A stretch of 64,000 nucleotides of DNA from an uncultured Bdellovibrionales bacterium. Its GTDB lineage: Bacteria > Bdellovibrionota > FAC87 > UBA2466. Positions 1 through 64,000 of the stretch are shown piece by piece (the first letter of the stretch is position 1; each line of letters opens with the position of its first letter). The notes below the pieces were generated by a model. That model worked only from the letters and a program-made list of their open reading frames with translations, was not told the origin of the DNA and made no database searches. A program made the position numbers and the translations under genes. Location of the stretch: contig CALCZU010000132.1 in NCBI GenBank assembly GCA_937903155.1, forward strand, positions 18,043-82,042. The letters run 5' to 3'.

Positions 1-1734
1 CTCTTCGGGCAAAATTGCTCGCGAACCATCGCCGAGCTCTACAAACGAATCGCCTTTTTTCAAGGCTTCTAAAATCTGAGGCATGTCCGTTTTCGACCGG
101 CTTCCCTCTTCGATGAACTTGAGATCGAACCAATCAATGCCGGATGTGACCTCGATTCGCACTTCTCCTAAATTACGAACAGAAACTCTTTCGGACTCAA
201 CTCTCCAACCGCTTTTGAGAAGATCTTGCACCGCTGGAACAAAAAATCTTGGAGGCACTCGATACTCATCATTGGGCCCCGTGAAGTAGCGCGAGGGCTC
301 AAGCCCTAGAGTCGCCAACTTATCGCGCGCCACTTTTTCAAAAGCATCATCGCGGATATAAATCAGTTTTTTCGCTTTATCTAAAAAGATAGAGGCTTCC
401 GCATCTTTTTTAGAGCGAGAAGTTCCGTAGAGAAAACTTAAGTATCCTGTGATTTCGGGCGATCCGCCGTTACTGCCTTCAGAAATAAAACTGATTTTTG
501 GAGTCGGTTTTTCTTTAACCACTTTCCATTGAAAAGATTCGGGCAAATGAATATCTGGAATGCCTCTTTCCATTTCGGTCATTCGCATCACAAAAGCTTC
601 GGCTTCGCTCGTTTGAATGAAAAGCCCCTCGGCACGACGGAGCTGCTGAATCCAAGGAATGGATTCGGGGTTCGAGAATCGGCACAAAGTTTCTTTGAAG
701 ACAATAATCCCGGTCTGAATGAAAGCGATGGGTTCGGTGATTTCTACCACTTGTTCTTCTCGGACCAAACGGCCGTGAACTTTCCAGCCTTTTTCTTCGA
801 CCTCTTCAAAATAAAGTTCGAATTTCCACGGAGCTCCTAAATCCCATCCCAATAGATTTAGCTCGTTGGGTTGTTTGTTCGCATCGGGCGACCAACCAAT
901 TCGGTTTAGAGCACAAAGGCGCTCTAAAATCACATCTTGATTGAGGCGTGAAAGCGTTGTTCCTACATACAAGGGTTGATGAGAAACATTCGGCGTGTAT
1001 TCCATCGTGGGCCGGCTTCCGATCATCATCGCCAAAACTTTTTTATCTTCGGGAGGAAAATTCTCAATCTGAGCGTCTGAAAATTTCAAAGCCTTGAGAC
1101 GTCCCGGAACGCCTGCGCGTGTGAGCGCTCGTTTATGAAATTTGATCACGGGCGACGGAACGAAAGTGTGAGTCAGAACAAGTTGGTAACAAATCTCACT
1201 GCCGATTTCTAAAGTCAGATTGGGATCCGATTCAAAATGGGATTGAGACTGAATGGCCGCCGTATCTTGGTCGATTCTATCAATCTGATGTCGCCAGGAA
1301 ACAAAACGTTGACGCTCGGCCCGCTCGGGTTGGGCTGTTCGGCGCGGAGGTCTTCTAAAGGCCCCCTCACGCGATCCGCTGTCGCGTGGCAACGTGTGGG
1401 ACAGGACAATATTTGAGGCGGTCTCAAAAAATACCAAAAATTCTGCGGAAAGTTCTGGGGTCAAACGCATTTGTTCTTCCACCGCGAGGAGGGTCGCCCA
1501 GAGATGTTTGCAGAAAAAACCATCCGCAAAATGAGGGCAAGTGCAGGAAGTTTCCAGTTCTTCTTCCGACTCGGCCCATTCGAGCCTTGTCTGGTATGGA
1601 AACGTCCCTTGGACGATCGCATTGATACTTCCCCCAGCTAATTCAATATCTTGAACGCTACCCTTGACGTAGTAGACGTGCCCCTGCGAGCGGGCATTAC
1701 TGGAGAAATAATTAGAAAAGCGGTTCGAAAGCAT
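1..1734 (-). CDS. SWIM zinc-finger domain protein, 5' part only (runs off window start); probably the N-terminal extension of an SNF2-family helicase
   Basis: The minus-strand frame is open from a start at 1734 to the window edge. An in-frame stop lies just upstream of that ATG. The translation contains a CxC...CxH SWIM-type motif (SCTCPHFADGFFCKHLWATLL). The six-frame track shows no competing long ORF in 290..1740. Confidence 0.4.
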   Translation of the reverse strand, partial: MLSNRFSNYFSSNARSQGHVYYVKGSVQDIELAGGSINAIVQGTFPYQTRLEWAESEEELETSCTCPHFADGFFCKHLWATLLAVEEQMRLTPELSAEFLVFFETASNIVLSHTLPRDSGSREGAFRRPPRRTAQPERAERQRFVSWRHQIDRIDQDTAAIQSQSHFESDPNLTLEIGSEICYQLVLTHTFVPSPVIKFHKRALTRAGVPGRLKALKFSDAQIENFPPEDKKVLAMMIGSRPTMEYTPNVSHQPLYVGTTLSRLNQDVILERLCALNRIGWSPDANKQPNELNLLGWDLGAPWKFELYFEEVEEKGWKVHGRLVREEQVVEITEPIAFIQTGIIVFKETLCRFSNPESIPWIQQLRRAEGLFIQTSEAEAFVMRMTEMERGIPDIHLPESFQWKVVKEKPTPKISFISEGSNGGSPEITGYLSFLYGTSRSKKDAEASIFLDKAKKLIYIRDDAFEKVARDKLATLGLEPSRYFTGPNDEYRVPPRFFVPAVQDLLKSGWRVESERVSVRNLGEVRIEVTSGIDWFDLKFIEEGSRSKTDMPQILEALKKGDSFVELGDGSRAILPEE

Positions 1735-1784
1735 CGATGGGTAATAGTCTAAGTGAGTAGTTTAGGCAAATAAAGGCTAAAACA

Positions 1785-2492
1785 TTAGAATAATTCAAAT
1801 AAGATGAATTCTGGCCTTTTTTCGTTTGCTTCACCACTCGGGTTTAAATTTAAAGTGTCTTCGCCTTCGATCGCGAGTCCATCGCCGGCGGAAATTTCGG
1901 TGGAATTGACCTGAAGGCTTCCCTTCACCATCTGAATCCAAACCGATGCGCCCTTTTTGGGCTGATAGGCTTTTACTTCGCCCGCTTTGAATTTCACATG
2001 AGTGACGACCGCGTTTTGATCGAGTCGAATTTGTCCGACTTTTTCTTCCGAAGAAGCGACCACACGCCAAAAAGAATCTTCGTTACTCTTTTTGAGTTGA
2101 TCATAGCGCGGCTTTGCACTGTGCACATTGGGTTTGATCCAAATTTGAAAGAGGTGCACCGACGTGGTTTGAGAAGGGTTGAACTCGCTGTGTTCGACCC
2201 CACTTCCCGCGCTCATATATTGCCATTCGCCGGCACTGATTTGGGCGCCTGTTCCCATACTGTCTTTATGCTCGAGTGTGCCAGAAACAATATACGTAAT
2301 GATGTTCATGTCCCTGTGGCCGTGAGTTCCAAAGCCTTGAGCGGGAGAAATAAAATCTTCGTTGATGACTCGTAGTGTTTTAAAGCCGAGATGCGCGGGA
2401 TCGTAGTAGTCGGCGAATGAAAACGAATGATGGGTTTTTAACCATCCGTGTTCGAATGAACCTCTATCTTTTGCCAGTCGAGTTCGGATCAT
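1785..2492 (-). CDS. Pirin family protein (cupin)
   Basis: 235 aa. N-terminal HGWLxTxHSFSFAxYYDP and downstream GFGTHGHRDMNIITYIVSG...H...SAGEWQYMSAGSGVEHSE are typical pirin/YhhW metal-binding cupin motifs. Confidence 0.85.
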   Translation of the reverse strand: MIRTRLAKDRGSFEHGWLKTHHSFSFADYYDPAHLGFKTLRVINEDFISPAQGFGTHGHRDMNIITYIVSGTLEHKDSMGTGAQISAGEWQYMSAGSGVEHSEFNPSQTTSVHLFQIWIKPNVHSAKPRYDQLKKSNEDSFWRVVASSEEKVGQIRLDQNAVVTHVKFKAGEVKAYQPKKGASVWIQMVKGSLQVNSTEISAGDGLAIEGEDTLNLNPSGEANEKRPEFILFELF

Positions 2493-2628
2493 CTTTTCTT
2501 AACGCGCCCTGTGAGCGCGCTCCCCGTTTACATCGTCTATGAAAATCAGTTACCATTTCTTCATAACGTTCGTTTCACCCTACAATTTATAAACCATTCG
2601 CGGTCATTGCGAAAGAGCGGAGCTAAAA

Positions 2629-4452
2629 ATGAAATCCCCCGTTTATTTTCTCATCGTTTGCATTTTGATTTTATCTCATTCCCTTCAAGCTTCTGATTTT
2701 AAAGTGGCCGAGAGAGATTCGGGAAATTCTATCGAAGTTTTCGGGACCTTTGATCGCGAAGTGCTCGTGCCGAGCGCCGACCAAAAGTTTGAAATTAAAA
2801 AGAATGGTCTTCTTCAAACCATGGAAGCGGGTCTTCCCTCGGTTCCGGTCAAAACGTTTCTCGTTGCTCTTCCCTCAGGAAGAAATTTTCAAAAAGCAAA
2901 GTTCGAAGTCACGGGGACCAGAGCTTATTCAGGACAAATCGTAACATCAGCCGCCCAAATGCCAATCTCATGGATTGGAAACGCGCCAAAAGATCTCAAA
3001 CACGAAGCAGCTCCGCAATACGATTCCCAGTATCCTGCCCAGAAATATACGGTTTCTAAACAAGTGCTTCATGGTGTGACGGTTCTTGTCGTCAATGTCT
3101 ATCCCATTCGTGAAATCGACCACAAGAGCATCGAAGCCTTCTCTCAATTCAAACTTACGCTTTCAACGTCAAGAAGCTCCGAAGCTCCAGTAAAACTTTT
3201 TTCTCACCAAGCAAAAGAACTGAAGAACCTCGTCAGCAATCCTGAAACAATTTCGGCGTATGCTTCTCGCGAAGAAGCAACAAACGACTACTTAATTTTA
3301 GCAACTCCTAAAGTGATCGGATTTACCGGAGCAAACGGACTCGAGGACCTTCAAAAAAGTCTCACCGAAAAAGGTTTAAAATCCAAAGTCGTTTCGCTTG
3401 CGAAAATCGATGAAGCTGCGGGAACAGACAGAGTCGAAAAAATCCGTAATTTTATCCGTGACGAATACAAAACTACGGGTATCCAGTACGTTTTACTCGT
3501 TGGAAAAAGTGTGAAGTCTTCTTCGGAACCTTTCTTTCCAGCAAGACCGCTTTGGACAAAAATCAAAGCGTATTTCGGATACTGGACAACGCTCGAAGAA
3601 AATATTCCCGCAGATCTCTACTACAGCAATCTCGATGGAACCTTTAACGGCAACGGAAATGACAAGTGGGGGGAAACAACCGATGGCGAAAACGGGGGAG
3701 ATGTCGATTTTCTTCCTGAAGTCACCGTGGGTCGCGTAGTCGTTGAAACTCAAGCCCAACTCCAAAACTTTGTTCGAAAAACTCTCTACACAAAGTCTCA
3801 TAAACTTTCTCAAGAGACAGCGCTTCTCGGAGAAGAACTTTTTAAAGAGTTAAATCTTTACGGCGACGATTACATGAATCAGCTGGTCGGCGAATGCTCA
3901 GACCATAATTTTACAACGACAGGATATTCCAATGATTGGAAATTGACGAAGTTTTACGACAAGGCTTCGAAGTGGTCCGGAAAAGACGCACAAAAGGCGA
4001 TTTCCCAAAATCCTATCAGCATGGTCAATCATTTAGGGCATTCGAATCAATCGACGAATATGAAACTGAGTTCATCGAACATTTCTGCATTTACCAACGC
4101 CAATCCTTTTGTTTACTACACTCAAGGATGCTTGGCCGCGAAGTTCACGGTCGGTTCTTTCGTGGATAAAATGGTTACGGCGACAAATGCTGCGGTCTCT
4201 GCGATCGGAAACTCGTCTTATGGGTTAGCTCCAGAAGATCCAGATCCAAATTCGACCAAAACTCCCGGCGGTTCGCAAATGCTTCACCGTCAATTTATTC
4301 ATTCGATTTTCACAAATCATCTGACTCAGTTGGGAAAAGCCCATCAAGCTTCTAAAGTGGCTTTTGTCGGAATGAAAGACATTCAAGAAGTCCGCTGGAT
4401 CAACTGGACCGCGCATTACTTCGGTGATCCGAGTTTAGAATTGAGTTTCTAG
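2629..4452 (+). CDS. Secreted cysteine peptidase-like protein, possibly peptidase C25 (gingipain) family
   Basis: 607 aa with an N-terminal signal peptide (MKSPVYFLIVCILILSHSLQA). Motifs DLYYSNLDGTFNGNGNDKWGE and a His (NHLGHS) about 33 residues before a Cys (YYTQGCLAAKF) resemble the gingipain His/Cys dyad spacing. Family assignment is tentative. Confidence 0.45.
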   Translation: MKSPVYFLIVCILILSHSLQASDFKVAERDSGNSIEVFGTFDREVLVPSADQKFEIKKNGLLQTMEAGLPSVPVKTFLVALPSGRNFQKAKFEVTGTRAYSGQIVTSAAQMPISWIGNAPKDLKHEAAPQYDSQYPAQKYTVSKQVLHGVTVLVVNVYPIREIDHKSIEAFSQFKLTLSTSRSSEAPVKLFSHQAKELKNLVSNPETISAYASREEATNDYLILATPKVIGFTGANGLEDLQKSLTEKGLKSKVVSLAKIDEAAGTDRVEKIRNFIRDEYKTTGIQYVLLVGKSVKSSSEPFFPARPLWTKIKAYFGYWTTLEENIPADLYYSNLDGTFNGNGNDKWGETTDGENGGDVDFLPEVTVGRVVVETQAQLQNFVRKTLYTKSHKLSQETALLGEELFKELNLYGDDYMNQLVGECSDHNFTTTGYSNDWKLTKFYDKASKWSGKDAQKAISQNPISMVNHLGHSNQSTNMKLSSSNISAFTNANPFVYYTQGCLAAKFTVGSFVDKMVTATNAAVSAIGNSSYGLAPEDPDPNSTKTPGGSQMLHRQFIHSIFTNHLTQLGKAHQASKVAFVGMKDIQEVRWINWTAHYFGDPSLELSF

Positions 4453-4479
4453 AAAGCAATCTCGCAGAACTCGAGTGTT

Positions 4480-4573
4480 CCGTCATTGCGAGGGTGCGTA
4501 GCACCCGCGGCAACCTTCCCAGTTTCGGAACACAAAGGTTGCCGCGGCTGCTACACACCCTCGCAATGACAAG
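4480..4573. repeat. REP-like palindromic element: two inverted copies of the GTCATTGCGAG(G)GTGCGTAGCAC unit
   Basis: The left arm ccgtcattgcgagggtgcgtagcacccgcggcaacc and right arm ggttgccgcggctgctacacaccctcgcaatgacaag are near-perfect reverse complements. The same core recurs at 13432, 18501, 25034, 39446, 53837 and in weaker form at 7441 and 41491. Confidence 0.6.
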
Positions 4574-4704
4574 TTTCTTTTCTTCGCACCTATCGACGAT
4601 TTCGAGCGGCAGTTAATTTTTGTCTTCATTAATCACACTTCGCGTCATCCAAAAATTGTTTCAGTTAATGCTCCATGTTAACTCTTTTTTTCCGAGGAGC
4701 TTAT

Positions 4705-6036
4705 ATGAAACTTTCGACTTTTGTTCTGCTTTTTTGCTCTCTTTCTGTTTTCGCTTTTGATTGTACGACTCAATTTGCGACGGCTTTTGGAACTCGCGAT
4801 GTCCGCACCGCTTCTTACGACAAGTCGAGAGGCTTTACCTGGTACGACGATCAGATCGTCGAGGTTGATGGAGTTCCCACCCCGCAGTTTAAATTGGCTT
4901 ACGAACCAAGGGCCACCCGACTCTGGAACCAAGTTCGTTCTTTTGCCATCCAACCTCAATTGGACCAAGGCGCGTACGCAATGGTTCTCGACGGAACCGG
5001 CGTTTTGAAATTTTATAGCCCAGATAGAGTCGCTCTGAATATTTCTCCAGAAAGTATTGGAACCCTCAGTGCCGCCACCCTTTTTAAACCCATCCATCGT
5101 GAGTTGGAGCGGGATTCTTTTCCGGTGCGATATCTCCGCTCTGTCGCAGAGAAAAAACATCCGATTCGAGACGCGCAAGATAGAAAGGATTTGGCTGCTG
5201 CCGAAAAGGTAACTCCGACCTATCTTTATGTCGCGAGTGATAATCATGTTTATCGTACCAAAGTCGTCCCGACTCGAATCGCTGCAAATAGCGAAGTGGC
5301 AAGAGCTCTTTTAGTCGGGCCTGTTCGAGTGACCGGCGACGTCGAGCCACGATTAGGACAGCCGACCTATAAGATTGAACCGATAAAAACGGGCTTAGTT
5401 GATTTTCAATCGAAAGATGCCTCGGAGAGAGTCCTCATTCCTTCAACTCATCCCGAATTCGCGTACCAATTGGAGCGTTTTGAGAGGGTCATTACGATTA
5501 AGGACAGAGAGAACTTGGTCAACGGGATCGATTTTATCCATGTGTTATCCGATAAAAATCTTCTGTTGGCGAACAACCTAGGTCAGGTCATTATTGTGGA
5601 ACCTCAAAAGCTGCAATTAGAAAAAACTTTAAGTTTTCCGGGAAAAGTATGGCTTAACTCAATCTCGGCTCATCAAATCGGAGATGAAATTCAGGTTTGG
5701 GCGATTAATTCAATCGATAAATCTCTGTACTACTGGAACTCAACGTCCGGCGAAAGCGGTATGACGCCGTATCCAGAAAAGCTACCTGACGGAGAAATTC
5801 CTTTGCGAGTCACTTCAAGTGGCCAAATCATTCCCGTTTCCTCCGGGATTGGAAAAAATAGCTACTACTACAACCATTATTCTCTGAAAGGTGACGAAAT
5901 AGCGGAACAAAGGGTTCTCGTTATGACTGCCACCGGAAAAATTTTTGGACTGGTCGATGGCGGTAAAAAATTAGAAACGGAGTTCCCCGTAAAACTTCAT
6001 TGGGAAAGTCAAACTTTTACAAGGCGAAGAGATTAA
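4705..6036 (+). CDS. Hypothetical secreted protein
   Basis: The long ORF has an internal ATG at 4705 preceded by GAGGAG 9 bp upstream, a good RBS. A signal peptide follows (MKLSTFVLLFCSLSVFAFDC). No recognisable catalytic motifs. Confidence 0.5.
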   Translation: MKLSTFVLLFCSLSVFAFDCTTQFATAFGTRDVRTASYDKSRGFTWYDDQIVEVDGVPTPQFKLAYEPRATRLWNQVRSFAIQPQLDQGAYAMVLDGTGVLKFYSPDRVALNISPESIGTLSAATLFKPIHRELERDSFPVRYLRSVAEKKHPIRDAQDRKDLAAAEKVTPTYLYVASDNHVYRTKVVPTRIAANSEVARALLVGPVRVTGDVEPRLGQPTYKIEPIKTGLVDFQSKDASERVLIPSTHPEFAYQLERFERVITIKDRENLVNGIDFIHVLSDKNLLLANNLGQVIIVEPQKLQLEKTLSFPGKVWLNSISAHQIGDEIQVWAINSIDKSLYYWNSTSGESGMTPYPEKLPDGEIPLRVTSSGQIIPVSSGIGKNSYYYNHYSLKGDEIAEQRVLVMTATGKIFGLVDGGKKLETEFPVKLHWESQTFTRRRD

Positions 6037-7418
6037 AGCTTCGGCGACCCGCAATCTCCCCAGAGCTCAGATTTTGAAAATTTCTTTTTAAAGCAAAAGC
6101 CTTGAACAGAAAGTTCTTCCGTTCCCAGCGTATCGAGGTAATAAAAAAGACGTCTTCCCGTTTTTGTAGGAATAAAAGTGCGGGGCGATTTGATGTATTC
6201 GATTTCGCGCTCGGTATACCAAGCAATCCGAGAAGCGCCGAGAAAATTCATCTCATATTGATCCGTAATTAAAACCATCACAGGAGAATCAGAGTACTTT
6301 TGTAAGGCGTCTCGTTCTTCGGGCGCTTTTAACCCATGCACTCTGACAGGTAACCACTGAGCGACGAACACGATTGCAATTGCGAGCGTGACGCTTGCTT
6401 TTTTTGCGGAACTCACAGCCCAAGGAATTTTAGAGAGAATCAAGTCGGCTCCGAAAAGAGCAATCCAAGGCAGGAGCATCAACCAGTATTGAGTGCCTTT
6501 CCGATAGGTCACGGCGTACATCACTAAAAAACTCGTAAAAAACGCGAGGGGGATCAAATACTGTTTCTTTCTTATCGCAAGCCCGAAAGCGGCGGGGAGA
6601 ATGAGAAGAAATCCGTAGGAATCGAAAAGGAGTTCCTTCCAAAAAGGAGGATCGAGAAGTCCCAGGAAGCTCCACGCTTTGGCGAATCGATTGGTCATTT
6701 GGTGTTCCCAATAGATATCGAAAAAATCAGGAACACTGCTGTTCAAAACAATCCCCAGATACGCAAGAAGTGGAAGGATAAAACCCACAACAAAAATTAA
6801 ACTGCAGCTTAATTTTTCAATAGCGGATCGTCTGATAAAAACGAGCGGAACCAAAAAAACAGGTAAAAATCCGACGACGGTGAGGCCTTTGTACATTGCA
6901 GAAAGTGCCAGAGCCATTCCTCCTAAAAACGCGAAACTTCTTTTGGCTTCTTCGATGGATATTTCAAAAAGCAGAATTGAGCTGAAGCCGAGAAATAAAC
7001 ATCCTGGGTCGAGATAGACGTTCGAAAAGAAATTTGAAAATCGGTAAAACGACCAAAGTAAAATGACGGACCAAAAGGCGGTTTTCTCCGAAAACTTTTT
7101 TTGAATCCACAAAAAGTAAATCCATAGAAAGAGGATATAAAACAAGTGGCCGGGAATTCTTGCGGACCAGTCTGCGATAGGGAGAACTTTAAAGACGGCG
7201 GCTAAGACCCAATAGCCTAAATGTGGGTGTTCGACGTAGTACGGCTCAAAACCGGGGACACTCGTCGACATGCGCAGCCAATCGCCCGACTTCACAATGT
7301 TTCGAGCGACGGTGGAGTAAAAAGGCGCATCGCTCGAAAGGCCTTCTTCAAAGTTTCGAAGTCCTACGGCAACGAAAGAAAGAATGGTGACCCACAAAAG
7401 CACATCTCTTTTACGCAT
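6033..7418 (-). CDS. Glycosyltransferase family 39-like (ArnT/PMT-type) integral membrane protein
   Basis: 461 aa and polytopic. The N-terminal region (FEEGLSSDAPFYSTVARNIVKSGDWLRM...) and the many aromatic-rich TM helices are typical of undecaprenyl/dolichyl-phosphate-sugar dependent GT-C transferases. Confidence 0.55.
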   Translation of the reverse strand: MRKRDVLLWVTILSFVAVGLRNFEEGLSSDAPFYSTVARNIVKSGDWLRMSTSVPGFEPYYVEHPHLGYWVLAAVFKVLPIADWSARIPGHLFYILFLWIYFLWIQKKFSEKTAFWSVILLWSFYRFSNFFSNVYLDPGCLFLGFSSILLFEISIEEAKRSFAFLGGMALALSAMYKGLTVVGFLPVFLVPLVFIRRSAIEKLSCSLIFVVGFILPLLAYLGIVLNSSVPDFFDIYWEHQMTNRFAKAWSFLGLLDPPFWKELLFDSYGFLLILPAAFGLAIRKKQYLIPLAFFTSFLVMYAVTYRKGTQYWLMLLPWIALFGADLILSKIPWAVSSAKKASVTLAIAIVFVAQWLPVRVHGLKAPEERDALQKYSDSPVMVLITDQYEMNFLGASRIAWYTEREIEYIKSPRTFIPTKTGRRLFYYLDTLGTEELSVQGFCFKKKFSKSELWGDCGSPKL

Positions 7419-7456
7419 TTGATGAGCTTACTTTATAACCTCGTCATTGCGAACTA

Positions 7457-8050
7457 CTAAGTATGCAGAGGGATCCACAAACAGGATGCGCGATCGGACG
7501 TGGCGACGGCTCGTAGGTTTAGGAATTCTTTTTTAGATTTGCGGGAAACCTGCAAAGTCTCGCCGGCTTTTAAATGGATTTTCTCGGCGTTATTGGATTC
7601 GAGGACTTCGATTTGGCCTTCGACACAATAAATAAAATGTTCAGTCCCAGAGATTGGAAATTGCATCTCTGCATTTCGTTTTAAAAACGTGGGGTAAAGA
7701 CTCCCGCGGCATTTTTCTTGAAGAAGTAAGACGTTAAAATCGACGGCCATGGATTTGAGTCGAGCCTCGGTTTTCCAGCTTCCGTCGAAAGTGTAAGGAG
7801 TCATTTCAGACAACACTCGTCCTTTTTTTTCTGCATGCTGAATATCAACCGGTCCGCCTTTGAGCAAAACAAAAAGTCGCTGGTAAGAAGTGTAATCCGA
7901 AAAGGGCCCATCTTCTTTCAGGAGCGCTCGGCTCAGTCGCCAGAGGAAAGGAGAATGCTCATCCATTGCGATGACCGAAGTCTCGCCCTTGCCGTTTTTC
8001 CAGGGCTCTGTGCGGTAATCCGAATCTGTATAGTGTTTGATGTTGAGCAT
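7457..8050 (-). CDS. HutD/Ves family protein
   Basis: 197 aa. The N-terminal motif EPWKNGKGETSVI matches the conserved pW-NGgG-TrEi signature of HutD. Confidence 0.6.
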   Translation of the reverse strand: MLNIKHYTDSDYRTEPWKNGKGETSVIAMDEHSPFLWRLSRALLKEDGPFSDYTSYQRLFVLLKGGPVDIQHAEKKGRVLSEMTPYTFDGSWKTEARLKSMAVDFNVLLLQEKCRGSLYPTFLKRNAEMQFPISGTEHFIYCVEGQIEVLESNNAEKIHLKAGETLQVSRKSKKEFLNLRAVATSDRASCLWIPLHT

Positions 8051-8125
8051 GGCGGAGTCTGCTAGCTCTCTAAATGATACTCCATTCGATAGGCACCCCG
8101 CAAGATTTGAGGTATACTCGGCCGC

Positions 8126-8620
8126 ATGAAACCATTTCTTATTTTTATCGGGCTTTTTCTCTCAGTCTTCTCTTTGGCGGATGATGTCAAAAAAGATGTG
8201 AAACCCGAAGACTATTTAAAAATCACTTCGGTCAAAGCCGCAACCATTCAGCCCGGGAAACCCGGTGAGGCCATCATCACCGCGAAAGTTTATCCGGGAA
8301 TGCATGTTCAAGCGAATCCCGCTTCCAAACCAAACCTCATCGCCACAGCGTTAACCGTGACTTCAAAAGAGGGTCTCGAAGTAAAAACGCCGACTTATCC
8401 GGAAGGCAAACCTTACCGCCTAAAAGATTCTTCTGAAGATATTTCCTGTTACGAAGATGAGTTTCAGATTCGAGTTCCCATTGGAACGGGAGTCGCCAGT
8501 AAACTGGGAAAAGTAGAATTAGACGCGTCGTTGAGATTTCAAGCTTGTAACGATAAAACTTGTTTCTTCCCACAAAAGCGCGAAATGAAAATTCCCGTTC
8601 AAATCGTTGTGAAAAAATAA
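8126..8620 (+). CDS. Secreted protein resembling the N-terminal (alpha) domain of thiol:disulfide interchange protein DsbD
   Basis: 164 aa with a signal peptide. The C-terminal FQACNDKTCFFPQ matches the DsbD-alpha pattern Q-G/A-C-x-x-x-x-C-Y/F-P-P. Confidence 0.4.
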   Translation: MKPFLIFIGLFLSVFSLADDVKKDVKPEDYLKITSVKAATIQPGKPGEAIITAKVYPGMHVQANPASKPNLIATALTVTSKEGLEVKTPTYPEGKPYRLKDSSEDISCYEDEFQIRVPIGTGVASKLGKVELDASLRFQACNDKTCFFPQKREMKIPVQIVVKK

Positions 8621-9574
8621 GTGCTCAGTAATTTCGATCACATTCTCCCCGACCAGATCTTTCAAGCAGCAGAAATTTTAGGCGGACGTTGCACGGGTCG
8701 ATTCCAAGCACTCAACGCAATGGAAAACCGAGTGTATGACGTCGAGTTCGAAGATGCCTCCCATATCGTCATCAAGTTTTATCGACCGGGTCGATGGTCG
8801 AAAGACACGATTTTGGCCGAGCATGAATTTTTACTGAAATCTCTCGAAGCGGAAATTCCCGTAGTTCCTCCGACTAAAAATGAAAAGGGTGAAACGCTTT
8901 TTGAAATTAACGGGGTTTTTTATTCGATTTTTGAAAAGCGTCCCGGAAGACTTGAGCCCGAATTAAATCCCGAACAATTAAAAAGATTGGGCCACTACCT
9001 CGCACGTCTTCACAATGTCGGCGATAAACTCAAAAAGGCTCCACGCATGTCCTTAACGCCGCAAACTTACGGGACGGATTCTCTAAAAATTTTAAAAGAC
9101 ATCGGCCTTCTCGGAGACGGCTTAGGCCCTCGGTACCAGCAGATTTGTTCGGATATCGTACAAGCTATCGAACCTCGATTCAAAAATCTTCCCATGACGC
9201 TCATCCACGGCGATTGCCATGCGGGCAATATTTTATGGCGCGGGGACGAACCCTACTTCATCGACTTTGACGACATGCTTTACGGTCCGGCCGTTCAGGA
9301 CTTTTGGATGCTTATCGGCGGAGACGACGAGTACGCGATGAAAAATCGTGACATTCTGGTCGGCTCTTACGAAACCCTCCGAGATTTTGACGACGAACAT
9401 TTTAAATTGATCGAACCTTTGAGAGCTCTACGTCTCATCTATTTCTCGGCATGGATCGCGCGACGTAAAGACGACGGCGCTTTTAAATTGGCGTTTCCCC
9501 ATTTCGGAACCGAACGCTATTGGCAGGAGCAAATCGATCACCTTTCGATTCAACGCGACCGGGTTTTAATGTGA
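8621..9574 (+). CDS. srkA: Stress-response Ser/Thr kinase SrkA (YihE/RdoA family)
   Basis: 317 aa with a GTG start. Blocks ALNAMENRVYDVEFEDASHIVIKFYRPGRWSKDTILAEHEFL, HGDCHAGNILWRGDEPYFIDFDD and GPAVQDFWML are near-identical in pattern to E. coli SrkA. Confidence 0.8.
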   Translation: MLSNFDHILPDQIFQAAEILGGRCTGRFQALNAMENRVYDVEFEDASHIVIKFYRPGRWSKDTILAEHEFLLKSLEAEIPVVPPTKNEKGETLFEINGVFYSIFEKRPGRLEPELNPEQLKRLGHYLARLHNVGDKLKKAPRMSLTPQTYGTDSLKILKDIGLLGDGLGPRYQQICSDIVQAIEPRFKNLPMTLIHGDCHAGNILWRGDEPYFIDFDDMLYGPAVQDFWMLIGGDDEYAMKNRDILVGSYETLRDFDDEHFKLIEPLRALRLIYFSAWIARRKDDGAFKLAFPHFGTERYWQEQIDHLSIQRDRVLM

Positions 9575-9593
9575 TTTTGATTATGGTAAGACT

Positions 9594-10721
9594 GTGTCAC
9601 TTGGAGCGTCTATGACAAATACTGCGAATCGCCCCTTAAGAGGCGCAATTATTGGATACGGATTTATCTCTTCTTTAGGCCATGCGGCCGCTTACGAAGC
9701 TCGTAACAAAATGGGAAAAGATGTCGAAATCGTCGCGATTGCCGATATCTGTGAAGCGAGACGGGATCTCGCGATGCAAAAACATCCCGGAGTTAGACTT
9801 TACACCGACTACGAAATTCTTCTCGAACAAGAAGCCGAGAACCTAGACTTCATCGATATTTCAACGCCTCCCGTATTTCACGCCGAGATTGCGCTCCTCG
9901 CTTTCGAAAAAGGACTGCATGTTCTCTGCGAAAAACCTTTGACGGTGAATTTAGGAGAAGCAAAAGAACTTTTACAGGCTGCCCAAAAATACAAACGTGT
10001 TCTATTTCCTTGTCACAACTACAAGCACGCTCCTGTTGTGAAAGCGATTCAAGAAGTGATTGAAAGCGGACAAATCGGAAAAGTTCGCTCGTTGACACTG
10101 AATACATTTCGCAACACCCATGCAAAAGGGGTGACCGAGTGGAAAACGAATTGGAGACGCAGCAAACAATACAGCGGTGGCGGAATTGCAATGGATCATG
10201 GAAGTCATACGTTTTATCTAACGTTTGACTGGCTAAAAAGTTATCCGACGGCCGTCACGGCGAAGATGTCGAATCTCGAACCCGAAAAATGGGATACCGA
10301 AGATAATTTTTCAGCCGTCCTGACTTTTCCAACCGGAATTGCCAATGTGAATTTGACTTGGACCGCGGGCGTTCGAAAAGTGATTTACACGATTCAAGGC
10401 GAATTTGGCGCGATCACCGTCGATGATGATGAGATGCAGGTTGCGCTCATGCAAAAGACTTCGGGACCTGATGTCGCACAGGGTGCCGTCACCTGGCATG
10501 TCGATAAAAGGCAGATCGCTTCGAACTGGATGGATGCAAGCCATGCGACCTGGTTTAACTCCATGTTTGATCTTTTCAAAAAAGCGATTGCGACAAACGA
10601 TTACGTCAGCAAAGAAGCGAAAGAAGCTTATCTGTGCATTCAACTTATTTCCGCCGCATACCAATCGGCGAGTGAGCGGTCTGTGGAGCTTCCCCTCTCT
10701 AGCGAAATCCCTATTAATTAA
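9594..10721 (+). CDS. Gfo/Idh/MocA family NAD(P)-dependent oxidoreductase
   Basis: 375 aa. It has the Rossmann N-terminus GAIIGYGFIS, the family motif LCEKPL and a C-terminal alpha/beta domain. The start may be the internal Met at about 9612. Confidence 0.8.
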   Translation: MSLGASMTNTANRPLRGAIIGYGFISSLGHAAAYEARNKMGKDVEIVAIADICEARRDLAMQKHPGVRLYTDYEILLEQEAENLDFIDISTPPVFHAEIALLAFEKGLHVLCEKPLTVNLGEAKELLQAAQKYKRVLFPCHNYKHAPVVKAIQEVIESGQIGKVRSLTLNTFRNTHAKGVTEWKTNWRRSKQYSGGGIAMDHGSHTFYLTFDWLKSYPTAVTAKMSNLEPEKWDTEDNFSAVLTFPTGIANVNLTWTAGVRKVIYTIQGEFGAITVDDDEMQVALMQKTSGPDVAQGAVTWHVDKRQIASNWMDASHATWFNSMFDLFKKAIATNDYVSKEAKEAYLCIQLISAAYQSASERSVELPLSSEIPIN

Positions 10722-10803
10722 GAATACTTATATCAATTTTGAAGTCGGATGAGAGAAGTTGCAGAAAATCTTAAATCCGCTTATAAAGGGGTAGGAATTT
10801 CAA

Positions 10804-11688
10804 ATGCTTGCTTATGACGTCGTAAATTCGATTGCCCTCATTGGAATTCTTCTCCTCGTCGTTCTGGCTTATACCTTTCGGGTAATGACTCGAGGCAAAG
10901 CTCAGTTTTCAAGAGTCGACAAACAAGGGGGAAGTGTTCTTTTAGGCAAAGGCTTAATGGAAATGGCCTATTGGTCTCTCCAACCGATTGCTCGCTTTTT
11001 AGTGTTCACCGGAATTACTCCCAATCAACTTTCGTGGGCTTCTTTGGTACTCGGCGGACTGGCCGGAACTTCTTTAGCGTACGGTTATTTTGGTTTTGGG
11101 GCGCTCTTCGCAACCTACTCTGCATTTTTAGATACACTCGATGGCATGGTCGCAAGATTGACTCACGTGGCTTCCGATGCGGGAGAAGTTTTAGATGCGG
11201 CAGTGGACAGATATGTTGAGTTTTTCTTTTTAGCGGGCGTCGTGATTTACTACCGACAAGTCGCTCCTCTACAAATTATTGCGCTCTTCGCACTCGCGGG
11301 ATCTTTTATGGTGAGTTACTCGACGGCAAAGGCGGAAGCGCTTCATATTCCGCCGCCTCCGGGGATTATGAGACGTCCTGAGCGCGCGTTTTATTTGATT
11401 TTAGGAGCGGCGCTTTCGCCGATTCCGATGCCGTGGCTTGATACGTTTTTTAATTTTCCACTGACTGTGGGATACCCGCTGCTTCTCGCAACGTTCTTCG
11501 TTGCACTCTTAAGTAATATTTCTGCGATCGAACGTCTTTGGACGATTGGTCGTGCGATGAGACAAAGAGAAGCTGCCGCTCACGCGCAGAACGCGAGCGC
11601 CGAAGAAAACCTCGATGATTCTTTAGAAGCGAACTCTGTGATCACAAGCGAAGAAGAACTCGCTCTTTCTCCTAAAAAACCCCACTAA
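10804..11688 (+). CDS. CDP-alcohol phosphatidyltransferase family membrane protein
   Basis: 294 aa. The signature D-G-x2-A-R-x8-G-x3-D-x3-D is present as DTLDGMVARLTHVASDAGEVLDAAVDR, along with multiple TM segments. The C-terminal hydrophilic tail is unusual. Confidence 0.7.
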   Translation: MLAYDVVNSIALIGILLLVVLAYTFRVMTRGKAQFSRVDKQGGSVLLGKGLMEMAYWSLQPIARFLVFTGITPNQLSWASLVLGGLAGTSLAYGYFGFGALFATYSAFLDTLDGMVARLTHVASDAGEVLDAAVDRYVEFFFLAGVVIYYRQVAPLQIIALFALAGSFMVSYSTAKAEALHIPPPPGIMRRPERAFYLILGAALSPIPMPWLDTFFNFPLTVGYPLLLATFFVALLSNISAIERLWTIGRAMRQREAAAHAQNASAEENLDDSLEANSVITSEEELALSPKKPH

Positions 11689-13388
11689 TTCGGCTTTGCC
11701 GGATTGATGACAAGCTCTTTCAGCTGGTAGTTCAAACCCATGCCTTGAAGACTGCGTTTCGCAACGTCTTCCACTTTGGTTTTTAATTCGGGAGATACCT
11801 TTTTTCCCGTAATAAACCCTGTCACTTCAAACCCGAGAGGCGTTGAGATCGCACTGAACGCCAGATCGACGTCGTTCGATTTGAACTCTTTACGAATAGA
11901 CTTTTCAAGAATCTCGAGCTGAACAGCGACTTCAGATTTCTCGAGGTCGGATAATTCCTTCGAGTGATTCCAACCCTTCATCTGCCGTTCGGGAACGGCC
12001 ACACGAAATTGCCCAGGCGATTTTGCATGCAGAAGCGCTAGAAATTTTTTAAACTTTTCGGAATTTAGATCCTTCTCGCTACAAGTAATTGTCATATCGT
12101 CGCCCGAAAAACGCACTTGAGATGCAGAGTCGACAAGTTTACTTAAACGAGCCGCCGTTTGAACCGTGTCTCTTTGGCGATCCACCCACTCCGTCGCCTC
12201 TTTTTCGCTCTCGCGGGCCGCATTGACCGCATCTAAAACCAAATCCTCGTGAGTGCGCGTTCGGTCCATTTTTACGAGATGTTTAATCAGCTTTTGAAGA
12301 TTGAGTGCACCCACTCCTTTAATATCGACGCTAATCGGCTGACCTTCGAACGTGGGCCTCTCACCCCCAGTGGAATTGATGGAGGGCGAAAACTTATCCG
12401 ACAAACTCGACAAATCTCTGAGTTGAATGATCTCCTCATTTGAAAGTTCAGGGAGGTTTGCTTCTTTCATTTGCGTTTTGATGTATGCCAAATAACGCTC
12501 GAACGCGGTATTGGGTTGAACACCCTCACTTGAAAAGGACGGGGCCTTTCGAAAAATATCCAGAAGTTCGTAGCTGGGAAGAGCGACACCGTCTTCGATT
12601 TCCACGAGGCCTTTCGGAAGGTTTTTAAGGGAAACGGCATCGTGGTGTTCCCAAATCCTTTTTAAGGTTTCAGCAATCTTCGCGTCGTTTGTCCGTATGG
12701 GAATTACATTTTTATCGGTTCTTTGTCCGAAATCTTCTCGTGCAAAACGCGCTCTTAAGCCCGCAAGATCCGCGATCACTACGGGATTCGACACCCCATT
12801 TTTCTGCGCGAAGCCCGCCGTATGCCATGAGGCAATTTGGGAATCTAATCGAGTTTTGGGTGCCGTTTCGATGCGATGGCTAATATCCGGGGCGAGTTCT
12901 TGTAAAGAGGGACCTAAATCTTTCGCAAAGCTTTCGTTTACCTTTTCAAACAAAGCTTTTAGACGAGTGTCGAACGCGGGCTTTGCAAACGCAGGCACGG
13001 CCTTAAAGGCAAGTCGCATCGTTTTAAAATCTGAATATTTCGACAAGAGGTAAGGAAATAAAAAGTCGTCGTTTTCGAGCGCTTCTTGAAACTTTTTTCG
13101 AAAAAGGTTTTCGGCGGCATCGACGACTTCTTTGCTCTGCATGCCGTAATCGTTTTGCCACTTTTTATTCGCAGAATCGATATGAAGTATCGAATCAACT
13201 TGATTGCTTTTGGCAGTCAGTCTTTTGAGATGCGCCTCATTGTCCGCATTGGTGGTGAATGAATAGAACCTGGCTACCTTCTGATAGAGCGCCGCCAGAA
13301 TTTTTTCGCAGCGGAGGTTCGCGCTGCAAATATTCGCAACGGCGAGCCATAAAAACAGCGCAATTTTAAAGGCAGACGGACGCATCAT
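11685..13388 (-). CDS. Hypothetical secreted protein
   Basis: 567 aa with an N-terminal signal peptide (MMRPSAFKIALFLWLAVANICSA). No motif recognised. Confidence 0.4.
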   Translation of the reverse strand: MMRPSAFKIALFLWLAVANICSANLRCEKILAALYQKVARFYSFTTNADNEAHLKRLTAKSNQVDSILHIDSANKKWQNDYGMQSKEVVDAAENLFRKKFQEALENDDFLFPYLLSKYSDFKTMRLAFKAVPAFAKPAFDTRLKALFEKVNESFAKDLGPSLQELAPDISHRIETAPKTRLDSQIASWHTAGFAQKNGVSNPVVIADLAGLRARFAREDFGQRTDKNVIPIRTNDAKIAETLKRIWEHHDAVSLKNLPKGLVEIEDGVALPSYELLDIFRKAPSFSSEGVQPNTAFERYLAYIKTQMKEANLPELSNEEIIQLRDLSSLSDKFSPSINSTGGERPTFEGQPISVDIKGVGALNLQKLIKHLVKMDRTRTHEDLVLDAVNAARESEKEATEWVDRQRDTVQTAARLSKLVDSASQVRFSGDDMTITCSEKDLNSEKFKKFLALLHAKSPGQFRVAVPERQMKGWNHSKELSDLEKSEVAVQLEILEKSIRKEFKSNDVDLAFSAISTPLGFEVTGFITGKKVSPELKTKVEDVAKRSLQGMGLNYQLKELVINPAKPN

Positions 13389-13431
13389 AGCTCTTCTCTT
13401 TCGGCATTCATTAGGAAAACCTTGAATCAGA

Positions 13432-13459
13432 CCGTCGTTGCGAGGAGCGGAGCGACGAG
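13432..13459. repeat. REP-like element copy (CCGTCGTTGCGAGGAGCGGAGCGACGAG)
   Basis: Nearly identical to the copy at 25034..25062. It lies in the intergenic gap between two minus-strand genes. Confidence 0.5.
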
Positions 13460-13468
13460 ATGGAAGAA

Positions 13469-13915
13469 TTAAACGGGATCAATCGTCATTTCGCATTTGA
13501 GGGAATTAGCGATAAAGCAGTTTGCATGGGATTTTTCATGCATCGTTTTGAGCTTTTCCGGGCTCGGGGCTTCGCCACTGAACGTGACTTTGGGATTCAA
13601 TCGAATATGGGTGACACACATTTTGCCGTTTTCACCTTTATCGAGTTTTGCGACGGCATTGTCAGTATAGCTATCGACCGTCAGTCGGCTTTTTGCAGCA
13701 ACCGCAAGAAAGGTTAGCATATGGCAGCTCGCTAATGCGGCGGCCAGCATTTCTTCGGGGTTCGCCAATTCTTTTTTCCCCGAAAATTCTGGCGCGGATG
13801 ACGCCGAAATCAGACTTCCTCCTCCGTAAACGACGGTATGAGTGCGATCATATGTTTCGTAAGCGAAATCAGGGGTCAGTCTTTTCCAAGTTACTTTTGC
13901 ATGGTGTTCGGACAT
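13469..13915 (-). CDS. OsmC/Ohr family peroxiredoxin-like protein
   Basis: 148 aa. The Cys-containing motifs ALASCHMLTF and HANCFIANS are typical of OsmC. Confidence 0.8.
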   Translation of the reverse strand: MSEHHAKVTWKRLTPDFAYETYDRTHTVVYGGGSLISASSAPEFSGKKELANPEEMLAAALASCHMLTFLAVAAKSRLTVDSYTDNAVAKLDKGENGKMCVTHIRLNPKVTFSGEAPSPEKLKTMHEKSHANCFIANSLKCEMTIDPV

Positions 13916-13998
13916 TTTTGGCCTCCAAAAACGTTTATTGTGAACACAAAGTTTTGCGAAGACAAGCCCTTCTCACGAAATTTTGATTCTCCCAAGAC

Positions 13999-15378
13999 TT
14001 GAGGTATAACGCTGGCGCTATGGAAATAAACGCTTCCCAACCCAAGAACCAAAAAGCCCAAATCAAAACTGCAATCCCAGGTCCGAAAAGCCGGGAACTG
14101 AGGGCCCGAGAAGAAAAAAACTTGGCTCCCGGTCTCCAGGGGTTCGCCTTAAAAGCGGGCGTCGTCGCACAAGAGGCCAAAGGCAGTACGGTTACTGACA
14201 TCGACGGCAATACCTTTTTAGATATTATTGGTGGAATCGGAGTCAACGGACTTGGTCATTCCCATCCGACTTACGTGAATGCGATCAAAAACCAAGTCGA
14301 AAAAATTTCGGTCGGAAGTTTTACAAGCGAAGCGCGGGTGGAACTTTTCGAACGCATCGGCAATCATCCTCCTGCCCCGGGTGTCGACCAAGCTCAACTT
14401 TATTCGGGCGGTTCTGAAGCCGTCGAATCTGCTTTGCGTCTTTCGAAGTGCTATACCGGAAAATACGAGTTTGTGAGTTTTTGGGGCGGTTTTCATGGAA
14501 AAACGATGGGAACCCTTTCGCTGATGGGATCGGATTTCAAAGACAAGCTAGGACCCATGGTACCTGGCGCGCATATTATCCCCTACGCCAATTGCTACCG
14601 TTGTCCGTTTAAGCTGGAGCCCGAATCGTGCGGAATGGCTTGTGTGGATTTTGCGAGGAAGCATTTGAAATATGCGAGCAGCGGAGAAATTGCGGCCTTT
14701 ATCGCGGAACCGATGCAGGGTACAGCCGGAAATATTATTCCTCCCAAAGATTTTCTTCCCGCGATTAAAGAAGTCGCCAAAGAATTTGGCGCACTCATGA
14801 TCGTCGACGAAATGATCACGGGCTTTGGTCGCACCGGCAAATATTGGGGAGCAGAACACTCAGGCGTTCAACCCGATATCGTAACCCTTGGAAAACAATT
14901 CGGTGGCGGATTCCCCATCGCGGCCCTTCTCTCGAAAAAAGAAATTGTAGAGACCAAACCTTGGTCTAACCCATCGGGTTCTTCTTCAAGCTACGGAGGA
15001 AATCCTCTCGCATCGGTTGCCGCCGCGACTTCACTCCGAATTATTGACGAAGAAGGGCTTGTCGAAAATTCAAAAGTCGTCGGAGAATACTTCCTTCAAA
15101 AAATTAAACACTTCGAAGAAAAGTATCCGTTCATTGGTCAGGTCCGAGGCGCTGGGCTTTTTATGGCGATTGAAATGGTCAAAGACAAAAAGACCAAAGA
15201 ACCTCTTTCGAAAAACGAATGTGACAAGGTCTTTATGGAGTTCCTCCAGGAAGGTCTCTTGACGATGTCTTACGCTCCCAGTTTCCGGATTCAACCTGCG
15301 ATGACGATCGACAAAGGAACCGTCGACGAAGTGGTCAAAATCATGGAATGTGTCTTCGATAAAATGAAGAGCGTCTGA
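13999..15378 (+). CDS. Class III (AT-III) PLP-dependent aminotransferase
   Basis: 459 aa. GNTFLDIIGGIGVNGLGHSHP, the DEMITGFGRTGKYW PLP-Lys region and a C-terminal AT-III fold pattern. An alternative start is at 14020. Confidence 0.85.
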   Translation: MRYNAGAMEINASQPKNQKAQIKTAIPGPKSRELRAREEKNLAPGLQGFALKAGVVAQEAKGSTVTDIDGNTFLDIIGGIGVNGLGHSHPTYVNAIKNQVEKISVGSFTSEARVELFERIGNHPPAPGVDQAQLYSGGSEAVESALRLSKCYTGKYEFVSFWGGFHGKTMGTLSLMGSDFKDKLGPMVPGAHIIPYANCYRCPFKLEPESCGMACVDFARKHLKYASSGEIAAFIAEPMQGTAGNIIPPKDFLPAIKEVAKEFGALMIVDEMITGFGRTGKYWGAEHSGVQPDIVTLGKQFGGGFPIAALLSKKEIVETKPWSNPSGSSSSYGGNPLASVAAATSLRIIDEEGLVENSKVVGEYFLQKIKHFEEKYPFIGQVRGAGLFMAIEMVKDKKTKEPLSKNECDKVFMEFLQEGLLTMSYAPSFRIQPAMTIDKGTVDEVVKIMECVFDKMKSV

Positions 15379-16284
15379 TTATTTAGACAGAGATTTCCAA
15401 ACTTCTGCAACTCCGTTTTCAATGAAATTCGGATAATCGTAACTGGGATATTTCTGTAAAATTGTTTTTACAATTTTTTCGGAGTCCGATTTCTTGAGCG
15501 CTTTGCCTTTTTTAGGGTGAAACGATTTGAACGTCCGAATGACGGTATTTAAATATTCGCTTTCGCGCGTTAAGACATCGGCATCGCCCGAACCACCCCT
15601 TCCGGTGCGAACATAAGTGGGTTCCATCGCATTGATTTCTTCAATTCGCTTTAGCCATTCTTCGGGTTGACCTAACTCTAACCAGCTGTGAAATCCAATC
15701 GTTGCGAGATCACCCACAAAAACATTGTCTTCGAACTGCACGACAACATGCGCGTCACTACAGCCTTTTCCTAAAACGTGCGCTTTAACGGTCAGTCCTG
15801 CGGCTTTCAATTCAGTCGTTTTATCGCCAAAAGATTCGGGCTTCGGAACCTCGGTGGGATAGTCGGGTTTAAAACTTTCAAAGAACCACGACGTCCGCAA
15901 TTTGTGAACCGCAGGAATTAGACTTAAAACTTGCGAGGAGGTTACCACTCGAATCCCTCGTTTTTGAAAAAGCTCGGTGCCGTTAAATTTATCGGGATTA
16001 GGATGAAGAATAATCGCGAGTTTCGCCTTTTTCGCAGTCACTTTCTCTGCCCAGTTCAACATCTCTTCTGAAGCGCTGGGTAGAAATTGCGTGTCGATCA
16101 GGATTAAGCCGTCGGGCCCTTCAATCCAGTACGAGGAAGTCCGAAATCCTTTCCAGCTTGAAACGTAGGTTCCGATGCGTCCGTCTCCTTGAGTCATCGT
16201 GACTTCCGCTTTTTCAGGAAGCAAGGACGCGGAACAGAGAATCGATAAAAAGGATAAGATAAAAACGAAATAGAAGGGTTTCAT
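15379..16284 (-). CDS. MBL-fold metallo-hydrolase, secreted
   Basis: Starts at MKPFYF with a signal peptide. LILIDTQF and HVLGKGCSDAHVVV are beta-lactamase-fold-like blocks. Motif identification is weak. Confidence 0.5.
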   Translation of the reverse strand: MKPFYFVFILSFLSILCSASLLPEKAEVTMTQGDGRIGTYVSSWKGFRTSSYWIEGPDGLILIDTQFLPSASEEMLNWAEKVTAKKAKLAIILHPNPDKFNGTELFQKRGIRVVTSSQVLSLIPAVHKLRTSWFFESFKPDYPTEVPKPESFGDKTTELKAAGLTVKAHVLGKGCSDAHVVVQFEDNVFVGDLATIGFHSWLELGQPEEWLKRIEEINAMEPTYVRTGRGGSGDADVLTRESEYLNTVIRTFKSFHPKKGKALKKSDSEKIVKTILQKYPSYDYPNFIENGVAEVWKSLSK

Positions 16285-16366
16285 GCGGATTCGAGTAACA
16301 TGACCGAATGGTAAGCGCAAATTTTTGATGTGTTATTCGCAAACATTGCATGTATGATTTTGTCTC

Positions 16367-17281
16367 ATGAGTTGGAAAATCTCTATCCTCTTTTACTTTC
16401 TATTCGCTTCTCTAGCTTATCCCATTGTCGAAAAAATCAACGGACCTGAGGCGGGAATGGAAGCCGTTCCTTCGGCTCTATTAACCGATACGGATTCAAA
16501 ACTTCCTTTGGGCAAGGCGTCCCATGAATCTTTCTATGCGAATTTATTTTTTCCGATTGAAGTGAAGAGTCTTGGATTCAGTTTAGTTCCCAAAGTCGAT
16601 TTTTATCATGAGCGCCGACATCAAACAGAGGTTTTAAACCCCGTTTTAAATTCTGGAAATGCCATGAACTCTCTTTCGACACTTGCAACGGGGGCATTTT
16701 TCATCAAAGAAAAGACGGCGTCATTGCCCGAAATCGTGATTGGCGAAAGTCGCTACACAGGAGTGAGTGTCGGCGGAGGCCCTGGCAGCCTATGGGAGAC
16801 GATTTTAGGTGCGACCTTCGAAGGCTTGTACCCCGAACTTGGAAGCGGCAAAAACGAAACGTTCTTTGGCGTTCGTTGGAGACACTATCCGGGATTCGAT
16901 CAGTTTCTTCCGCTGATTTTCAAACGCCTCAGTTTTGAAGACGGTTGGTATTTCGATGTTCAGATTCCAACGCATATGTATTTAGGTTGGATTACCGAAG
17001 ATCGGGGGTGGGATTTTTTCACGGGCCCCAAACTTTCGGATGTTCAGTACCCTCACGACACTTCGGTTTTTCAGGGATGGATGCGGGGAACTCGAATTGA
17101 CATCGTTTTAGGCGCACGTCGCAATCTTGCGGGCGTTTTTTATGCTTCTTTAGAAACGGGGATACAGGGCGACTCCCTCACCTTTAATCGAAGCGATGGA
17201 ACCGAAGCCCTTTCGATGAAAAGCAGCTTTCGACCCGTTGTGCGATTCTCACTGCAAACCTGGTTTGACAGGGCTCCTTGA
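16367..17281 (+). CDS. Hypothetical secreted protein
   Basis: 304 aa with an N-terminal hydrophobic leader. No motif recognised. Confidence 0.4.
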   Translation: MSWKISILFYFLFASLAYPIVEKINGPEAGMEAVPSALLTDTDSKLPLGKASHESFYANLFFPIEVKSLGFSLVPKVDFYHERRHQTEVLNPVLNSGNAMNSLSTLATGAFFIKEKTASLPEIVIGESRYTGVSVGGGPGSLWETILGATFEGLYPELGSGKNETFFGVRWRHYPGFDQFLPLIFKRLSFEDGWYFDVQIPTHMYLGWITEDRGWDFFTGPKLSDVQYPHDTSVFQGWMRGTRIDIVLGARRNLAGVFYASLETGIQGDSLTFNRSDGTEALSMKSSFRPVVRFSLQTWFDRAP

Positions 17282-17312
17282 CAATAAGTAGCCGACATAT
17301 TTCAACTAAGGG

Positions 17313-18494
17313 ATGAAGATTCCCCTCCTGGATTTAAAAAAGCAGTACCAAACGCTTAAACCTGCGATTTTAAAAGCCATCGAAAACATCGTCGAAAGTG
17401 GCCATTTCATCATGGGCCCCGACATCGAAGCGTTCGAAAAAGAAGTCGCAGGTTACTTAGGGGTGAAGTACGCGTTGGGAGTGACGAGCGGAACCGATGC
17501 GCTTTACATGGCACTCAAATCTTACGAGATTGGACACGGCGATAAAGTCCTCACAACCCCTTTCACTTTTTTTGCAACCGCGAGCGCGATTTGTAATGCG
17601 GGAGCCGAACCTGTTTTCGCAGATATTTTAGAAGATACGTTTAATATCGATCCCGAAAAAGTAGAGGATGTTCTCAAACGCGACATCCATAAAAAAATTA
17701 AAGCCATGATGCCCGTGCATCTTTACGGACAAGCCGCCGAAATGGGTGCGTTGCAAAGCTTGGCACGCAAATACAATGTGAGAATCATTGAAGACGCCGC
17801 GCAATCGATCGGAACCACTTTCCAAGGAAAAATGACGGGAACTTTTGGCGGATACGGCTGTTTCAGTTTATTTCCGACAAAAAACTTAGGAGCCATGGGA
17901 GATGCGGGCTTCTTAACGACTCAAGATGAAGTGGCTTATCAGAAAGCAAAATTAATTCGCGTGCATGGCGGCGCAAAGCAATACCATCACGATATTATCG
18001 GAAGTAATTTTAGAATTGATACGATGCAAGCGGCAATCTTACGAGTAATGTTGCCGCATCTTCCGACTTGGATCTCTGCTCGCCAGGGTCTCGCTCAGAA
18101 ATACAATGAAGCGTTTGAAGAGATGACACCCCTTGTGACGGCTCCTAAAACAAGTCAGAACTCCAATCACACTTATCACCAATATACGATTCGGGTGCAA
18201 AACGGACTCAGAGATTCTTTAAAAGAACATCTCACGCAAAAAAATATCGCCTCTGCGATCTACTATCCGATTCCTTGTCACTTACAAAAGGCGCTTTCGA
18301 ATTTAGGTTATCAGCCCGGCAATTTCCCTGTGACTGAAAAAGCGTCCCAAGAAGTTTTAAGCTTACCCGTGTATCCGGTTTTAGAAGCTGCCGAACAACA
18401 ATATGTAATCGATTCGATCAAAGAGTGGGCATCCCTGCAAACTCATCGCACGATGCCGTTAAGCAGAGACATCGGACAAAGTCCCGAAGCGTAG
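17313..18494 (+). CDS. DegT/DnrJ/EryC1/StrS family PLP-dependent sugar aminotransferase
   Basis: 393 aa. The N-terminus IPLLDLKKQY...ESGHFIMGPDIEAFEKEVAGYLGVKYALGVTSGTDALYMAL is canonical for this family. Confidence 0.9.
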   Translation: MKIPLLDLKKQYQTLKPAILKAIENIVESGHFIMGPDIEAFEKEVAGYLGVKYALGVTSGTDALYMALKSYEIGHGDKVLTTPFTFFATASAICNAGAEPVFADILEDTFNIDPEKVEDVLKRDIHKKIKAMMPVHLYGQAAEMGALQSLARKYNVRIIEDAAQSIGTTFQGKMTGTFGGYGCFSLFPTKNLGAMGDAGFLTTQDEVAYQKAKLIRVHGGAKQYHHDIIGSNFRIDTMQAAILRVMLPHLPTWISARQGLAQKYNEAFEEMTPLVTAPKTSQNSNHTYHQYTIRVQNGLRDSLKEHLTQKNIASAIYYPIPCHLQKALSNLGYQPGNFPVTEKASQEVLSLPVYPVLEAAEQQYVIDSIKEWASLQTHRTMPLSRDIGQSPEA

Positions 18495-18500
18495 AAACCC

Positions 18501-18540
18501 TTGTCATTGCGAGCGTCCGTAGCACGCGCGGCAATGACAG
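18501..18540. repeat. REP-like element copy (TTGTCATTGCGAGCGTCCGTAGCACGCGCGGCAATGACAG)
   Basis: Shares the GTCATTGCGAG core and GCGTAGCAC with the other copies and is internally palindromic. It sits between convergent genes. Confidence 0.55.
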
Positions 18541-18562
18541 AATGCGCTCTCCATCAAAAAAG

Positions 18563-19534
18563 TTAAGTTGGAACGGTGCCGGGGACGATGATGCCTTTTT
18601 TCTTGAGGCGGTGATTCCAGTAGGCATCGAGGGACATTGCGACGATGATTGCGTAAGCCGATCCCCATAAAATATCTAAGATGTAGTGGTGATTTAAATA
18701 CACGGCCGAAAAACACATCAATAAATAGTAAAGCGTTGTGAAGATTCTAAGCGATCCAAAACGGAACGCCCAATAAACAGAAATCAGTGGATAGGCGATA
18801 TGCAGCGAGGGAATCGCTCCGTGCACATCCGCGCTGCGCCCGTAAAAGTTTGCAAAAACCGGCAAGCCCACAAACTGATCAAAACGCACACAGCCGGCCA
18901 AGTTTGCGGGGACATCTAATCGCGCAGGTCCTAAACCATAAAGCGCCACATACCAAGGCGGCGAAGCCGCATACCAGTAGTAGGTCGAAAATCCGAGCAT
19001 ATTGACCCAAAAAAACGCCCACATGATTTGAGGCGATCGATAAAAAACCGAATGCGGGTGACAGATTTTTGTCCCCTTCCCCGAGAGCCAAAAGCGGTAA
19101 TAGCCTGCGACGATAATGTAAACAGGCACAAAGATGATGTAAGCAATCCCGCAAATAAAATCGAGAAATCCTATCGTATGCTTTTGCCACCACTCATTGG
19201 GAGTTAAAACCCCTTCGAGTGTTTTAATTCCAAAGAAATATTTATCAAACTCATAAGGCTCGCGAACGTGAATGGGTCCCCGAATGAGGTCTGCGTAGTA
19301 GCGTTGAGTATCGTAAATAATCAGCATTAAAAAAAGCGGGAATAGAAAATCAAAAAGGGGACGCGTTTTTTTTCCCCCGTAATAGAGCAGTGTCGGAACA
19401 AGACCCATTAAAATAATCTCGGCCCGGATTCCGCTCGTTTTTGAAGAGATAAGGACGTTGGAGACTTTTCCGTCCAAAAAATAGATGAGACCCCAGTAAG
19501 CAAACATCAAAACAATGGGGAAAATCTTTTTCAC
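18563..19534 (-). CDS. PAP2-superfamily integral membrane protein with sphingomyelin-synthase / AUR1 (IPC synthase)-like motifs
   Basis: 323 aa, polytopic. IPSLHIAYP resembles the SGH box and NHHYILDILWG resembles H-Y-x-x-D-[VI]. These are the SMS/AUR1 D3/D4-like motifs. Confidence 0.45.
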   Translation of the reverse strand: MKKIFPIVLMFAYWGLIYFLDGKVSNVLISSKTSGIRAEIILMGLVPTLLYYGGKKTRPLFDFLFPLFLMLIIYDTQRYYADLIRGPIHVREPYEFDKYFFGIKTLEGVLTPNEWWQKHTIGFLDFICGIAYIIFVPVYIIVAGYYRFWLSGKGTKICHPHSVFYRSPQIMWAFFWVNMLGFSTYYWYAASPPWYVALYGLGPARLDVPANLAGCVRFDQFVGLPVFANFYGRSADVHGAIPSLHIAYPLISVYWAFRFGSLRIFTTLYYLLMCFSAVYLNHHYILDILWGSAYAIIVAMSLDAYWNHRLKKKGIIVPGTVPT

Positions 19535-19540
19535 AATTTT

Positions 19541-20680
19541 TTAGATATAATTTTTTCTTTTGATTTTCTCAATGATGATTTTTTCGGGCATCGTGGGGTC
19601 GCGAGGATCGACCGTAAAGAAAGCTTGCTGCTCACAACGTCTTTTGTTTTTCAAAAGCCAATGAAGGATTTCGGAGAGTCCTTTATTCTTTTTGTCTTTA
19701 AAAAACGGATCGTTTTTCAGCGCATCCGCCGCTTTTTTAAGCGCTCGCGCCTCACCGACATCGGTTTCTTTCACCGGATAGTCGTTGAGATCATACTTTT
19801 TGATATCTTCAGGCAAAACGCCCAAGAAGCGGACTTCGGGAGCGGAGAAATCTGAGTTTCGAATCAAGCTCGCAGCACTTCCGGCTTTCAGCGTTCTAAA
19901 AATATTTTGCATCGTATAGGCGTCCAGATCCCCGAAGAAGTAAATCGGAACATCTAACTCATCTTGGATGAGCTTACACCAACCTCGAACCGCATTACTG
20001 GGAACCCCTTGGGCACCCATTAAAATGCAGTTGTTTCGTTTGCAAAATCCGTTTGAGACGAACGTATTTGCGGTACCTTCGGATTCGACAACTAAGCAGA
20101 AGTCGATTTTTTTCTTCGCCTTTAATTTCAAACTTTGAGGGCGGTTTTTCGGTTGAAACGGGGTCGTTCCAAGAGAACTTAAATCCACAACCGCTTTTCC
20201 ACCATCGGGAAGCGTTTCTGTGACGACCAGCTGGTTCGAATACGTTTGGCCTCCGCGATCATTGGCAAAACAATTTAATTCTTCACGGTAGCACTCAAGC
20301 ATTTCGCAGATGAAATCGATGACAGAGTCACTCTCGGTCTGATCTAAAAAGTCGAGCGGTTTCAAAGCAGGATTATGCTTCACTTCACCTTTCGCGATGT
20401 AGTAAAGCTCACGCTTCGTATTGACCGCACCCGTTTCGAGGTTTCTTAAAAAAATCTCGAGAAGAAAAATCGCACGCGACATTTTTTGGACCGAGCTGAC
20501 ATTGAGTTCCGTGCGGACCATTTTATCGCCTGGGGTCAGGTATCCGACCTTAGGATTATAATTCGAATTATCGAGAGAACATTTGACGGCTTCCATCACC
20601 GGACGCTTCGCATTTTCGAGATCCGTCAAAAGGCGGCTACAAAGATCTTTTGACATTTCTGGGATGGTTTCGTCTCTCAT
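19541..20680 (-). CDS. top6A: DNA topoisomerase VI subunit A (Spo11/Top6A)
   Basis: 379 aa. The catalytic-tyrosine motif TKRELYYIA sits in a winged-helix region. The Toprim region has VVESEGT and the acidic FFGDLDAYTM DxD motif. Size and order, downstream of top6B, are as in archaeal operons. Confidence 0.8.
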   Translation of the reverse strand: MRDETIPEMSKDLCSRLLTDLENAKRPVMEAVKCSLDNSNYNPKVGYLTPGDKMVRTELNVSSVQKMSRAIFLLEIFLRNLETGAVNTKRELYYIAKGEVKHNPALKPLDFLDQTESDSVIDFICEMLECYREELNCFANDRGGQTYSNQLVVTETLPDGGKAVVDLSSLGTTPFQPKNRPQSLKLKAKKKIDFCLVVESEGTANTFVSNGFCKRNNCILMGAQGVPSNAVRGWCKLIQDELDVPIYFFGDLDAYTMQNIFRTLKAGSAASLIRNSDFSAPEVRFLGVLPEDIKKYDLNDYPVKETDVGEARALKKAADALKNDPFFKDKKNKGLSEILHWLLKNKRRCEQQAFFTVDPRDPTMPEKIIIEKIKRKNYI

Positions 20681-20684
20681 GACT

Positions 20685-22472
20685 CTAGTCTACTTTCTCA
20701 ATTTGTTTCTTTTCAGTTTTCTTCTTCGGAGCCGGTTTCGCCTTTTTTTCTTTGATTTCGACGTCAGGCGTTTCCGCTTCGAGTTCCACCGGAGCTTCTT
20801 CTTTCGTCTCGTCTTCGTCTTTTTTGACGACCTGGAGTTTTCCGGACTTCTTCGCTTTTTCAGCGTGGACTTCGGCTTCTTCAAGCTGCTTTTTTGCGAG
20901 ATTAATATCACGGCCCAAAAGCTTCACTAAACCTTCATTCGCCTTTTTCTTACGTGCCGCCGGCGCTTTGGTAATTCGGCAAAGACAGTCGACCAGAATC
21001 GGACAGAATTGCTCGATATGTCTTAACTTCTCTTCTAAATCGTTAGCCTTCGTTTCTTTACGAATATGCCGCGAAAGTCTTTGTCCGGCTTGAATCAATG
21101 TCCGGCGAATTTCTTCGACAAGCTCATCACTCGCATCGACCGTTTCTTTGGAAGCATTTTTAAATTTAATAAACGGCGAAACAAGACTGAGGGCAATCAC
21201 GTAAGGCCCATTCGGAAGACTATCTTTAGGCTGTTGAAGGCCGTAAGCTCTCCAATTCACAGTCTCAATTGCTTTGACCATCGCACAGGCCGATTTATCA
21301 AACTGTAAAGGGACGCGATTTGCAAAACGCAAAACCTGAACCGGAGGATCATTTCCCTCCGAACCATCGCGGACCAAATTCTTCAATCGCGCAATTGCAA
21401 CTTCAACCGCCACCGGTTTGAAATCGCAAATCGTAGGTTTACGAGTCACGACCGAAAAGAAATCCACTTCGCCAAGACGTCGGACACTTTTCGAAAACGC
21501 TTCTTCACCAATAATCATGACTGAACGCGTACTCGGCGCCATGAGTTCTGTTTTGTGAATCGCACCAAAAACTTCTTTGAATTGTAATTCACTTAACTTA
21601 TCAATCGATTCATCCACATATTTTTTAGGAAGTCCGTTTTTAATAAACTCCTGAATCGTATTATCCGTAATGCGCGAAAAGGCTTTCTTCAGCCAAACCT
21701 TTAAAGTCACTCGCCCAAAGAGATGGGAAAAAGCAATAAACTCTCCCAACTTCATCGTGTGAGGATGAGGCTCCGTCGCCTCGGGAATGTCAGGCCCTTT
21801 ATCGGTAACTCTCAGAATTTTCTGCTTGGGCTGATCGAGAAGTTTGTAAGTCAGATTGAGATGCGGATTTACAAGCGCGGTTCCATTCAAATAGGTAAGA
21901 AGACCGCCTTCTCCCTGCAACTGAATTCGTCCGTCAATTTCAAACTCAACGCTCACGCCATGGGGTCTGTCCCAAGTAATCGATTTTTTATCTTTTAATA
22001 AACCTTTATTGTTTTTAATATCGACTTCGACTCGCGCCGAAACCGCTTGCCGCATGCCCTTCGTCTTCGTGATGACGGTCGCTCCCTTTGCCGAAGTCAA
22101 TTGCGCCCACGTCGTCGCCGCCGAAATCCCAATCCCCTGCTGCCCACGCGAACATCTTCCACGCCCAAATTTAGAACTCGCAAGGTACTCACCAAAAACT
22201 TTTGTCACTTCTTCTGCATCGAGTCCAGGACCATTGTCCGAGATCTTAATCCGAATCAAATCCGTATTTTTTAAAGTCCCTGTCCCAATTTTTTCGATGA
22301 CGACATCAATCTCAGGCAGGATTTCGTGGTCTTCACAAGCATCCAAAGAGTTATCAACCGCCTCTTTAAGCGTTGTCAGCACAGCTTTCGTAGGAGACGA
22401 AAACCCCACTTGCTGAAGATTCTTAGAAAAATATTCCGCAGTACTACTAGATGTAATTTTCTGTTTTGCCAC
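20685..22472 (-). CDS. top6B: DNA topoisomerase VI subunit B (GHKL ATPase, Top6B) with lysine-rich C-terminal tail
   Basis: 595 aa. Bergerat-fold boxes EAVDNSLDA (N), ISDNGPGL (G1) and SRGQQGIG (G2) are present. The transducer block VLRFANRVPLQFDKSACAMVKAIETVNWRAYG aligns with Sulfolobus Top6B. The last ~60 aa are K/E-rich. Confidence 0.85.
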   Translation of the reverse strand: MAKQKITSSSTAEYFSKNLQQVGFSSPTKAVLTTLKEAVDNSLDACEDHEILPEIDVVIEKIGTGTLKNTDLIRIKISDNGPGLDAEEVTKVFGEYLASSKFGRGRCSRGQQGIGISAATTWAQLTSAKGATVITKTKGMRQAVSARVEVDIKNNKGLLKDKKSITWDRPHGVSVEFEIDGRIQLQGEGGLLTYLNGTALVNPHLNLTYKLLDQPKQKILRVTDKGPDIPEATEPHPHTMKLGEFIAFSHLFGRVTLKVWLKKAFSRITDNTIQEFIKNGLPKKYVDESIDKLSELQFKEVFGAIHKTELMAPSTRSVMIIGEEAFSKSVRRLGEVDFFSVVTRKPTICDFKPVAVEVAIARLKNLVRDGSEGNDPPVQVLRFANRVPLQFDKSACAMVKAIETVNWRAYGLQQPKDSLPNGPYVIALSLVSPFIKFKNASKETVDASDELVEEIRRTLIQAGQRLSRHIRKETKANDLEEKLRHIEQFCPILVDCLCRITKAPAARKKKANEGLVKLLGRDINLAKKQLEEAEVHAEKAKKSGKLQVVKKDEDETKEEAPVELEAETPDVEIKEKKAKPAPKKKTEKKQIEKVD

Positions 22473-22630
22473 GCTGCAAGAAATCCTTAAGTTGTAACGA
22501 GCTATTTATTTGAATGTGCTCTAACCATTAAATGTACGAGGGAACACGGAAAATGTCCAGACAAAGGAAAAAACCTGCCTGCCCCGCCTCGGAATGGTTA
22601 AAGGAAAAACTATTAGAAACCTTTCAGAAA

Positions 22631-22771
22631 GAAGAGACGTGCGGGTCCTGTCAGCTGCGTCCGATCCCACTGTCTCTTCGCGCGTTCAATCTGGTGCTGC
22701 GAAATGCAGTAGATTGAATAAGCGAAGAGACAGTGGGATCTAACGCAGCTCACAGGACCCGCACTCTTTTC
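22631..22771. repeat. Long nested inverted repeat (~50-bp arms, ~40-nt loop) between gltA 3' end and top6B 5' region
   Basis: The left arm GAAGAGACGTGCGGGTCCTGTCAGCTGCGTCCGATCCCACTGTCTCTTCGC matches the reverse complement of the right arm with 3 to 4 mismatches. Each arm is itself bounded by GAAGAGAC / GTCTCTTC. Confidence 0.6.
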
Positions 22772-22812
22772 CAACAGAAAAGTTTGTGATGGCCCCGTTC
22801 CTTTGAACTTTC

Positions 22813-24114
22813 TTACTTTCCGGTTCGCTGCGCTGCCGGGACGTAGTCGGTTTCGCGCGAGCCGGTGTAGATTTGGCGTGGGCGGCCGATTTTTGAGTCT
22901 GGGGTTTCGACCATTTCTTTCCATTGGGCTATCCAGCCGGGGCAGCGTCCGATGGCGAACATGACGGTGAACATGTTTGTTGGGATTCCGATCGCTCGGT
23001 AGATGATGCCGGAATAGAAGTCGACGTTTGGATAGAGTTTTCTGGAGACGAAGTATTCGTCTTTTAAGGCGACTTCTTCGAGTTCCTTTGCGTATTCGAG
23101 AAGTGGATCGTGGATTCCGAGTTTTGTTAAGATCGTATCGCAGGAGCGTTTGATGATTTTGGCTCGAGGATCGAAGTTTTTGTAGACGCGGTGGCCGAAG
23201 CCCATGAGTCTCGCGCCGCCCTCTTTGTTTTTTACTTTATCGACGAATTTTTTGACGCTATCGCCGGAATCTTTAATTCCTTGGAGCATCTCTACCACTT
23301 CTTGGTTTGCTCCCCCGTGTAATGGGCCCCAGAGTGCGGAAATTCCTGCCGAGACGGAGGCGTATAAGTTTGCGCGACTGCTGCCGACTAATCTTACCGT
23401 CGATGTGGAGCAGTTTTGTTCGTGATCGGCGTGCAGGATTAAAAGAAGATCAAGCGCTTTTGCGACTTCGGGATCGACGTAATATTCTTCAGCGGGGACT
23501 GCGAACATCATTTTTAAGAAGTTCGAGCAGTAGTCTAAGCTATTCGTTGGGTAAACGAACGGTTGGCCGATCGATTTTTTGTACGAGAATGCGGCAATCG
23601 TTGGAATTTTTGCGAGCAATCTGAAAATAGAAAGTTCGACGTCGATGGTGTCGCTTGAGTTGAGCGAGTCTTGATAAAACGTCGAGAGCGTGCTGATGGC
23701 GGACGAAAGCGTTGCCATCGGATGCGCATCTCTTGGGAAGCCGTCGTAAAAACGCTTCATGTCTTCGTGAAGCATGGTGTGACGGGTGAGATTTGTCGAA
23801 AATTTTTCGAGTTCGTGTTGGAGGGGGAGCTTTCCGAAAATGAGAAGATACGCTGTTTCTAAGAACGTTGAATTTTCTGCGAGTTGTTCGATGGGAATTC
23901 CGCGGTAGCGTAAAATTCCTTTTTCGCCATCCAAGAAGGTAATGCCGCTCGTGCAAGCGCCCGTATTCATGTAACCGCTGTCGAGAGTGACGTGGCCTGT
24001 GAGATCTCTCAGCTTTCGGATATCGATGGCGCGTTCGCCTTCGGAGCCCTCATAGATAGGAAGTTCAATTTCTTTTCCATCTAAGATTATTTTTGCCGTC
24101 TTTGCCATAGTCAC
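22813..24114 (-). CDS. gltA: Citrate synthase (type II, hexameric class)
   Basis: 433 aa. LDGKEIELPIYEGSEGERAIDIRKL, the catalytic-His blocks GPLHGGANQ and MGFGHRVYK, and the C-terminal IPTNMFTVMFAIGRCPGWIAQW. Confidence 0.95.
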   Translation of the reverse strand: MTMAKTAKIILDGKEIELPIYEGSEGERAIDIRKLRDLTGHVTLDSGYMNTGACTSGITFLDGEKGILRYRGIPIEQLAENSTFLETAYLLIFGKLPLQHELEKFSTNLTRHTMLHEDMKRFYDGFPRDAHPMATLSSAISTLSTFYQDSLNSSDTIDVELSIFRLLAKIPTIAAFSYKKSIGQPFVYPTNSLDYCSNFLKMMFAVPAEEYYVDPEVAKALDLLLILHADHEQNCSTSTVRLVGSSRANLYASVSAGISALWGPLHGGANQEVVEMLQGIKDSGDSVKKFVDKVKNKEGGARLMGFGHRVYKNFDPRAKIIKRSCDTILTKLGIHDPLLEYAKELEEVALKDEYFVSRKLYPNVDFYSGIIYRAIGIPTNMFTVMFAIGRCPGWIAQWKEMVETPDSKIGRPRQIYTGSRETDYVPAAQRTGK

Positions 24115-24150
24115 CTCTTTTTGGAAAGTTTCAATTTTCTTAAACTTGTT

Positions 24151-24975
24151 TTAAAGCTTTGCGAGCTTCGCCAAACTCTTCGCCCGTTTTGTGGCCTGCA
24201 CAACCGCTTTAATAAGTGTAACACGAAGCTTTCCATCTTCGAGTTCCATTAACCCATCAATAGTACAGCCGGCGGGCGTGGTCACTTCATCTTTGAGTGC
24301 CGCAGGGTGCTTACCCGTTTCAATGAGCATCTTCGCCGCCCCTAAAACCGTGTGGGCCGCGAGTTTCGTCGCCAAATCTCTCGGCAAACCGACTTTAATT
24401 CCGCCATCCGTCAAAGATTCTAAAACCATGTAGATATATGCCGGGCCGCAGCCACTTAAACCGGTAACCGCATCCATGTGTTTCTCATCAGCTGCGACTA
24501 AACTACCCAACGGATCAAAAATCATTTTCGCAATTTCGGCACTCTTTGAATTGGCGTTTTTTCCTAAGCAGAATGCGGTGATCCCCGCGCCCACAAAGGC
24601 TGGCGTGTTGGGCATCGCGCGAATGACGGCAACTTTTTTGGTAATTTTATTTTCCATTTCCCAAGTGGAAATACTGGCCACGATTGAGACGAGCGTTTTT
24701 TCAGGCGTTAGGCTCGGACCGATTTCGGTGAGAACTTCCCCGATATTCTGCGGTTTGACCGCGAGCAAAATAATATCGCAGTCTTTAACGAGCTCCAGAT
24801 TGGATTTTTTGCGGGTAATTTTTAAAGATTTCTCTAAATCATGCGAAGACTCAGCGTGTCGTGTCGTAAAAGCGACTTGAGAACTGGTAAATTGCGAAGA
24901 TTCTAAAAGGCCAGTGACAATGCACTGCCCCATCCGTCCCAATCCAATGATGCCGACTTTTAATGCCTTAGACAT
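24151..24975 (-). CDS. proC: Pyrroline-5-carboxylate reductase
   Basis: Rossmann VGIIGLGRMGQ, LAVKPQ and MPNTPAFVGAGITA, with a C-terminal dimerisation domain. The likely start is MSKALK at 24975, not the upstream Met at 25011. Confidence 0.85.
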   Translation of the reverse strand: MSKALKVGIIGLGRMGQCIVTGLLESSQFTSSQVAFTTRHAESSHDLEKSLKITRKKSNLELVKDCDIILLAVKPQNIGEVLTEIGPSLTPEKTLVSIVASISTWEMENKITKKVAVIRAMPNTPAFVGAGITAFCLGKNANSKSAEIAKMIFDPLGSLVAADEKHMDAVTGLSGCGPAYIYMVLESLTDGGIKVGLPRDLATKLAAHTVLGAAKMLIETGKHPAALKDEVTTPAGCTIDGLMELEDGKLRVTLIKAVVQATKRAKSLAKLAKL

Positions 24976-25033
24976 GTCGCATAGGCTACCAAAGATAAAA
25001 ATGGAAGCCAAGCGAAGTAGCTCGCGGAGGATT

Positions 25034-25062
25034 CCGTCGTTGCGAGGAGCGTAAGCGACGAC
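25034..25062. repeat. REP-like element copy (CCGTCGTTGCGAGGAGCGTAAGCGACGAC)
   Basis: Near-identical to the copy at 13432. It lies between proC start and the stop of the adjacent gene. Confidence 0.5.
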
Positions 25063-26289
25063 TTATTTAAGCGAAATCACACGCAGCGTGTTTGTTTGAA
25101 GATTGATTTCACCTGTGGGCGACGTCGAATATTTTTCGTGTCGAATTTCGAATGCTTTTACGAGTTGGCCCGAATCGTAAGTCCGCGTCGAAGAAAACTC
25201 ATGTGTGACGCCAGAGTTTTTCACTTTCCCGCGGAGTCGACTAAACCAAACAGGTTTTCCTAAGACTTCGTCTTCGCGATTCTGCAAAAGAACGCACTCG
25301 CTAAAATTCGGTTTGGGTTTAAAGACCGGAACAATCACGCCCGACGAATCGGAAATGACAGGCGCTACGCCGAGTTTCATTTTGTCGTAAGTTAAATATA
25401 AAACCTCTTCGGATCCTTGAGAACTTCCTTCTTCAATTTTTCGAGTGACTTTGAGGGTGATTGTTTTGTCATTTTGATTTTCAAACTCAAATGTCAGATA
25501 AGCGCGTGCAACATTGTCCTGAATCAGAGGTTCTTCAGTCGTCAACTCAAAGACCACTCGATTGCTCTTGGTCCAACTTAAGGGATTCAGATTCAAGACC
25601 CCCGAATTGAGCCCTGGATAAAAATTGGCGTTCGCGCAATCGAGATCCATAAGATTCAATTCTTCCACTTTGCGTTGATACTCTGCTTGATCCATGTAAT
25701 CGGCATGCCGAGAACTCATGAGTCCAACGTAGATGCGAGACAGAATCGAATTTTTTTGTCCTAACTGAGTCGCATCGTAATAAACAATCTCATGCAGAAT
25801 CAATGCGGCTCGACTGTCGTCAGTCAGAAGACTGTTATCCCAAAGATCTTTATTCACGAGATAAATTCGGTCTTCCGGAACGCGCTTTGTTCTCCGCGCA
25901 GCGAGTTGCTCGATGGTGCAACCGGGCTCTAGAGGTACAAAACCGAAATCGTCTGTACTGGGAATAATGACTTTCTCGGTGAAGGTCACGTTGTTGAAAA
26001 AATCATTCGCTTTGATTCGATAGCGACGCGCTCGGACCGGATCGAACCTCTCGATTCGGGCGAGCAGAATTTCGAGCTTTGAATAAATCGACAGTTCTTT
26101 TCCGCCAATCTCGACGTCGAGACTTCGGAATCTATTTTCAAATAAATCCAAAAGTTCAATCGATTTAACCTGCTGAGAAGAGTCTCGACAAACCACGATA
26201 CCGCCACCGCTCCCGCGGTCATTTCCGGCAAAAGTTGAACCTGCGAAAACTCCGAACCAGAATAGAATTCCAATAAATCGACTTGTCAT
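25063..26289 (-). CDS. Hypothetical secreted protein
   Basis: 408 aa with a signal peptide (MTSRFIGILFWFGVFAGSTFA). No motif recognised. It overlaps the upstream gene by 4 bp. Confidence 0.4.
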   Translation of the reverse strand: MTSRFIGILFWFGVFAGSTFAGNDRGSGGGIVVCRDSSQQVKSIELLDLFENRFRSLDVEIGGKELSIYSKLEILLARIERFDPVRARRYRIKANDFFNNVTFTEKVIIPSTDDFGFVPLEPGCTIEQLAARRTKRVPEDRIYLVNKDLWDNSLLTDDSRAALILHEIVYYDATQLGQKNSILSRIYVGLMSSRHADYMDQAEYQRKVEELNLMDLDCANANFYPGLNSGVLNLNPLSWTKSNRVVFELTTEEPLIQDNVARAYLTFEFENQNDKTITLKVTRKIEEGSSQGSEEVLYLTYDKMKLGVAPVISDSSGVIVPVFKPKPNFSECVLLQNREDEVLGKPVWFSRLRGKVKNSGVTHEFSSTRTYDSGQLVKAFEIRHEKYSTSPTGEINLQTNTLRVISLK

Positions 26290-27107
26290 CTTTCGGTCCC
26301 TCTTAAATCAGAGACGGGAATGAGTTGTACATTTAAGTTGTACACTTCGGTCCGTTCTCCAGTTTCTAGAACTCTTGCCAAGTATCTTCGAAAGTTTTGT
26401 ATGAGCTCTTTTGCGATTTGAATCTTTTTAGGATCAATCGCCATCGTGATTGAAGTTATATCAGAATCCTTTACGGAGACTTCGTCAAGCGCCGAGATCG
26501 CCTGTTCTAAGCTTTGTCGATGCGATTCTCTTAGCGCAGCGCAAGGAGTATTACTCGTCGTGGCAACCCCATTTTGTGCTGGACGTAACTTTTTACCTTC
26601 GCTCACAATAAAACCCATTCGGATCAGTCTATCGACGGCTTCTTTCACTTCGCGAACCGTAATCTTAAGTCGAGACGCCATCCATTTCGGATCATTTTTA
26701 AAATCATCGGTTTCGATCAGACTGAGAAGCGCAAAATGATACCAGTCCGCAACGATAGCGAACTGATCGAACGAAATCTGTTTGTAGTCCGAATGGTGCT
26801 TTCCTAAATTTTCTCCTTCTTTAATCACGGTTGCGGAATCTTCTTGCTCGACAATCAAAGAGAGAAACGCTTTTTTCTCTTCTTCGGAAAATCCCAATCT
26901 ATCGGCGATACGGATCCCCATTTTTGTGGTGAGGGTTCGTTTGCGCGCAATGATTTCAGAAAGCGGACCGGCCGGAACTTGCAAATTACGAGCGAATGCG
27001 CGCAGCGAATAGGAATGATTGCGATTACGGCGTGTTTGAAACTCTTTGGTGAGCCACGAGATGGGATCTTTTTCCCGTCGATGATTTTCGTTTTCGTGTT
27101 GGGACAT
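26286..27107 (-). CDS. HTH-containing protein, resembles TIGR02147 paralogous family
   Basis: 273 aa. The N-terminal block HSYSLRAFARNLQVPAGPLSEIIARKR is a helix-turn-helix-like segment. Family recall is from memory and not verified. Confidence 0.4.
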   Translation of the reverse strand: MSQHENENHRREKDPISWLTKEFQTRRNRNHSYSLRAFARNLQVPAGPLSEIIARKRTLTTKMGIRIADRLGFSEEEKKAFLSLIVEQEDSATVIKEGENLGKHHSDYKQISFDQFAIVADWYHFALLSLIETDDFKNDPKWMASRLKITVREVKEAVDRLIRMGFIVSEGKKLRPAQNGVATTSNTPCAALRESHRQSLEQAISALDEVSVKDSDITSITMAIDPKKIQIAKELIQNFRRYLARVLETGERTEVYNLNVQLIPVSDLRGTER

Positions 27108-27252
27108 TAGGATAATGAAATTTCACTAAATAAAGGGGGGGTTGTCGAGCACAAATTGGAACAAAGTGTTCCTTTCTGCTAAGGAACGATTGCGGGAATA
27201 AAACAACCAGCGTTTGATACTCAAATGAAACCTCAAGGTGTGGAGATCGGAA

Positions 27253-27894
27253 ATGGATAAAGTGATGAAAAAGTTTTGTTGCGTTATGATTTTTGCTGCG
27301 TGCATCAGACTGACTGCGGATCCTATCGAGTATTGTCAGAAATCTGAGTTTCAATTTTTTAACGCTTATGCTTCCACAGTCATCAATCCATCCCAGTGGA
27401 ATGAAGCAAGCCAAGCCACTATTTTATTCGGGGCAAAACCGATTTACTCCGAAGGATCTAGTTTTCGAAAAGAACTTTATCTCGTGAAATTTACTTTCCA
27501 CTCCAAAAAAGATGGAGAACTCACTTTAAAAGGAGAAATCAAACAGGTCGACGCCCCGAATCCCGAAAAGTCGAGCAGAGAGTGTTGGAAGACGGCCCTC
27601 TATTTTGTTTATAACTTAAACGACCACAACGCTTATCCCGAAATTTACACTTCTGATTTTGTGCATGTTCCGATGCTGAACGACAATTTGGTTTTTAAAT
27701 CCTGCTCGGTCCTGTCTCGAGAAAAATTGCCGCCTTCTCAAAATGAAATTGTTTCGGGCATTACGTCCGAGGGGGATGAGTATCGATTTTTAATGACCTA
27801 TGCGCGGCCTGAATCCTTATTGAAGGCCTACGAAGGTCAACGCACCAAGAATGCGAAAACAGTCTTCTTTGAAACCATCGGCCTTAAAAACTGA
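27253..27894 (+). CDS. Hypothetical secreted protein
   Basis: Start MDKVMKKF with GGAG 8 bp upstream, and a signal peptide. No motif recognised. Confidence 0.4.
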   Translation: MDKVMKKFCCVMIFAACIRLTADPIEYCQKSEFQFFNAYASTVINPSQWNEASQATILFGAKPIYSEGSSFRKELYLVKFTFHSKKDGELTLKGEIKQVDAPNPEKSSRECWKTALYFVYNLNDHNAYPEIYTSDFVHVPMLNDNLVFKSCSVLSREKLPPSQNEIVSGITSEGDEYRFLMTYARPESLLKAYEGQRTKNAKTVFFETIGLKN

Positions 27895-27928
27895 TGGTTT
27901 CAGAAAAATCCCCAATCACCCCCAAAAA

Positions 27929-27959
27929 TTTGAGGGGGGAACTGCCTTCCCCCCTCAAA
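27929..27959. terminator. Stem-loop (11-bp G/C-rich arms TTTGAGGGGGG / CCCCCCTCAAA, 9-nt loop) downstream of the 27253..27894 gene
   Basis: Seen directly in the sequence. No canonical T-run follows on the plus strand, so terminator function is uncertain. Confidence 0.3.
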
Positions 27960-28038
27960 TCAATCCTACCGAAAACCGATTTTTAGAGAAATTTGACTGG
28001 AAGCTCTCCACGCTATATGACTCACGCATCTTAGTTAA

Positions 28039-28112
28039 GGGTGTTTAGCTCAGTTGGTTAGAGCACCTCGCTTACACCGAGGGGGTCCACGGTTCGAGTC
28101 CGTGAATACCCA
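28039..28112 (+). tRNA. tRNA-Val (anticodon TAC)
   Basis: Manual cloverleaf: acceptor GGGTGTT/AATACCC, D-arm GCTC..GAGC, anticodon stem CCTCG/CGAGG with loop CTTACAC, T-arm CACGG-TTCGAGT-CCGTG, discriminator A. CCA is not encoded. Confidence 0.9.
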
Positions 28113-28160
28113 AACTTTTCCGCCGCCACGAATCAGTGAACATTTTGCTATAATAGACGA

Positions 28161-29255
28161 ATGCCTATCAGAGCATTTCTCTTCCTCGCCCTTACCTTTT
28201 CCATTTCACTACAGGCGACCCCCTGGGGTTATTGCAAAAGAGTTTTTCATACGATGACTCGGGGGCGGTTCCAAACGAAGATAGGTTTTTCAGAAAGATC
28301 TGAACGGTGGCTTGGGTCGGGGACCCATCCGTTAGACGTAGTCTTCTATCGCGCTTATGACGGCTATCGGGAAGTCTTTGAAGACGTTTATAAAAATGAG
28401 GTAGATGCCCTCACAAAAGACGACCTCTATATCGATGTGGGATGCGGATTGGGACTCGCCCCCCTCGAAGTGGCAAAGAAAAACGTGAATACCGTCGGGA
28501 TCACTCATATCGATTATTGGAAAGAAGTGGAAAAGCTTAAAAAACTTGGGCCCGCGGATCTGGATTTTCAAATGACTGATGGAGACACAAGAAAAACTCT
28601 CGTTACTCGTATCGGCGACGTCTCTCTGCATTCGATCTACTCGCTTAATAAATTAGTAAAGGGTCCTCTCGAGGCGAATTATTATGTAAACGGCACTCAG
28701 GAAATTGTAGCGCCGAAATCAGGAGGAGTTTACAGCCCCGGTGCCACCGCAAAAGCCATCCATACCTTAGCAGACAAGGTGGCCGAACTGAAACGGAATG
28801 CCCCTGCAGAGTTTAGGTTGACTGTGGGTGACACTCGCACTGAGCTCGCAAAGCACGCCGGAAAAGCGAAGTTAATTTCTGACCTTTATGGTGATTACCA
28901 ATACGACTTCGATCCGGCATCTTTAATCTCCGCCTATGGCAGTGCACTTGCACCCAATGGAAAAGCACTCGTGTTAGCGCAGGCGCGAACCGCTTGGGAG
29001 GGTTTAAAAGGCGGACCTTCGGTCAAAACAAAGACGGGAGACCAAATCTCCCTACATGAATATCTCGCAAGCAAGTACCCGCAAAATTTTTCAACAGAAA
29101 CAATCGATATCATGGGTGGGTTTAAAACCATCCTCACCCTTAAAAAAGGCGCGGACGGAAAGTTTCCTGAGTTCAATCTTAAAAAGGTCTCAAGCTCGAA
29201 GCCGAAAGACACCCTCTACGATACTTCCCGCTACATCCTCTACGAAGAAGGCTAA
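28161..29255 (+). CDS. Hypothetical protein with N-terminal leader and class-I SAM-methyltransferase-like glycine motif
   Basis: 364 aa. The leader is MPIRAFLFLALTFSISLQA. LYIDVGCGLGLAPLEVAKK resembles MTase motif I. A TATAAT hexamer lies 8 to 13 bp upstream of the ATG. Confidence 0.35.
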   Translation: MPIRAFLFLALTFSISLQATPWGYCKRVFHTMTRGRFQTKIGFSERSERWLGSGTHPLDVVFYRAYDGYREVFEDVYKNEVDALTKDDLYIDVGCGLGLAPLEVAKKNVNTVGITHIDYWKEVEKLKKLGPADLDFQMTDGDTRKTLVTRIGDVSLHSIYSLNKLVKGPLEANYYVNGTQEIVAPKSGGVYSPGATAKAIHTLADKVAELKRNAPAEFRLTVGDTRTELAKHAGKAKLISDLYGDYQYDFDPASLISAYGSALAPNGKALVLAQARTAWEGLKGGPSVKTKTGDQISLHEYLASKYPQNFSTETIDIMGGFKTILTLKKGADGKFPEFNLKKVSSSKPKDTLYDTSRYILYEEG

Positions 29256-29269
29256 AAGATCCGGCCTCC

Positions 29270-32200
29270 CTATTTTTTAAACGGAGCTAAGAGAGGTTCG
29301 TAGTCATTGGATTCGCTGAAACGGGTGTCTGGGAGTGCGATTCCTTTTAGGTTTGCGTAGAGTTCGATGACTCGGACGATTTGATTTGCGCTGTGGGGTG
29401 ACTTTGCATCGATTGCGTTTGTGAGAAGTTCTTTAGAGGGAGGAGCGTTGCCGAAAATGAGTTGCATTCGTTCATCCCACTTTGTTTGTTGTTCTGGAGA
29501 AAGGGCGGCTCTCATTCCTGAGGTCACGAGTGCAAAATCATCCTGGGCTTTGAATACGGTTTTGATTTCTTGAAGAAGATTCCTGTATCTTCCGTAAGTT
29601 TCTGGCGTAATCCAATTCTTTCGGAGAAACGCTTTATAAAGGATATCGGCTCTCTTTTCTCCGAGTTTTTTCCCACCGACACCGAGATCAAAACCTTTGA
29701 GCTGAGCGTAGTAGTCGAGCATTTCTATGATCTGAATCGAGGTCGGTTGGTCGGCGACAGAATTTGATTTAAAAATGTCTTTTATCTTGAGATCCCACTG
29801 GTCGCCGACAGAATCATCGAGCGAGTTCCTTAGTTCCGCTAAATAGTTTGAAAAATCATCTGATTTGAAAGTTTTTTGTAACCGCTCTAAAAATGGAATG
29901 TATTCAGGGAATAGATTTCGCTTGATAGGAGACGCTGCCTTCCTCGGAGCTTCTACTACGGGCACCGCAGGGAGGTCTGGTTCTAAATCTGGTTTGAAGG
30001 ACTTTAGGAAAGTCGTAAATTTTTTAGCATCTTTAAAATCCTCTTTCGAAAGCGGGGAACCTCTCAATTGGGAATAAAATTCCATTAGAGTTAGAATGCG
30101 ATTCGCATGATTTGCATTCTGATGAAAAAGAGTCGTTGTGAGTAAAGCGGGTGGCGGCCCGCTGGCAAAAATACGATCAATCTCTTGATCGAGTTTAACG
30201 AGATCTTCTTTTTGAAGATAACTTTTCATGCCTGCAATCACCTTGCTAAACTGATTACTCGCAGTGAAAGTTTTTTGTAGAGTCTCTAAAAAAGGACGGT
30301 ATTCGTGGAAGTTTTCGCTGGTAACGACTTGTTCTACGATCCCAAAAGAGTGAAAAAGCTTGAGGAATGTTTTTGGTTTTTCCAGATCTCCCGCAGTAAC
30401 GGAAAGGCCTTTTAATTTTGCATAAAGAAGGGCCAGCTTTACAAGTTTATTAGCCTTCGGAGTCGACCGATCTCTAACCATTCCTGTGAAGAAACTCTTC
30501 GAGGGTTTCTTTTTTTCAAAAATCTCAAGGACGCCCTCATCCCATTCCTCGTGCGTTGAAAGATCCAGATCCTTTTTAAAGGCCGTAGTTACCTTTAAAA
30601 AATTGTCACCTGGTTCAAACGTTTCTCCTAATTGTTCTAGAAATGGAATATACGCGGAAAAATTTTCAGAATGGACGGGCGTTGAGTCAGCAACTCCATA
30701 CTGATCCAAGAATTCATCCAGCTTATTCGGTTTTCTGAGCTCAGATGGGCTCAGTCGAAGTCCCTTCAATCGTGCGACTTCTGCAAGAAATCTTAAGACT
30801 TTATCGGCATTCGCGTCGGATTTGCTATAGATCGTGGTATTTAGAATAAAATTCGAAGGACCCGAAGGGCCAAAAATTTCTTTTGTTTTTAAATAATAAA
30901 CTATTTGCTCGGAAGGAGAAAGCTGGTCTCTGAAATGGGAAATCACTTTCGAGAAGTCGACTTGCGCTTTCAGATTATCCGATAGTTTTTTGATCAAAGG
31001 CAAAAAGGTATCAAAATTGGATTTTGTGACAATCGCTTCTTTCGACCCCAAAGTTTTTAGGAATTTATTGTACTCTTTTGTTTGATGTAGATTGTCCGGC
31101 GAGACTTTGACCCCGGCAAGCTTTCCGTAAAGCTCGAGGACTTTCAATATCCTGTCTGCATGGTTCAATGACTTCCTCTGGAGTAGAGTCGTGAAAAGGA
31201 CAGGTAGTGGGCCGTTTTCGCCGAAAATTTCTTTAATTCCCTTCTCCCAGTTTTCATGTAGTCCGGGACCAATGTTTTTTTTGAGGGCCTCGAGAAATCT
31301 ACTAAAATCTACGGATGCTTTAAACAGAGTCTGAAGTTTTTTGAAAAACTTTAGATAACCTTCAATATTATCCGGATTCGCATATCCGCCTTCTTTCGAA
31401 GGCGCGTTCCAAAAATCGATCCGCCCTGCCTCACGAATCAATGCGATATAGTCTTCTAGAGCAATCACAGGATGATGATCTTCTTTTTTCCGTTTAGACT
31501 TCCCTGCAGTGCCTTTTCGTTCGATATCGTCCATACGCTTTGCAAGCGCTTCGTGATCCAGAGATTGAGCTAAGTAAATTTCCACATCTCGCTTGCCAGG
31601 CGCGGTTCTGACTACGCGCCCAAATCTCTGAGTGAGCGAGAAAGGATTGGGATCGTCCCGCAGATCGACGAGACACGAGGCTATCGGAAGATCGACGGCT
31701 TCATTCAGTCTATCGACAGAAACTAAAACATGAATTTCACCTTTATTATACCGTTCTAAAATCTCTGTGACTGGAGTGACAACGAGTTGCCCGTCTTTGT
31801 TTTCGACATAGCCTTCATAATCCGAAGTGTAGACAGCGACTTTTCTACCGTGGGGAGTGAGTTGTCTTGAGAGATATTCGGTCAACCTCAGCGCTTCTTT
31901 TTGGGAGTTGACTGAAAACAGACTTGGACGGCTCAAAAGAGAATCGCGAGTTTGCTCGAATAAAGAAGCATAGTGCTGGTCGAGAAGCTCTGCTCTTTGT
32001 CCGCGGTCGACTGGAGTATAAATCGGATCTCCTTCTTTCAGTGCGAAAACCAAAGGTCGCACTTTCTCAAAGCCTACTAAGTCGCCATTTGCAAAGGCCG
32101 CCTCAAGTTGCTTCATCACGTCGCCCGGAGAGCGATCCGCAGCTCCCCGCTTCTCTAACCATGCTTCAGGCGTATCGAGGTAAGTGTAAAACCCTCGGCC

Positions 32201-33346
32201 TCCCGCCATTCTTTGAACACGGCTATCCGGGGTGGCCGTGATCAAAAGGGCCGAAGCTTCGGGATTCTCTTTTAAAGTTTCATCAAAAATTTTTCCGATT
32301 TGTAATGCGCCTGCATGGTGAGCTTCATCGTAGATCCAGTATTTTAAAATGGATCTTAAGTGTTGGACATTTTTGGGATCTGGCAAAAATTCAGGTTCTT
32401 CATTTTCGTTCGTAACCTTTTCTCCTTTAATTCGCGAACGTAATGAGGATGCAGTGGTGACAAGAATCACGGGCTCGTTCCCGCTCTCAACAAGTGCTTC
32501 AAGCTCTTCAAAAGTCTTTGCATCGGCGTTGCGTTTTCCACCGTCTCCCCATTCAACCAGCTTGATTCCGATAGGAGGTTCTCCCTCAATTCCACTTTGA
32601 ATTTTTTTTACCTCTTTTGTCAGTTGGGAGACGGTATTTGTTTGATCGCTTAGGACGATATATAAACCCTTCCCTTTTGTCTTAAGACGGTCTCGTAAAA
32701 GGGCACGAACGATTTCGGATTTTCCCGTGCCCGTTGGGGATACCGCGAGAAAAACCTGGTCCTCTGCATTTTTATCTTTATCAAATTTTTTAAGAAGCGT
32801 TTGTCCGAGGTCAATCACTTCATTTTGAATCTCGCGGTGAACGAGTGCAGGTTCCCCCAAAGCTTTTCGCTCTGCCTGATGAGGTCCATTGGGATCCACG
32901 AGAAAAGGATAGAGTGGATGACCTAAAAATGTATTTCGAATCAGCCCCGTTCGATTAGGGAATTTACTCCAATCAAACTCGTGAGGAATTTCTAACGTTC
33001 TAAGTTTCGCATCGATGTTGACCATGCGAGGAGTAGTAACTCCCTCTACAAATCGAATCTCAACCGCAAATCCCTCTGGCGAAGTACTTCTCAAATGCCC
33101 TTCAGAAGTTCGCTCCCACCTCGGAGTTTTTTTCGATCCCACAATGGCTCTTCCACCTAATTCCGGAAGCAGGTTTTCAAGAAACCGAACTTCATCGGCA
33201 CTCATCGCCAGCCGCTTTTTTTGAAGCGCAAACTCCGCAAAAACTTTCGCACAAGGGGTAGAAAAAAGCGGCTGGCGCGCGTTGCCCACAGAACAGGCAA
33301 AAAGAAGCCCTAAAATGAAAACAAAATTTAAAATGGGGTGAGACAC
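29270..33346 (-). CDS. Large SF2 helicase (ResIII/DEAH-like core) with signal-peptide-like leader and ~6 C-terminal ~125-aa tandem repeats
   Basis: 1358 aa with GTG start at 33346. Walker A is AVSPTGTGKSEIV and the DEAH box is IYDEAHHAG. Motif III ITATP and motif VI QRFGRVVR are also present. The C-terminal half has repeated units matching [FY]IPFLE-x-L-x-TF...FSKV...W...IFG...ANxxL...LYAKLKG. An alternative start is at MSADEVRF, about 46 codons in. Confidence 0.7.
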   Translation of the reverse strand: MSHPILNFVFILGLLFACSVGNARQPLFSTPCAKVFAEFALQKKRLAMSADEVRFLENLLPELGGRAIVGSKKTPRWERTSEGHLRSTSPEGFAVEIRFVEGVTTPRMVNIDAKLRTLEIPHEFDWSKFPNRTGLIRNTFLGHPLYPFLVDPNGPHQAERKALGEPALVHREIQNEVIDLGQTLLKKFDKDKNAEDQVFLAVSPTGTGKSEIVRALLRDRLKTKGKGLYIVLSDQTNTVSQLTKEVKKIQSGIEGEPPIGIKLVEWGDGGKRNADAKTFEELEALVESGNEPVILVTTASSLRSRIKGEKVTNENEEPEFLPDPKNVQHLRSILKYWIYDEAHHAGALQIGKIFDETLKENPEASALLITATPDSRVQRMAGGRGFYTYLDTPEAWLEKRGAADRSPGDVMKQLEAAFANGDLVGFEKVRPLVFALKEGDPIYTPVDRGQRAELLDQHYASLFEQTRDSLLSRPSLFSVNSQKEALRLTEYLSRQLTPHGRKVAVYTSDYEGYVENKDGQLVVTPVTEILERYNKGEIHVLVSVDRLNEAVDLPIASCLVDLRDDPNPFSLTQRFGRVVRTAPGKRDVEIYLAQSLDHEALAKRMDDIERKGTAGKSKRKKEDHHPVIALEDYIALIREAGRIDFWNAPSKEGGYANPDNIEGYLKFFKKLQTLFKASVDFSRFLEALKKNIGPGLHENWEKGIKEIFGENGPLPVLFTTLLQRKSLNHADRILKVLELYGKLAGVKVSPDNLHQTKEYNKFLKTLGSKEAIVTKSNFDTFLPLIKKLSDNLKAQVDFSKVISHFRDQLSPSEQIVYYLKTKEIFGPSGPSNFILNTTIYSKSDANADKVLRFLAEVARLKGLRLSPSELRKPNKLDEFLDQYGVADSTPVHSENFSAYIPFLEQLGETFEPGDNFLKVTTAFKKDLDLSTHEEWDEGVLEIFEKKKPSKSFFTGMVRDRSTPKANKLVKLALLYAKLKGLSVTAGDLEKPKTFLKLFHSFGIVEQVVTSENFHEYRPFLETLQKTFTASNQFSKVIAGMKSYLQKEDLVKLDQEIDRIFASGPPPALLTTTLFHQNANHANRILTLMEFYSQLRGSPLSKEDFKDAKKFTTFLKSFKPDLEPDLPAVPVVEAPRKAASPIKRNLFPEYIPFLERLQKTFKSDDFSNYLAELRNSLDDSVGDQWDLKIKDIFKSNSVADQPTSIQIIEMLDYYAQLKGFDLGVGGKKLGEKRADILYKAFLRKNWITPETYGRYRNLLQEIKTVFKAQDDFALVTSGMRAALSPEQQTKWDERMQLIFGNAPPSKELLTNAIDAKSPHSANQIVRVIELYANLKGIALPDTRFSESNDYEPLLAPFKK

Positions 33347-33511
33347 TCTTAATTTTTCGGTAAAGATTTCGAGCTACTTAACACGAAACCACCCCAAACA
33401 TGCAGAATTTTCTCGCCTTGCATCAAGACAAGCTTTTAAAGGACAACACACACTTCCCACCGGACAGAAACTGAATCGTGTAACTCTTTGTTATCTTTCG
33501 ACTCTAGTCTC

Positions 33512-33937
33512 TTACGGTTGGAATGCGTTTTTTCTGGCGGGAAGATTTCTGACGTCGGGAAGGTCTTTGGAAAGAGAAATCGCTTTGGCACTTGCCCATT
33601 GCTTAGGGGCAGGAAGGTTTTTCATCCCCGCATCCATACTCGGAGGGGCCGTGCCCATGACTCCTTGAGGAATTTCAAAACCGGGAGCTGTAGGAAAGTG
33701 CATTCCTAAATTCTGATCGGGACCGGCAATATTTCTTCCTGGAAAGGAGTTCGCTTTAACTACGTGAGGATCCATCGGAGGAGGCAACTCTTTACCGACT
33801 TGGGGAAGAGGAATCTGTGGCAAAGCTGGAGACGAACTAATCTCTCGAATGCTTTTCTTAGAGAAGTGTTTTTTTACTTCAAGCCCCGTGACTACGACGA
33901 GCAAAATCACGACGGTGTATTTGATATTCGCGCTCAT
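33512..33937 (-). CDS. Small membrane-anchored proline-rich protein
   Basis: 141 aa with an N-terminal TM (VVILLVVVTGL) and a Pro-rich C-terminal half. It overlaps the upstream pilin-like gene by 1 bp, which suggests co-translation. Confidence 0.3.
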   Translation of the reverse strand: MSANIKYTVVILLVVVTGLEVKKHFSKKSIREISSSPALPQIPLPQVGKELPPPMDPHVVKANSFPGRNIAGPDQNLGMHFPTAPGFEIPQGVMGTAPPSMDAGMKNLPAPKQWASAKAISLSKDLPDVRNLPARKNAFQP

Positions 33938-35157
33938 TAATAGGTCTTCTTGTGAAACGTGATTTTAGCTTTGACGTAAGGATGCACTAAAAGACTGACT
34001 CGATAGGGGTCCGTGTAAGGCACGTTAATTGGCTTCACCGGGTTCGGGCAGTACTGATGGGTGTAATTGAATACATAAGCCCATTGGTAGGGCTGCAAGA
34101 CCGTCATCTGTCGACCATCGCCGAGGGCAAACCAGTTATAATATGGCCACGCAATTTGGCCCGTTAACCCAGTCCAGGTGTTATTGCTCAGAGAAGGTTG
34201 CTCCAAAAACATATCGGCCGTAAACGTCGTCACGTAATCGTAATACGTTTTGTGCTGCATATTAAATGAGATCGTACAGCCCAATTCTCCACCGCAAATA
34301 TCTTTAATGTCGATGTTCTCCACGCAACCCCAAGTACTTAAGTCCGGCGGGATAATGTCGTAGCTGACAGGGTACTCAGAAGTTTCCGAGAAACACCCCG
34401 CGACTTCTCTTGTTTGTGAATCGGCTAAAAGACCGACAAAGAAATCTTTCGAGTAAACTTTTCGATTCATGAGATCGGATTTTGAGGAAGCTTCCAAATG
34501 CACCTTCGCAACGTACTTATCTAAATTTTGATTGTTGCGAGTGTCTTTTCCCGCGTTAGACAAACTATCGATTTGAAGTCGGTTGATTCGAAGCGTTCCA
34601 CTCGCATATTCCCCTAACGCGGCGACGGTCGAAACTCCTGTCGTCACTACGGTTGAAGACGATTGACCACTGACTGCCGTCGGAGAACGGTTATCCATCG
34701 TGCCTGAACCTTGGCTCGCACCGCCTGAACCGTCTGCGGAAGAAGGCACAGAATCCCCACTCCCCACGGTGCTCGAACGATTTTCTACGGAAAGGGTTGT
34801 ATTTTTAAGAGCGTCTGGAATCACTTCCTGAAGCGTTGTCACAGCCATCGCCCCTGGTAACTGAATCGCGCTGATGGCAAGTGGGAGTTTATTCAATTCG
34901 ACTTTTAAAGGGAGGCCATTGTTCGCCATGCGCAATGTCTGACCGCAGGTCGTAGGATTTGATAAAACGAGCTGCATTCCCATCACTAAATTTTGAAAAT
35001 CTGATTTTGAATCAATTGCAGTTTGTGACTTAAACATCGAACCTAAAAGCTGAGAATGATAAACCCCGACCAGTGCAATGAGCGAAGATGCAAGTAACAC
35101 TTCTACTAACGTAAATCCTTTTTGATTTTTGCGAATCTTCATTTTGATTTTACCCAT
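33937..35157 (-). CDS. Prepilin-type N-terminal cleavage/methylation domain protein (large type IV pilin-like / pseudopilin-like)
   Basis: The N-terminus ...KNQKG|FTLVEVLLASSLIALVGV is the class-III leader peptide motif G-F-T-L-[IV]-E. 406 aa is larger than major pilins. The likely true start is MKIRKNQKG at 35142. Confidence 0.6.
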   Translation of the reverse strand: MGKIKMKIRKNQKGFTLVEVLLASSLIALVGVYHSQLLGSMFKSQTAIDSKSDFQNLVMGMQLVLSNPTTCGQTLRMANNGLPLKVELNKLPLAISAIQLPGAMAVTTLQEVIPDALKNTTLSVENRSSTVGSGDSVPSSADGSGGASQGSGTMDNRSPTAVSGQSSSTVVTTGVSTVAALGEYASGTLRINRLQIDSLSNAGKDTRNNQNLDKYVAKVHLEASSKSDLMNRKVYSKDFFVGLLADSQTREVAGCFSETSEYPVSYDIIPPDLSTWGCVENIDIKDICGGELGCTISFNMQHKTYYDYVTTFTADMFLEQPSLSNNTWTGLTGQIAWPYYNWFALGDGRQMTVLQPYQWAYVFNYTHQYCPNPVKPINVPYTDPYRVSLLVHPYVKAKITFHKKTY

Positions 35158-35326
35158 GTATAGTTATCGGCTGATTCTATAGATTAGCTGATATGAAGAA
35201 GGCTTCTCAACTGTAACGTTTTAGTCATTTTTTGTGCCTAGAATTATGTCCGTTCAGACACAATGTAAAAAAGTCCCTATCTCCATTCGAAGATAGGGAC
35301 TTTAAGAGCTATTATACGGATCCGGA

Positions 35327-37444
35327 TTACCAGCGCGGACGGGGAATCGGTGGTGGTTTAGTCGGTACCGACGGCAAAGAAATGGGCGGCTTCGGCAACG
35401 GTGGCAAGATACTGCCTGGATTCGGAATAGGAATCGACGGAACCCAGGAACGAATGCGCGCTTCCAAGTTCGCGGCCTCTCGCGAAAGTTGATTAAAGAG
35501 ATCTGTTAAACGACTCAAATCTTTCGACAGGTTTCCATAATCGGTGACAAAGTTGTTGATCTGAGGCCCCAACAGCAAGAGTCTATTTGCTAGAACGTCG
35601 ATAGAGTTTTTTAGTCGCGCTTCTTCTGCCCCGAGACTTCCAAGCCGCGTGCGAAGGTTTTGCAAAACCTGACTTGCACCATCGAAAGCGACGGCCGCTT
35701 GATTCGACACGACTTCTGCAGCATCGAGCTTTGCCTTCAGCGAGATAAGCGTTTCTGTGAGTCCTTGCGTCTTCGAACGAATACTTGCAAGGGATGTCTT
35801 CGTTGCTGCCTGGAGCAGATCCATCGCACCGATTCGAAATGAAGAACTCTGATTTTTGTACCAATCATTGAGTGCTGTCGCCGCGTCTTCAAGACGTCCC
35901 CAGCTTTGCTGGTGGAGGATATCTACGGTCACATTGACGGCCATGCGATTGAGATCGAACTCAAACTGAGTCACTGTCGCTTTTCCTTCATTTCCTTGCG
36001 CGAGGTACACAAGCCGTTGTTCTAAAACTTGAGCGGCTCTCGTTCCTTTTAAGTCAATGATGGGATTTCCTTCTTGATAACGGCTCATCATCTCACTCGA
36101 GTTGACTCCGATAGAGGTCATCATCTTTGCGGTGTTGAGTTGTCCCGCGATACTGGCCGCGACAACCGCGTAGTCAAACCCGCCGAGAAGTTTTTGCACG
36201 TTTCTCGATGCATTTCCTAGGAGTCTTTGAGAGGCGATTTTAAAAAGTCTCTCGGTTTGACCTTGAACTTCTGCTCTCGAATCGAAATTTTGAATTCGAT
36301 CCCGGAAGCTTGTCGCACGAGTGCTTCCCAATCCACCTTTCAACCCAAAGGCCAAGTGACTCGACGGGAGCGTCGCACTCATACCAGAAGGAATTTTTAA
36401 ATTGGGCAAGAACATCGTAGGAATATTTGTCATCCAACTGCTTTTGGTTTTGTAAATGCAGTCGACGCCTTCTGCTTGAACAGCGAACTGGACTCCGATA
36501 TCTAAAGGACAAGCTTCTCCTAAGATGGAACTTAAGGCACAAGTTGCCGCATTTTCGAGATCCTGCTGTCCACTTTGGAGGATAAAGGCGACGACATCGT
36601 TGAACTCAAGCAGCAGTTGGTCTTGAGCTTCTCGCAAGGATTGCTCAACACTTTTTCCGGCAGTCGCAATTCCTAAAGCAATGTGGTGGGCGCCTGTTTC
36701 AACACTCGCCCAGTCGACAAAGCGTTCCGAAGCGTAATAGCTGTGGGCAGCGCCGGATTGAGCGTAAAATCGATCGCGTGCAGTTCGGTACTTCGTTTCG
36801 TGTTGTAATTGCTGAAAAGCCGCAGAACTAAAAAGAAACTCGACGGGATTCACTCGTGGGATGGCGAGCGTTCCACTCAACCAGCTCTCAATTTTCTTAG
36901 AGTCGAGCGTGATTCCGTTTCCTAAATTCACTTCGCCGAAGAAAGTTCCTGCTTTGAAATTGTAAGAGAGTTTAGCCTCGGTATTTAGCGAATAGGCGAG
37001 AATTTTTTGGTTCAGGTTAAAATCAAGAAGGGCTTGATACTGTTTTCCATACTCCAGAAGTTGATCCGAAAGAGCGGCTCTCTGTGCGATCAGACTGTTG
37101 ACGGCAGCTTTACTGGCATTCAGCCTTTCTTGGAGAGGGGCAGCGGCCGATTGCGCCTGGGCAACTTGCTGGTTTACCGCAACGACAAGACCCTGAACAT
37201 TATTTAAGTTCGCCGTTTCATTTGCGATTTGTTGATTAATCGAATTGAATGCGGCACGGGCATTCGCAAGGTCCCTATCGACCACGCCGATTCGAGCGCT
37301 CACAGCGTCCATCTCTCTTTTGACTCCATCTCTTCGGCCGGCAACATTGCTTAATTGGTTTTTAAGATCGGTGAGCGGATCTGCAGTCAGGGTCAGTGCA
37401 AATAAAAAAAGTCCTAATAGGACCTTCCAGTTTCTACCATTCAT
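35327..37444 (-). CDS. Secreted coiled-coil protein with proline-rich C-terminus
   Basis: About 706 aa from MNGRNWKVLLGLFLFALTLTA, which is a signal peptide. Long heptad-like stretches rich in A/Q/L/N sit in the N-terminal third. The C-terminus is PIPNPGSILPPLPKPPISLPSVPTKPPPIPRPRW. Confidence 0.45.
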   Translation of the reverse strand: MNGRNWKVLLGLFLFALTLTADPLTDLKNQLSNVAGRRDGVKREMDAVSARIGVVDRDLANARAAFNSINQQIANETANLNNVQGLVVAVNQQVAQAQSAAAPLQERLNASKAAVNSLIAQRAALSDQLLEYGKQYQALLDFNLNQKILAYSLNTEAKLSYNFKAGTFFGEVNLGNGITLDSKKIESWLSGTLAIPRVNPVEFLFSSAAFQQLQHETKYRTARDRFYAQSGAAHSYYASERFVDWASVETGAHHIALGIATAGKSVEQSLREAQDQLLLEFNDVVAFILQSGQQDLENAATCALSSILGEACPLDIGVQFAVQAEGVDCIYKTKSSWMTNIPTMFLPNLKIPSGMSATLPSSHLAFGLKGGLGSTRATSFRDRIQNFDSRAEVQGQTERLFKIASQRLLGNASRNVQKLLGGFDYAVVAASIAGQLNTAKMMTSIGVNSSEMMSRYQEGNPIIDLKGTRAAQVLEQRLVYLAQGNEGKATVTQFEFDLNRMAVNVTVDILHQQSWGRLEDAATALNDWYKNQSSSFRIGAMDLLQAATKTSLASIRSKTQGLTETLISLKAKLDAAEVVSNQAAVAFDGASQVLQNLRTRLGSLGAEEARLKNSIDVLANRLLLLGPQINNFVTDYGNLSKDLSRLTDLFNQLSREAANLEARIRSWVPSIPIPNPGSILPPLPKPPISLPSVPTKPPPIPRPRW

Positions 37445-37653
37445 TTCAGCGTACATCCTAGTTCCTCTCTGGTTTTTTGATTTCACAACTTTTACTAAGA
37501 GCAAATCAGATGCCAGCGCCAAAACCTTTTTTTCGTGCGTAAAAGCGATTTGAAAATGCATTTTGCAAAACCCAAAATTAAAAAATTACTTGAGTGGGGA
37601 CAGATTGGCCCTGAGCAGCATTCATTTGTGTAAGAGGGAATTTCGCAATATGC

Positions 37654-37682
37654 TTAACTCTGTTAAATATAAACAGAGTTAA
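37654..37682. promoter_or_regulatory. Perfect 11-bp inverted repeat TTAACTCTGTT-N7-AACAGAGTTAA, candidate MarR operator
   Basis: Located 32 bp upstream of the MarR-family gene start at 37715, in the divergent intergenic region. MarR dimers typically bind such palindromes. Confidence 0.4.
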
Positions 37683-37714
37683 TTATTTTTATTTGAAAAG
37701 CCGATAGGAAAGTT

Positions 37715-38194
37715 ATGAAGCCGCACCCCACTTTATCTAAACCCTCCGATGCCCAGCTCGCAGAACTGATTCTGGACGTGGTCCCCGGACAAATGCGCCT
37801 GCTCCGAGCAAAAATGCGAGCAAATGCCGAAGGCGAATTCACTGTTCCCCAGCTCAGAGTCATGGCTCATGTCTATAAGGGGGCGGCGACGGCGAACGAA
37901 CTGGCAAGCCTTCAGGGAGTCAGCTTACCCGCGATTTCAAAACTCGTCGATACACTGGTCACAAAGCATCTACTTGTCCGCGAATATAAAGAAGGAAATC
38001 GCAAGCAGGTCTTTCTTTCGCTCAGTAAAAAAGGTGAGAAACGTTTTCTAGAGATCAGAAAGCGCACTGAAATCGAACTTGCAGAATCGTATGCCTCCCT
38101 TTCGTCAGAACAAAGAGGAAGCATTTGTGAAGGATTAAAAGCACTTAAAGATTTTGAGTCACAAACTTTTTCCAATCAAAAGCGGGGTAATTAA
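37715..38194 (+). CDS. MarR family transcriptional regulator
   Basis: 159 aa. The winged-helix block FTVPQLRVMAHVYKGAATANELASLQGVSLPAISKLVDTLVTKHLLVREYKEGNRKQVFLSLSKKGEKRF is a canonical MarR fold. Confidence 0.8.
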   Translation: MKPHPTLSKPSDAQLAELILDVVPGQMRLLRAKMRANAEGEFTVPQLRVMAHVYKGAATANELASLQGVSLPAISKLVDTLVTKHLLVREYKEGNRKQVFLSLSKKGEKRFLEIRKRTEIELAESYASLSSEQRGSICEGLKALKDFESQTFSNQKRGN

Positions 38195-38196
38195 AA

Positions 38197-38707
38197 ATGG
38201 TTCTTTCGGATCTTTCTATTCGTCGTCCCGTCTTTGCTTGGATGCTCATGCTGGGACTGATCGCTTTCGGCGGCTTATCCTTTCTCCGCCTAGGCGTGAG
38301 CCAGCTCCCCGACGTCGATTTTCCAGTGATTTCCGTTTCTGTCCATCTCGAAGGCGCACCGCCCGAAGTGATGGAGCAAGATGTAGTGGACGTTCTCGAA
38401 GATAAACTCATGAGTATTGAAGGCGTTCGGGCGGTGAGTTCTTCTTCCAAAAGTAGCTTTGCAACCATCAAAGTGGAATTCTATTTAAGTCGCAAAATCG
38501 ATATCGCACTTCAGGACGTTCAGGCCAAAACTGACGGGAGAATCACTTAACATCTACAGTATGATCGGTCTGATTCTTCTCATGGGTATTGCGAAGAAAA
38601 ATTCCATTCTTCTTGTCGACTTCACAAATCAAACTCGAGAGTCTGAAGGAAAAAACATCATCGATGCACTCTTGCATGCCTGCCTTATCCGGCTTCAGCC
38701 GATTTGA
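38197..38707 (+). pseudogene. Remnant of an RND (AcrB/HAE1-type) efflux transporter gene with a large internal deletion
   Basis: The first 117 codons encode a typical RND N-terminus (MVLSDLSIRRPVFAWMLMLGLIAFG...VISVSVHLEGAPPEVMEQDVV) and then hit a stop. From 38552, in a different frame, about 52 codons encode the extreme RND C-terminus (IYSMIGLILLMGIAKKNSILLVDFTNQTRESEGKNIIDALLHACLIRLQPI*). Roughly 900 codons in between are missing. Confidence 0.6.
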
Positions 38708-38814
38708 GGATCGCCAGTCGCTTCTGGAAAAAGAAACCCAATCAGCCGCGTAAACATCACTTCCGAAGGAGTGCTGCTTTACTCCAAGACTCTACCGACT
38801 ATAATGGTTAGTAA

Positions 38815-39438
38815 ATGGCATTGAAAACCGCTCCTAAAGCGCTCCTTTTAGACCTCGGAAATGTTATTTTCGAATTGGATTGGGAAAAACCGATTCAAAC
38901 TTTAGGTCTCAGAGGATCTCGGCTTGAAAAAATCCTGCTGCATCAAATCCAAGCGTGGGGTCCTTACGATCAATACGAACGAGGGAAACTCACGACCGAT
39001 GAGTTCTTGATTTTCCTAAATCAAAACTGTGATCATCCCATCAAACGCGCTGATTTTTTAGAAGCCTGGCAATCGTTGATAGCAGGCTATTTTATCGGAA
39101 TGGAAGAGCTGCTAGAAAAACTCTCGGACACTTTACCTTTGTACGCGCTCACCAACACTAACCCCGCACATTACGACTATATCCTTTCACTCAAAGGGAT
39201 GTCGCATTTTAGACAAATCTTTTCGAGCGTGACGACCGGCTTCCGCAAACCCGAAAATCAGATTTTTGAAACCGTATTAGAAACCTTAGAACTGCCGCCC
39301 GAAGAAATTTTATATATCGACGACACCGAAAGCCATGTGGAGGCCGCAAAAGCACTCGGCTTTCGCGCAGAAGTTTTCCGAGGCAGTAGCGCCACCGATC
39401 TCATCAGAGTTCTCTGGCGCCACCGAATCGAAGTTTAG
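38815..39438 (+). CDS. HAD-superfamily phosphatase (YihX-like, subfamily IA)
   Basis: 207 aa. The N-terminal ALLLDLGNVIFELDW mirrors E. coli YihX MLYIFDLGNVIVDIDF. Downstream LTNTN and the C-terminal YIDDTESHVEAAKALGF match HAD motifs III and IV. Confidence 0.7.
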   Translation: MALKTAPKALLLDLGNVIFELDWEKPIQTLGLRGSRLEKILLHQIQAWGPYDQYERGKLTTDEFLIFLNQNCDHPIKRADFLEAWQSLIAGYFIGMEELLEKLSDTLPLYALTNTNPAHYDYILSLKGMSHFRQIFSSVTTGFRKPENQIFETVLETLELPPEEILYIDDTESHVEAAKALGFRAEVFRGSSATDLIRVLWRHRIEV

Positions 39439-39445
39439 TATCGAG

Positions 39446-39546
39446 CAGTCATTGCGAGAAGCGAAGCGACGAAGCAATCTCGCTGATAACAAGAGCGCTC
39501 TTTCGCGTCGAGATTGCTTCGTCGCTTCGCTCCTCGCAATGACAGC
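39446..39546. repeat. REP-like palindromic element pair between convergent genes
   Basis: The left arm CAGTCATTGCGAGAAGCGAAGCGACGAAGCAATCTCG and right arm CGAGATTGCTTCGTCGCTTCGCTCCTCGCAATGACAGC are reverse complements. Confidence 0.6.
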
Positions 39547-39549
39547 GTT

Positions 39550-40761
39550 CTATGAAAGTTGGACGCCTTTGGCGATGGGGACGTGAAGGACTCTAACGAC
39601 TCCTAAGACTGCAGAGATGAAAAGAGTGATTAAACAAAGTGCGGTAATCGTAAGAATGTCATTTGGAAAATAACTCACGGTAATCTGGCTCCCGAGTGTC
39701 ATTCCAGGGGCGGGAGGCATCGCAATCCCGTTCGCAAGAAAAGTGCGTGAAACCATCACAACAAGAATGACGCCGCAGATCGCTGATCCCGCGCCTAAAA
39801 GGGACATTTCCGTAAATAAAAGGCGTAAAATATCGACTTTCTTCTCTCCATTCGCTCGGGCGACTGAAAATTCGTAGCATCTTTCGGCAACCGAAACCGT
39901 AACCGCATTAAAAATACCAAGAAGGATAATCACGAGAATGATCAACTCAAAAATCCGGCTCTGCCCCTTTAACCATCTCACCCCATTCACGTAGTTGATC
40001 TGGTCGAGCTCTTCAAAACTGAAAAACTCTACGTCATTTTTTTCCCACAACGAGGCTTTTAAATCTTCCCATTCCACGCCCGGCTTCAGGGCAACCGCAA
40101 CCGATTCTATCGCTTGGGTATCGAGGAGCACTTGTGCATCTTCTAACTCGACTTTGAAAGAAACATCATCGACGGCTTTGACGCCTGTCTCAAAAACCCC
40201 GACCAAAACAAAACTCATCATATTGACCGACCCATCCACGGTCGTCGTCAAAAAGCTCAGCGATTGGCCCAACTTCACGTTCAGTGCTTGGGCGAGCCCC
40301 TTACCAATAAAAATATTCCCTCGACTGCCATCGAGTGGGTGACCTTCAATGATTTTCAAGCGATCAAAGAAAGCGGCCTCTCGGACTCCTTTCACACCCA
40401 TTCCCAAGCCACTGAGAGAAACCGTTCCATTTCCGATCAGACCCGAGAGTCCCAGCCGCGGAAAAGAATCTTGAAGCAAACCCGATTGGGTGAGGTGGGG
40501 AAGAATCTCATCCGCATTTTTAAACCAACCCTTCCATGCATTTTCTTTCGTCTCGGTTCCATGATAGCCCTTCTTAAAGAGTGTTCCATGTCCGTAGCGG
40601 GAGTGAATCGACATTTCACGATAGTCCGAAAGAATTCCGTGATTAATCCCTCTAAAGAGTAAAAGTGCCGCCGCTCCAAAAGCAATCGTCGAAAAAATCA
40701 ATAAAGATCGCCTCGGGTTTCTGAGGAGATTTCTTAATCCGAATTTAAAAATTCTCGTCAC
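39550..40761 (-). CDS. ABC transporter permease, FtsX-like (MacB/LolCE family)
   Basis: 403 aa. N-terminal TM, a large periplasmic domain, three C-terminal TMs and the conserved FtsX-family block. It overlaps the upstream ATPase gene by 4 bp. Confidence 0.8.
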   Translation of the reverse strand: MTRIFKFGLRNLLRNPRRSLLIFSTIAFGAAALLLFRGINHGILSDYREMSIHSRYGHGTLFKKGYHGTETKENAWKGWFKNADEILPHLTQSGLLQDSFPRLGLSGLIGNGTVSLSGLGMGVKGVREAAFFDRLKIIEGHPLDGSRGNIFIGKGLAQALNVKLGQSLSFLTTTVDGSVNMMSFVLVGVFETGVKAVDDVSFKVELEDAQVLLDTQAIESVAVALKPGVEWEDLKASLWEKNDVEFFSFEELDQINYVNGVRWLKGQSRIFELIILVIILLGIFNAVTVSVAERCYEFSVARANGEKKVDILRLLFTEMSLLGAGSAICGVILVVMVSRTFLANGIAMPPAPGMTLGSQITVSYFPNDILTITALCLITLFISAVLGVVRVLHVPIAKGVQLS

Positions 40762-41441
40762 GTTCGGTCGATCTTTCCATCTCTTAATCGGATATTATCG
40801 TCGGCGCTTTCTAAAACCATTCCGTCATGACTTGCGACAATGGCACTCAATCCAAATTGCCGGCAGCCTTCTTTCAAAATCTGAATCACCTGTTTGCCAT
40901 TCGCCTGATCTAAACTCGCCGTCGGCTCATCCGCTAGAATTACCGAAGGTTTTTTCGCAAGCGCTCTCGCAATCGCGACTCTTTGCCTTTGTCCGCCGCT
41001 CATCTGATGCGGAAATTTTTTCTTCTGCCCTTCGATACCGACCATTTTCAAAGCTTCGTCCACGCGTTCTCGGCGTTTCAACTTACTCAGTCCCTGCCGA
41101 TGAAGGAAATACTCTACGTTTTCCTCGGCCGTTAACGTCGGAAAAAGATTAAAGCTCTGAAAAATAAAGCCTAAGTCAAAAAGACGGGCTTTCTCTTTCT
41201 CTTTTTCCGAAAGACGATTCACATCCTGTCCCTTAAAAAAAAGTTTTCCAGACTTCGGTTTGTCCAAAAGTCCAAAGAGATTCAAAAGCGTGCTCTTCCC
41301 CGAACCCGAAGGCCCTGAAAGACACACAAGCCTTCCGCTGGGAATTGAGGTTTCTATCGACTGCAAAGCCTCAATCGTTTCTTCCCCTAGACGATAGGAA
41401 TAACTCAATCCCTCAACGTGAAAAATACTATTTGTCTTCAT
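40758..41441 (-). CDS. ABC transporter ATP-binding protein (MacB/LolD-type)
   Basis: 227 aa. Walker A GPSGSGKST, signature LSGGQRQRVAIARAL and Walker B ILADEPTASLD. Confidence 0.9.
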   Translation of the reverse strand: MKTNSIFHVEGLSYSYRLGEETIEALQSIETSIPSGRLVCLSGPSGSGKSTLLNLFGLLDKPKSGKLFFKGQDVNRLSEKEKEKARLFDLGFIFQSFNLFPTLTAEENVEYFLHRQGLSKLKRRERVDEALKMVGIEGQKKKFPHQMSGGQRQRVAIARALAKKPSVILADEPTASLDQANGKQVIQILKEGCRQFGLSAIVASHDGMVLESADDNIRLRDGKIDRT

Positions 41442-42454
41442 ACTTCACTCACACAGTAGGCCTTGAAACTGTTTTTTACCGTTTCACGATCGCTTTTTGT
41501 CATTCCGAGGCACGGATCCCACTTCATCCCCACTCCTAAAGCTCCGTTATATTCGACGGCGCCGACACCCAGAGGTTGACCGGGATGGACGGGCGGAACG
41601 ACTGCCCAACCGACGAATCCTTTTTCTTCTTTTCCGCACCATCTCCCTAAGTTGCTGAAAGTTCCGACTCTTTTTTTCTTCGCTACCGTCGATGCGAGGA
41701 TTTTTCGATTCAAATTGTCCGAAAGAAAATCATTTAAGAGAACCGCTACAATCGTGCCCCAATAAGATTGCAGATCCACTTCTTTTTTGACCTTCGCATG
41801 GACGATTTCCGCCGTGTCATTATCCGCAAGATTAACTTCCATGATAGAGGTTTTAATACCCGGCGCTTTCGCTTCTTCAAAACTTTCGTAAAGTGAGACC
41901 GGAACAATCCACGTGCTATTATCTTTTTCTGACGGTTCTAGATAGGGTCTGACGGCACCATTCAAACTGTGAAGCAGGTGTGAGTTCACAGAAACTCCCC
42001 GTTTTTTTGCAGATTGACGCGTTTTTTGGGTTTCTTCTTCGCTTAAAAAAATCCAATCACACACGATTGTCGATTCACAACGCGGTTTTTCTTTCCACTC
42101 TCGGCTCTTTCGGGAGAACTGAACGAGCACGCGAAAAAACTGGATGATCCGCTTAAACCACTTCACTAAAAAACCGCTCTCATCGCGAGGGGGAACCGGC
42201 GGAAACGAGGTTTCCGTAATTTGGCCTTTGTCAGTGAGAAGTTTCACAAGTCCATTCATTCCATCGTAATCCGAATGGGGAATCTCAATCGTTTGAATTC
42301 CGGTTACATCCTTTGCAGCGTAGAGAATAGAAGTATCAAACCCCAACTCCGCAAAAAGATGAAAAGAGCGCTTAAAGGCATGGCCACCCGTAATCTGTTT
42401 TTTAACCACTCCATTACGAGACATCATAGATTCCTCTTTGTCCGGTTTTTTCAA
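41438..42454 (-). CDS. Hypothetical protein, possibly acyltransferase-like (weak WS/DGAT or condensation-type motifs)
   Basis: 338 aa. HSDYDG is a degenerate HHxxxDG. The C-terminal GTFSNLGRW resembles the WS/DGAT SNVPGP block. Speculative. Confidence 0.3.
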   Translation of the reverse strand: MKKPDKEESMMSRNGVVKKQITGGHAFKRSFHLFAELGFDTSILYAAKDVTGIQTIEIPHSDYDGMNGLVKLLTDKGQITETSFPPVPPRDESGFLVKWFKRIIQFFRVLVQFSRKSREWKEKPRCESTIVCDWIFLSEEETQKTRQSAKKRGVSVNSHLLHSLNGAVRPYLEPSEKDNSTWIVPVSLYESFEEAKAPGIKTSIMEVNLADNDTAEIVHAKVKKEVDLQSYWGTIVAVLLNDFLSDNLNRKILASTVAKKKRVGTFSNLGRWCGKEEKGFVGWAVVPPVHPGQPLGVGAVEYNGALGVGMKWDPCLGMTKSDRETVKNSFKAYCVSEV

Positions 42455-43304
42455 TAAAAGGTTGTTTCATTTGCGCCATCAAACGGTTTGAAACGGGGGA
42501 ATAATCATCCCTCGTTCCCACTTCTTTTACAAAATCGGTTTCCCGGTAATACCAGGTTCGAAAAAAGACGTCCCAAACACAGAGAACCTTGCCGTAATTT
42601 TTCTGATACTCCCCTGCTACCGTCGAATGGTGCCAGCGATGAAGTTCGGAAGTATTAAAAATTCGATTTGCGGTTCGAGAGGCATATTGAATATTCGCGT
42701 GTTCTAAAAGTCCTGTGACGATATTGATCGCAACGAAAAGACAGAGAATCTGTTCATTGGCTCCCATCAAATACACCGGAAAAAAATAGAGCGTCATCGT
42801 CAAAAAGAGATCGAAGGGATGAAAGCGAGCCGCATTTGCCCAATACACTCTATCGGCCCCGTGATGGATGCGGTGAAACCTCCACAAAAATCGATTTTCG
42901 TGCGCGAATCGATGAATGAGATAGAAAAAAAGCTCTGCAAATAAAAGAGTGACTAAGAACTTCAAGGCCAGGGACTGATTTAAAAGCTCAAACTGAAACG
43001 TCGGAATTGAAAACCCAGTAAAAAACCATCGATTTAACCAAGAGCTTAAAAGAACAATGACCGGAAAAAGAACAAAGGAGTGGATCAGATCGGCTAAAAA
43101 ATCCCCCTGATTGAGAAGCCAGTCTTTCCTCGCCGGATCTTTCTTTTCAAGCCAAATCATCGCGACAATCAGTGGAGAAGAAAAAAGGAGCGGGTAGACT
43201 TCTAAAAACTCGACGGGAACAAAACGCATTGTCAGAGCGATAAAAGTCATAAAGGCGGCAACGAGACTTAAATATCCCCAATGTGTATGTAATTTTTTAA
43301 ACAT
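42414..43304 (-). CDS. Sterol desaturase / fatty acid hydroxylase superfamily membrane protein
   Basis: Histidine boxes HRFAH, HRIHH and HRWHH sit in a polytopic membrane protein. The likely start is MFKKLHT at 43304. Confidence 0.75.
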   Translation of the reverse strand: MFKKLHTHWGYLSLVAAFMTFIALTMRFVPVEFLEVYPLLFSSPLIVAMIWLEKKDPARKDWLLNQGDFLADLIHSFVLFPVIVLLSSWLNRWFFTGFSIPTFQFELLNQSLALKFLVTLLFAELFFYLIHRFAHENRFLWRFHRIHHGADRVYWANAARFHPFDLFLTMTLYFFPVYLMGANEQILCLFVAINIVTGLLEHANIQYASRTANRIFNTSELHRWHHSTVAGEYQKNYGKVLCVWDVFFRTWYYRETDFVKEVGTRDDYSPVSNRLMAQMKQPFIEKTGQRGIYDVS

Positions 43305-44523
43305 GGCTGAGAAGCTCCACGAGAGTTTTTTTCTCCACCTGTCTAAGAGCGTAGAGCGTCGCGAGTAACGAGCAGGCAATCCCTAAGGCAGACCACTTCA
43401 CGGCACTTAGCGAACTCAGTCGAATTTGCGCGTAATAAAACCCTTCAAAACCTGGGGGCGGCGCCATCCAGACTCCTTTTGGGAAGAAAACCGCAAGAGC
43501 GCTGATCACAATGATCAGTCCGAGAGCAGCGCCCGCGCATCCGAGGATGAAAGCCTCGAGCAAAAAGATTTTCTTCACATTAATGCTCGTCTCGCCATTA
43601 GAGCGTAAGACTCCAATTTCTTTTGAGCGGTCTAAAACCCCGAGGGATGAGGTGTTAAAGACTCCTAAAAAGATGACGGAGGTGAAGATGACAAGAATGA
43701 GAAGAAACTGACTGTCGAGCCAGACTTTTGAAGTCTGATACATGACCTTATCCATTTCCTCGAATGAAAAAGCCTCGAGTTCAGGGAACCGAGGTAAAAC
43801 TTCAGAGTGAAATAAAGACCATTTGTCGGGATCTTTTAAACCGACCGAGAAAAATTCAACCTTCTCTGTTTCTAGTAACTGAAACGCTTGCTTCAGTTGT
43901 ACTCTAAAAAAACTATGATCCAGATCCGCATTCCCAGTGGAAACAATCCCTGCCACTTTACATTCGATTCCATTTAAATTTCCGCGCACCGTTTGTGAGA
44001 GCACGGTAATCGTATCGCCGACTTTTGCGTTGAGGGATTCTGCAACACCTATTGCGAGAATGATTCCATCTGGTTCATCTGTTAGATTTTTTCCGTAATG
44101 GATTTTAAGCGAATCAAAAAACGGAGCTTCTTTACCGCCATCGATCCCCTCTCCTCTTCCTGAAAAATTACTGCTACTCGCGCTTCCCTTTGAGAGTAGC
44201 GCTGTAAAACTCACGCGCGGATAAATGCCCGCAACGATCGGATTCTTTTCCATGTCAGAGACAATGTTTTGCCAATCCCCAATCCAGCCTTCAAAAGATT
44301 TCTCCTGAACGCTCTCGTAATACCCTTTACTAAATATTTTACCGTTTCCCACCTGCTGATGAATCACTTTATCGCGGTACTCACCCATCATCCCATCGTT
44401 AAACCCTTGGAATGCAAAAAGCCCTCCGACGCCCGCAGCGAGCGTAAAAAGGATTAAAAAAGAACGCATCGAGTGTCGGAGGCAATTTCGAAAAGCGAAA
44501 GGAAGAATCACTTTAAGATTCAC
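43297..44523 (-). CDS. ABC transporter permease, FtsX-like (second copy)
   Basis: 408 aa with the same architecture as 39550..40761. The N-terminus is MNLKVILPFAFRNCLRHSMRSFLILFTLAAGVGGLFA. Confidence 0.75.
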   Translation of the reverse strand: MNLKVILPFAFRNCLRHSMRSFLILFTLAAGVGGLFAFQGFNDGMMGEYRDKVIHQQVGNGKIFSKGYYESVQEKSFEGWIGDWQNIVSDMEKNPIVAGIYPRVSFTALLSKGSASSSNFSGRGEGIDGGKEAPFFDSLKIHYGKNLTDEPDGIILAIGVAESLNAKVGDTITVLSQTVRGNLNGIECKVAGIVSTGNADLDHSFFRVQLKQAFQLLETEKVEFFSVGLKDPDKWSLFHSEVLPRFPELEAFSFEEMDKVMYQTSKVWLDSQFLLILVIFTSVIFLGVFNTSSLGVLDRSKEIGVLRSNGETSINVKKIFLLEAFILGCAGAALGLIIVISALAVFFPKGVWMAPPPGFEGFYYAQIRLSSLSAVKWSALGIACSLLATLYALRQVEKKTLVELLSHV

Positions 44524-45503
44524 AAAAAATCCTTACGATATAAAACGTAACGGTGGTCCCAGAGATCGCGTGATTTCTTATTGTAGGAAGCACTGTGATT
44601 GCCACGGTGGATTAAAGCCGTCGTAAACTTATCAATTCCGTTTTCAGAAGCTTTCAATGCGGGCAAGTAACTCAAGGCTGTCGAGATCCCTTTTCCCCGG
44701 TAGACCTCATCCACGACTATTGTTTTTAAAACCAGATACTCTTTTTCAACAAAGATAAAGAAAAATCCAATCTCTTTTCCTTCGGGAGAGACGGCGAAAT
44801 AGCTGTAACTATAATCCTGTTTCGCTGCGAGCGCAGAATAGAGTTGCTTGAATAGCGGCAAAGAAATGGGTTCATAGAGTTTGTTGTTTTTAAAACCTTC
44901 AATGCTTAAGGAGTAAAGTTTCTCAACTTCTTTTTCCATGAAGTTCTCAGAATCAAACGGTCGGAACTGATAACCCTCTTGAACTAATTTCTCCCAAGTC
45001 GGTTTGATTTTTTGGGCGTATTCCTTAAGTCCTTCAGACCCAGGGCTATGGTAGTGCTCTGCCGCGACAAAACCCGCTTCTAAAAAGTACTGATTGTAGA
45101 TGACCGGATTTTTTGGCTCCCAACTGAATTGTAAAGGATCTGAGTCCTCGCGAAACCGGTAGGGAAACCAGGTATTAAAAGCCATCGGCCCATAGACAGT
45201 TTTTGCCCCACGCGCTTTCATCCACACACTTGCAGAATCAATCAGGCTTTGCGCAACTTCAGCACTCGACGCTTCGAAAAGTCCAAACGTTCCGGTGTCA
45301 GGATAATCCCGCATGAGCCCAGCACTCATCCGACCGACAGGTTCGTTGTTTTCAAGAGCAACAAAGAAACAAGCACTCGCAGAAGGCGGAAAAAGAAGTA
45401 GAAAATATTTCTTAATCGCTTCCGGTTCGCTGCCAATTTTTAAAAAGGCCGATTCAAATTCATTTGAAGGATTCTCATTCGAAAGAATTTTAATTTTCGA
45501 CAT
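44520..45503 (-). CDS. Hypothetical protein (possible GNAT-like fold)
   Basis: 327 aa with no clear motif. It is translationally coupled within the operon. Confidence 0.3.
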   Translation of the reverse strand: MSKIKILSNENPSNEFESAFLKIGSEPEAIKKYFLLLFPPSASACFFVALENNEPVGRMSAGLMRDYPDTGTFGLFEASSAEVAQSLIDSASVWMKARGAKTVYGPMAFNTWFPYRFREDSDPLQFSWEPKNPVIYNQYFLEAGFVAAEHYHSPGSEGLKEYAQKIKPTWEKLVQEGYQFRPFDSENFMEKEVEKLYSLSIEGFKNNKLYEPISLPLFKQLYSALAAKQDYSYSYFAVSPEGKEIGFFFIFVEKEYLVLKTIVVDEVYRGKGISTALSYLPALKASENGIDKFTTALIHRGNHSASYNKKSRDLWDHRYVLYRKDFL

Positions 45504-45505
45504 CC

Positions 45506-48226
45506 CTACCTCAAAATTCTGATTTCACCCTTACCTGCGTCTACCCGCACTCGATCACCCGTTTTTAAACGCGTCATTAAGCCACCATTGACACCCACAA
45601 TCGTCGGAAGACCGAGCTCTCTCGCAACGACCGCCGAATGGGACAAAAGACTTCCTCGTTCAATTAAGAGGCCGCTACACGAAGGATAAATCGGCACCCA
45701 TCCTGGATCGGTTCTTCCCGTCACTAAGATTTCGCCATCAATCCCTTGCGCATCTTTTGCGGAATGCACGACGCGAACAACGCCTTCGATAATTCCGGGA
45801 CAACAAGGAGTTCCCATCAAGACATCCGGATCATCACTGACTAAGAGATTCCTTAAGAGATCCCCTTCGGCCATTACAGAGGGAAAGCGAGCTGCGGCTC
45901 CCAGCGCACCCATCGTCACCATGCGATCGGGAGGGGCGACCGTTTTGTCGAATGTCGCATACTCCGCTTTTCGGATGGCTACGATTTGCTTCAATTCAAG
46001 AGACACGGCACGGCCCTCGATGAAAGCCACAATTTCTTCCACTGTGAGATAGAAAACATCCTGTCGAGTCTCCAAGAATCCAAGCTGGGTAAGTTTTTCT
46101 CCCATCGCTCTAAAAAGATGACGACTCACCCCAAAAATCTTCGTCCGCGCGAATCTTAAATTTTCGCGATTGCGAACGGCTCGACGGGCCTGCTTTAAAA
46201 TCCAACGGTAGACAATTTTTTTAACGCCCGAAAGCGCTTCGTCCGCCACTTTCTCGGCGGCAATGCGAATTTCTCTTTCGCGGGCTTCCATGTGCTCGAT
46301 TCGGTAAGACTGCGTTTTTACGTAACTCACCACCGATGAAATCACAAAAGTCGGATCATCGTGCAAATCCGGTTCTTCGAGTTTTAATTCGTTAATACAA
46401 CGGAATCCGTAACGGTCGAGGAAGTCTGCGAGGTCCTTCGCGAGGAAGGTTTCCTTGCCTTCGCCTTTAATAAAGCTCCAAAGCTCTTCTGGTGTACTTT
46501 CTAAAGCTTTTTTCTTTAGAATCACATCTTGATCGAGTCGAGCAGCAATTCTCATTAAACATTTTGTCGGCTCGGTGGAATCTAAATCTCCTTGCCCGCA
46601 GAGCAAGTCATTTTGAAGAGAATCTGCTTTCGATGAGTCCTTCACAACCCATTCGCTAGTGAGCTTCTTTAGCAATCCGAAAAAGACCATGCAAAGATAA
46701 TCGTTGATGATCGGTGCCTTCCATTGCTTGAGAAGTTCTTCGTCTAGATAAAAGAAATAATCCGAGAGCTCTTGCAACGACATTGCGTTGAAATTTTTCT
46801 TTCGAGCAACGTCGTAACATTTATTAAATCGATTCTGAAACTCCGCAATAATCGAATCAATTTTTAAAAACCGATTCAAAGTCCTAACGGAAAGAACAAT
46901 TTTTGAGAATAAGGAATACTTCGGTGGCTCTTTTACGAAATCAAAAATTTCTTTCAACTCAGGCCGGACCTGATCTTTCACTCCCATCATGGTTTCCATG
47001 AAGCCCTTGTTGCTCGAGGACCCCGGGAGCATCAGAACGAGCTGATACCAATTCACGAGATTGTAATAAATTCGTCCGCGAATTAGGGCGAGCATATTGC
47101 GAAAGACCTTAGCTTGTTTATCGACGAGCTCTTGAGGCACGCCCATCAGCTCGCAAAACTGAATATAAACTTGGTTATACGCCCGGCTTGCGAAACTAAA
47201 AGTCAGCGGAGACGTCACTCCACTATAGCTTTCAATGATATTCGAGTTATCCCAAAGAATCGGTTGTTTACCGACAATCGTCGGATCGTAAAAAGCATCG
47301 GGAGGAAGACTCGTAATCGGTCTCGTCTGAACCAAAAAGATTTCATTTCCTTCAAGACACCATTCGATATCTTGAGGCGATCCTAGGCTTTCTTCCAATC
47401 GACACGCAAGACCTGCGATTTTTAAAACTTGAGAGTCGGAAAGAGAGGATTTTCCCTGAAGGGTCGCTTCAAGTCCGACTTTTTCAATTCCACCTGAAGA
47501 AAGCTGAGACATCTTCTCTTTTTTATCCGCGATTTTCGAAATAATGTTTTGTGTCTCGCGGTGAGCTTCGAAATCATCCGAATCGAGTTCACCACTGACA
47601 AGCCCTTCTCCCAGTCCCCACACCGAGCTAATTAAAACATGATCTCTGTCTAAAACTTTAATGGGATGCCTCGAGAAGGCGACGCCCGCACTGGTCGCAT
47701 TCACCATCTTCTGAATCACAACCCCCACTCGGATATTGTGAAGAGTGATTCCTCTTTCCAAACGATAGCTCAAAGCTCGTTCTGAAAAACCCGAAGCCCA
47801 GCAGGCTTTAATCGATTCACAGATCTGATCAAATCCTTTCTGAAATAAAAACGAAGAGAATTGTCCCGCAAAAGAGTGCTCGCTTGAATCCTCATCGATT
47901 CCGCTTGAACGAACGGCAACGAACGGGGTCAGAAGTCCCGCTTTTTCGAGTTCACTTTTTAAAATTTCGCCTAACGAAGCTGAAAACGGAGCTGAAGTAA
48001 TCTTCGAATGGATTCGCTCGCTTTCGGCGAGTGGCTCGCCATCGACGACGAGCGCGGACTCCAAATTGTTTTCTTGAATAAATCGGTCGAAAACTTCTGC
48101 ACCGACACAAATCCAGGGCGGCACCGGAAAATTTTTCTGGGAAATTTTAGCGAGATTTGTTGCTTTACCGCCCCCGCGGTTTTGAAAGAACTCAATGGGA
48201 TCATTCGGAGATAGGATCAGATTCAT
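45506..48226 (-). CDS. PEP-utilising phosphotransferase with PPDK_N ATP-grasp domain and C-terminal phospho-His swivel domain (rifampin-phosphotransferase/PEP-synthase-like architecture, no TIM-barrel PEP domain)
   Basis: 906 aa. The N-terminus GGGKATNLAKI is the PPDK_N nucleotide-binding motif. The extreme C-terminus ERGSLLSHSAVVARELGLPTIVGVNGGLMTRLKTGDRVRVDAGKGEI is the PEP-utilisers mobile-domain motif with the catalytic His. Confidence 0.7.
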   Translation of the reverse strand: MNLILSPNDPIEFFQNRGGGKATNLAKISQKNFPVPPWICVGAEVFDRFIQENNLESALVVDGEPLAESERIHSKITSAPFSASLGEILKSELEKAGLLTPFVAVRSSGIDEDSSEHSFAGQFSSFLFQKGFDQICESIKACWASGFSERALSYRLERGITLHNIRVGVVIQKMVNATSAGVAFSRHPIKVLDRDHVLISSVWGLGEGLVSGELDSDDFEAHRETQNIISKIADKKEKMSQLSSGGIEKVGLEATLQGKSSLSDSQVLKIAGLACRLEESLGSPQDIEWCLEGNEIFLVQTRPITSLPPDAFYDPTIVGKQPILWDNSNIIESYSGVTSPLTFSFASRAYNQVYIQFCELMGVPQELVDKQAKVFRNMLALIRGRIYYNLVNWYQLVLMLPGSSSNKGFMETMMGVKDQVRPELKEIFDFVKEPPKYSLFSKIVLSVRTLNRFLKIDSIIAEFQNRFNKCYDVARKKNFNAMSLQELSDYFFYLDEELLKQWKAPIINDYLCMVFFGLLKKLTSEWVVKDSSKADSLQNDLLCGQGDLDSTEPTKCLMRIAARLDQDVILKKKALESTPEELWSFIKGEGKETFLAKDLADFLDRYGFRCINELKLEEPDLHDDPTFVISSVVSYVKTQSYRIEHMEAREREIRIAAEKVADEALSGVKKIVYRWILKQARRAVRNRENLRFARTKIFGVSRHLFRAMGEKLTQLGFLETRQDVFYLTVEEIVAFIEGRAVSLELKQIVAIRKAEYATFDKTVAPPDRMVTMGALGAAARFPSVMAEGDLLRNLLVSDDPDVLMGTPCCPGIIEGVVRVVHSAKDAQGIDGEILVTGRTDPGWVPIYPSCSGLLIERGSLLSHSAVVARELGLPTIVGVNGGLMTRLKTGDRVRVDAGKGEIRILR

Positions 48227-48238
48227 AAAGTTTTCCCT

Positions 48239-49087
48239 CTATAGTTTTCCAAACAGTTTTAATAAAAAAACCGACCAAATATGAATCACTAAGCTGAGAC
48301 TCGCCACAGCCTCTACCACTTTGTGAAGACGAAATCGAAGCAAAAGATAGGAGAGGGGAACGGCAATCGCAAATACTGCGGTCAGAGGATAAACCCCTAA
48401 ATAATAACCGCTTATGAGGGCTATCGTAGTAGTCACTAAAATGATCCCTAAACAGCCTTTGATTCCATACATCTGCCGGTAGGTTTTTAGAAGAACATGA
48501 GCATTCGGGTCGAGCTTACGAGACACTTCGTATGTGAAAAAAGAACCCAGCACGGTAAAGGCGTAGTACCAGGAATAAGATTTAGCGAGCGCTTGCGAAT
48601 CCGTCATAACGACGGGAAACAGACTGACCCAGACGAGAACTAACTGGTGGGTTGTCGCATACAAAATCTGGCGCGCCTCAAGCCACGGGCCTAAATAAAA
48701 CTCCACATACATCAGCCAAAGATGCACGGTGAGCCCCAAAAAGATAAGCCCGCTCACAGGTGAATGCGCGAAGAAAAGACAGCCAGCAAAAAGACCCATT
48801 CCCAAAACGACCAAAAGGATGACTTTCTTCACTTGTTCAACAGGGAGAAGCCCTCGAGGAAGCGGGCGGGTCGGATTTGCGATACAGTCTTTGTGGTAAT
48901 CCTTCACCTCATCCATCATTCTTAACATCGCGAAAAAAACCATAAGTCCCAGAAAAGAGAAGAGAAACTCTCTGGAAAGGAGAATGCCGCCGGCCAAAAG
49001 AGTTCCCGAGGCGCTAAATCCGCCCACCAAAATCGTATACACGACGAGAGGGAATCGCTCTTTTGTGTAGATCCACCAAGCCTTCAT
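48239..49087 (-). CDS. UbiA family aromatic/isoprenoid prenyltransferase (membrane)
   Basis: 282 aa. The first Asp-rich motif is RMMDEVKDYHKD (NDxxDxxxD type) followed by PTRPLPRGLL, in a 7 to 9 TM protein. Confidence 0.75.
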   Translation of the reverse strand: MKAWWIYTKERFPLVVYTILVGGFSASGTLLAGGILLSREFLFSFLGLMVFFAMLRMMDEVKDYHKDCIANPTRPLPRGLLPVEQVKKVILLVVLGMGLFAGCLFFAHSPVSGLIFLGLTVHLWLMYVEFYLGPWLEARQILYATTHQLVLVWVSLFPVVMTDSQALAKSYSWYYAFTVLGSFFTYEVSRKLDPNAHVLLKTYRQMYGIKGCLGIILVTTTIALISGYYLGVYPLTAVFAIAVPLSYLLLRFRLHKVVEAVASLSLVIHIWSVFLLKLFGKL

Positions 49088-49265
49088 TTTTTGTCCTTTA
49101 AACTACTTCAGTCCTACAAAACTACTGGCCCCCACTACAGCCTTGTGCACTTCGAGATGTGTCCTAAAACTTCCTCCACCCGAACACTTCAGTCAAGTGG
49201 GGAGGGACTTTTTTAAAGACTTGAAGTAAGGTTTTTGCTAACGCCTTATCCAAGGGGAAACGAAG

Positions 49266-49976
49266 ATGAAAAACCTCAGTTATTTTTTCGCATTGGCTCT
49301 TTTCATAGGGGCTTCAAGCTTTGCCATCACCCCTCCCGAAATCATCTCGAATGCCGATGCGATTCGAAATCCTTCGCAGAATTTTCACCTCAAAGTCGCC
49401 GTTACGAGCACGGACACCGATGACCAGTCTATTTTTGATGTTTCGATCCAGGGAAATACCCGAACGTTGATTCGGACGTTAAGTCCGGCCCGAGACAAGG
49501 GACGCAATATGCTGATGCTCGAAGAAGACATGTGGTCATACTTGCCCACTTTAAAAAGAGCGGTGCGAGTGAGCTTGAGCCAAAAACTCACCGGCCAAGC
49601 TGCGAATGGAGATATCAGCCGAATGAGGTGGGCCGAAGATTACGAAGCCACCCTCACCCAAGAAACACCCAAAGAGTGGGTTTTGCATTTAAAAGGAAAG
49701 AAGAAAGGTCTGACTTATGATCAGTTAGATGTTTGGGTTGAAAAAGATTCTTTTCGTCCTCTCAAAGCAAATTATCTAAGCGTTACCGGACAGACTTTAA
49801 AAGAAGCGAGTTATCTCGATTACAAACTGATGGCTGGCAAGCAACGACCTACCAAAATCGTGATTCAAGATGCGATTAAAAAATCTGCATCTTCGATTTT
49901 GACCATCCTCGAAATGGAATCACGCGATTTTCCACAATCCCTTTTCACTCAAGGAAATCTATCCCGCAGTGAATAG
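49266..49976 (+). CDS. Outer-membrane lipoprotein-sorting protein, LolA-like fold family
   Basis: 236 aa with a signal peptide. Composition and pattern are typical of small LolA-like (pfam17131-type) proteins. It overlaps the next gene by 8 bp. Confidence 0.5.
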   Translation: MKNLSYFFALALFIGASSFAITPPEIISNADAIRNPSQNFHLKVAVTSTDTDDQSIFDVSIQGNTRTLIRTLSPARDKGRNMLMLEEDMWSYLPTLKRAVRVSLSQKLTGQAANGDISRMRWAEDYEATLTQETPKEWVLHLKGKKKGLTYDQLDVWVEKDSFRPLKANYLSVTGQTLKEASYLDYKLMAGKQRPTKIVIQDAIKKSASSILTILEMESRDFPQSLFTQGNLSRSE

Positions 49977-51174
49977 ACTCGCCTTCACCCTTTTTATTTT
50001 GCTAAGTGCGTTTTATCGCTCTGCAAATGCTTACGAGTTTTCTAAAATCCAATGGACACCCGACTTTGAACTGGGACATCAGCTCGTCTACGGAGCAAAA
50101 GAAAACAAACTTTCGAAGAACTTAGGTTACACCGTTCTCTCGCTCAAGACGGACTTCCCCACCGAGTCGGCGACAGATCTCATCAACACGCGCATTTCTC
50201 TCAGGGGAGCACTGGACACCCAAGGGCCCGATGAAATTTCGATTCGTGCTTTTAACCTCAATTACGGAAACAACTGGCTGACCGTTACTGCAGGTTTTCA
50301 AGAAATAGCGTGGGGAGAAACTTTCGGGGTTTATATTTCCGATCTCGTCAATTCTAAGGACTTAAGAGATCCGTTCCTAAACGATTTGAGTTGGATTCGA
50401 ATTCCAACGGCGTCTTTACTCGCGCAAATCAATCTCGATAATTGGACACTCCAAGCCATCGTCACTCCGTTTCCGAAGAACAATCAATTCCCAGACGAAA
50501 TCAATCACCTTAAAATTGTTGAGCCTCCGGCGCTTCGACGAGACAATGTCTTTGAGCAAGCCGAGTGGGGCGCAAAGTTAGGACGTCTCTTTTCAACGGG
50601 CCTGGACGTGAATTTTTTCGCGCTCTACCATTGGAATCGAAACCCAGTGTTTGCACCTCAGCTTGTGGGAACGACGATTGGACTCATGCCCATTGTCCAG
50701 CAAACAAAATCGACAGGGCTGAGCTTTACTCAAGCGTGGGATAAAGTCGTTCTTCGAGGAGATTTCGTTTACCATTTACAAACACCGTTACAACCCGACT
50801 TCACCCAAAGACACCGAATCGGGAATTTTTTCCAAGCCATTCTGGGATCGGACCTCACGCTCGAGGAAAATTTGATCTTAGGGGCGCAATATCATGGGGA
50901 CTACGACGATGCTTCGAACCGGCATTGGTTGGGTTTGAGGGTCTCCAAACCCTTGCTTCGGCAAAAATTAACGCCAGAGCTTTTTGTTTTTCAAGGAATC
51001 AACAATAGCGACACCTGGATCCAACCCAAAATCCGATGGAATACTTCAGCAAATCTATCTCTTGATTTTGAATACTCTTGGATTCCCAATTTTCGAAGAA
51101 CGGCTCAGCCTGGATACTTTGGAACGTTTGAGAATTATCACCGGGTGTTTAGCTGGCTAAAATACAAATTTTAG
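49969..51174 (+). CDS. Putative outer-membrane beta-barrel protein
   Basis: 401 aa with a signal peptide. Alternating amphipathic beta-strand pattern and a C-terminal aromatic residue (...WLKYKF). Confidence 0.4.
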   Translation: MNRLAFTLFILLSAFYRSANAYEFSKIQWTPDFELGHQLVYGAKENKLSKNLGYTVLSLKTDFPTESATDLINTRISLRGALDTQGPDEISIRAFNLNYGNNWLTVTAGFQEIAWGETFGVYISDLVNSKDLRDPFLNDLSWIRIPTASLLAQINLDNWTLQAIVTPFPKNNQFPDEINHLKIVEPPALRRDNVFEQAEWGAKLGRLFSTGLDVNFFALYHWNRNPVFAPQLVGTTIGLMPIVQQTKSTGLSFTQAWDKVVLRGDFVYHLQTPLQPDFTQRHRIGNFFQAILGSDLTLEENLILGAQYHGDYDDASNRHWLGLRVSKPLLRQKLTPELFVFQGINNSDTWIQPKIRWNTSANLSLDFEYSWIPNFRRTAQPGYFGTFENYHRVFSWLKYKF

Positions 51175-52259
51175 ATCTTTTTCAGAAGTTCCACTTCGTA
51201 AACACCGACTTTTTCTTTCGAAATTAATTCGCGGTAGTTTTGAGTGATGTCGACGTAACCTGTTTTGTCACTGTTCTCAGGGATGTGGAGGTAATGTCGT
51301 AAGACGACCAATGCATTTTTTGAAAGATGCGGTAAGAGATCCGCAAGGTACTTCTTTTCTTTATTTCCCGTAAAATAAGACGGAACATCGGAGAGTGAAT
51401 AAAAATCAATCGGGGAATTCGCCGTTTGAGCGAGTTCAATCACATCTCCCTGCTGATATGAAACCTCACAGTTTTTTGCGCCTTCTTTTGCTGCAGCAAA
51501 AACATCGGGATGACATTCCACAGTACAGCCTTCGGGATAGGCAATTTCTCCCATAAAAAGAAGCTGCAAAAAGAAATTTTCGCGCGCTAACGTATTTTCA
51601 AAAAGATGGGCAAAGACTCGATTGTAAAACCCGACGTAACTCTCGGAGATATTCTTCTTGGTAAAATCGCCTTTATAGAGGAGCGCATTAAAAACCGAGG
51701 CATTTCCTAAGAGCGCGAGCACTAGTTTCCAACGCAAACGCGGAAAACGTTTTTTAAAGTACTCCTTTTGCTCTTTTAAATCTCGGCATTCAAAAATTTT
51801 TCTCCCCGCACGGCCTGTGATTTTGGAATTTACTTTGGAGAGATTTACAAAAAGATTTTCCCACTTACCGAGATACAATAAAGGCTTCCAGTAAATCGAT
51901 TCAAACATTCCCGAGAGATATTCGCGCGCAGGATTCGAGAGTGTCAGAGAATTAAAAATCTTTTTTCTCTCTTCGGCCGTCGCTTCTACTCCGGGATAAC
52001 CGAAAAGTTTTTTAAATTCATCGAGAGAAAGCGCTTTAACGCCTTCAATTCGCATTTCGGTCAGATAGAGCTGAAAAGGAGAAACATCGACGCAAGTGAG
52101 TTTCTTTGGCGCGCGAGAGAGGAGAGGCATGGCTCGCCCGCCACTTCCCGCAACGGTAAAAACATGGGAAGCATTTAGCGGGAGCAAGGCGACTTCTAAA
52201 GCCGTATCTTCATTAGCTAAAGTGTAGTTCAGTTTATTTTCAAAATATTGATTGCTCAC
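51171..52259 (-). CDS. DUF3419 / BtaA-like protein (SAM:diacylglycerol 3-amino-3-carboxypropyl transferase family)
   Basis: 362 aa. The N-terminus LNYTLANEDTALEVALLPLNASHVFTVAGSGGRAMPLL....LTCVDVSPFQLYLTEMR matches the BtaA/DUF3419 pattern (NY..cWED...L.....vl.itSgGcnaL..L....v.aVD.np.Q..L.eLK). Confidence 0.5.
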   Translation of the reverse strand: MSNQYFENKLNYTLANEDTALEVALLPLNASHVFTVAGSGGRAMPLLSRAPKKLTCVDVSPFQLYLTEMRIEGVKALSLDEFKKLFGYPGVEATAEERKKIFNSLTLSNPAREYLSGMFESIYWKPLLYLGKWENLFVNLSKVNSKITGRAGRKIFECRDLKEQKEYFKKRFPRLRWKLVLALLGNASVFNALLYKGDFTKKNISESYVGFYNRVFAHLFENTLARENFFLQLLFMGEIAYPEGCTVECHPDVFAAAKEGAKNCEVSYQQGDVIELAQTANSPIDFYSLSDVPSYFTGNKEKKYLADLLPHLSKNALVVLRHYLHIPENSDKTGYVDITQNYRELISKEKVGVYEVELLKKI

Positions 52260-52361
52260 GACCGCATCCCTCTCAAACCTTGTAGATGCCCCGCCCGCCT
52301 CACTATTAGAAAATTTCGCCTAAATTAGCAAGCCGTTCCTATCAATCTATGGTAACTCTTT

Positions 52362-53780
52362 TTGAAAATTTATAACTTTATGAATTGTATAGAAATTTTT
52401 GCGGAACGACAAAAAGAGGTCAAAGACAATCTCGCTCTATGGTGTCCTGGCCAAGAGAAAATGAGTTTCGGAGAATTATACTCGCTCGCCGCTCGCATTC
52501 AGATTGAACTTTTGAAGCAGGGGTTACGTCCAGAAGATCCGGTTTTAGTTTTTGAAGGTTTATCACCTCGACTTTATGCGACGATTTTAGCCCTTTTATC
52601 GACGGGAGCGACGATTCTCTTCGTTGAGCCTTGGATGCCTTTGAAAAAAATTGAACATGTGATTCAAACTGCAAAACCTCGTTTCTTTCTTGCGGGAGTC
52701 GTTGGTAAACTTTGGGGTTTAAGAGTTCCTGCAATCCGCAAAATTCCAAATTGGATCAGTGTCAACTCGCTCGCAAAAGCTACCAAAACGGGAGAGCTTA
52801 AAATCGAATCGGTTCCCGGCGAAGTTCCAGGGATTATCACTTTTACAACTGGCACAACGGGAAAACCGAAAGGCGTTGTTCGACACCAAAGTTATCTTCT
52901 CGAACAGTACCGCGTTTTTTCAAAGTCTCTTTCAATTAACGATCATTCGGGACCTGACTTGTGCATTTTTGCAAACTTTGCGCTCGCCAATCTTGCAGCA
53001 GGTAGAGGCAGTCTCATTATTCCCTCTGGATGGAAGAAAAAGCATTTAAAACAGCTCGATCATTTTTCCGCGAAAGAAAAACCGGAGACAATGACTTCGG
53101 GCCCGGCGTTCCTCATGCGTTTAATGGAACTTGGGGTCGCAAGAGATCTCAAATCGATTCATATCGGTGGAGCTCTCACCGATTGTGCGATTTTCGAAAA
53201 GGGATTTGCTCACTGGCCAAAAACACACTGGATGCACCTCTATGGAAGCAGCGAAGCTGAGCCCGTAGCACTTGCAGATGCCGAAGAAGCCGTTCGAAAA
53301 AGCCGCGAAAAAGGCCTGTTTCAAACTCTCTATCTGGGAAAACCGATTTCCGAAGTCGAAGCAAGAGTCGAGGACAAAGGCCTTTGGATCACAGGCCCTC
53401 ATGTTTGCCCAAAATACTTTGCAAACGAAGATGAGAATCGAATCCACAAACACACCGATGAAAAAGGTCGAGTGTGGCACGCGATGGGAGATCGGATTGA
53501 AGAAGACTCTAGCGGATGGTGGTATTCGGGAAGGGCTCAGCAATCGCGCGCTGATTTTACGTTAGAACAAAATATTTATTCTCACCTTCAATCGAGCAAC
53601 GCCTTTCTTCATCGAGACAAAGACAAGTTGATTGTTTATGGAAAAAATCTCGAGAAACGAAAAGGCGAACTTCTAAAAGCATTTCCTTCTCTGACAGATT
53701 GTTTTTCCGCACCCATTGTCCGAGATCGCAGACACCGCGCCCGAATCGACCGCGTCGAAAGCCGCAAGCGCGCGAAGTAA
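52362..53780 (+). CDS. AMP-dependent synthetase/ligase (adenylate-forming enzyme)
   Basis: 472 aa. The core motif ITFTTGTTGKPKGVV is the A3 box (T/S)GTTGxPKG. Confidence 0.75.
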   Translation: MKIYNFMNCIEIFAERQKEVKDNLALWCPGQEKMSFGELYSLAARIQIELLKQGLRPEDPVLVFEGLSPRLYATILALLSTGATILFVEPWMPLKKIEHVIQTAKPRFFLAGVVGKLWGLRVPAIRKIPNWISVNSLAKATKTGELKIESVPGEVPGIITFTTGTTGKPKGVVRHQSYLLEQYRVFSKSLSINDHSGPDLCIFANFALANLAAGRGSLIIPSGWKKKHLKQLDHFSAKEKPETMTSGPAFLMRLMELGVARDLKSIHIGGALTDCAIFEKGFAHWPKTHWMHLYGSSEAEPVALADAEEAVRKSREKGLFQTLYLGKPISEVEARVEDKGLWITGPHVCPKYFANEDENRIHKHTDEKGRVWHAMGDRIEEDSSGWWYSGRAQQSRADFTLEQNIYSHLQSSNAFLHRDKDKLIVYGKNLEKRKGELLKAFPSLTDCFSAPIVRDRRHRARIDRVESRKRAK

Positions 53781-53836
53781 ATCGGTCGAAGCCCGTCAAG
53801 GTTTCACCGGCACAAGATCAAAAACTGTGATTGCGC

Positions 53837-53866
53837 GGGTGCTACGCACCCTCGCAATGACGGCGT
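53837..53866. repeat. REP-like element copy (GGGTGCTACGCACCCTCGCAATGACGGCG)
   Basis: Matches the right-arm unit of the 4480..4573 element. It lies between convergent genes. Confidence 0.5.
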
Positions 53867-53897
53867 ATCCAAAATTCTTCTCAAGTACTGCTAGAAA

Positions 53898-55982
<2,085 letters not shown>

Positions 55983-58046
55983 TTAGTGAGCCCAGTCTCT
56001 GAGACCTTCGCGTCCTAAGTTTCTCGCCTGAGCGATTCTTTCAGGCGTAATAAATCCTTCGGGCCCGCGAATCGCCGAGAGTTTTGCACCGTGTTTTAAA
56101 CCAATTTTATAAATTTCTTTCACTCGATCCATTGAGAGTTCGCGAGAGAGAGAAAAGGGCTCATATCGGCCTTCCATCGTGAGAAGAATCGTTTCTGCTA
56201 GGCACGCATAGACCGAAGGTTTGGGCAGTCCGATATCGACGTTGTAGTCGGGAGTTCCTGGAAGATGCACTTCTCCGCTTTCGATCACCAAAACATCGGG
56301 GCGCTTCGCCGCGTCTTCCGCACTAATATCGAGTGGCCGCGAGCAATCGCAAATCACTGCCCCCGGTTTCACTTCGTTAATATTTAAAATGCTGCCAGAG
56401 AGATTTGAGGTCGCCGTCACAATGAGATCGGCCGTCGGAAGATCCGCATTGGCATGAGTCGACAACTTTACTTTGGTGTGAGGAGACTTCGCTAAGACTT
56501 CTTCTCTTAACTCCAAAAGCTTGTCCGAACGCTGCCCAACAAGCACAATATCGTCGAAAACCAATGACACCAGAAGCGAAGCCACGCGCCCGATACTACC
56601 GGTCGCGCCAATAATCATCGCTCTTCCGTGAACTCGTTTGCCATTTTCATGGGGTTTTACAAATCCCATTTGAGCAACCATATCTCTCGCAGCCCAAAGT
56701 GTTGTCGCAACTGAATAAGAATTCCCTGTCGTGACAGGAAGTGGAGAGCGCCTGGAAACCGTCACTCCCGCATCCCCCACAATTTTGGTGTAAGCTCCGA
56801 GACCGAAAAGCAAAGCGCCATCTTTTTGTGCCATGACACTTGCGTTGACGAGTTTTTTGTAAATCATTTCTTCTGAGTTTGAGAGAAGTTGTTTCGGTGT
56901 TCCCATGATCCCGTAAATATCGCAGACCACTTCTTGACCATTAAAAGCACTCTGTGCACCAGTCAAAAGTCCGTATTTAAACACAGGGAGACGAATTAAA
57001 GACTTCTCAACCAAATCCTTCACCGGTTTAGACGTTTTTTTAAAGGGCCGAAACGCAGGAACTCTAAAAATATCCCTTTGGCTGAGAGGATGAACGATGA
57101 AGGCACAACGTCTTGCCCCTTCGACTCTTTCCCCTTTTAACCGGTTAGGTCGAATTTTTAATTTCGAAATCCATTCCAAAGCGAAATCATTGAATGCGAG
57201 TGGGCTATCTTCTGCGAGACGAATCTGATCAATCGTCGCTGAAAGCAACGAAAAGGGTTTTGCTCGCATGGCTTCAAGAAGCGGGTGGTGCGGAACAAAT
57301 TCGATAACCTGAGCCACTCCATTGGCTTCCAATTGTTCTCGCTGCGAACGAGAGAGAAAATCAACAAAAACAATCTTCCCTTTAACGACACTTAAATCAG
57401 GAATGTGTTCGAAGAGACTCGAGTAAGTGACAAAAACGTCGGACTGCTTGACCCACTCGCCCAGTTTCTTGAGCAAAGGCTGCTTTTTGTTATTGGGATT
57501 AAAGTAACTTTTCACCCAATTTAAAACTTTTAGCCCTTTGGTGAGGCGCTCTACGTTTGCTTCCCCTTCGAGTAAAACGGGGAGAGACGAAAAGACAAGC
57601 GCATCAGCACTAAAAATACGCGCACCATTTGCTTTGAAGACTTCGTAAAAGGAACTCGCTAGCACTGAGTGGAAGAGAACTTTTTTTCCACGAACCAGAT
57701 GCGGGTGATCTTTAAACACCTTTTTAAGTGTCCATTCTGCAAATAGGTTTCGAATTTCGTCGCCAATGTAAACCTGGCTTCTTTTTGCCAATCGAAAAAG
57801 GGCGAGCGTTTGGTCGTGAAATACTTGGGTCTGGCCAATTCCAATCGATTTACGTGTTCCGCTGAGAGCAATCGCATCCACATAGCCGTCATAGCGTTGG
57901 ATCAAGGCTTCGGCCGTTTTAAAATCCCATCCGATCGAGTGCGTTTGGACGTTAAAATCAATGCCTTCCATCTCGAAGATAAACTCTTGAGGGGTAGCGA
58001 CATTCAAAAAATCTAAAATTAAAATTTTTCTCTCTTTGCGAATCAT
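55983..58046 (-). CDS. Two-domain protein: N-terminal ~300-aa unknown domain fused to a C-terminal acyl-ACP reductase (AAR)-like NAD(P)-binding domain
   Basis: The C-terminal half aligns block-by-block with cyanobacterial AAR: AFIVHPLS vs FGLIGHLTS, TTGNSYSVA vs TTGNTHTAY, IIGATGSIGRVAS vs VVGATGDIGSAVC, LVGQRSDKLLELREEV vs LTARNQERLDNLQAEL. The comparison is from memory of the AAR sequence. Confidence 0.5.
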   Translation of the reverse strand: MIRKERKILILDFLNVATPQEFIFEMEGIDFNVQTHSIGWDFKTAEALIQRYDGYVDAIALSGTRKSIGIGQTQVFHDQTLALFRLAKRSQVYIGDEIRNLFAEWTLKKVFKDHPHLVRGKKVLFHSVLASSFYEVFKANGARIFSADALVFSSLPVLLEGEANVERLTKGLKVLNWVKSYFNPNNKKQPLLKKLGEWVKQSDVFVTYSSLFEHIPDLSVVKGKIVFVDFLSRSQREQLEANGVAQVIEFVPHHPLLEAMRAKPFSLLSATIDQIRLAEDSPLAFNDFALEWISKLKIRPNRLKGERVEGARRCAFIVHPLSQRDIFRVPAFRPFKKTSKPVKDLVEKSLIRLPVFKYGLLTGAQSAFNGQEVVCDIYGIMGTPKQLLSNSEEMIYKKLVNASVMAQKDGALLFGLGAYTKIVGDAGVTVSRRSPLPVTTGNSYSVATTLWAARDMVAQMGFVKPHENGKRVHGRAMIIGATGSIGRVASLLVSLVFDDIVLVGQRSDKLLELREEVLAKSPHTKVKLSTHANADLPTADLIVTATSNLSGSILNINEVKPGAVICDCSRPLDISAEDAAKRPDVLVIESGEVHLPGTPDYNVDIGLPKPSVYACLAETILLTMEGRYEPFSLSRELSMDRVKEIYKIGLKHGAKLSAIRGPEGFITPERIAQARNLGREGLRDWAH

Positions 58047-59047
58047 GCGTTTTCCCTCTGTAAAAAATCGCTATACCCTCTAAAAAATACATCTTGGTAT
58101 TTTTGAAAGGAAGGCACGAGGTTTTCTGAAAAGTCTCTGGTAAATTCCGGGTTTTTTAATTCCGTCGGAGTAAAACAAAAATCAAAAAGTTGAGACGGTA
58201 TATGCGTGTACCGAGTTTGTAGTTTCAGTGTCATAGAGGGGGCTCGGGTCATCAAAACTTTGGTTCGCGGAAAATATCGCCGCACCATCAAATTTGCTAA
58301 AATCGAGGCTCTCAGACTGTTGGGATTGTAAACACCATAAATCGGTTTGAGATCATTCATAAAGAGTGCCTTTACAAAGGCAAGGGCCGCCACATCGACG
58401 GGCACCAATGGGAGCAACGCTTTTCGTGCTCCTGGAATCGGAAGCACAGGGAGCCTTCCCAAAACTCTATTGGACTTTAAATTTTGTAAAAAATTTAAAA
58501 GGTAGTAAGGCCCATCTAGTTTTGCGATTTCACCTGATTGGCTGTCACCCACGAGAATTCCCAAGCGCAGTGCAACGCCTCTGACAGAAGACTCTAACAC
58601 GAGCTTCTCCGCCATCGCTTTGGTATGCGCGTAGGCTTTTTTCTTTGACGGCAGTGCGGTTAAAGGCAATTCATTTGAAACCGCTCCCCACGAGTCATTT
58701 TCGACAGCGTAACTAGAAGCATGCAGAAACAGCGGCTGATTCTGCGTTCTTTGCGCCCACTGGACAATCGAAGACGTTGCTAAAATATTATGGAGGTAAC
58801 ACTCTCGGTAATTCGCTTCGAATTGATAAAGGCCGGCCAGATGAATGATCGCATCGACTTTATTTTTCACGCCGTAAAGAGAGGTCGGGTCCGAGAGATC
58901 ACATTTGACGGATTTGATTCGACTATCGAGAAACTTCCGTTCACTTCTTGAGAGAAGGATAATCTCTGAAACTCTTTCTTCTTTTAACAGTTCACTTAAA
59001 ACCTGTTTCCCCAAAAATCCTGTCGCGCCGGTTAATAAAACTTTCAT
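58043..59047 (-). CDS. SDR-family NAD(P)-dependent epimerase/dehydratase/reductase
   Basis: 334 aa. N-terminal LLTGATGFLG Rossmann motif and a catalytic YxxxK region. It overlaps neighbours by 4 bp on both sides, so it is part of an operon. Confidence 0.65.
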   Translation of the reverse strand: MKVLLTGATGFLGKQVLSELLKEERVSEIILLSRSERKFLDSRIKSVKCDLSDPTSLYGVKNKVDAIIHLAGLYQFEANYRECYLHNILATSSIVQWAQRTQNQPLFLHASSYAVENDSWGAVSNELPLTALPSKKKAYAHTKAMAEKLVLESSVRGVALRLGILVGDSQSGEIAKLDGPYYLLNFLQNLKSNRVLGRLPVLPIPGARKALLPLVPVDVAALAFVKALFMNDLKPIYGVYNPNSLRASILANLMVRRYFPRTKVLMTRAPSMTLKLQTRYTHIPSQLFDFCFTPTELKNPEFTRDFSENLVPSFQKYQDVFFRGYSDFLQRENA

Positions 59048-60006
59048 ACGGATTCACTCAATAATTCTGGATACGTCTCTGTCATCGTTTTACGAAGTCG
59101 ATTGGTTCGATACACTTTTAGAGAAGACGGAAGAATGGAAAACTCGAGACGACTCGCTTTGGTCAAAGTTTCACCATCGCCAAAAACACAGAGTTTCTCA
59201 CCATCAATGGACTCTACAACGACCTTTTTTGAGGTAAAGGTAATGGCACCCTCGGGAGGTCTCCCTCTTTTGATATCCGAAAAAACTTTGAGAACATCTA
59301 CGGCACGCGTTTTTGCGATAATCAGCGATTCCATATAGCCGTCGCTGTTTCTGGCATTGGGAGAGACCCAGAGATCCCCTCCGAGCTTTTGTTGATTGCA
59401 AATGAAAATAGCCGCGGTGTCGTGCACGCCATGATAACTCTCAGAAGTAATGCGCACCTTGTGCTTATAGCCATTCTGGAAAAAGATTTGTTCGAGAGAG
59501 AGAAAAGAATAAATCTGTGACTTCATTTTTTTCGCAAGCCAGTTGATCGGTTTGAATCGATTGCGGAGCTGATTAAACTGCAGCGTGAGCAACGCGCCAA
59601 AACCAATTCCGCCAACTGTCGCAAAAGGACATCCATTCACAATAATGAGGTCCATCTCCTCATATTGTTTTTCTTGGATGAGTTCCGGAACTTTTTCCCA
59701 GTTCACTCTCATCCCGAGTTCTTCAACGAGATCATTTGCGGTGCCACCCGCAATTAACAAGAGAGGAAGATTTCTTCCCATCACCGCCGGCAATGCTTGG
59801 TTCAAAGTGCCGTCGCCCCCGATTAAAATCACGCATTCATAATCCGCGGGCTGGAGCTTCCAAAGACACTCGCGCAGTTCTTCGGTAGATTCGGGACAAG
59901 CAAATTGAGTTTGGAAATTTTTTAAGAATTTTTCTGCCATCAATTGATGGAGTTGAATTTCGGCTTTGGCCTTACAGCCATTCACTACAATAAAAACTTT
60001 TTTCAT
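59044..60006 (-). CDS. Lipid kinase, diacylglycerol-kinase catalytic-domain family (YegS/BmrU-like)
   Basis: 320 aa. The DAGK_cat signature is VILIGGDGTLNQALPAV. Gly-rich nucleotide loops IAGGTANDL and GGIGFG are present. Confidence 0.7.
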   Translation of the reverse strand: MKKVFIVVNGCKAKAEIQLHQLMAEKFLKNFQTQFACPESTEELRECLWKLQPADYECVILIGGDGTLNQALPAVMGRNLPLLLIAGGTANDLVEELGMRVNWEKVPELIQEKQYEEMDLIIVNGCPFATVGGIGFGALLTLQFNQLRNRFKPINWLAKKMKSQIYSFLSLEQIFFQNGYKHKVRITSESYHGVHDTAAIFICNQQKLGGDLWVSPNARNSDGYMESLIIAKTRAVDVLKVFSDIKRGRPPEGAITFTSKKVVVESIDGEKLCVFGDGETLTKASRLEFSILPSSLKVYRTNRLRKTMTETYPELLSESV

Positions 60007-60142
60007 TTTTTAATCACCCAGCCTAAGCCTGCAAGCTGACATAATGCGTTAGCAGTGTAAACCACGCTTTAAAGAAATGATTTTTTTCTGTGGTTCTAGG
60101 TGTTTACGGGGATTAAAAACAGTTGAATTTGAGAGGGGATTT

Positions 60143-61273
60143 TTACTTCTTAACCAAGTGCTTAAGTGGGTTAGGAGTACACGGATCAAAACCTTCTGCC
60201 AAAAGGACATCGGGCTTTTTATTTGCGAAGTTTTTATTAAACGATTGAAAAATTTGTGGATCAAATTTTCCGGGTTGCATCCCGTACATTGTATTCAAAG
60301 CTTCTACCGGAGGAATCGCTTTATGGTACGAGCGATCGGTCGTTAAAGCATCAAAGACATCCGCGATCGCGACAATTCTCGAGAGAGGAGCGATCTGATC
60401 GCCTTTTAATTTTTGAGGATATCCGGTGCCGTCAAAATTTTCGTGGTGTTCGTGCACAACGTTTCGCGTTTCCAGCGGAATGTTTTCGATATCTCCGACC
60501 AGCTCTTTTCCATAAATCGGGTGTCTTTTGACTTCTTCCCACTCGTCTTTTGTGAGCGCAGAACTTTTATTGATGATTTTGACATCAATCTTACGTTTGC
60601 CGATATCGTGTAGTAAGCCGCCGAGCCCCGCAAGCATCAACATGTTCTTATCTTCGCCAAAAAATTTTTTCGCAAGGGCAATGGAATAGACAGCCACATC
60701 CACGCAATGATTATAAGTGTAATAATCGTGAGTCGAAAGTCTCATAAGAGATGCGACAGCATTCACGTCTTCCGACACAAAATTCACCATCTCGGAGACC
60801 AGGTCTTTTGCTTCCATCAGGGTTGCCGCGACATTTTCTTTTGTGAAAAGATCGTGCACATGTAGAAACGCAGACTCTTTAATGAACTGACTTTTAAGTT
60901 CTGTCCCCGTACTCGGGTTACTGATCACATCTTTCAACGATTTTAAGTAAAGATCACGTTGATCCTCAGGAACCAAAAATCTTTCACCCCCGTGATGCAG
61001 GAGTTGTTTAATCCGCTCCTTGGAGAGGAGCTCGTTGCGTTTACGGAAAAGAACGGGGTTTCCGCCGACCGTTAAGTAAATATCGTAAGGGAGAGGCGCT
61101 TGGACCGCGACACTTTTTACTCGGATTTCAAAAAACGGAGTCGCTGTTAATTTTTGTGCAGGCTGTGACACTGAATGGTCTCCTTCCCCTTCTATTCGGA
61201 AAAAATCGGCGTAAACTACAGGCGCAAGTGAGAATAACAACGCGAAGCAACAACTAAGAAGGAATTTCCTCAT
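60143..61273 (-). CDS. HD-GYP domain phosphohydrolase (probable c-di-GMP phosphodiesterase) with N-terminal hydrophobic leader
   Basis: 376 aa. HD motifs are HCVDVA....LLHDIGK....HHENFDGTGYP...DVFDALTTDRSY. The leader is MRKFLLSCCFALLFSLAPVVYA. Confidence 0.85.
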   Translation of the reverse strand: MRKFLLSCCFALLFSLAPVVYADFFRIEGEGDHSVSQPAQKLTATPFFEIRVKSVAVQAPLPYDIYLTVGGNPVLFRKRNELLSKERIKQLLHHGGERFLVPEDQRDLYLKSLKDVISNPSTGTELKSQFIKESAFLHVHDLFTKENVAATLMEAKDLVSEMVNFVSEDVNAVASLMRLSTHDYYTYNHCVDVAVYSIALAKKFFGEDKNMLMLAGLGGLLHDIGKRKIDVKIINKSSALTKDEWEEVKRHPIYGKELVGDIENIPLETRNVVHEHHENFDGTGYPQKLKGDQIAPLSRIVAIADVFDALTTDRSYHKAIPPVEALNTMYGMQPGKFDPQIFQSFNKNFANKKPDVLLAEGFDPCTPNPLKHLVKK

Positions 61274-61317
61274 TTATGACAAACTGCATTCACTTTCCTC
61301 CGCTATCCTCTGGGAAT

Positions 61318-62520
61318 ATGAAAAATTTTTTAGCCTTGTTTCTGGGATTTTTAGCGGGTTTTAGCTCATTTGCGTTCGCACAAGACTGCACTCCAAACTG
61401 GGAAGTCTTTTCTTCTGAGCCTTATGTCGAAAAAGCGTTTCCCGACACAAATGTGACCTACTGGCGATACCGCTTTGAGGTTCCCGAAAATTCAACGACA
61501 GGACTTAAGATTAGCGGCAAATTCCCGTACTCCCGCTACATGAACTACAACGTTTACGATCAAAAGACTTTGGATACTGCAGGGTCGCTACCCGACCGCG
61601 AGATTCTTCCTGAAGATGGATCTAAAAACCCTTTCTTAGAAAACGCCGATCGCAAAATGGTTCAAAGAGATTATTCGACCTGGATAGTCCCCTCTGCTTA
61701 TCTCTCAATGCCTTTGCCCAATATTTTACCCCTTCCCAATGGTCAGTATGTCGAAGTTTGGTACCGGGTCTACGCGCCCGATAAAGGAAAAGATAAGAAC
61801 GGAGGAGTCGCTTTACCGACGATAAAAAGCATCGATCTTCTCACCGGAGAAGAAACGGCTTGTCCTAAAGCGAAAGCCTTGAAAACCCCACCCTTCTTGG
61901 CTTTCGGGTCTCTTCCCCCTGGCACCAATCGCGACAAAATCGAATTCTATCGCCCTAAACCAGGTGGCTTTTATCCCAATAAAGACAATACGTATCTCGT
62001 CGGCTTTTTGTCGTCAGATCGAAAAGACGTCAACGTGATCCAGATGAGGGTTCCTACTTTTGCAAAGACCGACCCAGGAGAACCCTTCTTCTCCGATAAA
62101 AACGAAACTCGATATTGGTCACTCTGTTCAGGAGGCGTTTCGCAAAAAACTGCCGATTGCATGAGAGACTTTCACTTTAAACAACGCAAAGACGGATTCA
62201 TCACCGCAGTCGTTGGGCCCGCTTCTATCCGTGAAAAAGTCGAAGCGCGTGGATTAAATTTTATCAATCGAGGGGAATTTGTTTTCTCAGTCATGATTTA
62301 TCGAAATCTACTCGCGCAAGAAAATTTTGTCGGAAACCAACGCAAGGTGCCTATGTTACCGGCTCCCGAGCTATTTAATGAAAAAGAACGCCGAAGATAT
62401 GCCGCTCAAAATTATATCGGCGATTACGCCCCCCAAGGCCAAAGTTGTTCCGTCGAAACGTTCCTCGCCGAACTCGAGATCGGAAAATCGACTCTTTGTA
62501 ACGTCCCCTCTGGTCTCTAA
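61318..62520 (+). CDS. Hypothetical secreted protein
   Basis: Start taken at MKNFLALFLGFLAGFSSFAFAQ, a signal peptide. About 400 aa with no motif recognised. Confidence 0.4.
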   Translation: MKNFLALFLGFLAGFSSFAFAQDCTPNWEVFSSEPYVEKAFPDTNVTYWRYRFEVPENSTTGLKISGKFPYSRYMNYNVYDQKTLDTAGSLPDREILPEDGSKNPFLENADRKMVQRDYSTWIVPSAYLSMPLPNILPLPNGQYVEVWYRVYAPDKGKDKNGGVALPTIKSIDLLTGEETACPKAKALKTPPFLAFGSLPPGTNRDKIEFYRPKPGGFYPNKDNTYLVGFLSSDRKDVNVIQMRVPTFAKTDPGEPFFSDKNETRYWSLCSGGVSQKTADCMRDFHFKQRKDGFITAVVGPASIREKVEARGLNFINRGEFVFSVMIYRNLLAQENFVGNQRKVPMLPAPELFNEKERRRYAAQNYIGDYAPQGQSCSVETFLAELEIGKSTLCNVPSGL

Positions 62521-62698
62521 GACCGGTTCTCAGCCAGCCTCTTGCGTCCTTGATGACGCGTGATGCATTTCTGCCGTCGCATTAAGATTTATCGACGACT
62601 TGGCAATCTGCATTCCCGTGGATACAATGGCATCAAGTTCGAATTCCGTCCGTACATTACCAAAAACAAAAAGCAGTTATTACTTAGGAGGTTCTTCC

Positions 62699-64000
62699 AT
62701 GAGAAGTACTTTAAAGTTAATGGGACTTAGTCTCATGATCAGTGCAGTGACGTTTGCTGCGAAAATTGCCGTGGTCGATAGTGGCGTTGATTACAAACAT
62801 CCCGAGCTCAGTGGCAAAATTTGGGACAATGCCGGCGGCACCGTTACCGATGCCGATGGAAAAAAATACGCCAACGTCACTCAAGGGTGGAATTTCGCGG
62901 AAAACAATAATCAAGTGATTGATTATAAATACTTAGGAACTTTCTCTGCGGATTGCACAAAAATCTTCGAAGTTCAGGCGAAGATTTTAAAAGAAGAAGC
63001 TTCTGAGGAAGAAAAATCCTGGTATGCCTCCAAGAAAAAAGACGAAACCTTCTTAAAGGAACTTGGCAAATTCGGAAACTTCGTCCATGGAACTCACGTT
63101 TCGGGAGTTTCTGCACACGAAGCCGGCGATGCTGAAATCGTCGCGGTCAAAATCATTCCGACGGCTCCTCCCGGTAGCCGCGCTCAAGAAATGCTGAACC
63201 AATTTATGGTGGGCAGAAGAGCCGAAAACCCTCTCGTAAAAATGTTCTTAGGCATGCTCGCTAAAAAACAAGGGGACATGCTGACGGGCTTCGGAAAATT
63301 CGTTGCAGCGACGAACTCGCAAGTGGCTAACGGATCTTTTGGCACAAGCGTGAAAGCAGTCATTCCTGCAATCACTCCCCTTCTGACTCAGCTTTTAGGC
63401 AAAGAGCCCACTGAAGAAGAAAAATCCGAATACGCAAAATATTTCGTCGAACAAATTCTTGTTTCGTCGAAAGGTTTTGTGGATTCTTCCAAAGAAACGC
63501 TCTTCGTGTTCGCCGCTGGAAATGACGGAACAAACAATGATTCGCTCCCGACGTCTCCTGCGAACTTAAAACAAGACAACACGATCGCCGTCGCGGCAAC
63601 GAATGGTTATACAGCCCTTGCAAGCTTCTCGAACTTCGGTTCGAAGATGGTAGAAGTGGCAGCTCCTGGGGTCGCAATCGTTGCGGCAATTCCCGGTGAC
63701 GCTACTCTTGCCATGAGCGGCACCAGCATGGCGGCTCCCTTTGTAACGAACGTCGCGGGTCTTGTGAAAGATGCCAACGAAAAACTTGAGTCGGTCAATA
63801 TCCGCAAAGTCCTCATGGAAACTGTGGATAAAAAAGATTTCCTAAAAGGAAAAGTCACCACCGGCGGAATCGTAAACAAAGCCCGAGCGCTTCGTGCAGC
63901 GGATCTTTCTCGCACGATGTCTTTGAGCGAAGCGATTCTTGCAGCTCGTCGTGATGTGAGAGATGTCGTCGAACACGATTCTCGACTCACAACACTCGAG
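62699..64000 (+). CDS. Subtilisin-like serine peptidase (S8 family), 3'-truncated by window end
   Basis: ATG at 62699, with the frame open to the window end, so it is absent from the ORF track. Signal peptide MRSTLKLMGLSLMISAVTFA. The catalytic triad is visible as Asp in VAVVDSGVD, His in HGTHVSG and Ser in GTSMAAP, with the oxyanion Asn in AAGNDG. Confidence 0.8.
   Translation, partial: MRSTLKLMGLSLMISAVTFAAKIAVVDSGVDYKHPELSGKIWDNAGGTVTDADGKKYANVTQGWNFAENNNQVIDYKYLGTFSADCTKIFEVQAKILKEEASEEEKSWYASKKKDETFLKELGKFGNFVHGTHVSGVSAHEAGDAEIVAVKIIPTAPPGSRAQEMLNQFMVGRRAENPLVKMFLGMLAKKQGDMLTGFGKFVAATNSQVANGSFGTSVKAVIPAITPLLTQLLGKEPTEEEKSEYAKYFVEQILVSSKGFVDSSKETLFVFAAGNDGTNNDSLPTSPANLKQDNTIAVAATNGYTALASFSNFGSKMVEVAAPGVAIVAAIPGDATLAMSGTSMAAPFVTNVAGLVKDANEKLESVNIRKVLMETVDKKDFLKGKVTTGGIVNKARALRAADLSRTMSLSEAILAARRDVRDVVEHDSRLTTLE

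What the first reader, a model, noticed from the sequence alone, without database searches (positions are those of the whole stretch)
55983..60006. Operon of an acyl-ACP-reductase-like fusion protein, an SDR and a DAGK-type lipid kinase
Three minus-strand genes overlap by 4 bp each. The first is a 687-aa protein whose C-terminal ~380 aa align block-by-block with cyanobacterial acyl-ACP reductase (fatty aldehyde forming), preceded by an uncharacterised ~300-aa domain. The second is a Rossmann SDR of the epimerase/reductase type. The third is a diacylglycerol/sphingosine-kinase-family lipid kinase. AAR homologues outside cyanobacteria are poorly understood. Coupling to a reductase and a lipid kinase suggests a route from acyl-ACP to fatty aldehyde to alcohol or long-chain base, then a phosphorylated lipid. 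FadH is encoded immediately upstream, which fits handling of unsaturated acyl chains.
Basis: partly seen in the sequence, partly recalled or inferred. Interest (0 to 1): 0.55.

Follow-up and report, generated by a model that had tools for sequence, protein, structure and literature searches.

The report
Fatty-acyl reductase core of lipid cluster
The three genes are real and form the conserved core of a larger, uncharacterised lipid-making gene cluster of predatory Bdellovibrio-type bacteria, built around a previously undescribed two-domain relative of the cyanobacterial enzyme that turns fatty acids into fatty aldehydes.

Summary
The three overlapping minus-strand genes exist as described, but the gene order is reversed. 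Transcription runs lipid kinase, then reductase (SDR), then the 687-aa protein. FadH lies downstream, not upstream, and is absent from all 82 related loci examined.

The C-terminal half of the 687-aa protein is a true AAR/PigE-type thioester reductase. It aligns along the whole AAR fold, with an invariant catalytic Cys615 and a GATGSIG nucleotide loop. The N-terminal 312 aa has no sequence family. Its predicted fold is closest to the same AAR/TAD fold, but it lacks the cysteine and the glycine loop.

The two-domain architecture occurs in at least 592 species genomes. Outside Bdellovibrionota it sits beside wax-ester synthase and alcohol dehydrogenase genes, which supports a fatty aldehyde/alcohol-forming role.

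In Bdellovibrionota the trio is part of a 9-11 gene cluster. The other members are a BtaA-like SAM transferase, an AMP-ligase, a UbiA-like membrane protein, a PigC/rifampin-phosphotransferase-like dikinase, a GNAT or formyltransferase, and a LolA/ABC exporter. All of these lie in the window at 39.5-53.8 kb.

The product is unknown, probably a fatty-alcohol-based polar outer-membrane lipid. The FadH argument is not.

The parts
59044..60006 (-). First gene of the trio: a soluble lipid kinase of the DAGK_cat/YegS/BmrU family (320 aa).
   Evidence: Pfam DAGK_cat 3e-15 and YegS_C 1.5e-11. NCBIfam PRK13057 'lipid kinase' 2.7e-27, below its cutoff. PDB matches are DgkB, BmrU and YegS. GGDGT, GTAND and GDGE are invariant in 33 orthologues. 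Present in 33 of 34 Bdellovibrionota-type loci.
58043..59047 (-). Second gene: an extended SDR of the thioester-reductase / fatty-acyl-reductase type (334 aa). Predicted to be the fatty aldehyde (or acyl thioester) reductase.
   Evidence: Pfam NAD_binding_4 2.8e-29. NCBIfam PRK07201, 4.5e-32 over profile positions 1-350 of 657. PMC11948995 uses that profile to find the AcrB fatty acyl-CoA reductase. Best PDB match is the MxaA thioester reductase 4u7w, 8.5e-13. S111, Y139 and K143 are invariant in 37 homologues. ATGA overlap with the kinase gene.
57111..58046 (-). N-terminal domain (residues 1-312) of the 687-aa fusion protein. A two-lobe alpha/beta domain with an AAR/TAD-like fold, without a GxGxxG loop or a conserved Cys. 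Its role is unknown (partner, substrate or ACP binding?).
56076..57101 (-). C-terminal AAR/PigE-N-type NAD(P)H-dependent thioester reductase domain (residues about 316-657) of the fusion. Nucleotide loop GATGSIG lies at residues 480-486 (56589-56609). Catalytic Cys615 lies at 56202-56204.
   Evidence: NF053554 PigE 8.2e-42 (residues 316-657 to profile 4-336). TIGR04058 AAR 4.2e-16. PDB 4ppm 2.5e-23 and 6jzq 3.4e-10, with Cys615 aligned to AAR Cys294. G480-G486, C615, A617, E618 and T619 are invariant in 38 sequences. The roles of these cysteines are described in PMC8341465.
53898..55973 (-). FadH-type 2,4-dienoyl-CoA reductase / OYE flavoenzyme (probable true start ATG at 55934). A lineage-specific neighbour downstream of the fusion, not part of the conserved cluster.
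   Evidence: Oxidored_FMN 1.8e-83 plus Pyr_redox_2. BLAST against all ORFs of the 83 non-redundant sets (82 related loci plus the window segment) finds only itself. Absent in the closest relatives L087 and L088. Start region examined.
52362..53780 (+). AMP-binding (ANL) acyl-adenylate-forming enzyme. A conserved cluster member.
   Evidence: Pfam AMP-binding 4.6e-29. NF006754, 3.9e-39. It is fused to the UbiA-like protein in L011, L019 and L032, and to an alpha/beta hydrolase in variant clusters.
51171..52259 (-). DUF3419 / BtaA-like SAM-dependent (3-amino-3-carboxypropyl) transferase homologue. In 18 of 34 loci it directly follows the fusion gene.
   Evidence: Pfam DUF3419 1e-37. Present in 30 of 34 Bdellovibrionota-type loci. 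DUF3419 is the annotation carried by a putative algal betaine-lipid synthase (BTA1 homologue) (PMC10685587). NEDT, AGSGG and LSDVPSY motifs are conserved.
49266..51174 (+). LolA-like lipoprotein/lipid carrier (49266-49976) and a DUF1302-like outer-membrane protein (49969-51174). Predicted export module.
   Evidence: Pfam LolA_like 6e-42 and DUF1302 2e-5. Co-located in 8 of 34 loci, directly after DUF3419 in L003, L008 and L009.
48239..49087 (-). UbiA-superfamily polytopic membrane protein (282 aa, about 8 TM). The first Asp-rich motif is intact and the second is degenerate.
   Evidence: NF010118 prenyltransferase 7e-10. Pfam UbiA 6.9e-8 on the L011 fusion. LRxxDExKDYExD...NPxRPLPRG is invariant, whereas the second motif reads ExxRK. 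TM estimate.
45506..48226 (-). PEP-synthase-like dikinase of the rifampin-phosphotransferase / PigC / RedH architecture: ATP-grasp domain, middle domain, His swivel domain.
   Evidence: PPDK_N 5e-73 and PEP-utilizers 4e-19. NF004881 887.8 bits, above its 883 cutoff. PigC 3e-101, RedH 2e-103, RPH 1e-100, all full length. PDB 5fbs 1.4e-78, deposited as 'phosphoenolpyruvate synthase'. The Rph_4th domain is present in orthologue L088. Present in 23 of 34 loci.
44520..45503 (-). Tandem-GNAT N-acyltransferase-like protein. In variant clusters it is replaced by a formyltransferase-like gene.
   Evidence: Pfam Acetyltransf_1/7. The profile against PDB hits GNAT proteins in both halves. GNAT occurs in 15 loci and formyltransferase in 11 of 34. 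In the loci whose gene maps I read through they do not occur together, but I did not count this. Formyltransferase identified.
39550..44523 (-). ABC ATPase (40758-41441) and two FtsX/MacB-type permeases (39550-40761 and 43297-44523). They bracket an OlsE-like fatty-acid-hydroxylase-family protein (42414-43379) and an unassigned 338-aa ORF (41438-42454).
   Evidence: Pfam. (OlsE NF052566 1.4e-44, below cutoff). ABC and FtsX occur in 8 of 34 loci each, and directly follow the dikinase in L088.

Best explanation
The kinase-SDR-fusion trio is the conserved, translationally coupled core of a 9-11 gene lipid-biosynthesis cluster. The cluster is characteristic of Bdellovibrionota (Bdellovibrionales, Bacteriovoracaceae, Oligoflexia).

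Step 1 (inferred from homology and conserved catalytic residues). The C-terminal domain of the 687-aa protein takes a fatty acyl group from acyl-ACP or acyl-CoA onto Cys615. It then reduces it with NAD(P)H to a fatty aldehyde, as AAR and the PigE N-domain do. The N-terminal domain is a diverged copy of the same two-lobe fold. It lacks the nucleotide loop and the cysteine, so it is probably non-redox and acts as a binding or scaffolding module.

Step 2 (inferred from family and context). The AcrB-N/MxaA-type SDR reduces the aldehyde to a fatty alcohol.

Step 3 (inferred from family only). The DAGK-type kinase phosphorylates a lipid hydroxyl, either the fatty alcohol itself or a lipid derived from it.

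Later steps (speculative). The BtaA-like enzyme adds the aminocarboxypropyl group of SAM to a hydroxyl. A GNAT or a formyltransferase caps the resulting amine. The AMP-ligase, the UbiA-like membrane protein and the PigC/RPH-like dikinase complete the head group or add a second chain. The LolA-like/DUF1302/ABC-FtsX genes export the lipid to the outer membrane.

FadH is a local passenger gene.
For: The catalytic machinery of the AAR-type domain is intact and invariant. The published mechanism for AAR and PigE is summarised in PMC8341465.

The SDR has an intact S-Y-K triad and belongs to the thioester-reductase class. The kinase motifs are intact. ATGA overlaps link the three genes.

Context in 34 Bdellovibrionota-type loci:
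- DAGK 33
- DUF3419 30
- SDR 29
- AMP-ligase/UbiA 26
- dikinase 23
- GNAT 15 plus formyltransferase 11

These genes stay together even though their order and orientation are shuffled. In L088 all of them form one co-directional operon with overlapping genes.

The AMP-ligase::UbiA fusions tie the second module together.

Independent support for alcohol or aldehyde formation comes from Desulfobacterales, Myxococcota and Gammaproteobacteria. There the same two-domain protein sits beside WS/DGAT (12 of 44 loci; 10 of the 12 immediately adjacent by my reading of the gene maps), beside Fe-ADH-SCP2 (9 of 44) or beside the same SDR family (9 of 44). According to PMC11948995, the three known fatty acyl-CoA reductases are found in only 1%, 31% and 26% of WS/DGAT-bearing bacteria.
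Against: No member of this two-domain family has been assayed. The acyl donor (ACP or CoA), the chain length, and whether release is at the aldehyde or the alcohol stage are all unknown.

No ACP gene is present in the cluster.

In L003, L008 and L009 the SDR is missing, so step 2 is not obligatory.

Nothing shows that the kinase acts on a fatty alcohol. DAGK_cat enzymes are known for DAG, ceramide, sphingosine and similar substrates.

The N-domain keeps several invariant acidic and basic residues (D53, D57, D148, K224, D229). It may therefore have a catalytic role of its own that I have not identified.

The second Asp-rich motif of the UbiA-like protein is degenerate.

The final product is a guess.
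Confidence: 0.55

Rival explanations
1. A self-contained three-gene operon, helped by an upstream FadH, converts (unsaturated) acyl-ACP to an aldehyde, then to an alcohol or long-chain base, which the kinase phosphorylates as the end product.
For: The domain assignments of the three proteins are correct. The genes are translationally coupled. FadH follows on the same strand.
Against: FadH is downstream and is unique to this genome among the 83 non-redundant sets, i.e. 82 related loci plus the window. It is absent in the 71%-identical relative. Six to eight further genes co-occur with the trio and form one operon in L088. No amine-introducing enzyme for a long-chain base is among the conserved neighbours.
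Confidence: 0.12
2. A specialised-metabolite pathway with prodiginine/tambjamine-like logic. The AMP-ligase activates a fatty acid. The PigE-N-like reductase makes the aldehyde. The PigC-like ATP-dependent enzyme condenses it with a nucleophile to give an alkaloid-like or enamine product.
For: The reductase domain scores best against the PigE N-domain (8e-42). The 906-aa protein aligns full-length with PigC and RedH (about 1e-101). An AMP-ligase is present. The thioester-reductase role of PigE is described in PMC8341465.
Against: No aminotransferase, pyrrole or bipyrrole genes, carrier proteins or PKS/NRPS genes occur in any locus. The 906-aa protein scores equally well against rifampin phosphotransferase and passes only a generic PEP-synthase-like model. 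The cluster is conserved across many Bdellovibrionota-type loci and is linked to LolA/ABC-FtsX export and lipid-type enzymes (DAGK, BtaA-like, OlsE-like). That fits a membrane lipid better.
Confidence: 0.08
3. A ceramide-like (sphingolipid-type) pathway. The kinase would be a ceramide kinase (CpgB-like), the SDR a CerR-like ketoreductase, the GNAT a bCerS-like N-acyltransferase, and the AMP-ligase an acyl-ACP synthetase.
For: The enzyme classes resemble those I recall for the Caulobacter ceramide genes (a GNAT-type ceramide synthase, an SDR-type reductase, an acyl-ACP synthetase-like AMP ligase). That comparison is from memory and was not checked here. What the paper I read (PMC11324152) confirms is only that Caulobacter has a ceramide kinase. 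The kinase's best NCBIfam model is a generic 'lipid kinase'.
Against: No serine palmitoyltransferase or alpha-oxoamine synthase is among the gene families shared by four or more loci. The SDR is of the thioester-reductase type (MxaA/AcrB-N), not NDUFA9-like. This scheme leaves the AAR-type reductase without a role.
Confidence: 0.06
4. Kinase-reductase couple of the ProB/ProA or Ask/Asd type. The DAGK-like kinase makes an acyl phosphate, which the Cys-dependent reductase converts to the aldehyde.
For: The kinase is almost always immediately upstream (33 of 34 loci). Some homologues carry precomputed Semialdhyde_dh hits. Cys-thioester reduction of acyl phosphates is established chemistry for ASADH, ArgC and ProA (general knowledge).
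Against: DAGK_cat kinases are only known to phosphorylate hydroxyl groups. The fusion works without any such kinase in 44 loci of other phyla, where it sits next to WS/DGAT.
Confidence: 0.05

Closest known systems
Cyanobacterial acyl-ACP reductase (AAR, Synechococcus Orf1594; PDB 6jzq)
   Same: Same fold and the same catalytic layout in the C-terminal half. The alignment covers AAR residues 66-336, with the GxGxxG loop and the acyl-accepting Cys (Cys294 matching Cys615). The predicted chemistry is the same: an acyl thioester goes to an acyl-S-enzyme and then to an aldehyde.
   Different: Only 59 bits against TIGR04058 (cutoff 450). Twice the length, with an extra N-terminal AAR/TAD-like domain. 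No aldehyde-deformylating oxygenase partner. The partners here are an SDR, a lipid kinase and a BtaA-like enzyme, or WS/DGAT in other phyla.
N-terminal thioester-reductase domain of PigE (prodigiosin) and related TamH/Kec enzymes
   Same: Closest sequence relative of the catalytic domain (8e-42; PDB 4ppm 2.5e-23). The Cys is conserved (PigE Cys296, PMC8341465).
   Different: PigE fuses the reductase to a class-III aminotransferase at its C-terminus. Here the extra domain is N-terminal, is not an aminotransferase, and has no PLP motif.
Terminal amidation domain (TAD) of the carmabin NRPS CarI (PDB 9e4s/9e4u)
   Different: TAD binds NAD through GxGxxG and has an invariant Cys. The N-domain here has neither. 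Sequence identity is 13-14%.
Bacterial fatty acyl-CoA reductases AcrB (Maqu_2507 type, PRK07201) and FarA/FcrA feeding WS/DGAT
   Same: The SDR matches the N-terminal half of the PRK07201 model. The fusion+SDR or fusion+Fe-ADH pairs next to WS/DGAT occupy the same pathway position, supplying the alcohol for wax esters.
   Different: The work is split between an AAR-type enzyme and a separate aldehyde reductase. In this window there is no WS/DGAT, and the alcohol is predicted to enter a polar-lipid pathway.
BtaA/BtaB betaine-lipid (DGTS) pathway
   Same: A DUF3419/BtaA-type protein is a near-constant partner (30 of 34 loci).
   Different: No BtaB methyltransferase is among the conserved neighbours. 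Instead there is a GNAT or a formyltransferase. The acceptor is unknown and may be a fatty alcohol rather than diacylglycerol.

Membership tests
Long-chain acyl-ACP reductase (AAR, TIGR04058) | Scores above the curated equivalog cutoff (449.7 bits) | tested here: not met
   59.2 bits, E 4.2e-16.
Long-chain acyl-ACP reductase (AAR, TIGR04058) | Catalytic cysteine (Cys294) and GxGxxG NADPH loop in register | tested here: met
   Cys615 aligns with Cys294, and GATGSIG aligns with GATGDIG. Both are invariant in 38 homologues.
Long-chain acyl-ACP reductase (AAR, TIGR04058) | Single-domain protein of about 340 aa, paired with an aldehyde-deformylating oxygenase | tested here: not met
   687 aa with an extra N-terminal domain. 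None of the 18 neighbouring ORFs scanned between 39.5 and 62.5 kb matched a ferritin-like or ADO-type family.
Long-chain acyl-ACP reductase (AAR, TIGR04058) | NADPH-dependent reduction of acyl-ACP to fatty aldehyde | not testable with these tools
   Needs an enzyme assay.
PigE-type bifunctional thioester reductase/aminotransferase (NF053554) | Reductase domain fused to a C-terminal class-III PLP aminotransferase; full-length score of at least 850 bits | tested here: not met
   Only profile positions 4-336 of 837 are matched, at 143.5 bits. There is no aminotransferase domain.
NAD_binding_4 / thioester-reductase SDRs (PF07993) | Passes the Pfam gathering score; TGxxGxxG loop and S-Y-K catalytic triad | tested here: met
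   102.5 bits against a cutoff of 20.1. The window protein has the GATGFLG loop. S111, Y139 and K143 are invariant in 37 sequences.
AcrB-type fatty acyl-CoA reductase (PRK07201) | Full two-domain protein of about 660 aa above the 549-bit cutoff | tested here: not met
   111.6 bits, and only the N-terminal half of the model is matched.
DAGK_cat / YegS-BmrU lipid kinases | DAGK_cat plus YegS_C domains above gathering scores; GGDG motif | tested here: met
   56.4 bits against 23.6, and 44.7 against 27. GGDGT is invariant. The TIGR00147 subfamily cutoff (118.65) is not reached, at 65.8 bits.
DAGK_cat / YegS-BmrU lipid kinases | Identity of the lipid substrate (DAG, ceramide, alcohol) | not testable with these tools
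   Needs a kinase assay.
OleABCD olefin pathway | OleA thiolase together with OleB (hydrolase), OleC (AMP-ligase) and OleD (SDR) | tested here: not met
   Weak OleC and OleD hits only (3e-16 and 3e-13, far below cutoffs). A hydrolase::AMP-ligase fusion exists in variant clusters. No thiolase family is among the conserved neighbours.
BtaA/BtaB DGTS synthesis | BtaA-type DUF3419 protein plus a BtaB N-methyltransferase | tested here: inconclusive
   DUF3419 is present. No conserved methyltransferase lies in the 10-kb flanks. The rest of the genomes was not searched.

The most novel reading that the evidence does not exclude
The cluster makes a so-far undescribed class of outer-membrane lipid built on a fatty alcohol rather than on glycerol. 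The double-AAR-fold reductase and the SDR make the alcohol. It is then phosphorylated by the DAGK-type kinase, or ether-linked by the BtaA-like enzyme to the aminocarboxypropyl (homoserine) group of SAM, or both. The amine is N-acylated (GNAT) or N-formylated. In the most daring version, two successive phosphorylations (kinase, then PigC/RPH-like dikinase) give an alkyl or alkenyl diphosphate. The UbiA-like enzyme then transfers it, a fatty-acid-derived parallel to prenyl-diphosphate chemistry. Separately, the same reductase family would be a fourth, unrecognised route to the alcohols of bacterial wax esters.
Probability: 0.2. Interest if true: 0.8.

Novelty: new variant of a known kind. Interest (0 to 1): 0.6.

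Why it matters
Three points make this worth following up.

1. It defines an uncharacterised protein family: an AAR/PigE-type thioester reductase preceded by a degenerate copy of the same fold. The family is present in at least 592 species-level genomes across Bdellovibrionota, Desulfobacterota, Gammaproteobacteria, Actinomycetota and Chloroflexota. Sources currently label it 'hypothetical' or 'predicted amino acid dehydrogenase'.

2. Its position next to WS/DGAT makes it a candidate for the missing fatty-alcohol source in wax-ester-forming bacteria that lack AcrB, FarA or FcrA.

3. In predatory Bdellovibrionota it anchors a conserved cluster that combines enzyme types not previously seen together: a lipid kinase, a BtaA-like transferase, a UbiA-like protein, a PigC/RPH-like dikinase and a Lol-like exporter. 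This points to an unknown envelope lipid in a group whose outer-membrane lipids are already known to be unusual (from general knowledge; my literature search on Bdellovibrio lipids returned nothing relevant).

All of this can be tested directly by heterologous expression and lipidomics.

Tried and rejected
- **Sequence evidence that the N-domain duplicates the C-domain.** hhalign of the two halves gave only a 35-column, non-significant match (probability 1.2%). The relationship therefore rests on fold comparison only.
- **Pfam on the N-domain.** No hits.
- **Promoter and terminator scan of 51.0-61.4 kb.** Counts were no higher than in shuffled sequence, so it says nothing about operon limits.
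- **FadH as a pathway member.** Rejected, because FadH is unique to this window.
- **Ole olefin pathway.** Considered because of OleC/OleD-like hits and hydrolase::AMP-ligase fusions. Rejected as a membership claim because no OleA is present and scores are far below cutoffs.
- **Sphingolipid pathway.** Considered and rejected for lack of an Spt-type enzyme.
- **Wax-ester storage in this window.** The only trace is a weak WS/DGAT-like match (E 0.0018) on the non-conserved 338-aa ORF.
- **Look-up of the window's own contig.** Failed. Cluster look-up gave no names or accessions, so the organism is known only as a Bdellovibrionota-like uncultured bacterium. Its best species-level relative is 53% identical.
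- **AFDB Foldseek.** The library was unavailable.
- **Literature searches.** Searches for COG5322, DUF3419 and Bdellovibrio lipids found no study of this family or cluster.

Full report
**1. Observation**

The three ORFs are present on the minus strand: 59044-60006 (320 aa), 58043-59047 (334 aa) and 55983-58046 (687 aa). Both junctions are ATGA overlaps, which is typical of translational coupling.

On the minus strand the transcription order is kinase, then SDR, then the 687-aa gene, then FadH. FadH (53898-55973) is downstream, not upstream. Its most plausible start is the ATG at 55934, behind an AGGAG motif and 48 nt after the stop of the 687-aa gene.

**2. The three proteins**

*The 687-aa protein.* Residues 316-657 match the N-terminal reductase domain of PigE (NF053554, 8.2e-42) and the AAR equivalog model TIGR04058 (4.2e-16, profile positions 75-335 of 339). 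They also match the PDB entries 4ppm (PigE, 2.5e-23) and 6jzq (AAR, 3.4e-10).

The alignment is not limited to the Rossmann segment. It covers:
- the N-lobe (GLGAYTKIVGD);
- the nucleotide loop (GATGSIG);
- the catalytic helix, where Cys615 (VYACLAETILL) aligns with AAR Cys294 and PigE Cys296.

According to PMC8341465 these are the residues that carry the acyl-enzyme intermediate. In 38 homologues down to 37% identity, the GATGSIG loop, Cys615, Ala617, Glu618 and Thr619 are invariant.

*The SDR.* It belongs to the NAD_binding_4 / thioester-reductase class (2.8e-29). Its best curated model is PRK07201, the profile that PMC11948995 uses to find the AcrB fatty acyl-CoA reductase. Its best solved relative is the myxalamid reductase domain MxaA. 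S111, Y139 and K143 are invariant.

*The kinase.* It has DAGK_cat and YegS_C domains with invariant GGDGT, GTAND and GDGE motifs.

**3. The N-terminal domain**

It has no Pfam match in 27 family members. An AlphaFold2 model built from a 27-sequence alignment is confident (pLDDT 90.1, pTM 0.87).

Two independent structure comparisons place the AAR superfamily first:
- Foldseek also ranks the TAD first (E 2e-5, TM 0.48).

TAD is itself an AAR relative with NAD and an invariant Cys (bioRxiv 10.1101/2024.10.28.620694).

The N-domain has no glycine-rich loop; the equivalent strand reads KKVLFHSVLASS. It has no conserved cysteine. Its invariant residues are D53, G54, D57, G63, W105, D148, K224, D229 and P252. 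Profile-profile comparison of the two halves is not significant.

I therefore read the protein as two AAR-type folds in tandem, the first degenerate. This is a fold-level statement only, not proven duplication.

A profile of the N-domain finds only 570 proteins among 1.84 billion representatives. The domain is always at the N-terminus of proteins of about 700 aa, or alone at about 300 aa. In L085 the two halves are separate adjacent genes.

**4. Distribution and context**

A scan of one genome per GTDB species found more than 592 relatives with the full two-domain architecture. They occur in Bdellovibrionota, Desulfobacterales, Marinobacter, Oleiphilaceae, Hahella, Actinomycetota, Anaerolineae and others.

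I called ORFs in the 80 best of those loci, in the four loci fetched through protein look-ups and in a 24-kb segment of the window. I clustered the ORFs by all-against-all BLASTP. After dropping two duplicate loci, 83 sets remained: 82 related loci plus the window. Two contexts emerge.

*(a) Thirty-four Bdellovibrionota-type loci, including the window.*

| Gene family | Loci (of 34) |
|---|---|
| DAGK-type kinase | 33 |
| DUF3419 | 30 |
| SDR | 29 |
| AMP-ligase and/or UbiA-like | 26 |
| PEP-synthase-like dikinase | 23 |
| Tandem GNAT | 15 |
| Formyltransferase-like | 11 |
| ABC, FtsX, LolA-like, DUF1302 | 8 each |

In the loci whose gene maps I read through, GNAT and formyltransferase-like genes do not occur together, although I did not count this. 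Gene order and orientation vary between loci, yet the set stays together. In L088 everything from the kinase to FtsX is one co-directional operon with overlapping genes.

In the window the same genes lie at 39550-53780. The commonest arrangement is kinase-SDR-fusion-DUF3419 (18 loci). In the window FadH occupies the slot after the fusion, and DUF3419 lies 3.7 kb further on.

FadH has no homologue in any other locus. It is absent in the relatives with 71% and 54% identity.

*(b) Forty-four loci of other phyla.*
- WS/DGAT wax-ester synthase is present in 12. By my reading of the gene maps it is the immediate neighbour in 10 of them.
- An Fe-alcohol dehydrogenase-SCP2 protein is present in 9.
- The same SDR family is present in 9.
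- Patatin-like and PhaR/phasin-like genes are each present in 6.
- The fusion gene is tandemly duplicated in 6.

WS/DGAT needs a fatty alcohol. Pairing of the fusion with either of two unrelated aldehyde-reducing enzymes next to WS/DGAT is good contextual evidence that the fusion supplies a fatty aldehyde.

**5. Other cluster members**

- *906-aa protein.* It passes the PEP-synthase-like model NF004881. It aligns full-length, and equally well, with PigC, RedH and rifampin phosphotransferase. The orthologue in L088 has the Rph_4th domain.
- *282-aa protein.* It is a UbiA-superfamily membrane protein. The first Asp-rich motif and the RPLPRG motif are invariant, but the second motif is degenerate. 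It is fused to the AMP-ligase in three loci.
- *Variant clusters.* These carry a formyltransferase-like gene and an alpha/beta hydrolase, free or fused to the AMP-ligase, in place of the GNAT.
- *DUF3419.* This is the annotation carried by a putative algal betaine-lipid synthase, a homologue of BTA1 (PMC10685587).

**6. Mechanism**

Shown by sequence:
- an intact AAR-type active site;
- an intact SDR triad;
- intact kinase motifs;
- translational coupling of the three genes;
- conserved co-location with the other cluster genes.

Inferred: an acyl thioester is reduced to an aldehyde by the fusion (Cys615, NAD(P)H). The SDR then reduces the aldehyde to an alcohol.

Inferred from family alone: the kinase phosphorylates a lipid hydroxyl.

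Speculative: the BtaA-like enzyme transfers the aminocarboxypropyl group of SAM to a hydroxyl. The new amine is N-acylated or N-formylated; the apparent alternation of GNAT and formyltransferase fits an amine being capped. The LolA-like and ABC-FtsX system then exports the lipid.

The roles of the AMP-ligase, the UbiA-like protein and the dikinase are open. One attractive but unproven scheme is alcohol to alkyl phosphate to alkyl diphosphate, followed by UbiA-type transfer.

**7. Comparison with known systems, and novelty**

The catalytic domain is a member of the AAR/PigE-N superfamily. It is not an AAR orthologue: it scores 59 bits against a 450-bit cutoff, it has no ADO partner, and it is twice the length. 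It is not a PigE either, because it has no aminotransferase.

No source names the family beyond 'hypothetical' or 'predicted amino acid dehydrogenase'. Full-text searches for COG5322, DUF3419 and Bdellovibrio lipids found no study of it.

PMC11948995 reports that the three known fatty acyl-CoA reductases occur in 1%, 31% and 26% of WS/DGAT-bearing bacteria. That leaves room for further reductases.

I rate it a new variant of a known kind of enzyme, embedded in an undescribed lipid gene cluster.

**8. Verdict**

It is unproven for the kinase step, and wrong about FadH and about the operon being self-contained.
- Interest is 0.6.

Noticed in passing
window 42414-43379 (-): A fatty-acid-hydroxylase-family membrane protein whose best curated match is the ornithine-lipid hydroxylase OlsE (1.4e-44, below cutoff). 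It lies between the two FtsX permease genes of the cluster. This hints that the product, or another aminolipid, is hydroxylated.
   Followed up: partly
window 41438-42454 (-): A 338-aa ORF with no Pfam family and only a weak match to the C-terminal part of WS/DGAT (E 0.0018). It is not conserved in the other loci.
   Followed up: partly
L011:1495-3981, L019:14294-16576, L032:14235-16517: Natural fusions of the AMP-binding enzyme with the UbiA-like membrane protein (760-828 aa). In other loci the AMP-binding enzyme is instead fused to an N-terminal alpha/beta hydrolase (790-840 aa), an order reminiscent of OleBC fusions.
   Followed up: partly
L033, L037, L051, L054, L060, L075 (Desulfobacterales): Two full-length copies of the two-domain reductase in tandem. 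They lie next to WS/DGAT, Fe-ADH-SCP2, patatin-like and PhaR/phasin-like genes, which looks like a neutral-lipid (wax ester) storage locus.
   Followed up: partly
L085:3765-5864: The N-domain (316 aa) and the AAR-type domain (370 aa) are encoded as separate adjacent genes 37 nt apart, within an otherwise typical cluster. This is either a genuine split or a frameshift in the assembly.
   Followed up: no
L001:14634-18196 (Bacteriovoracaceae): In this locus a fatty-acid desaturase-family gene (283 aa) and a CarS-like (CDP-archaeol-synthase-like, PF01864) gene sit among the cluster genes, next to the UbiA-like gene. The combination is not seen in the other loci.
   Followed up: no
window 60143-61273 (-) and 61276-62520 (+): Directly upstream of the kinase gene lies an HD-GYP-type (HD_5) protein with an N-terminal signal-like segment. 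Divergent from it is a 414-aa secreted-looking protein with no family match. Neither is conserved next to the cluster elsewhere.
   Followed up: no
window 62600-64000 (+): A secreted subtilisin-like serine protease, identified by reading the AVVDSG, HGTHV and GTSMAAP motifs and truncated by the window end. Homologues flank the cluster in L023, L025 and L050. This is probably synteny rather than shared function.
   Followed up: no
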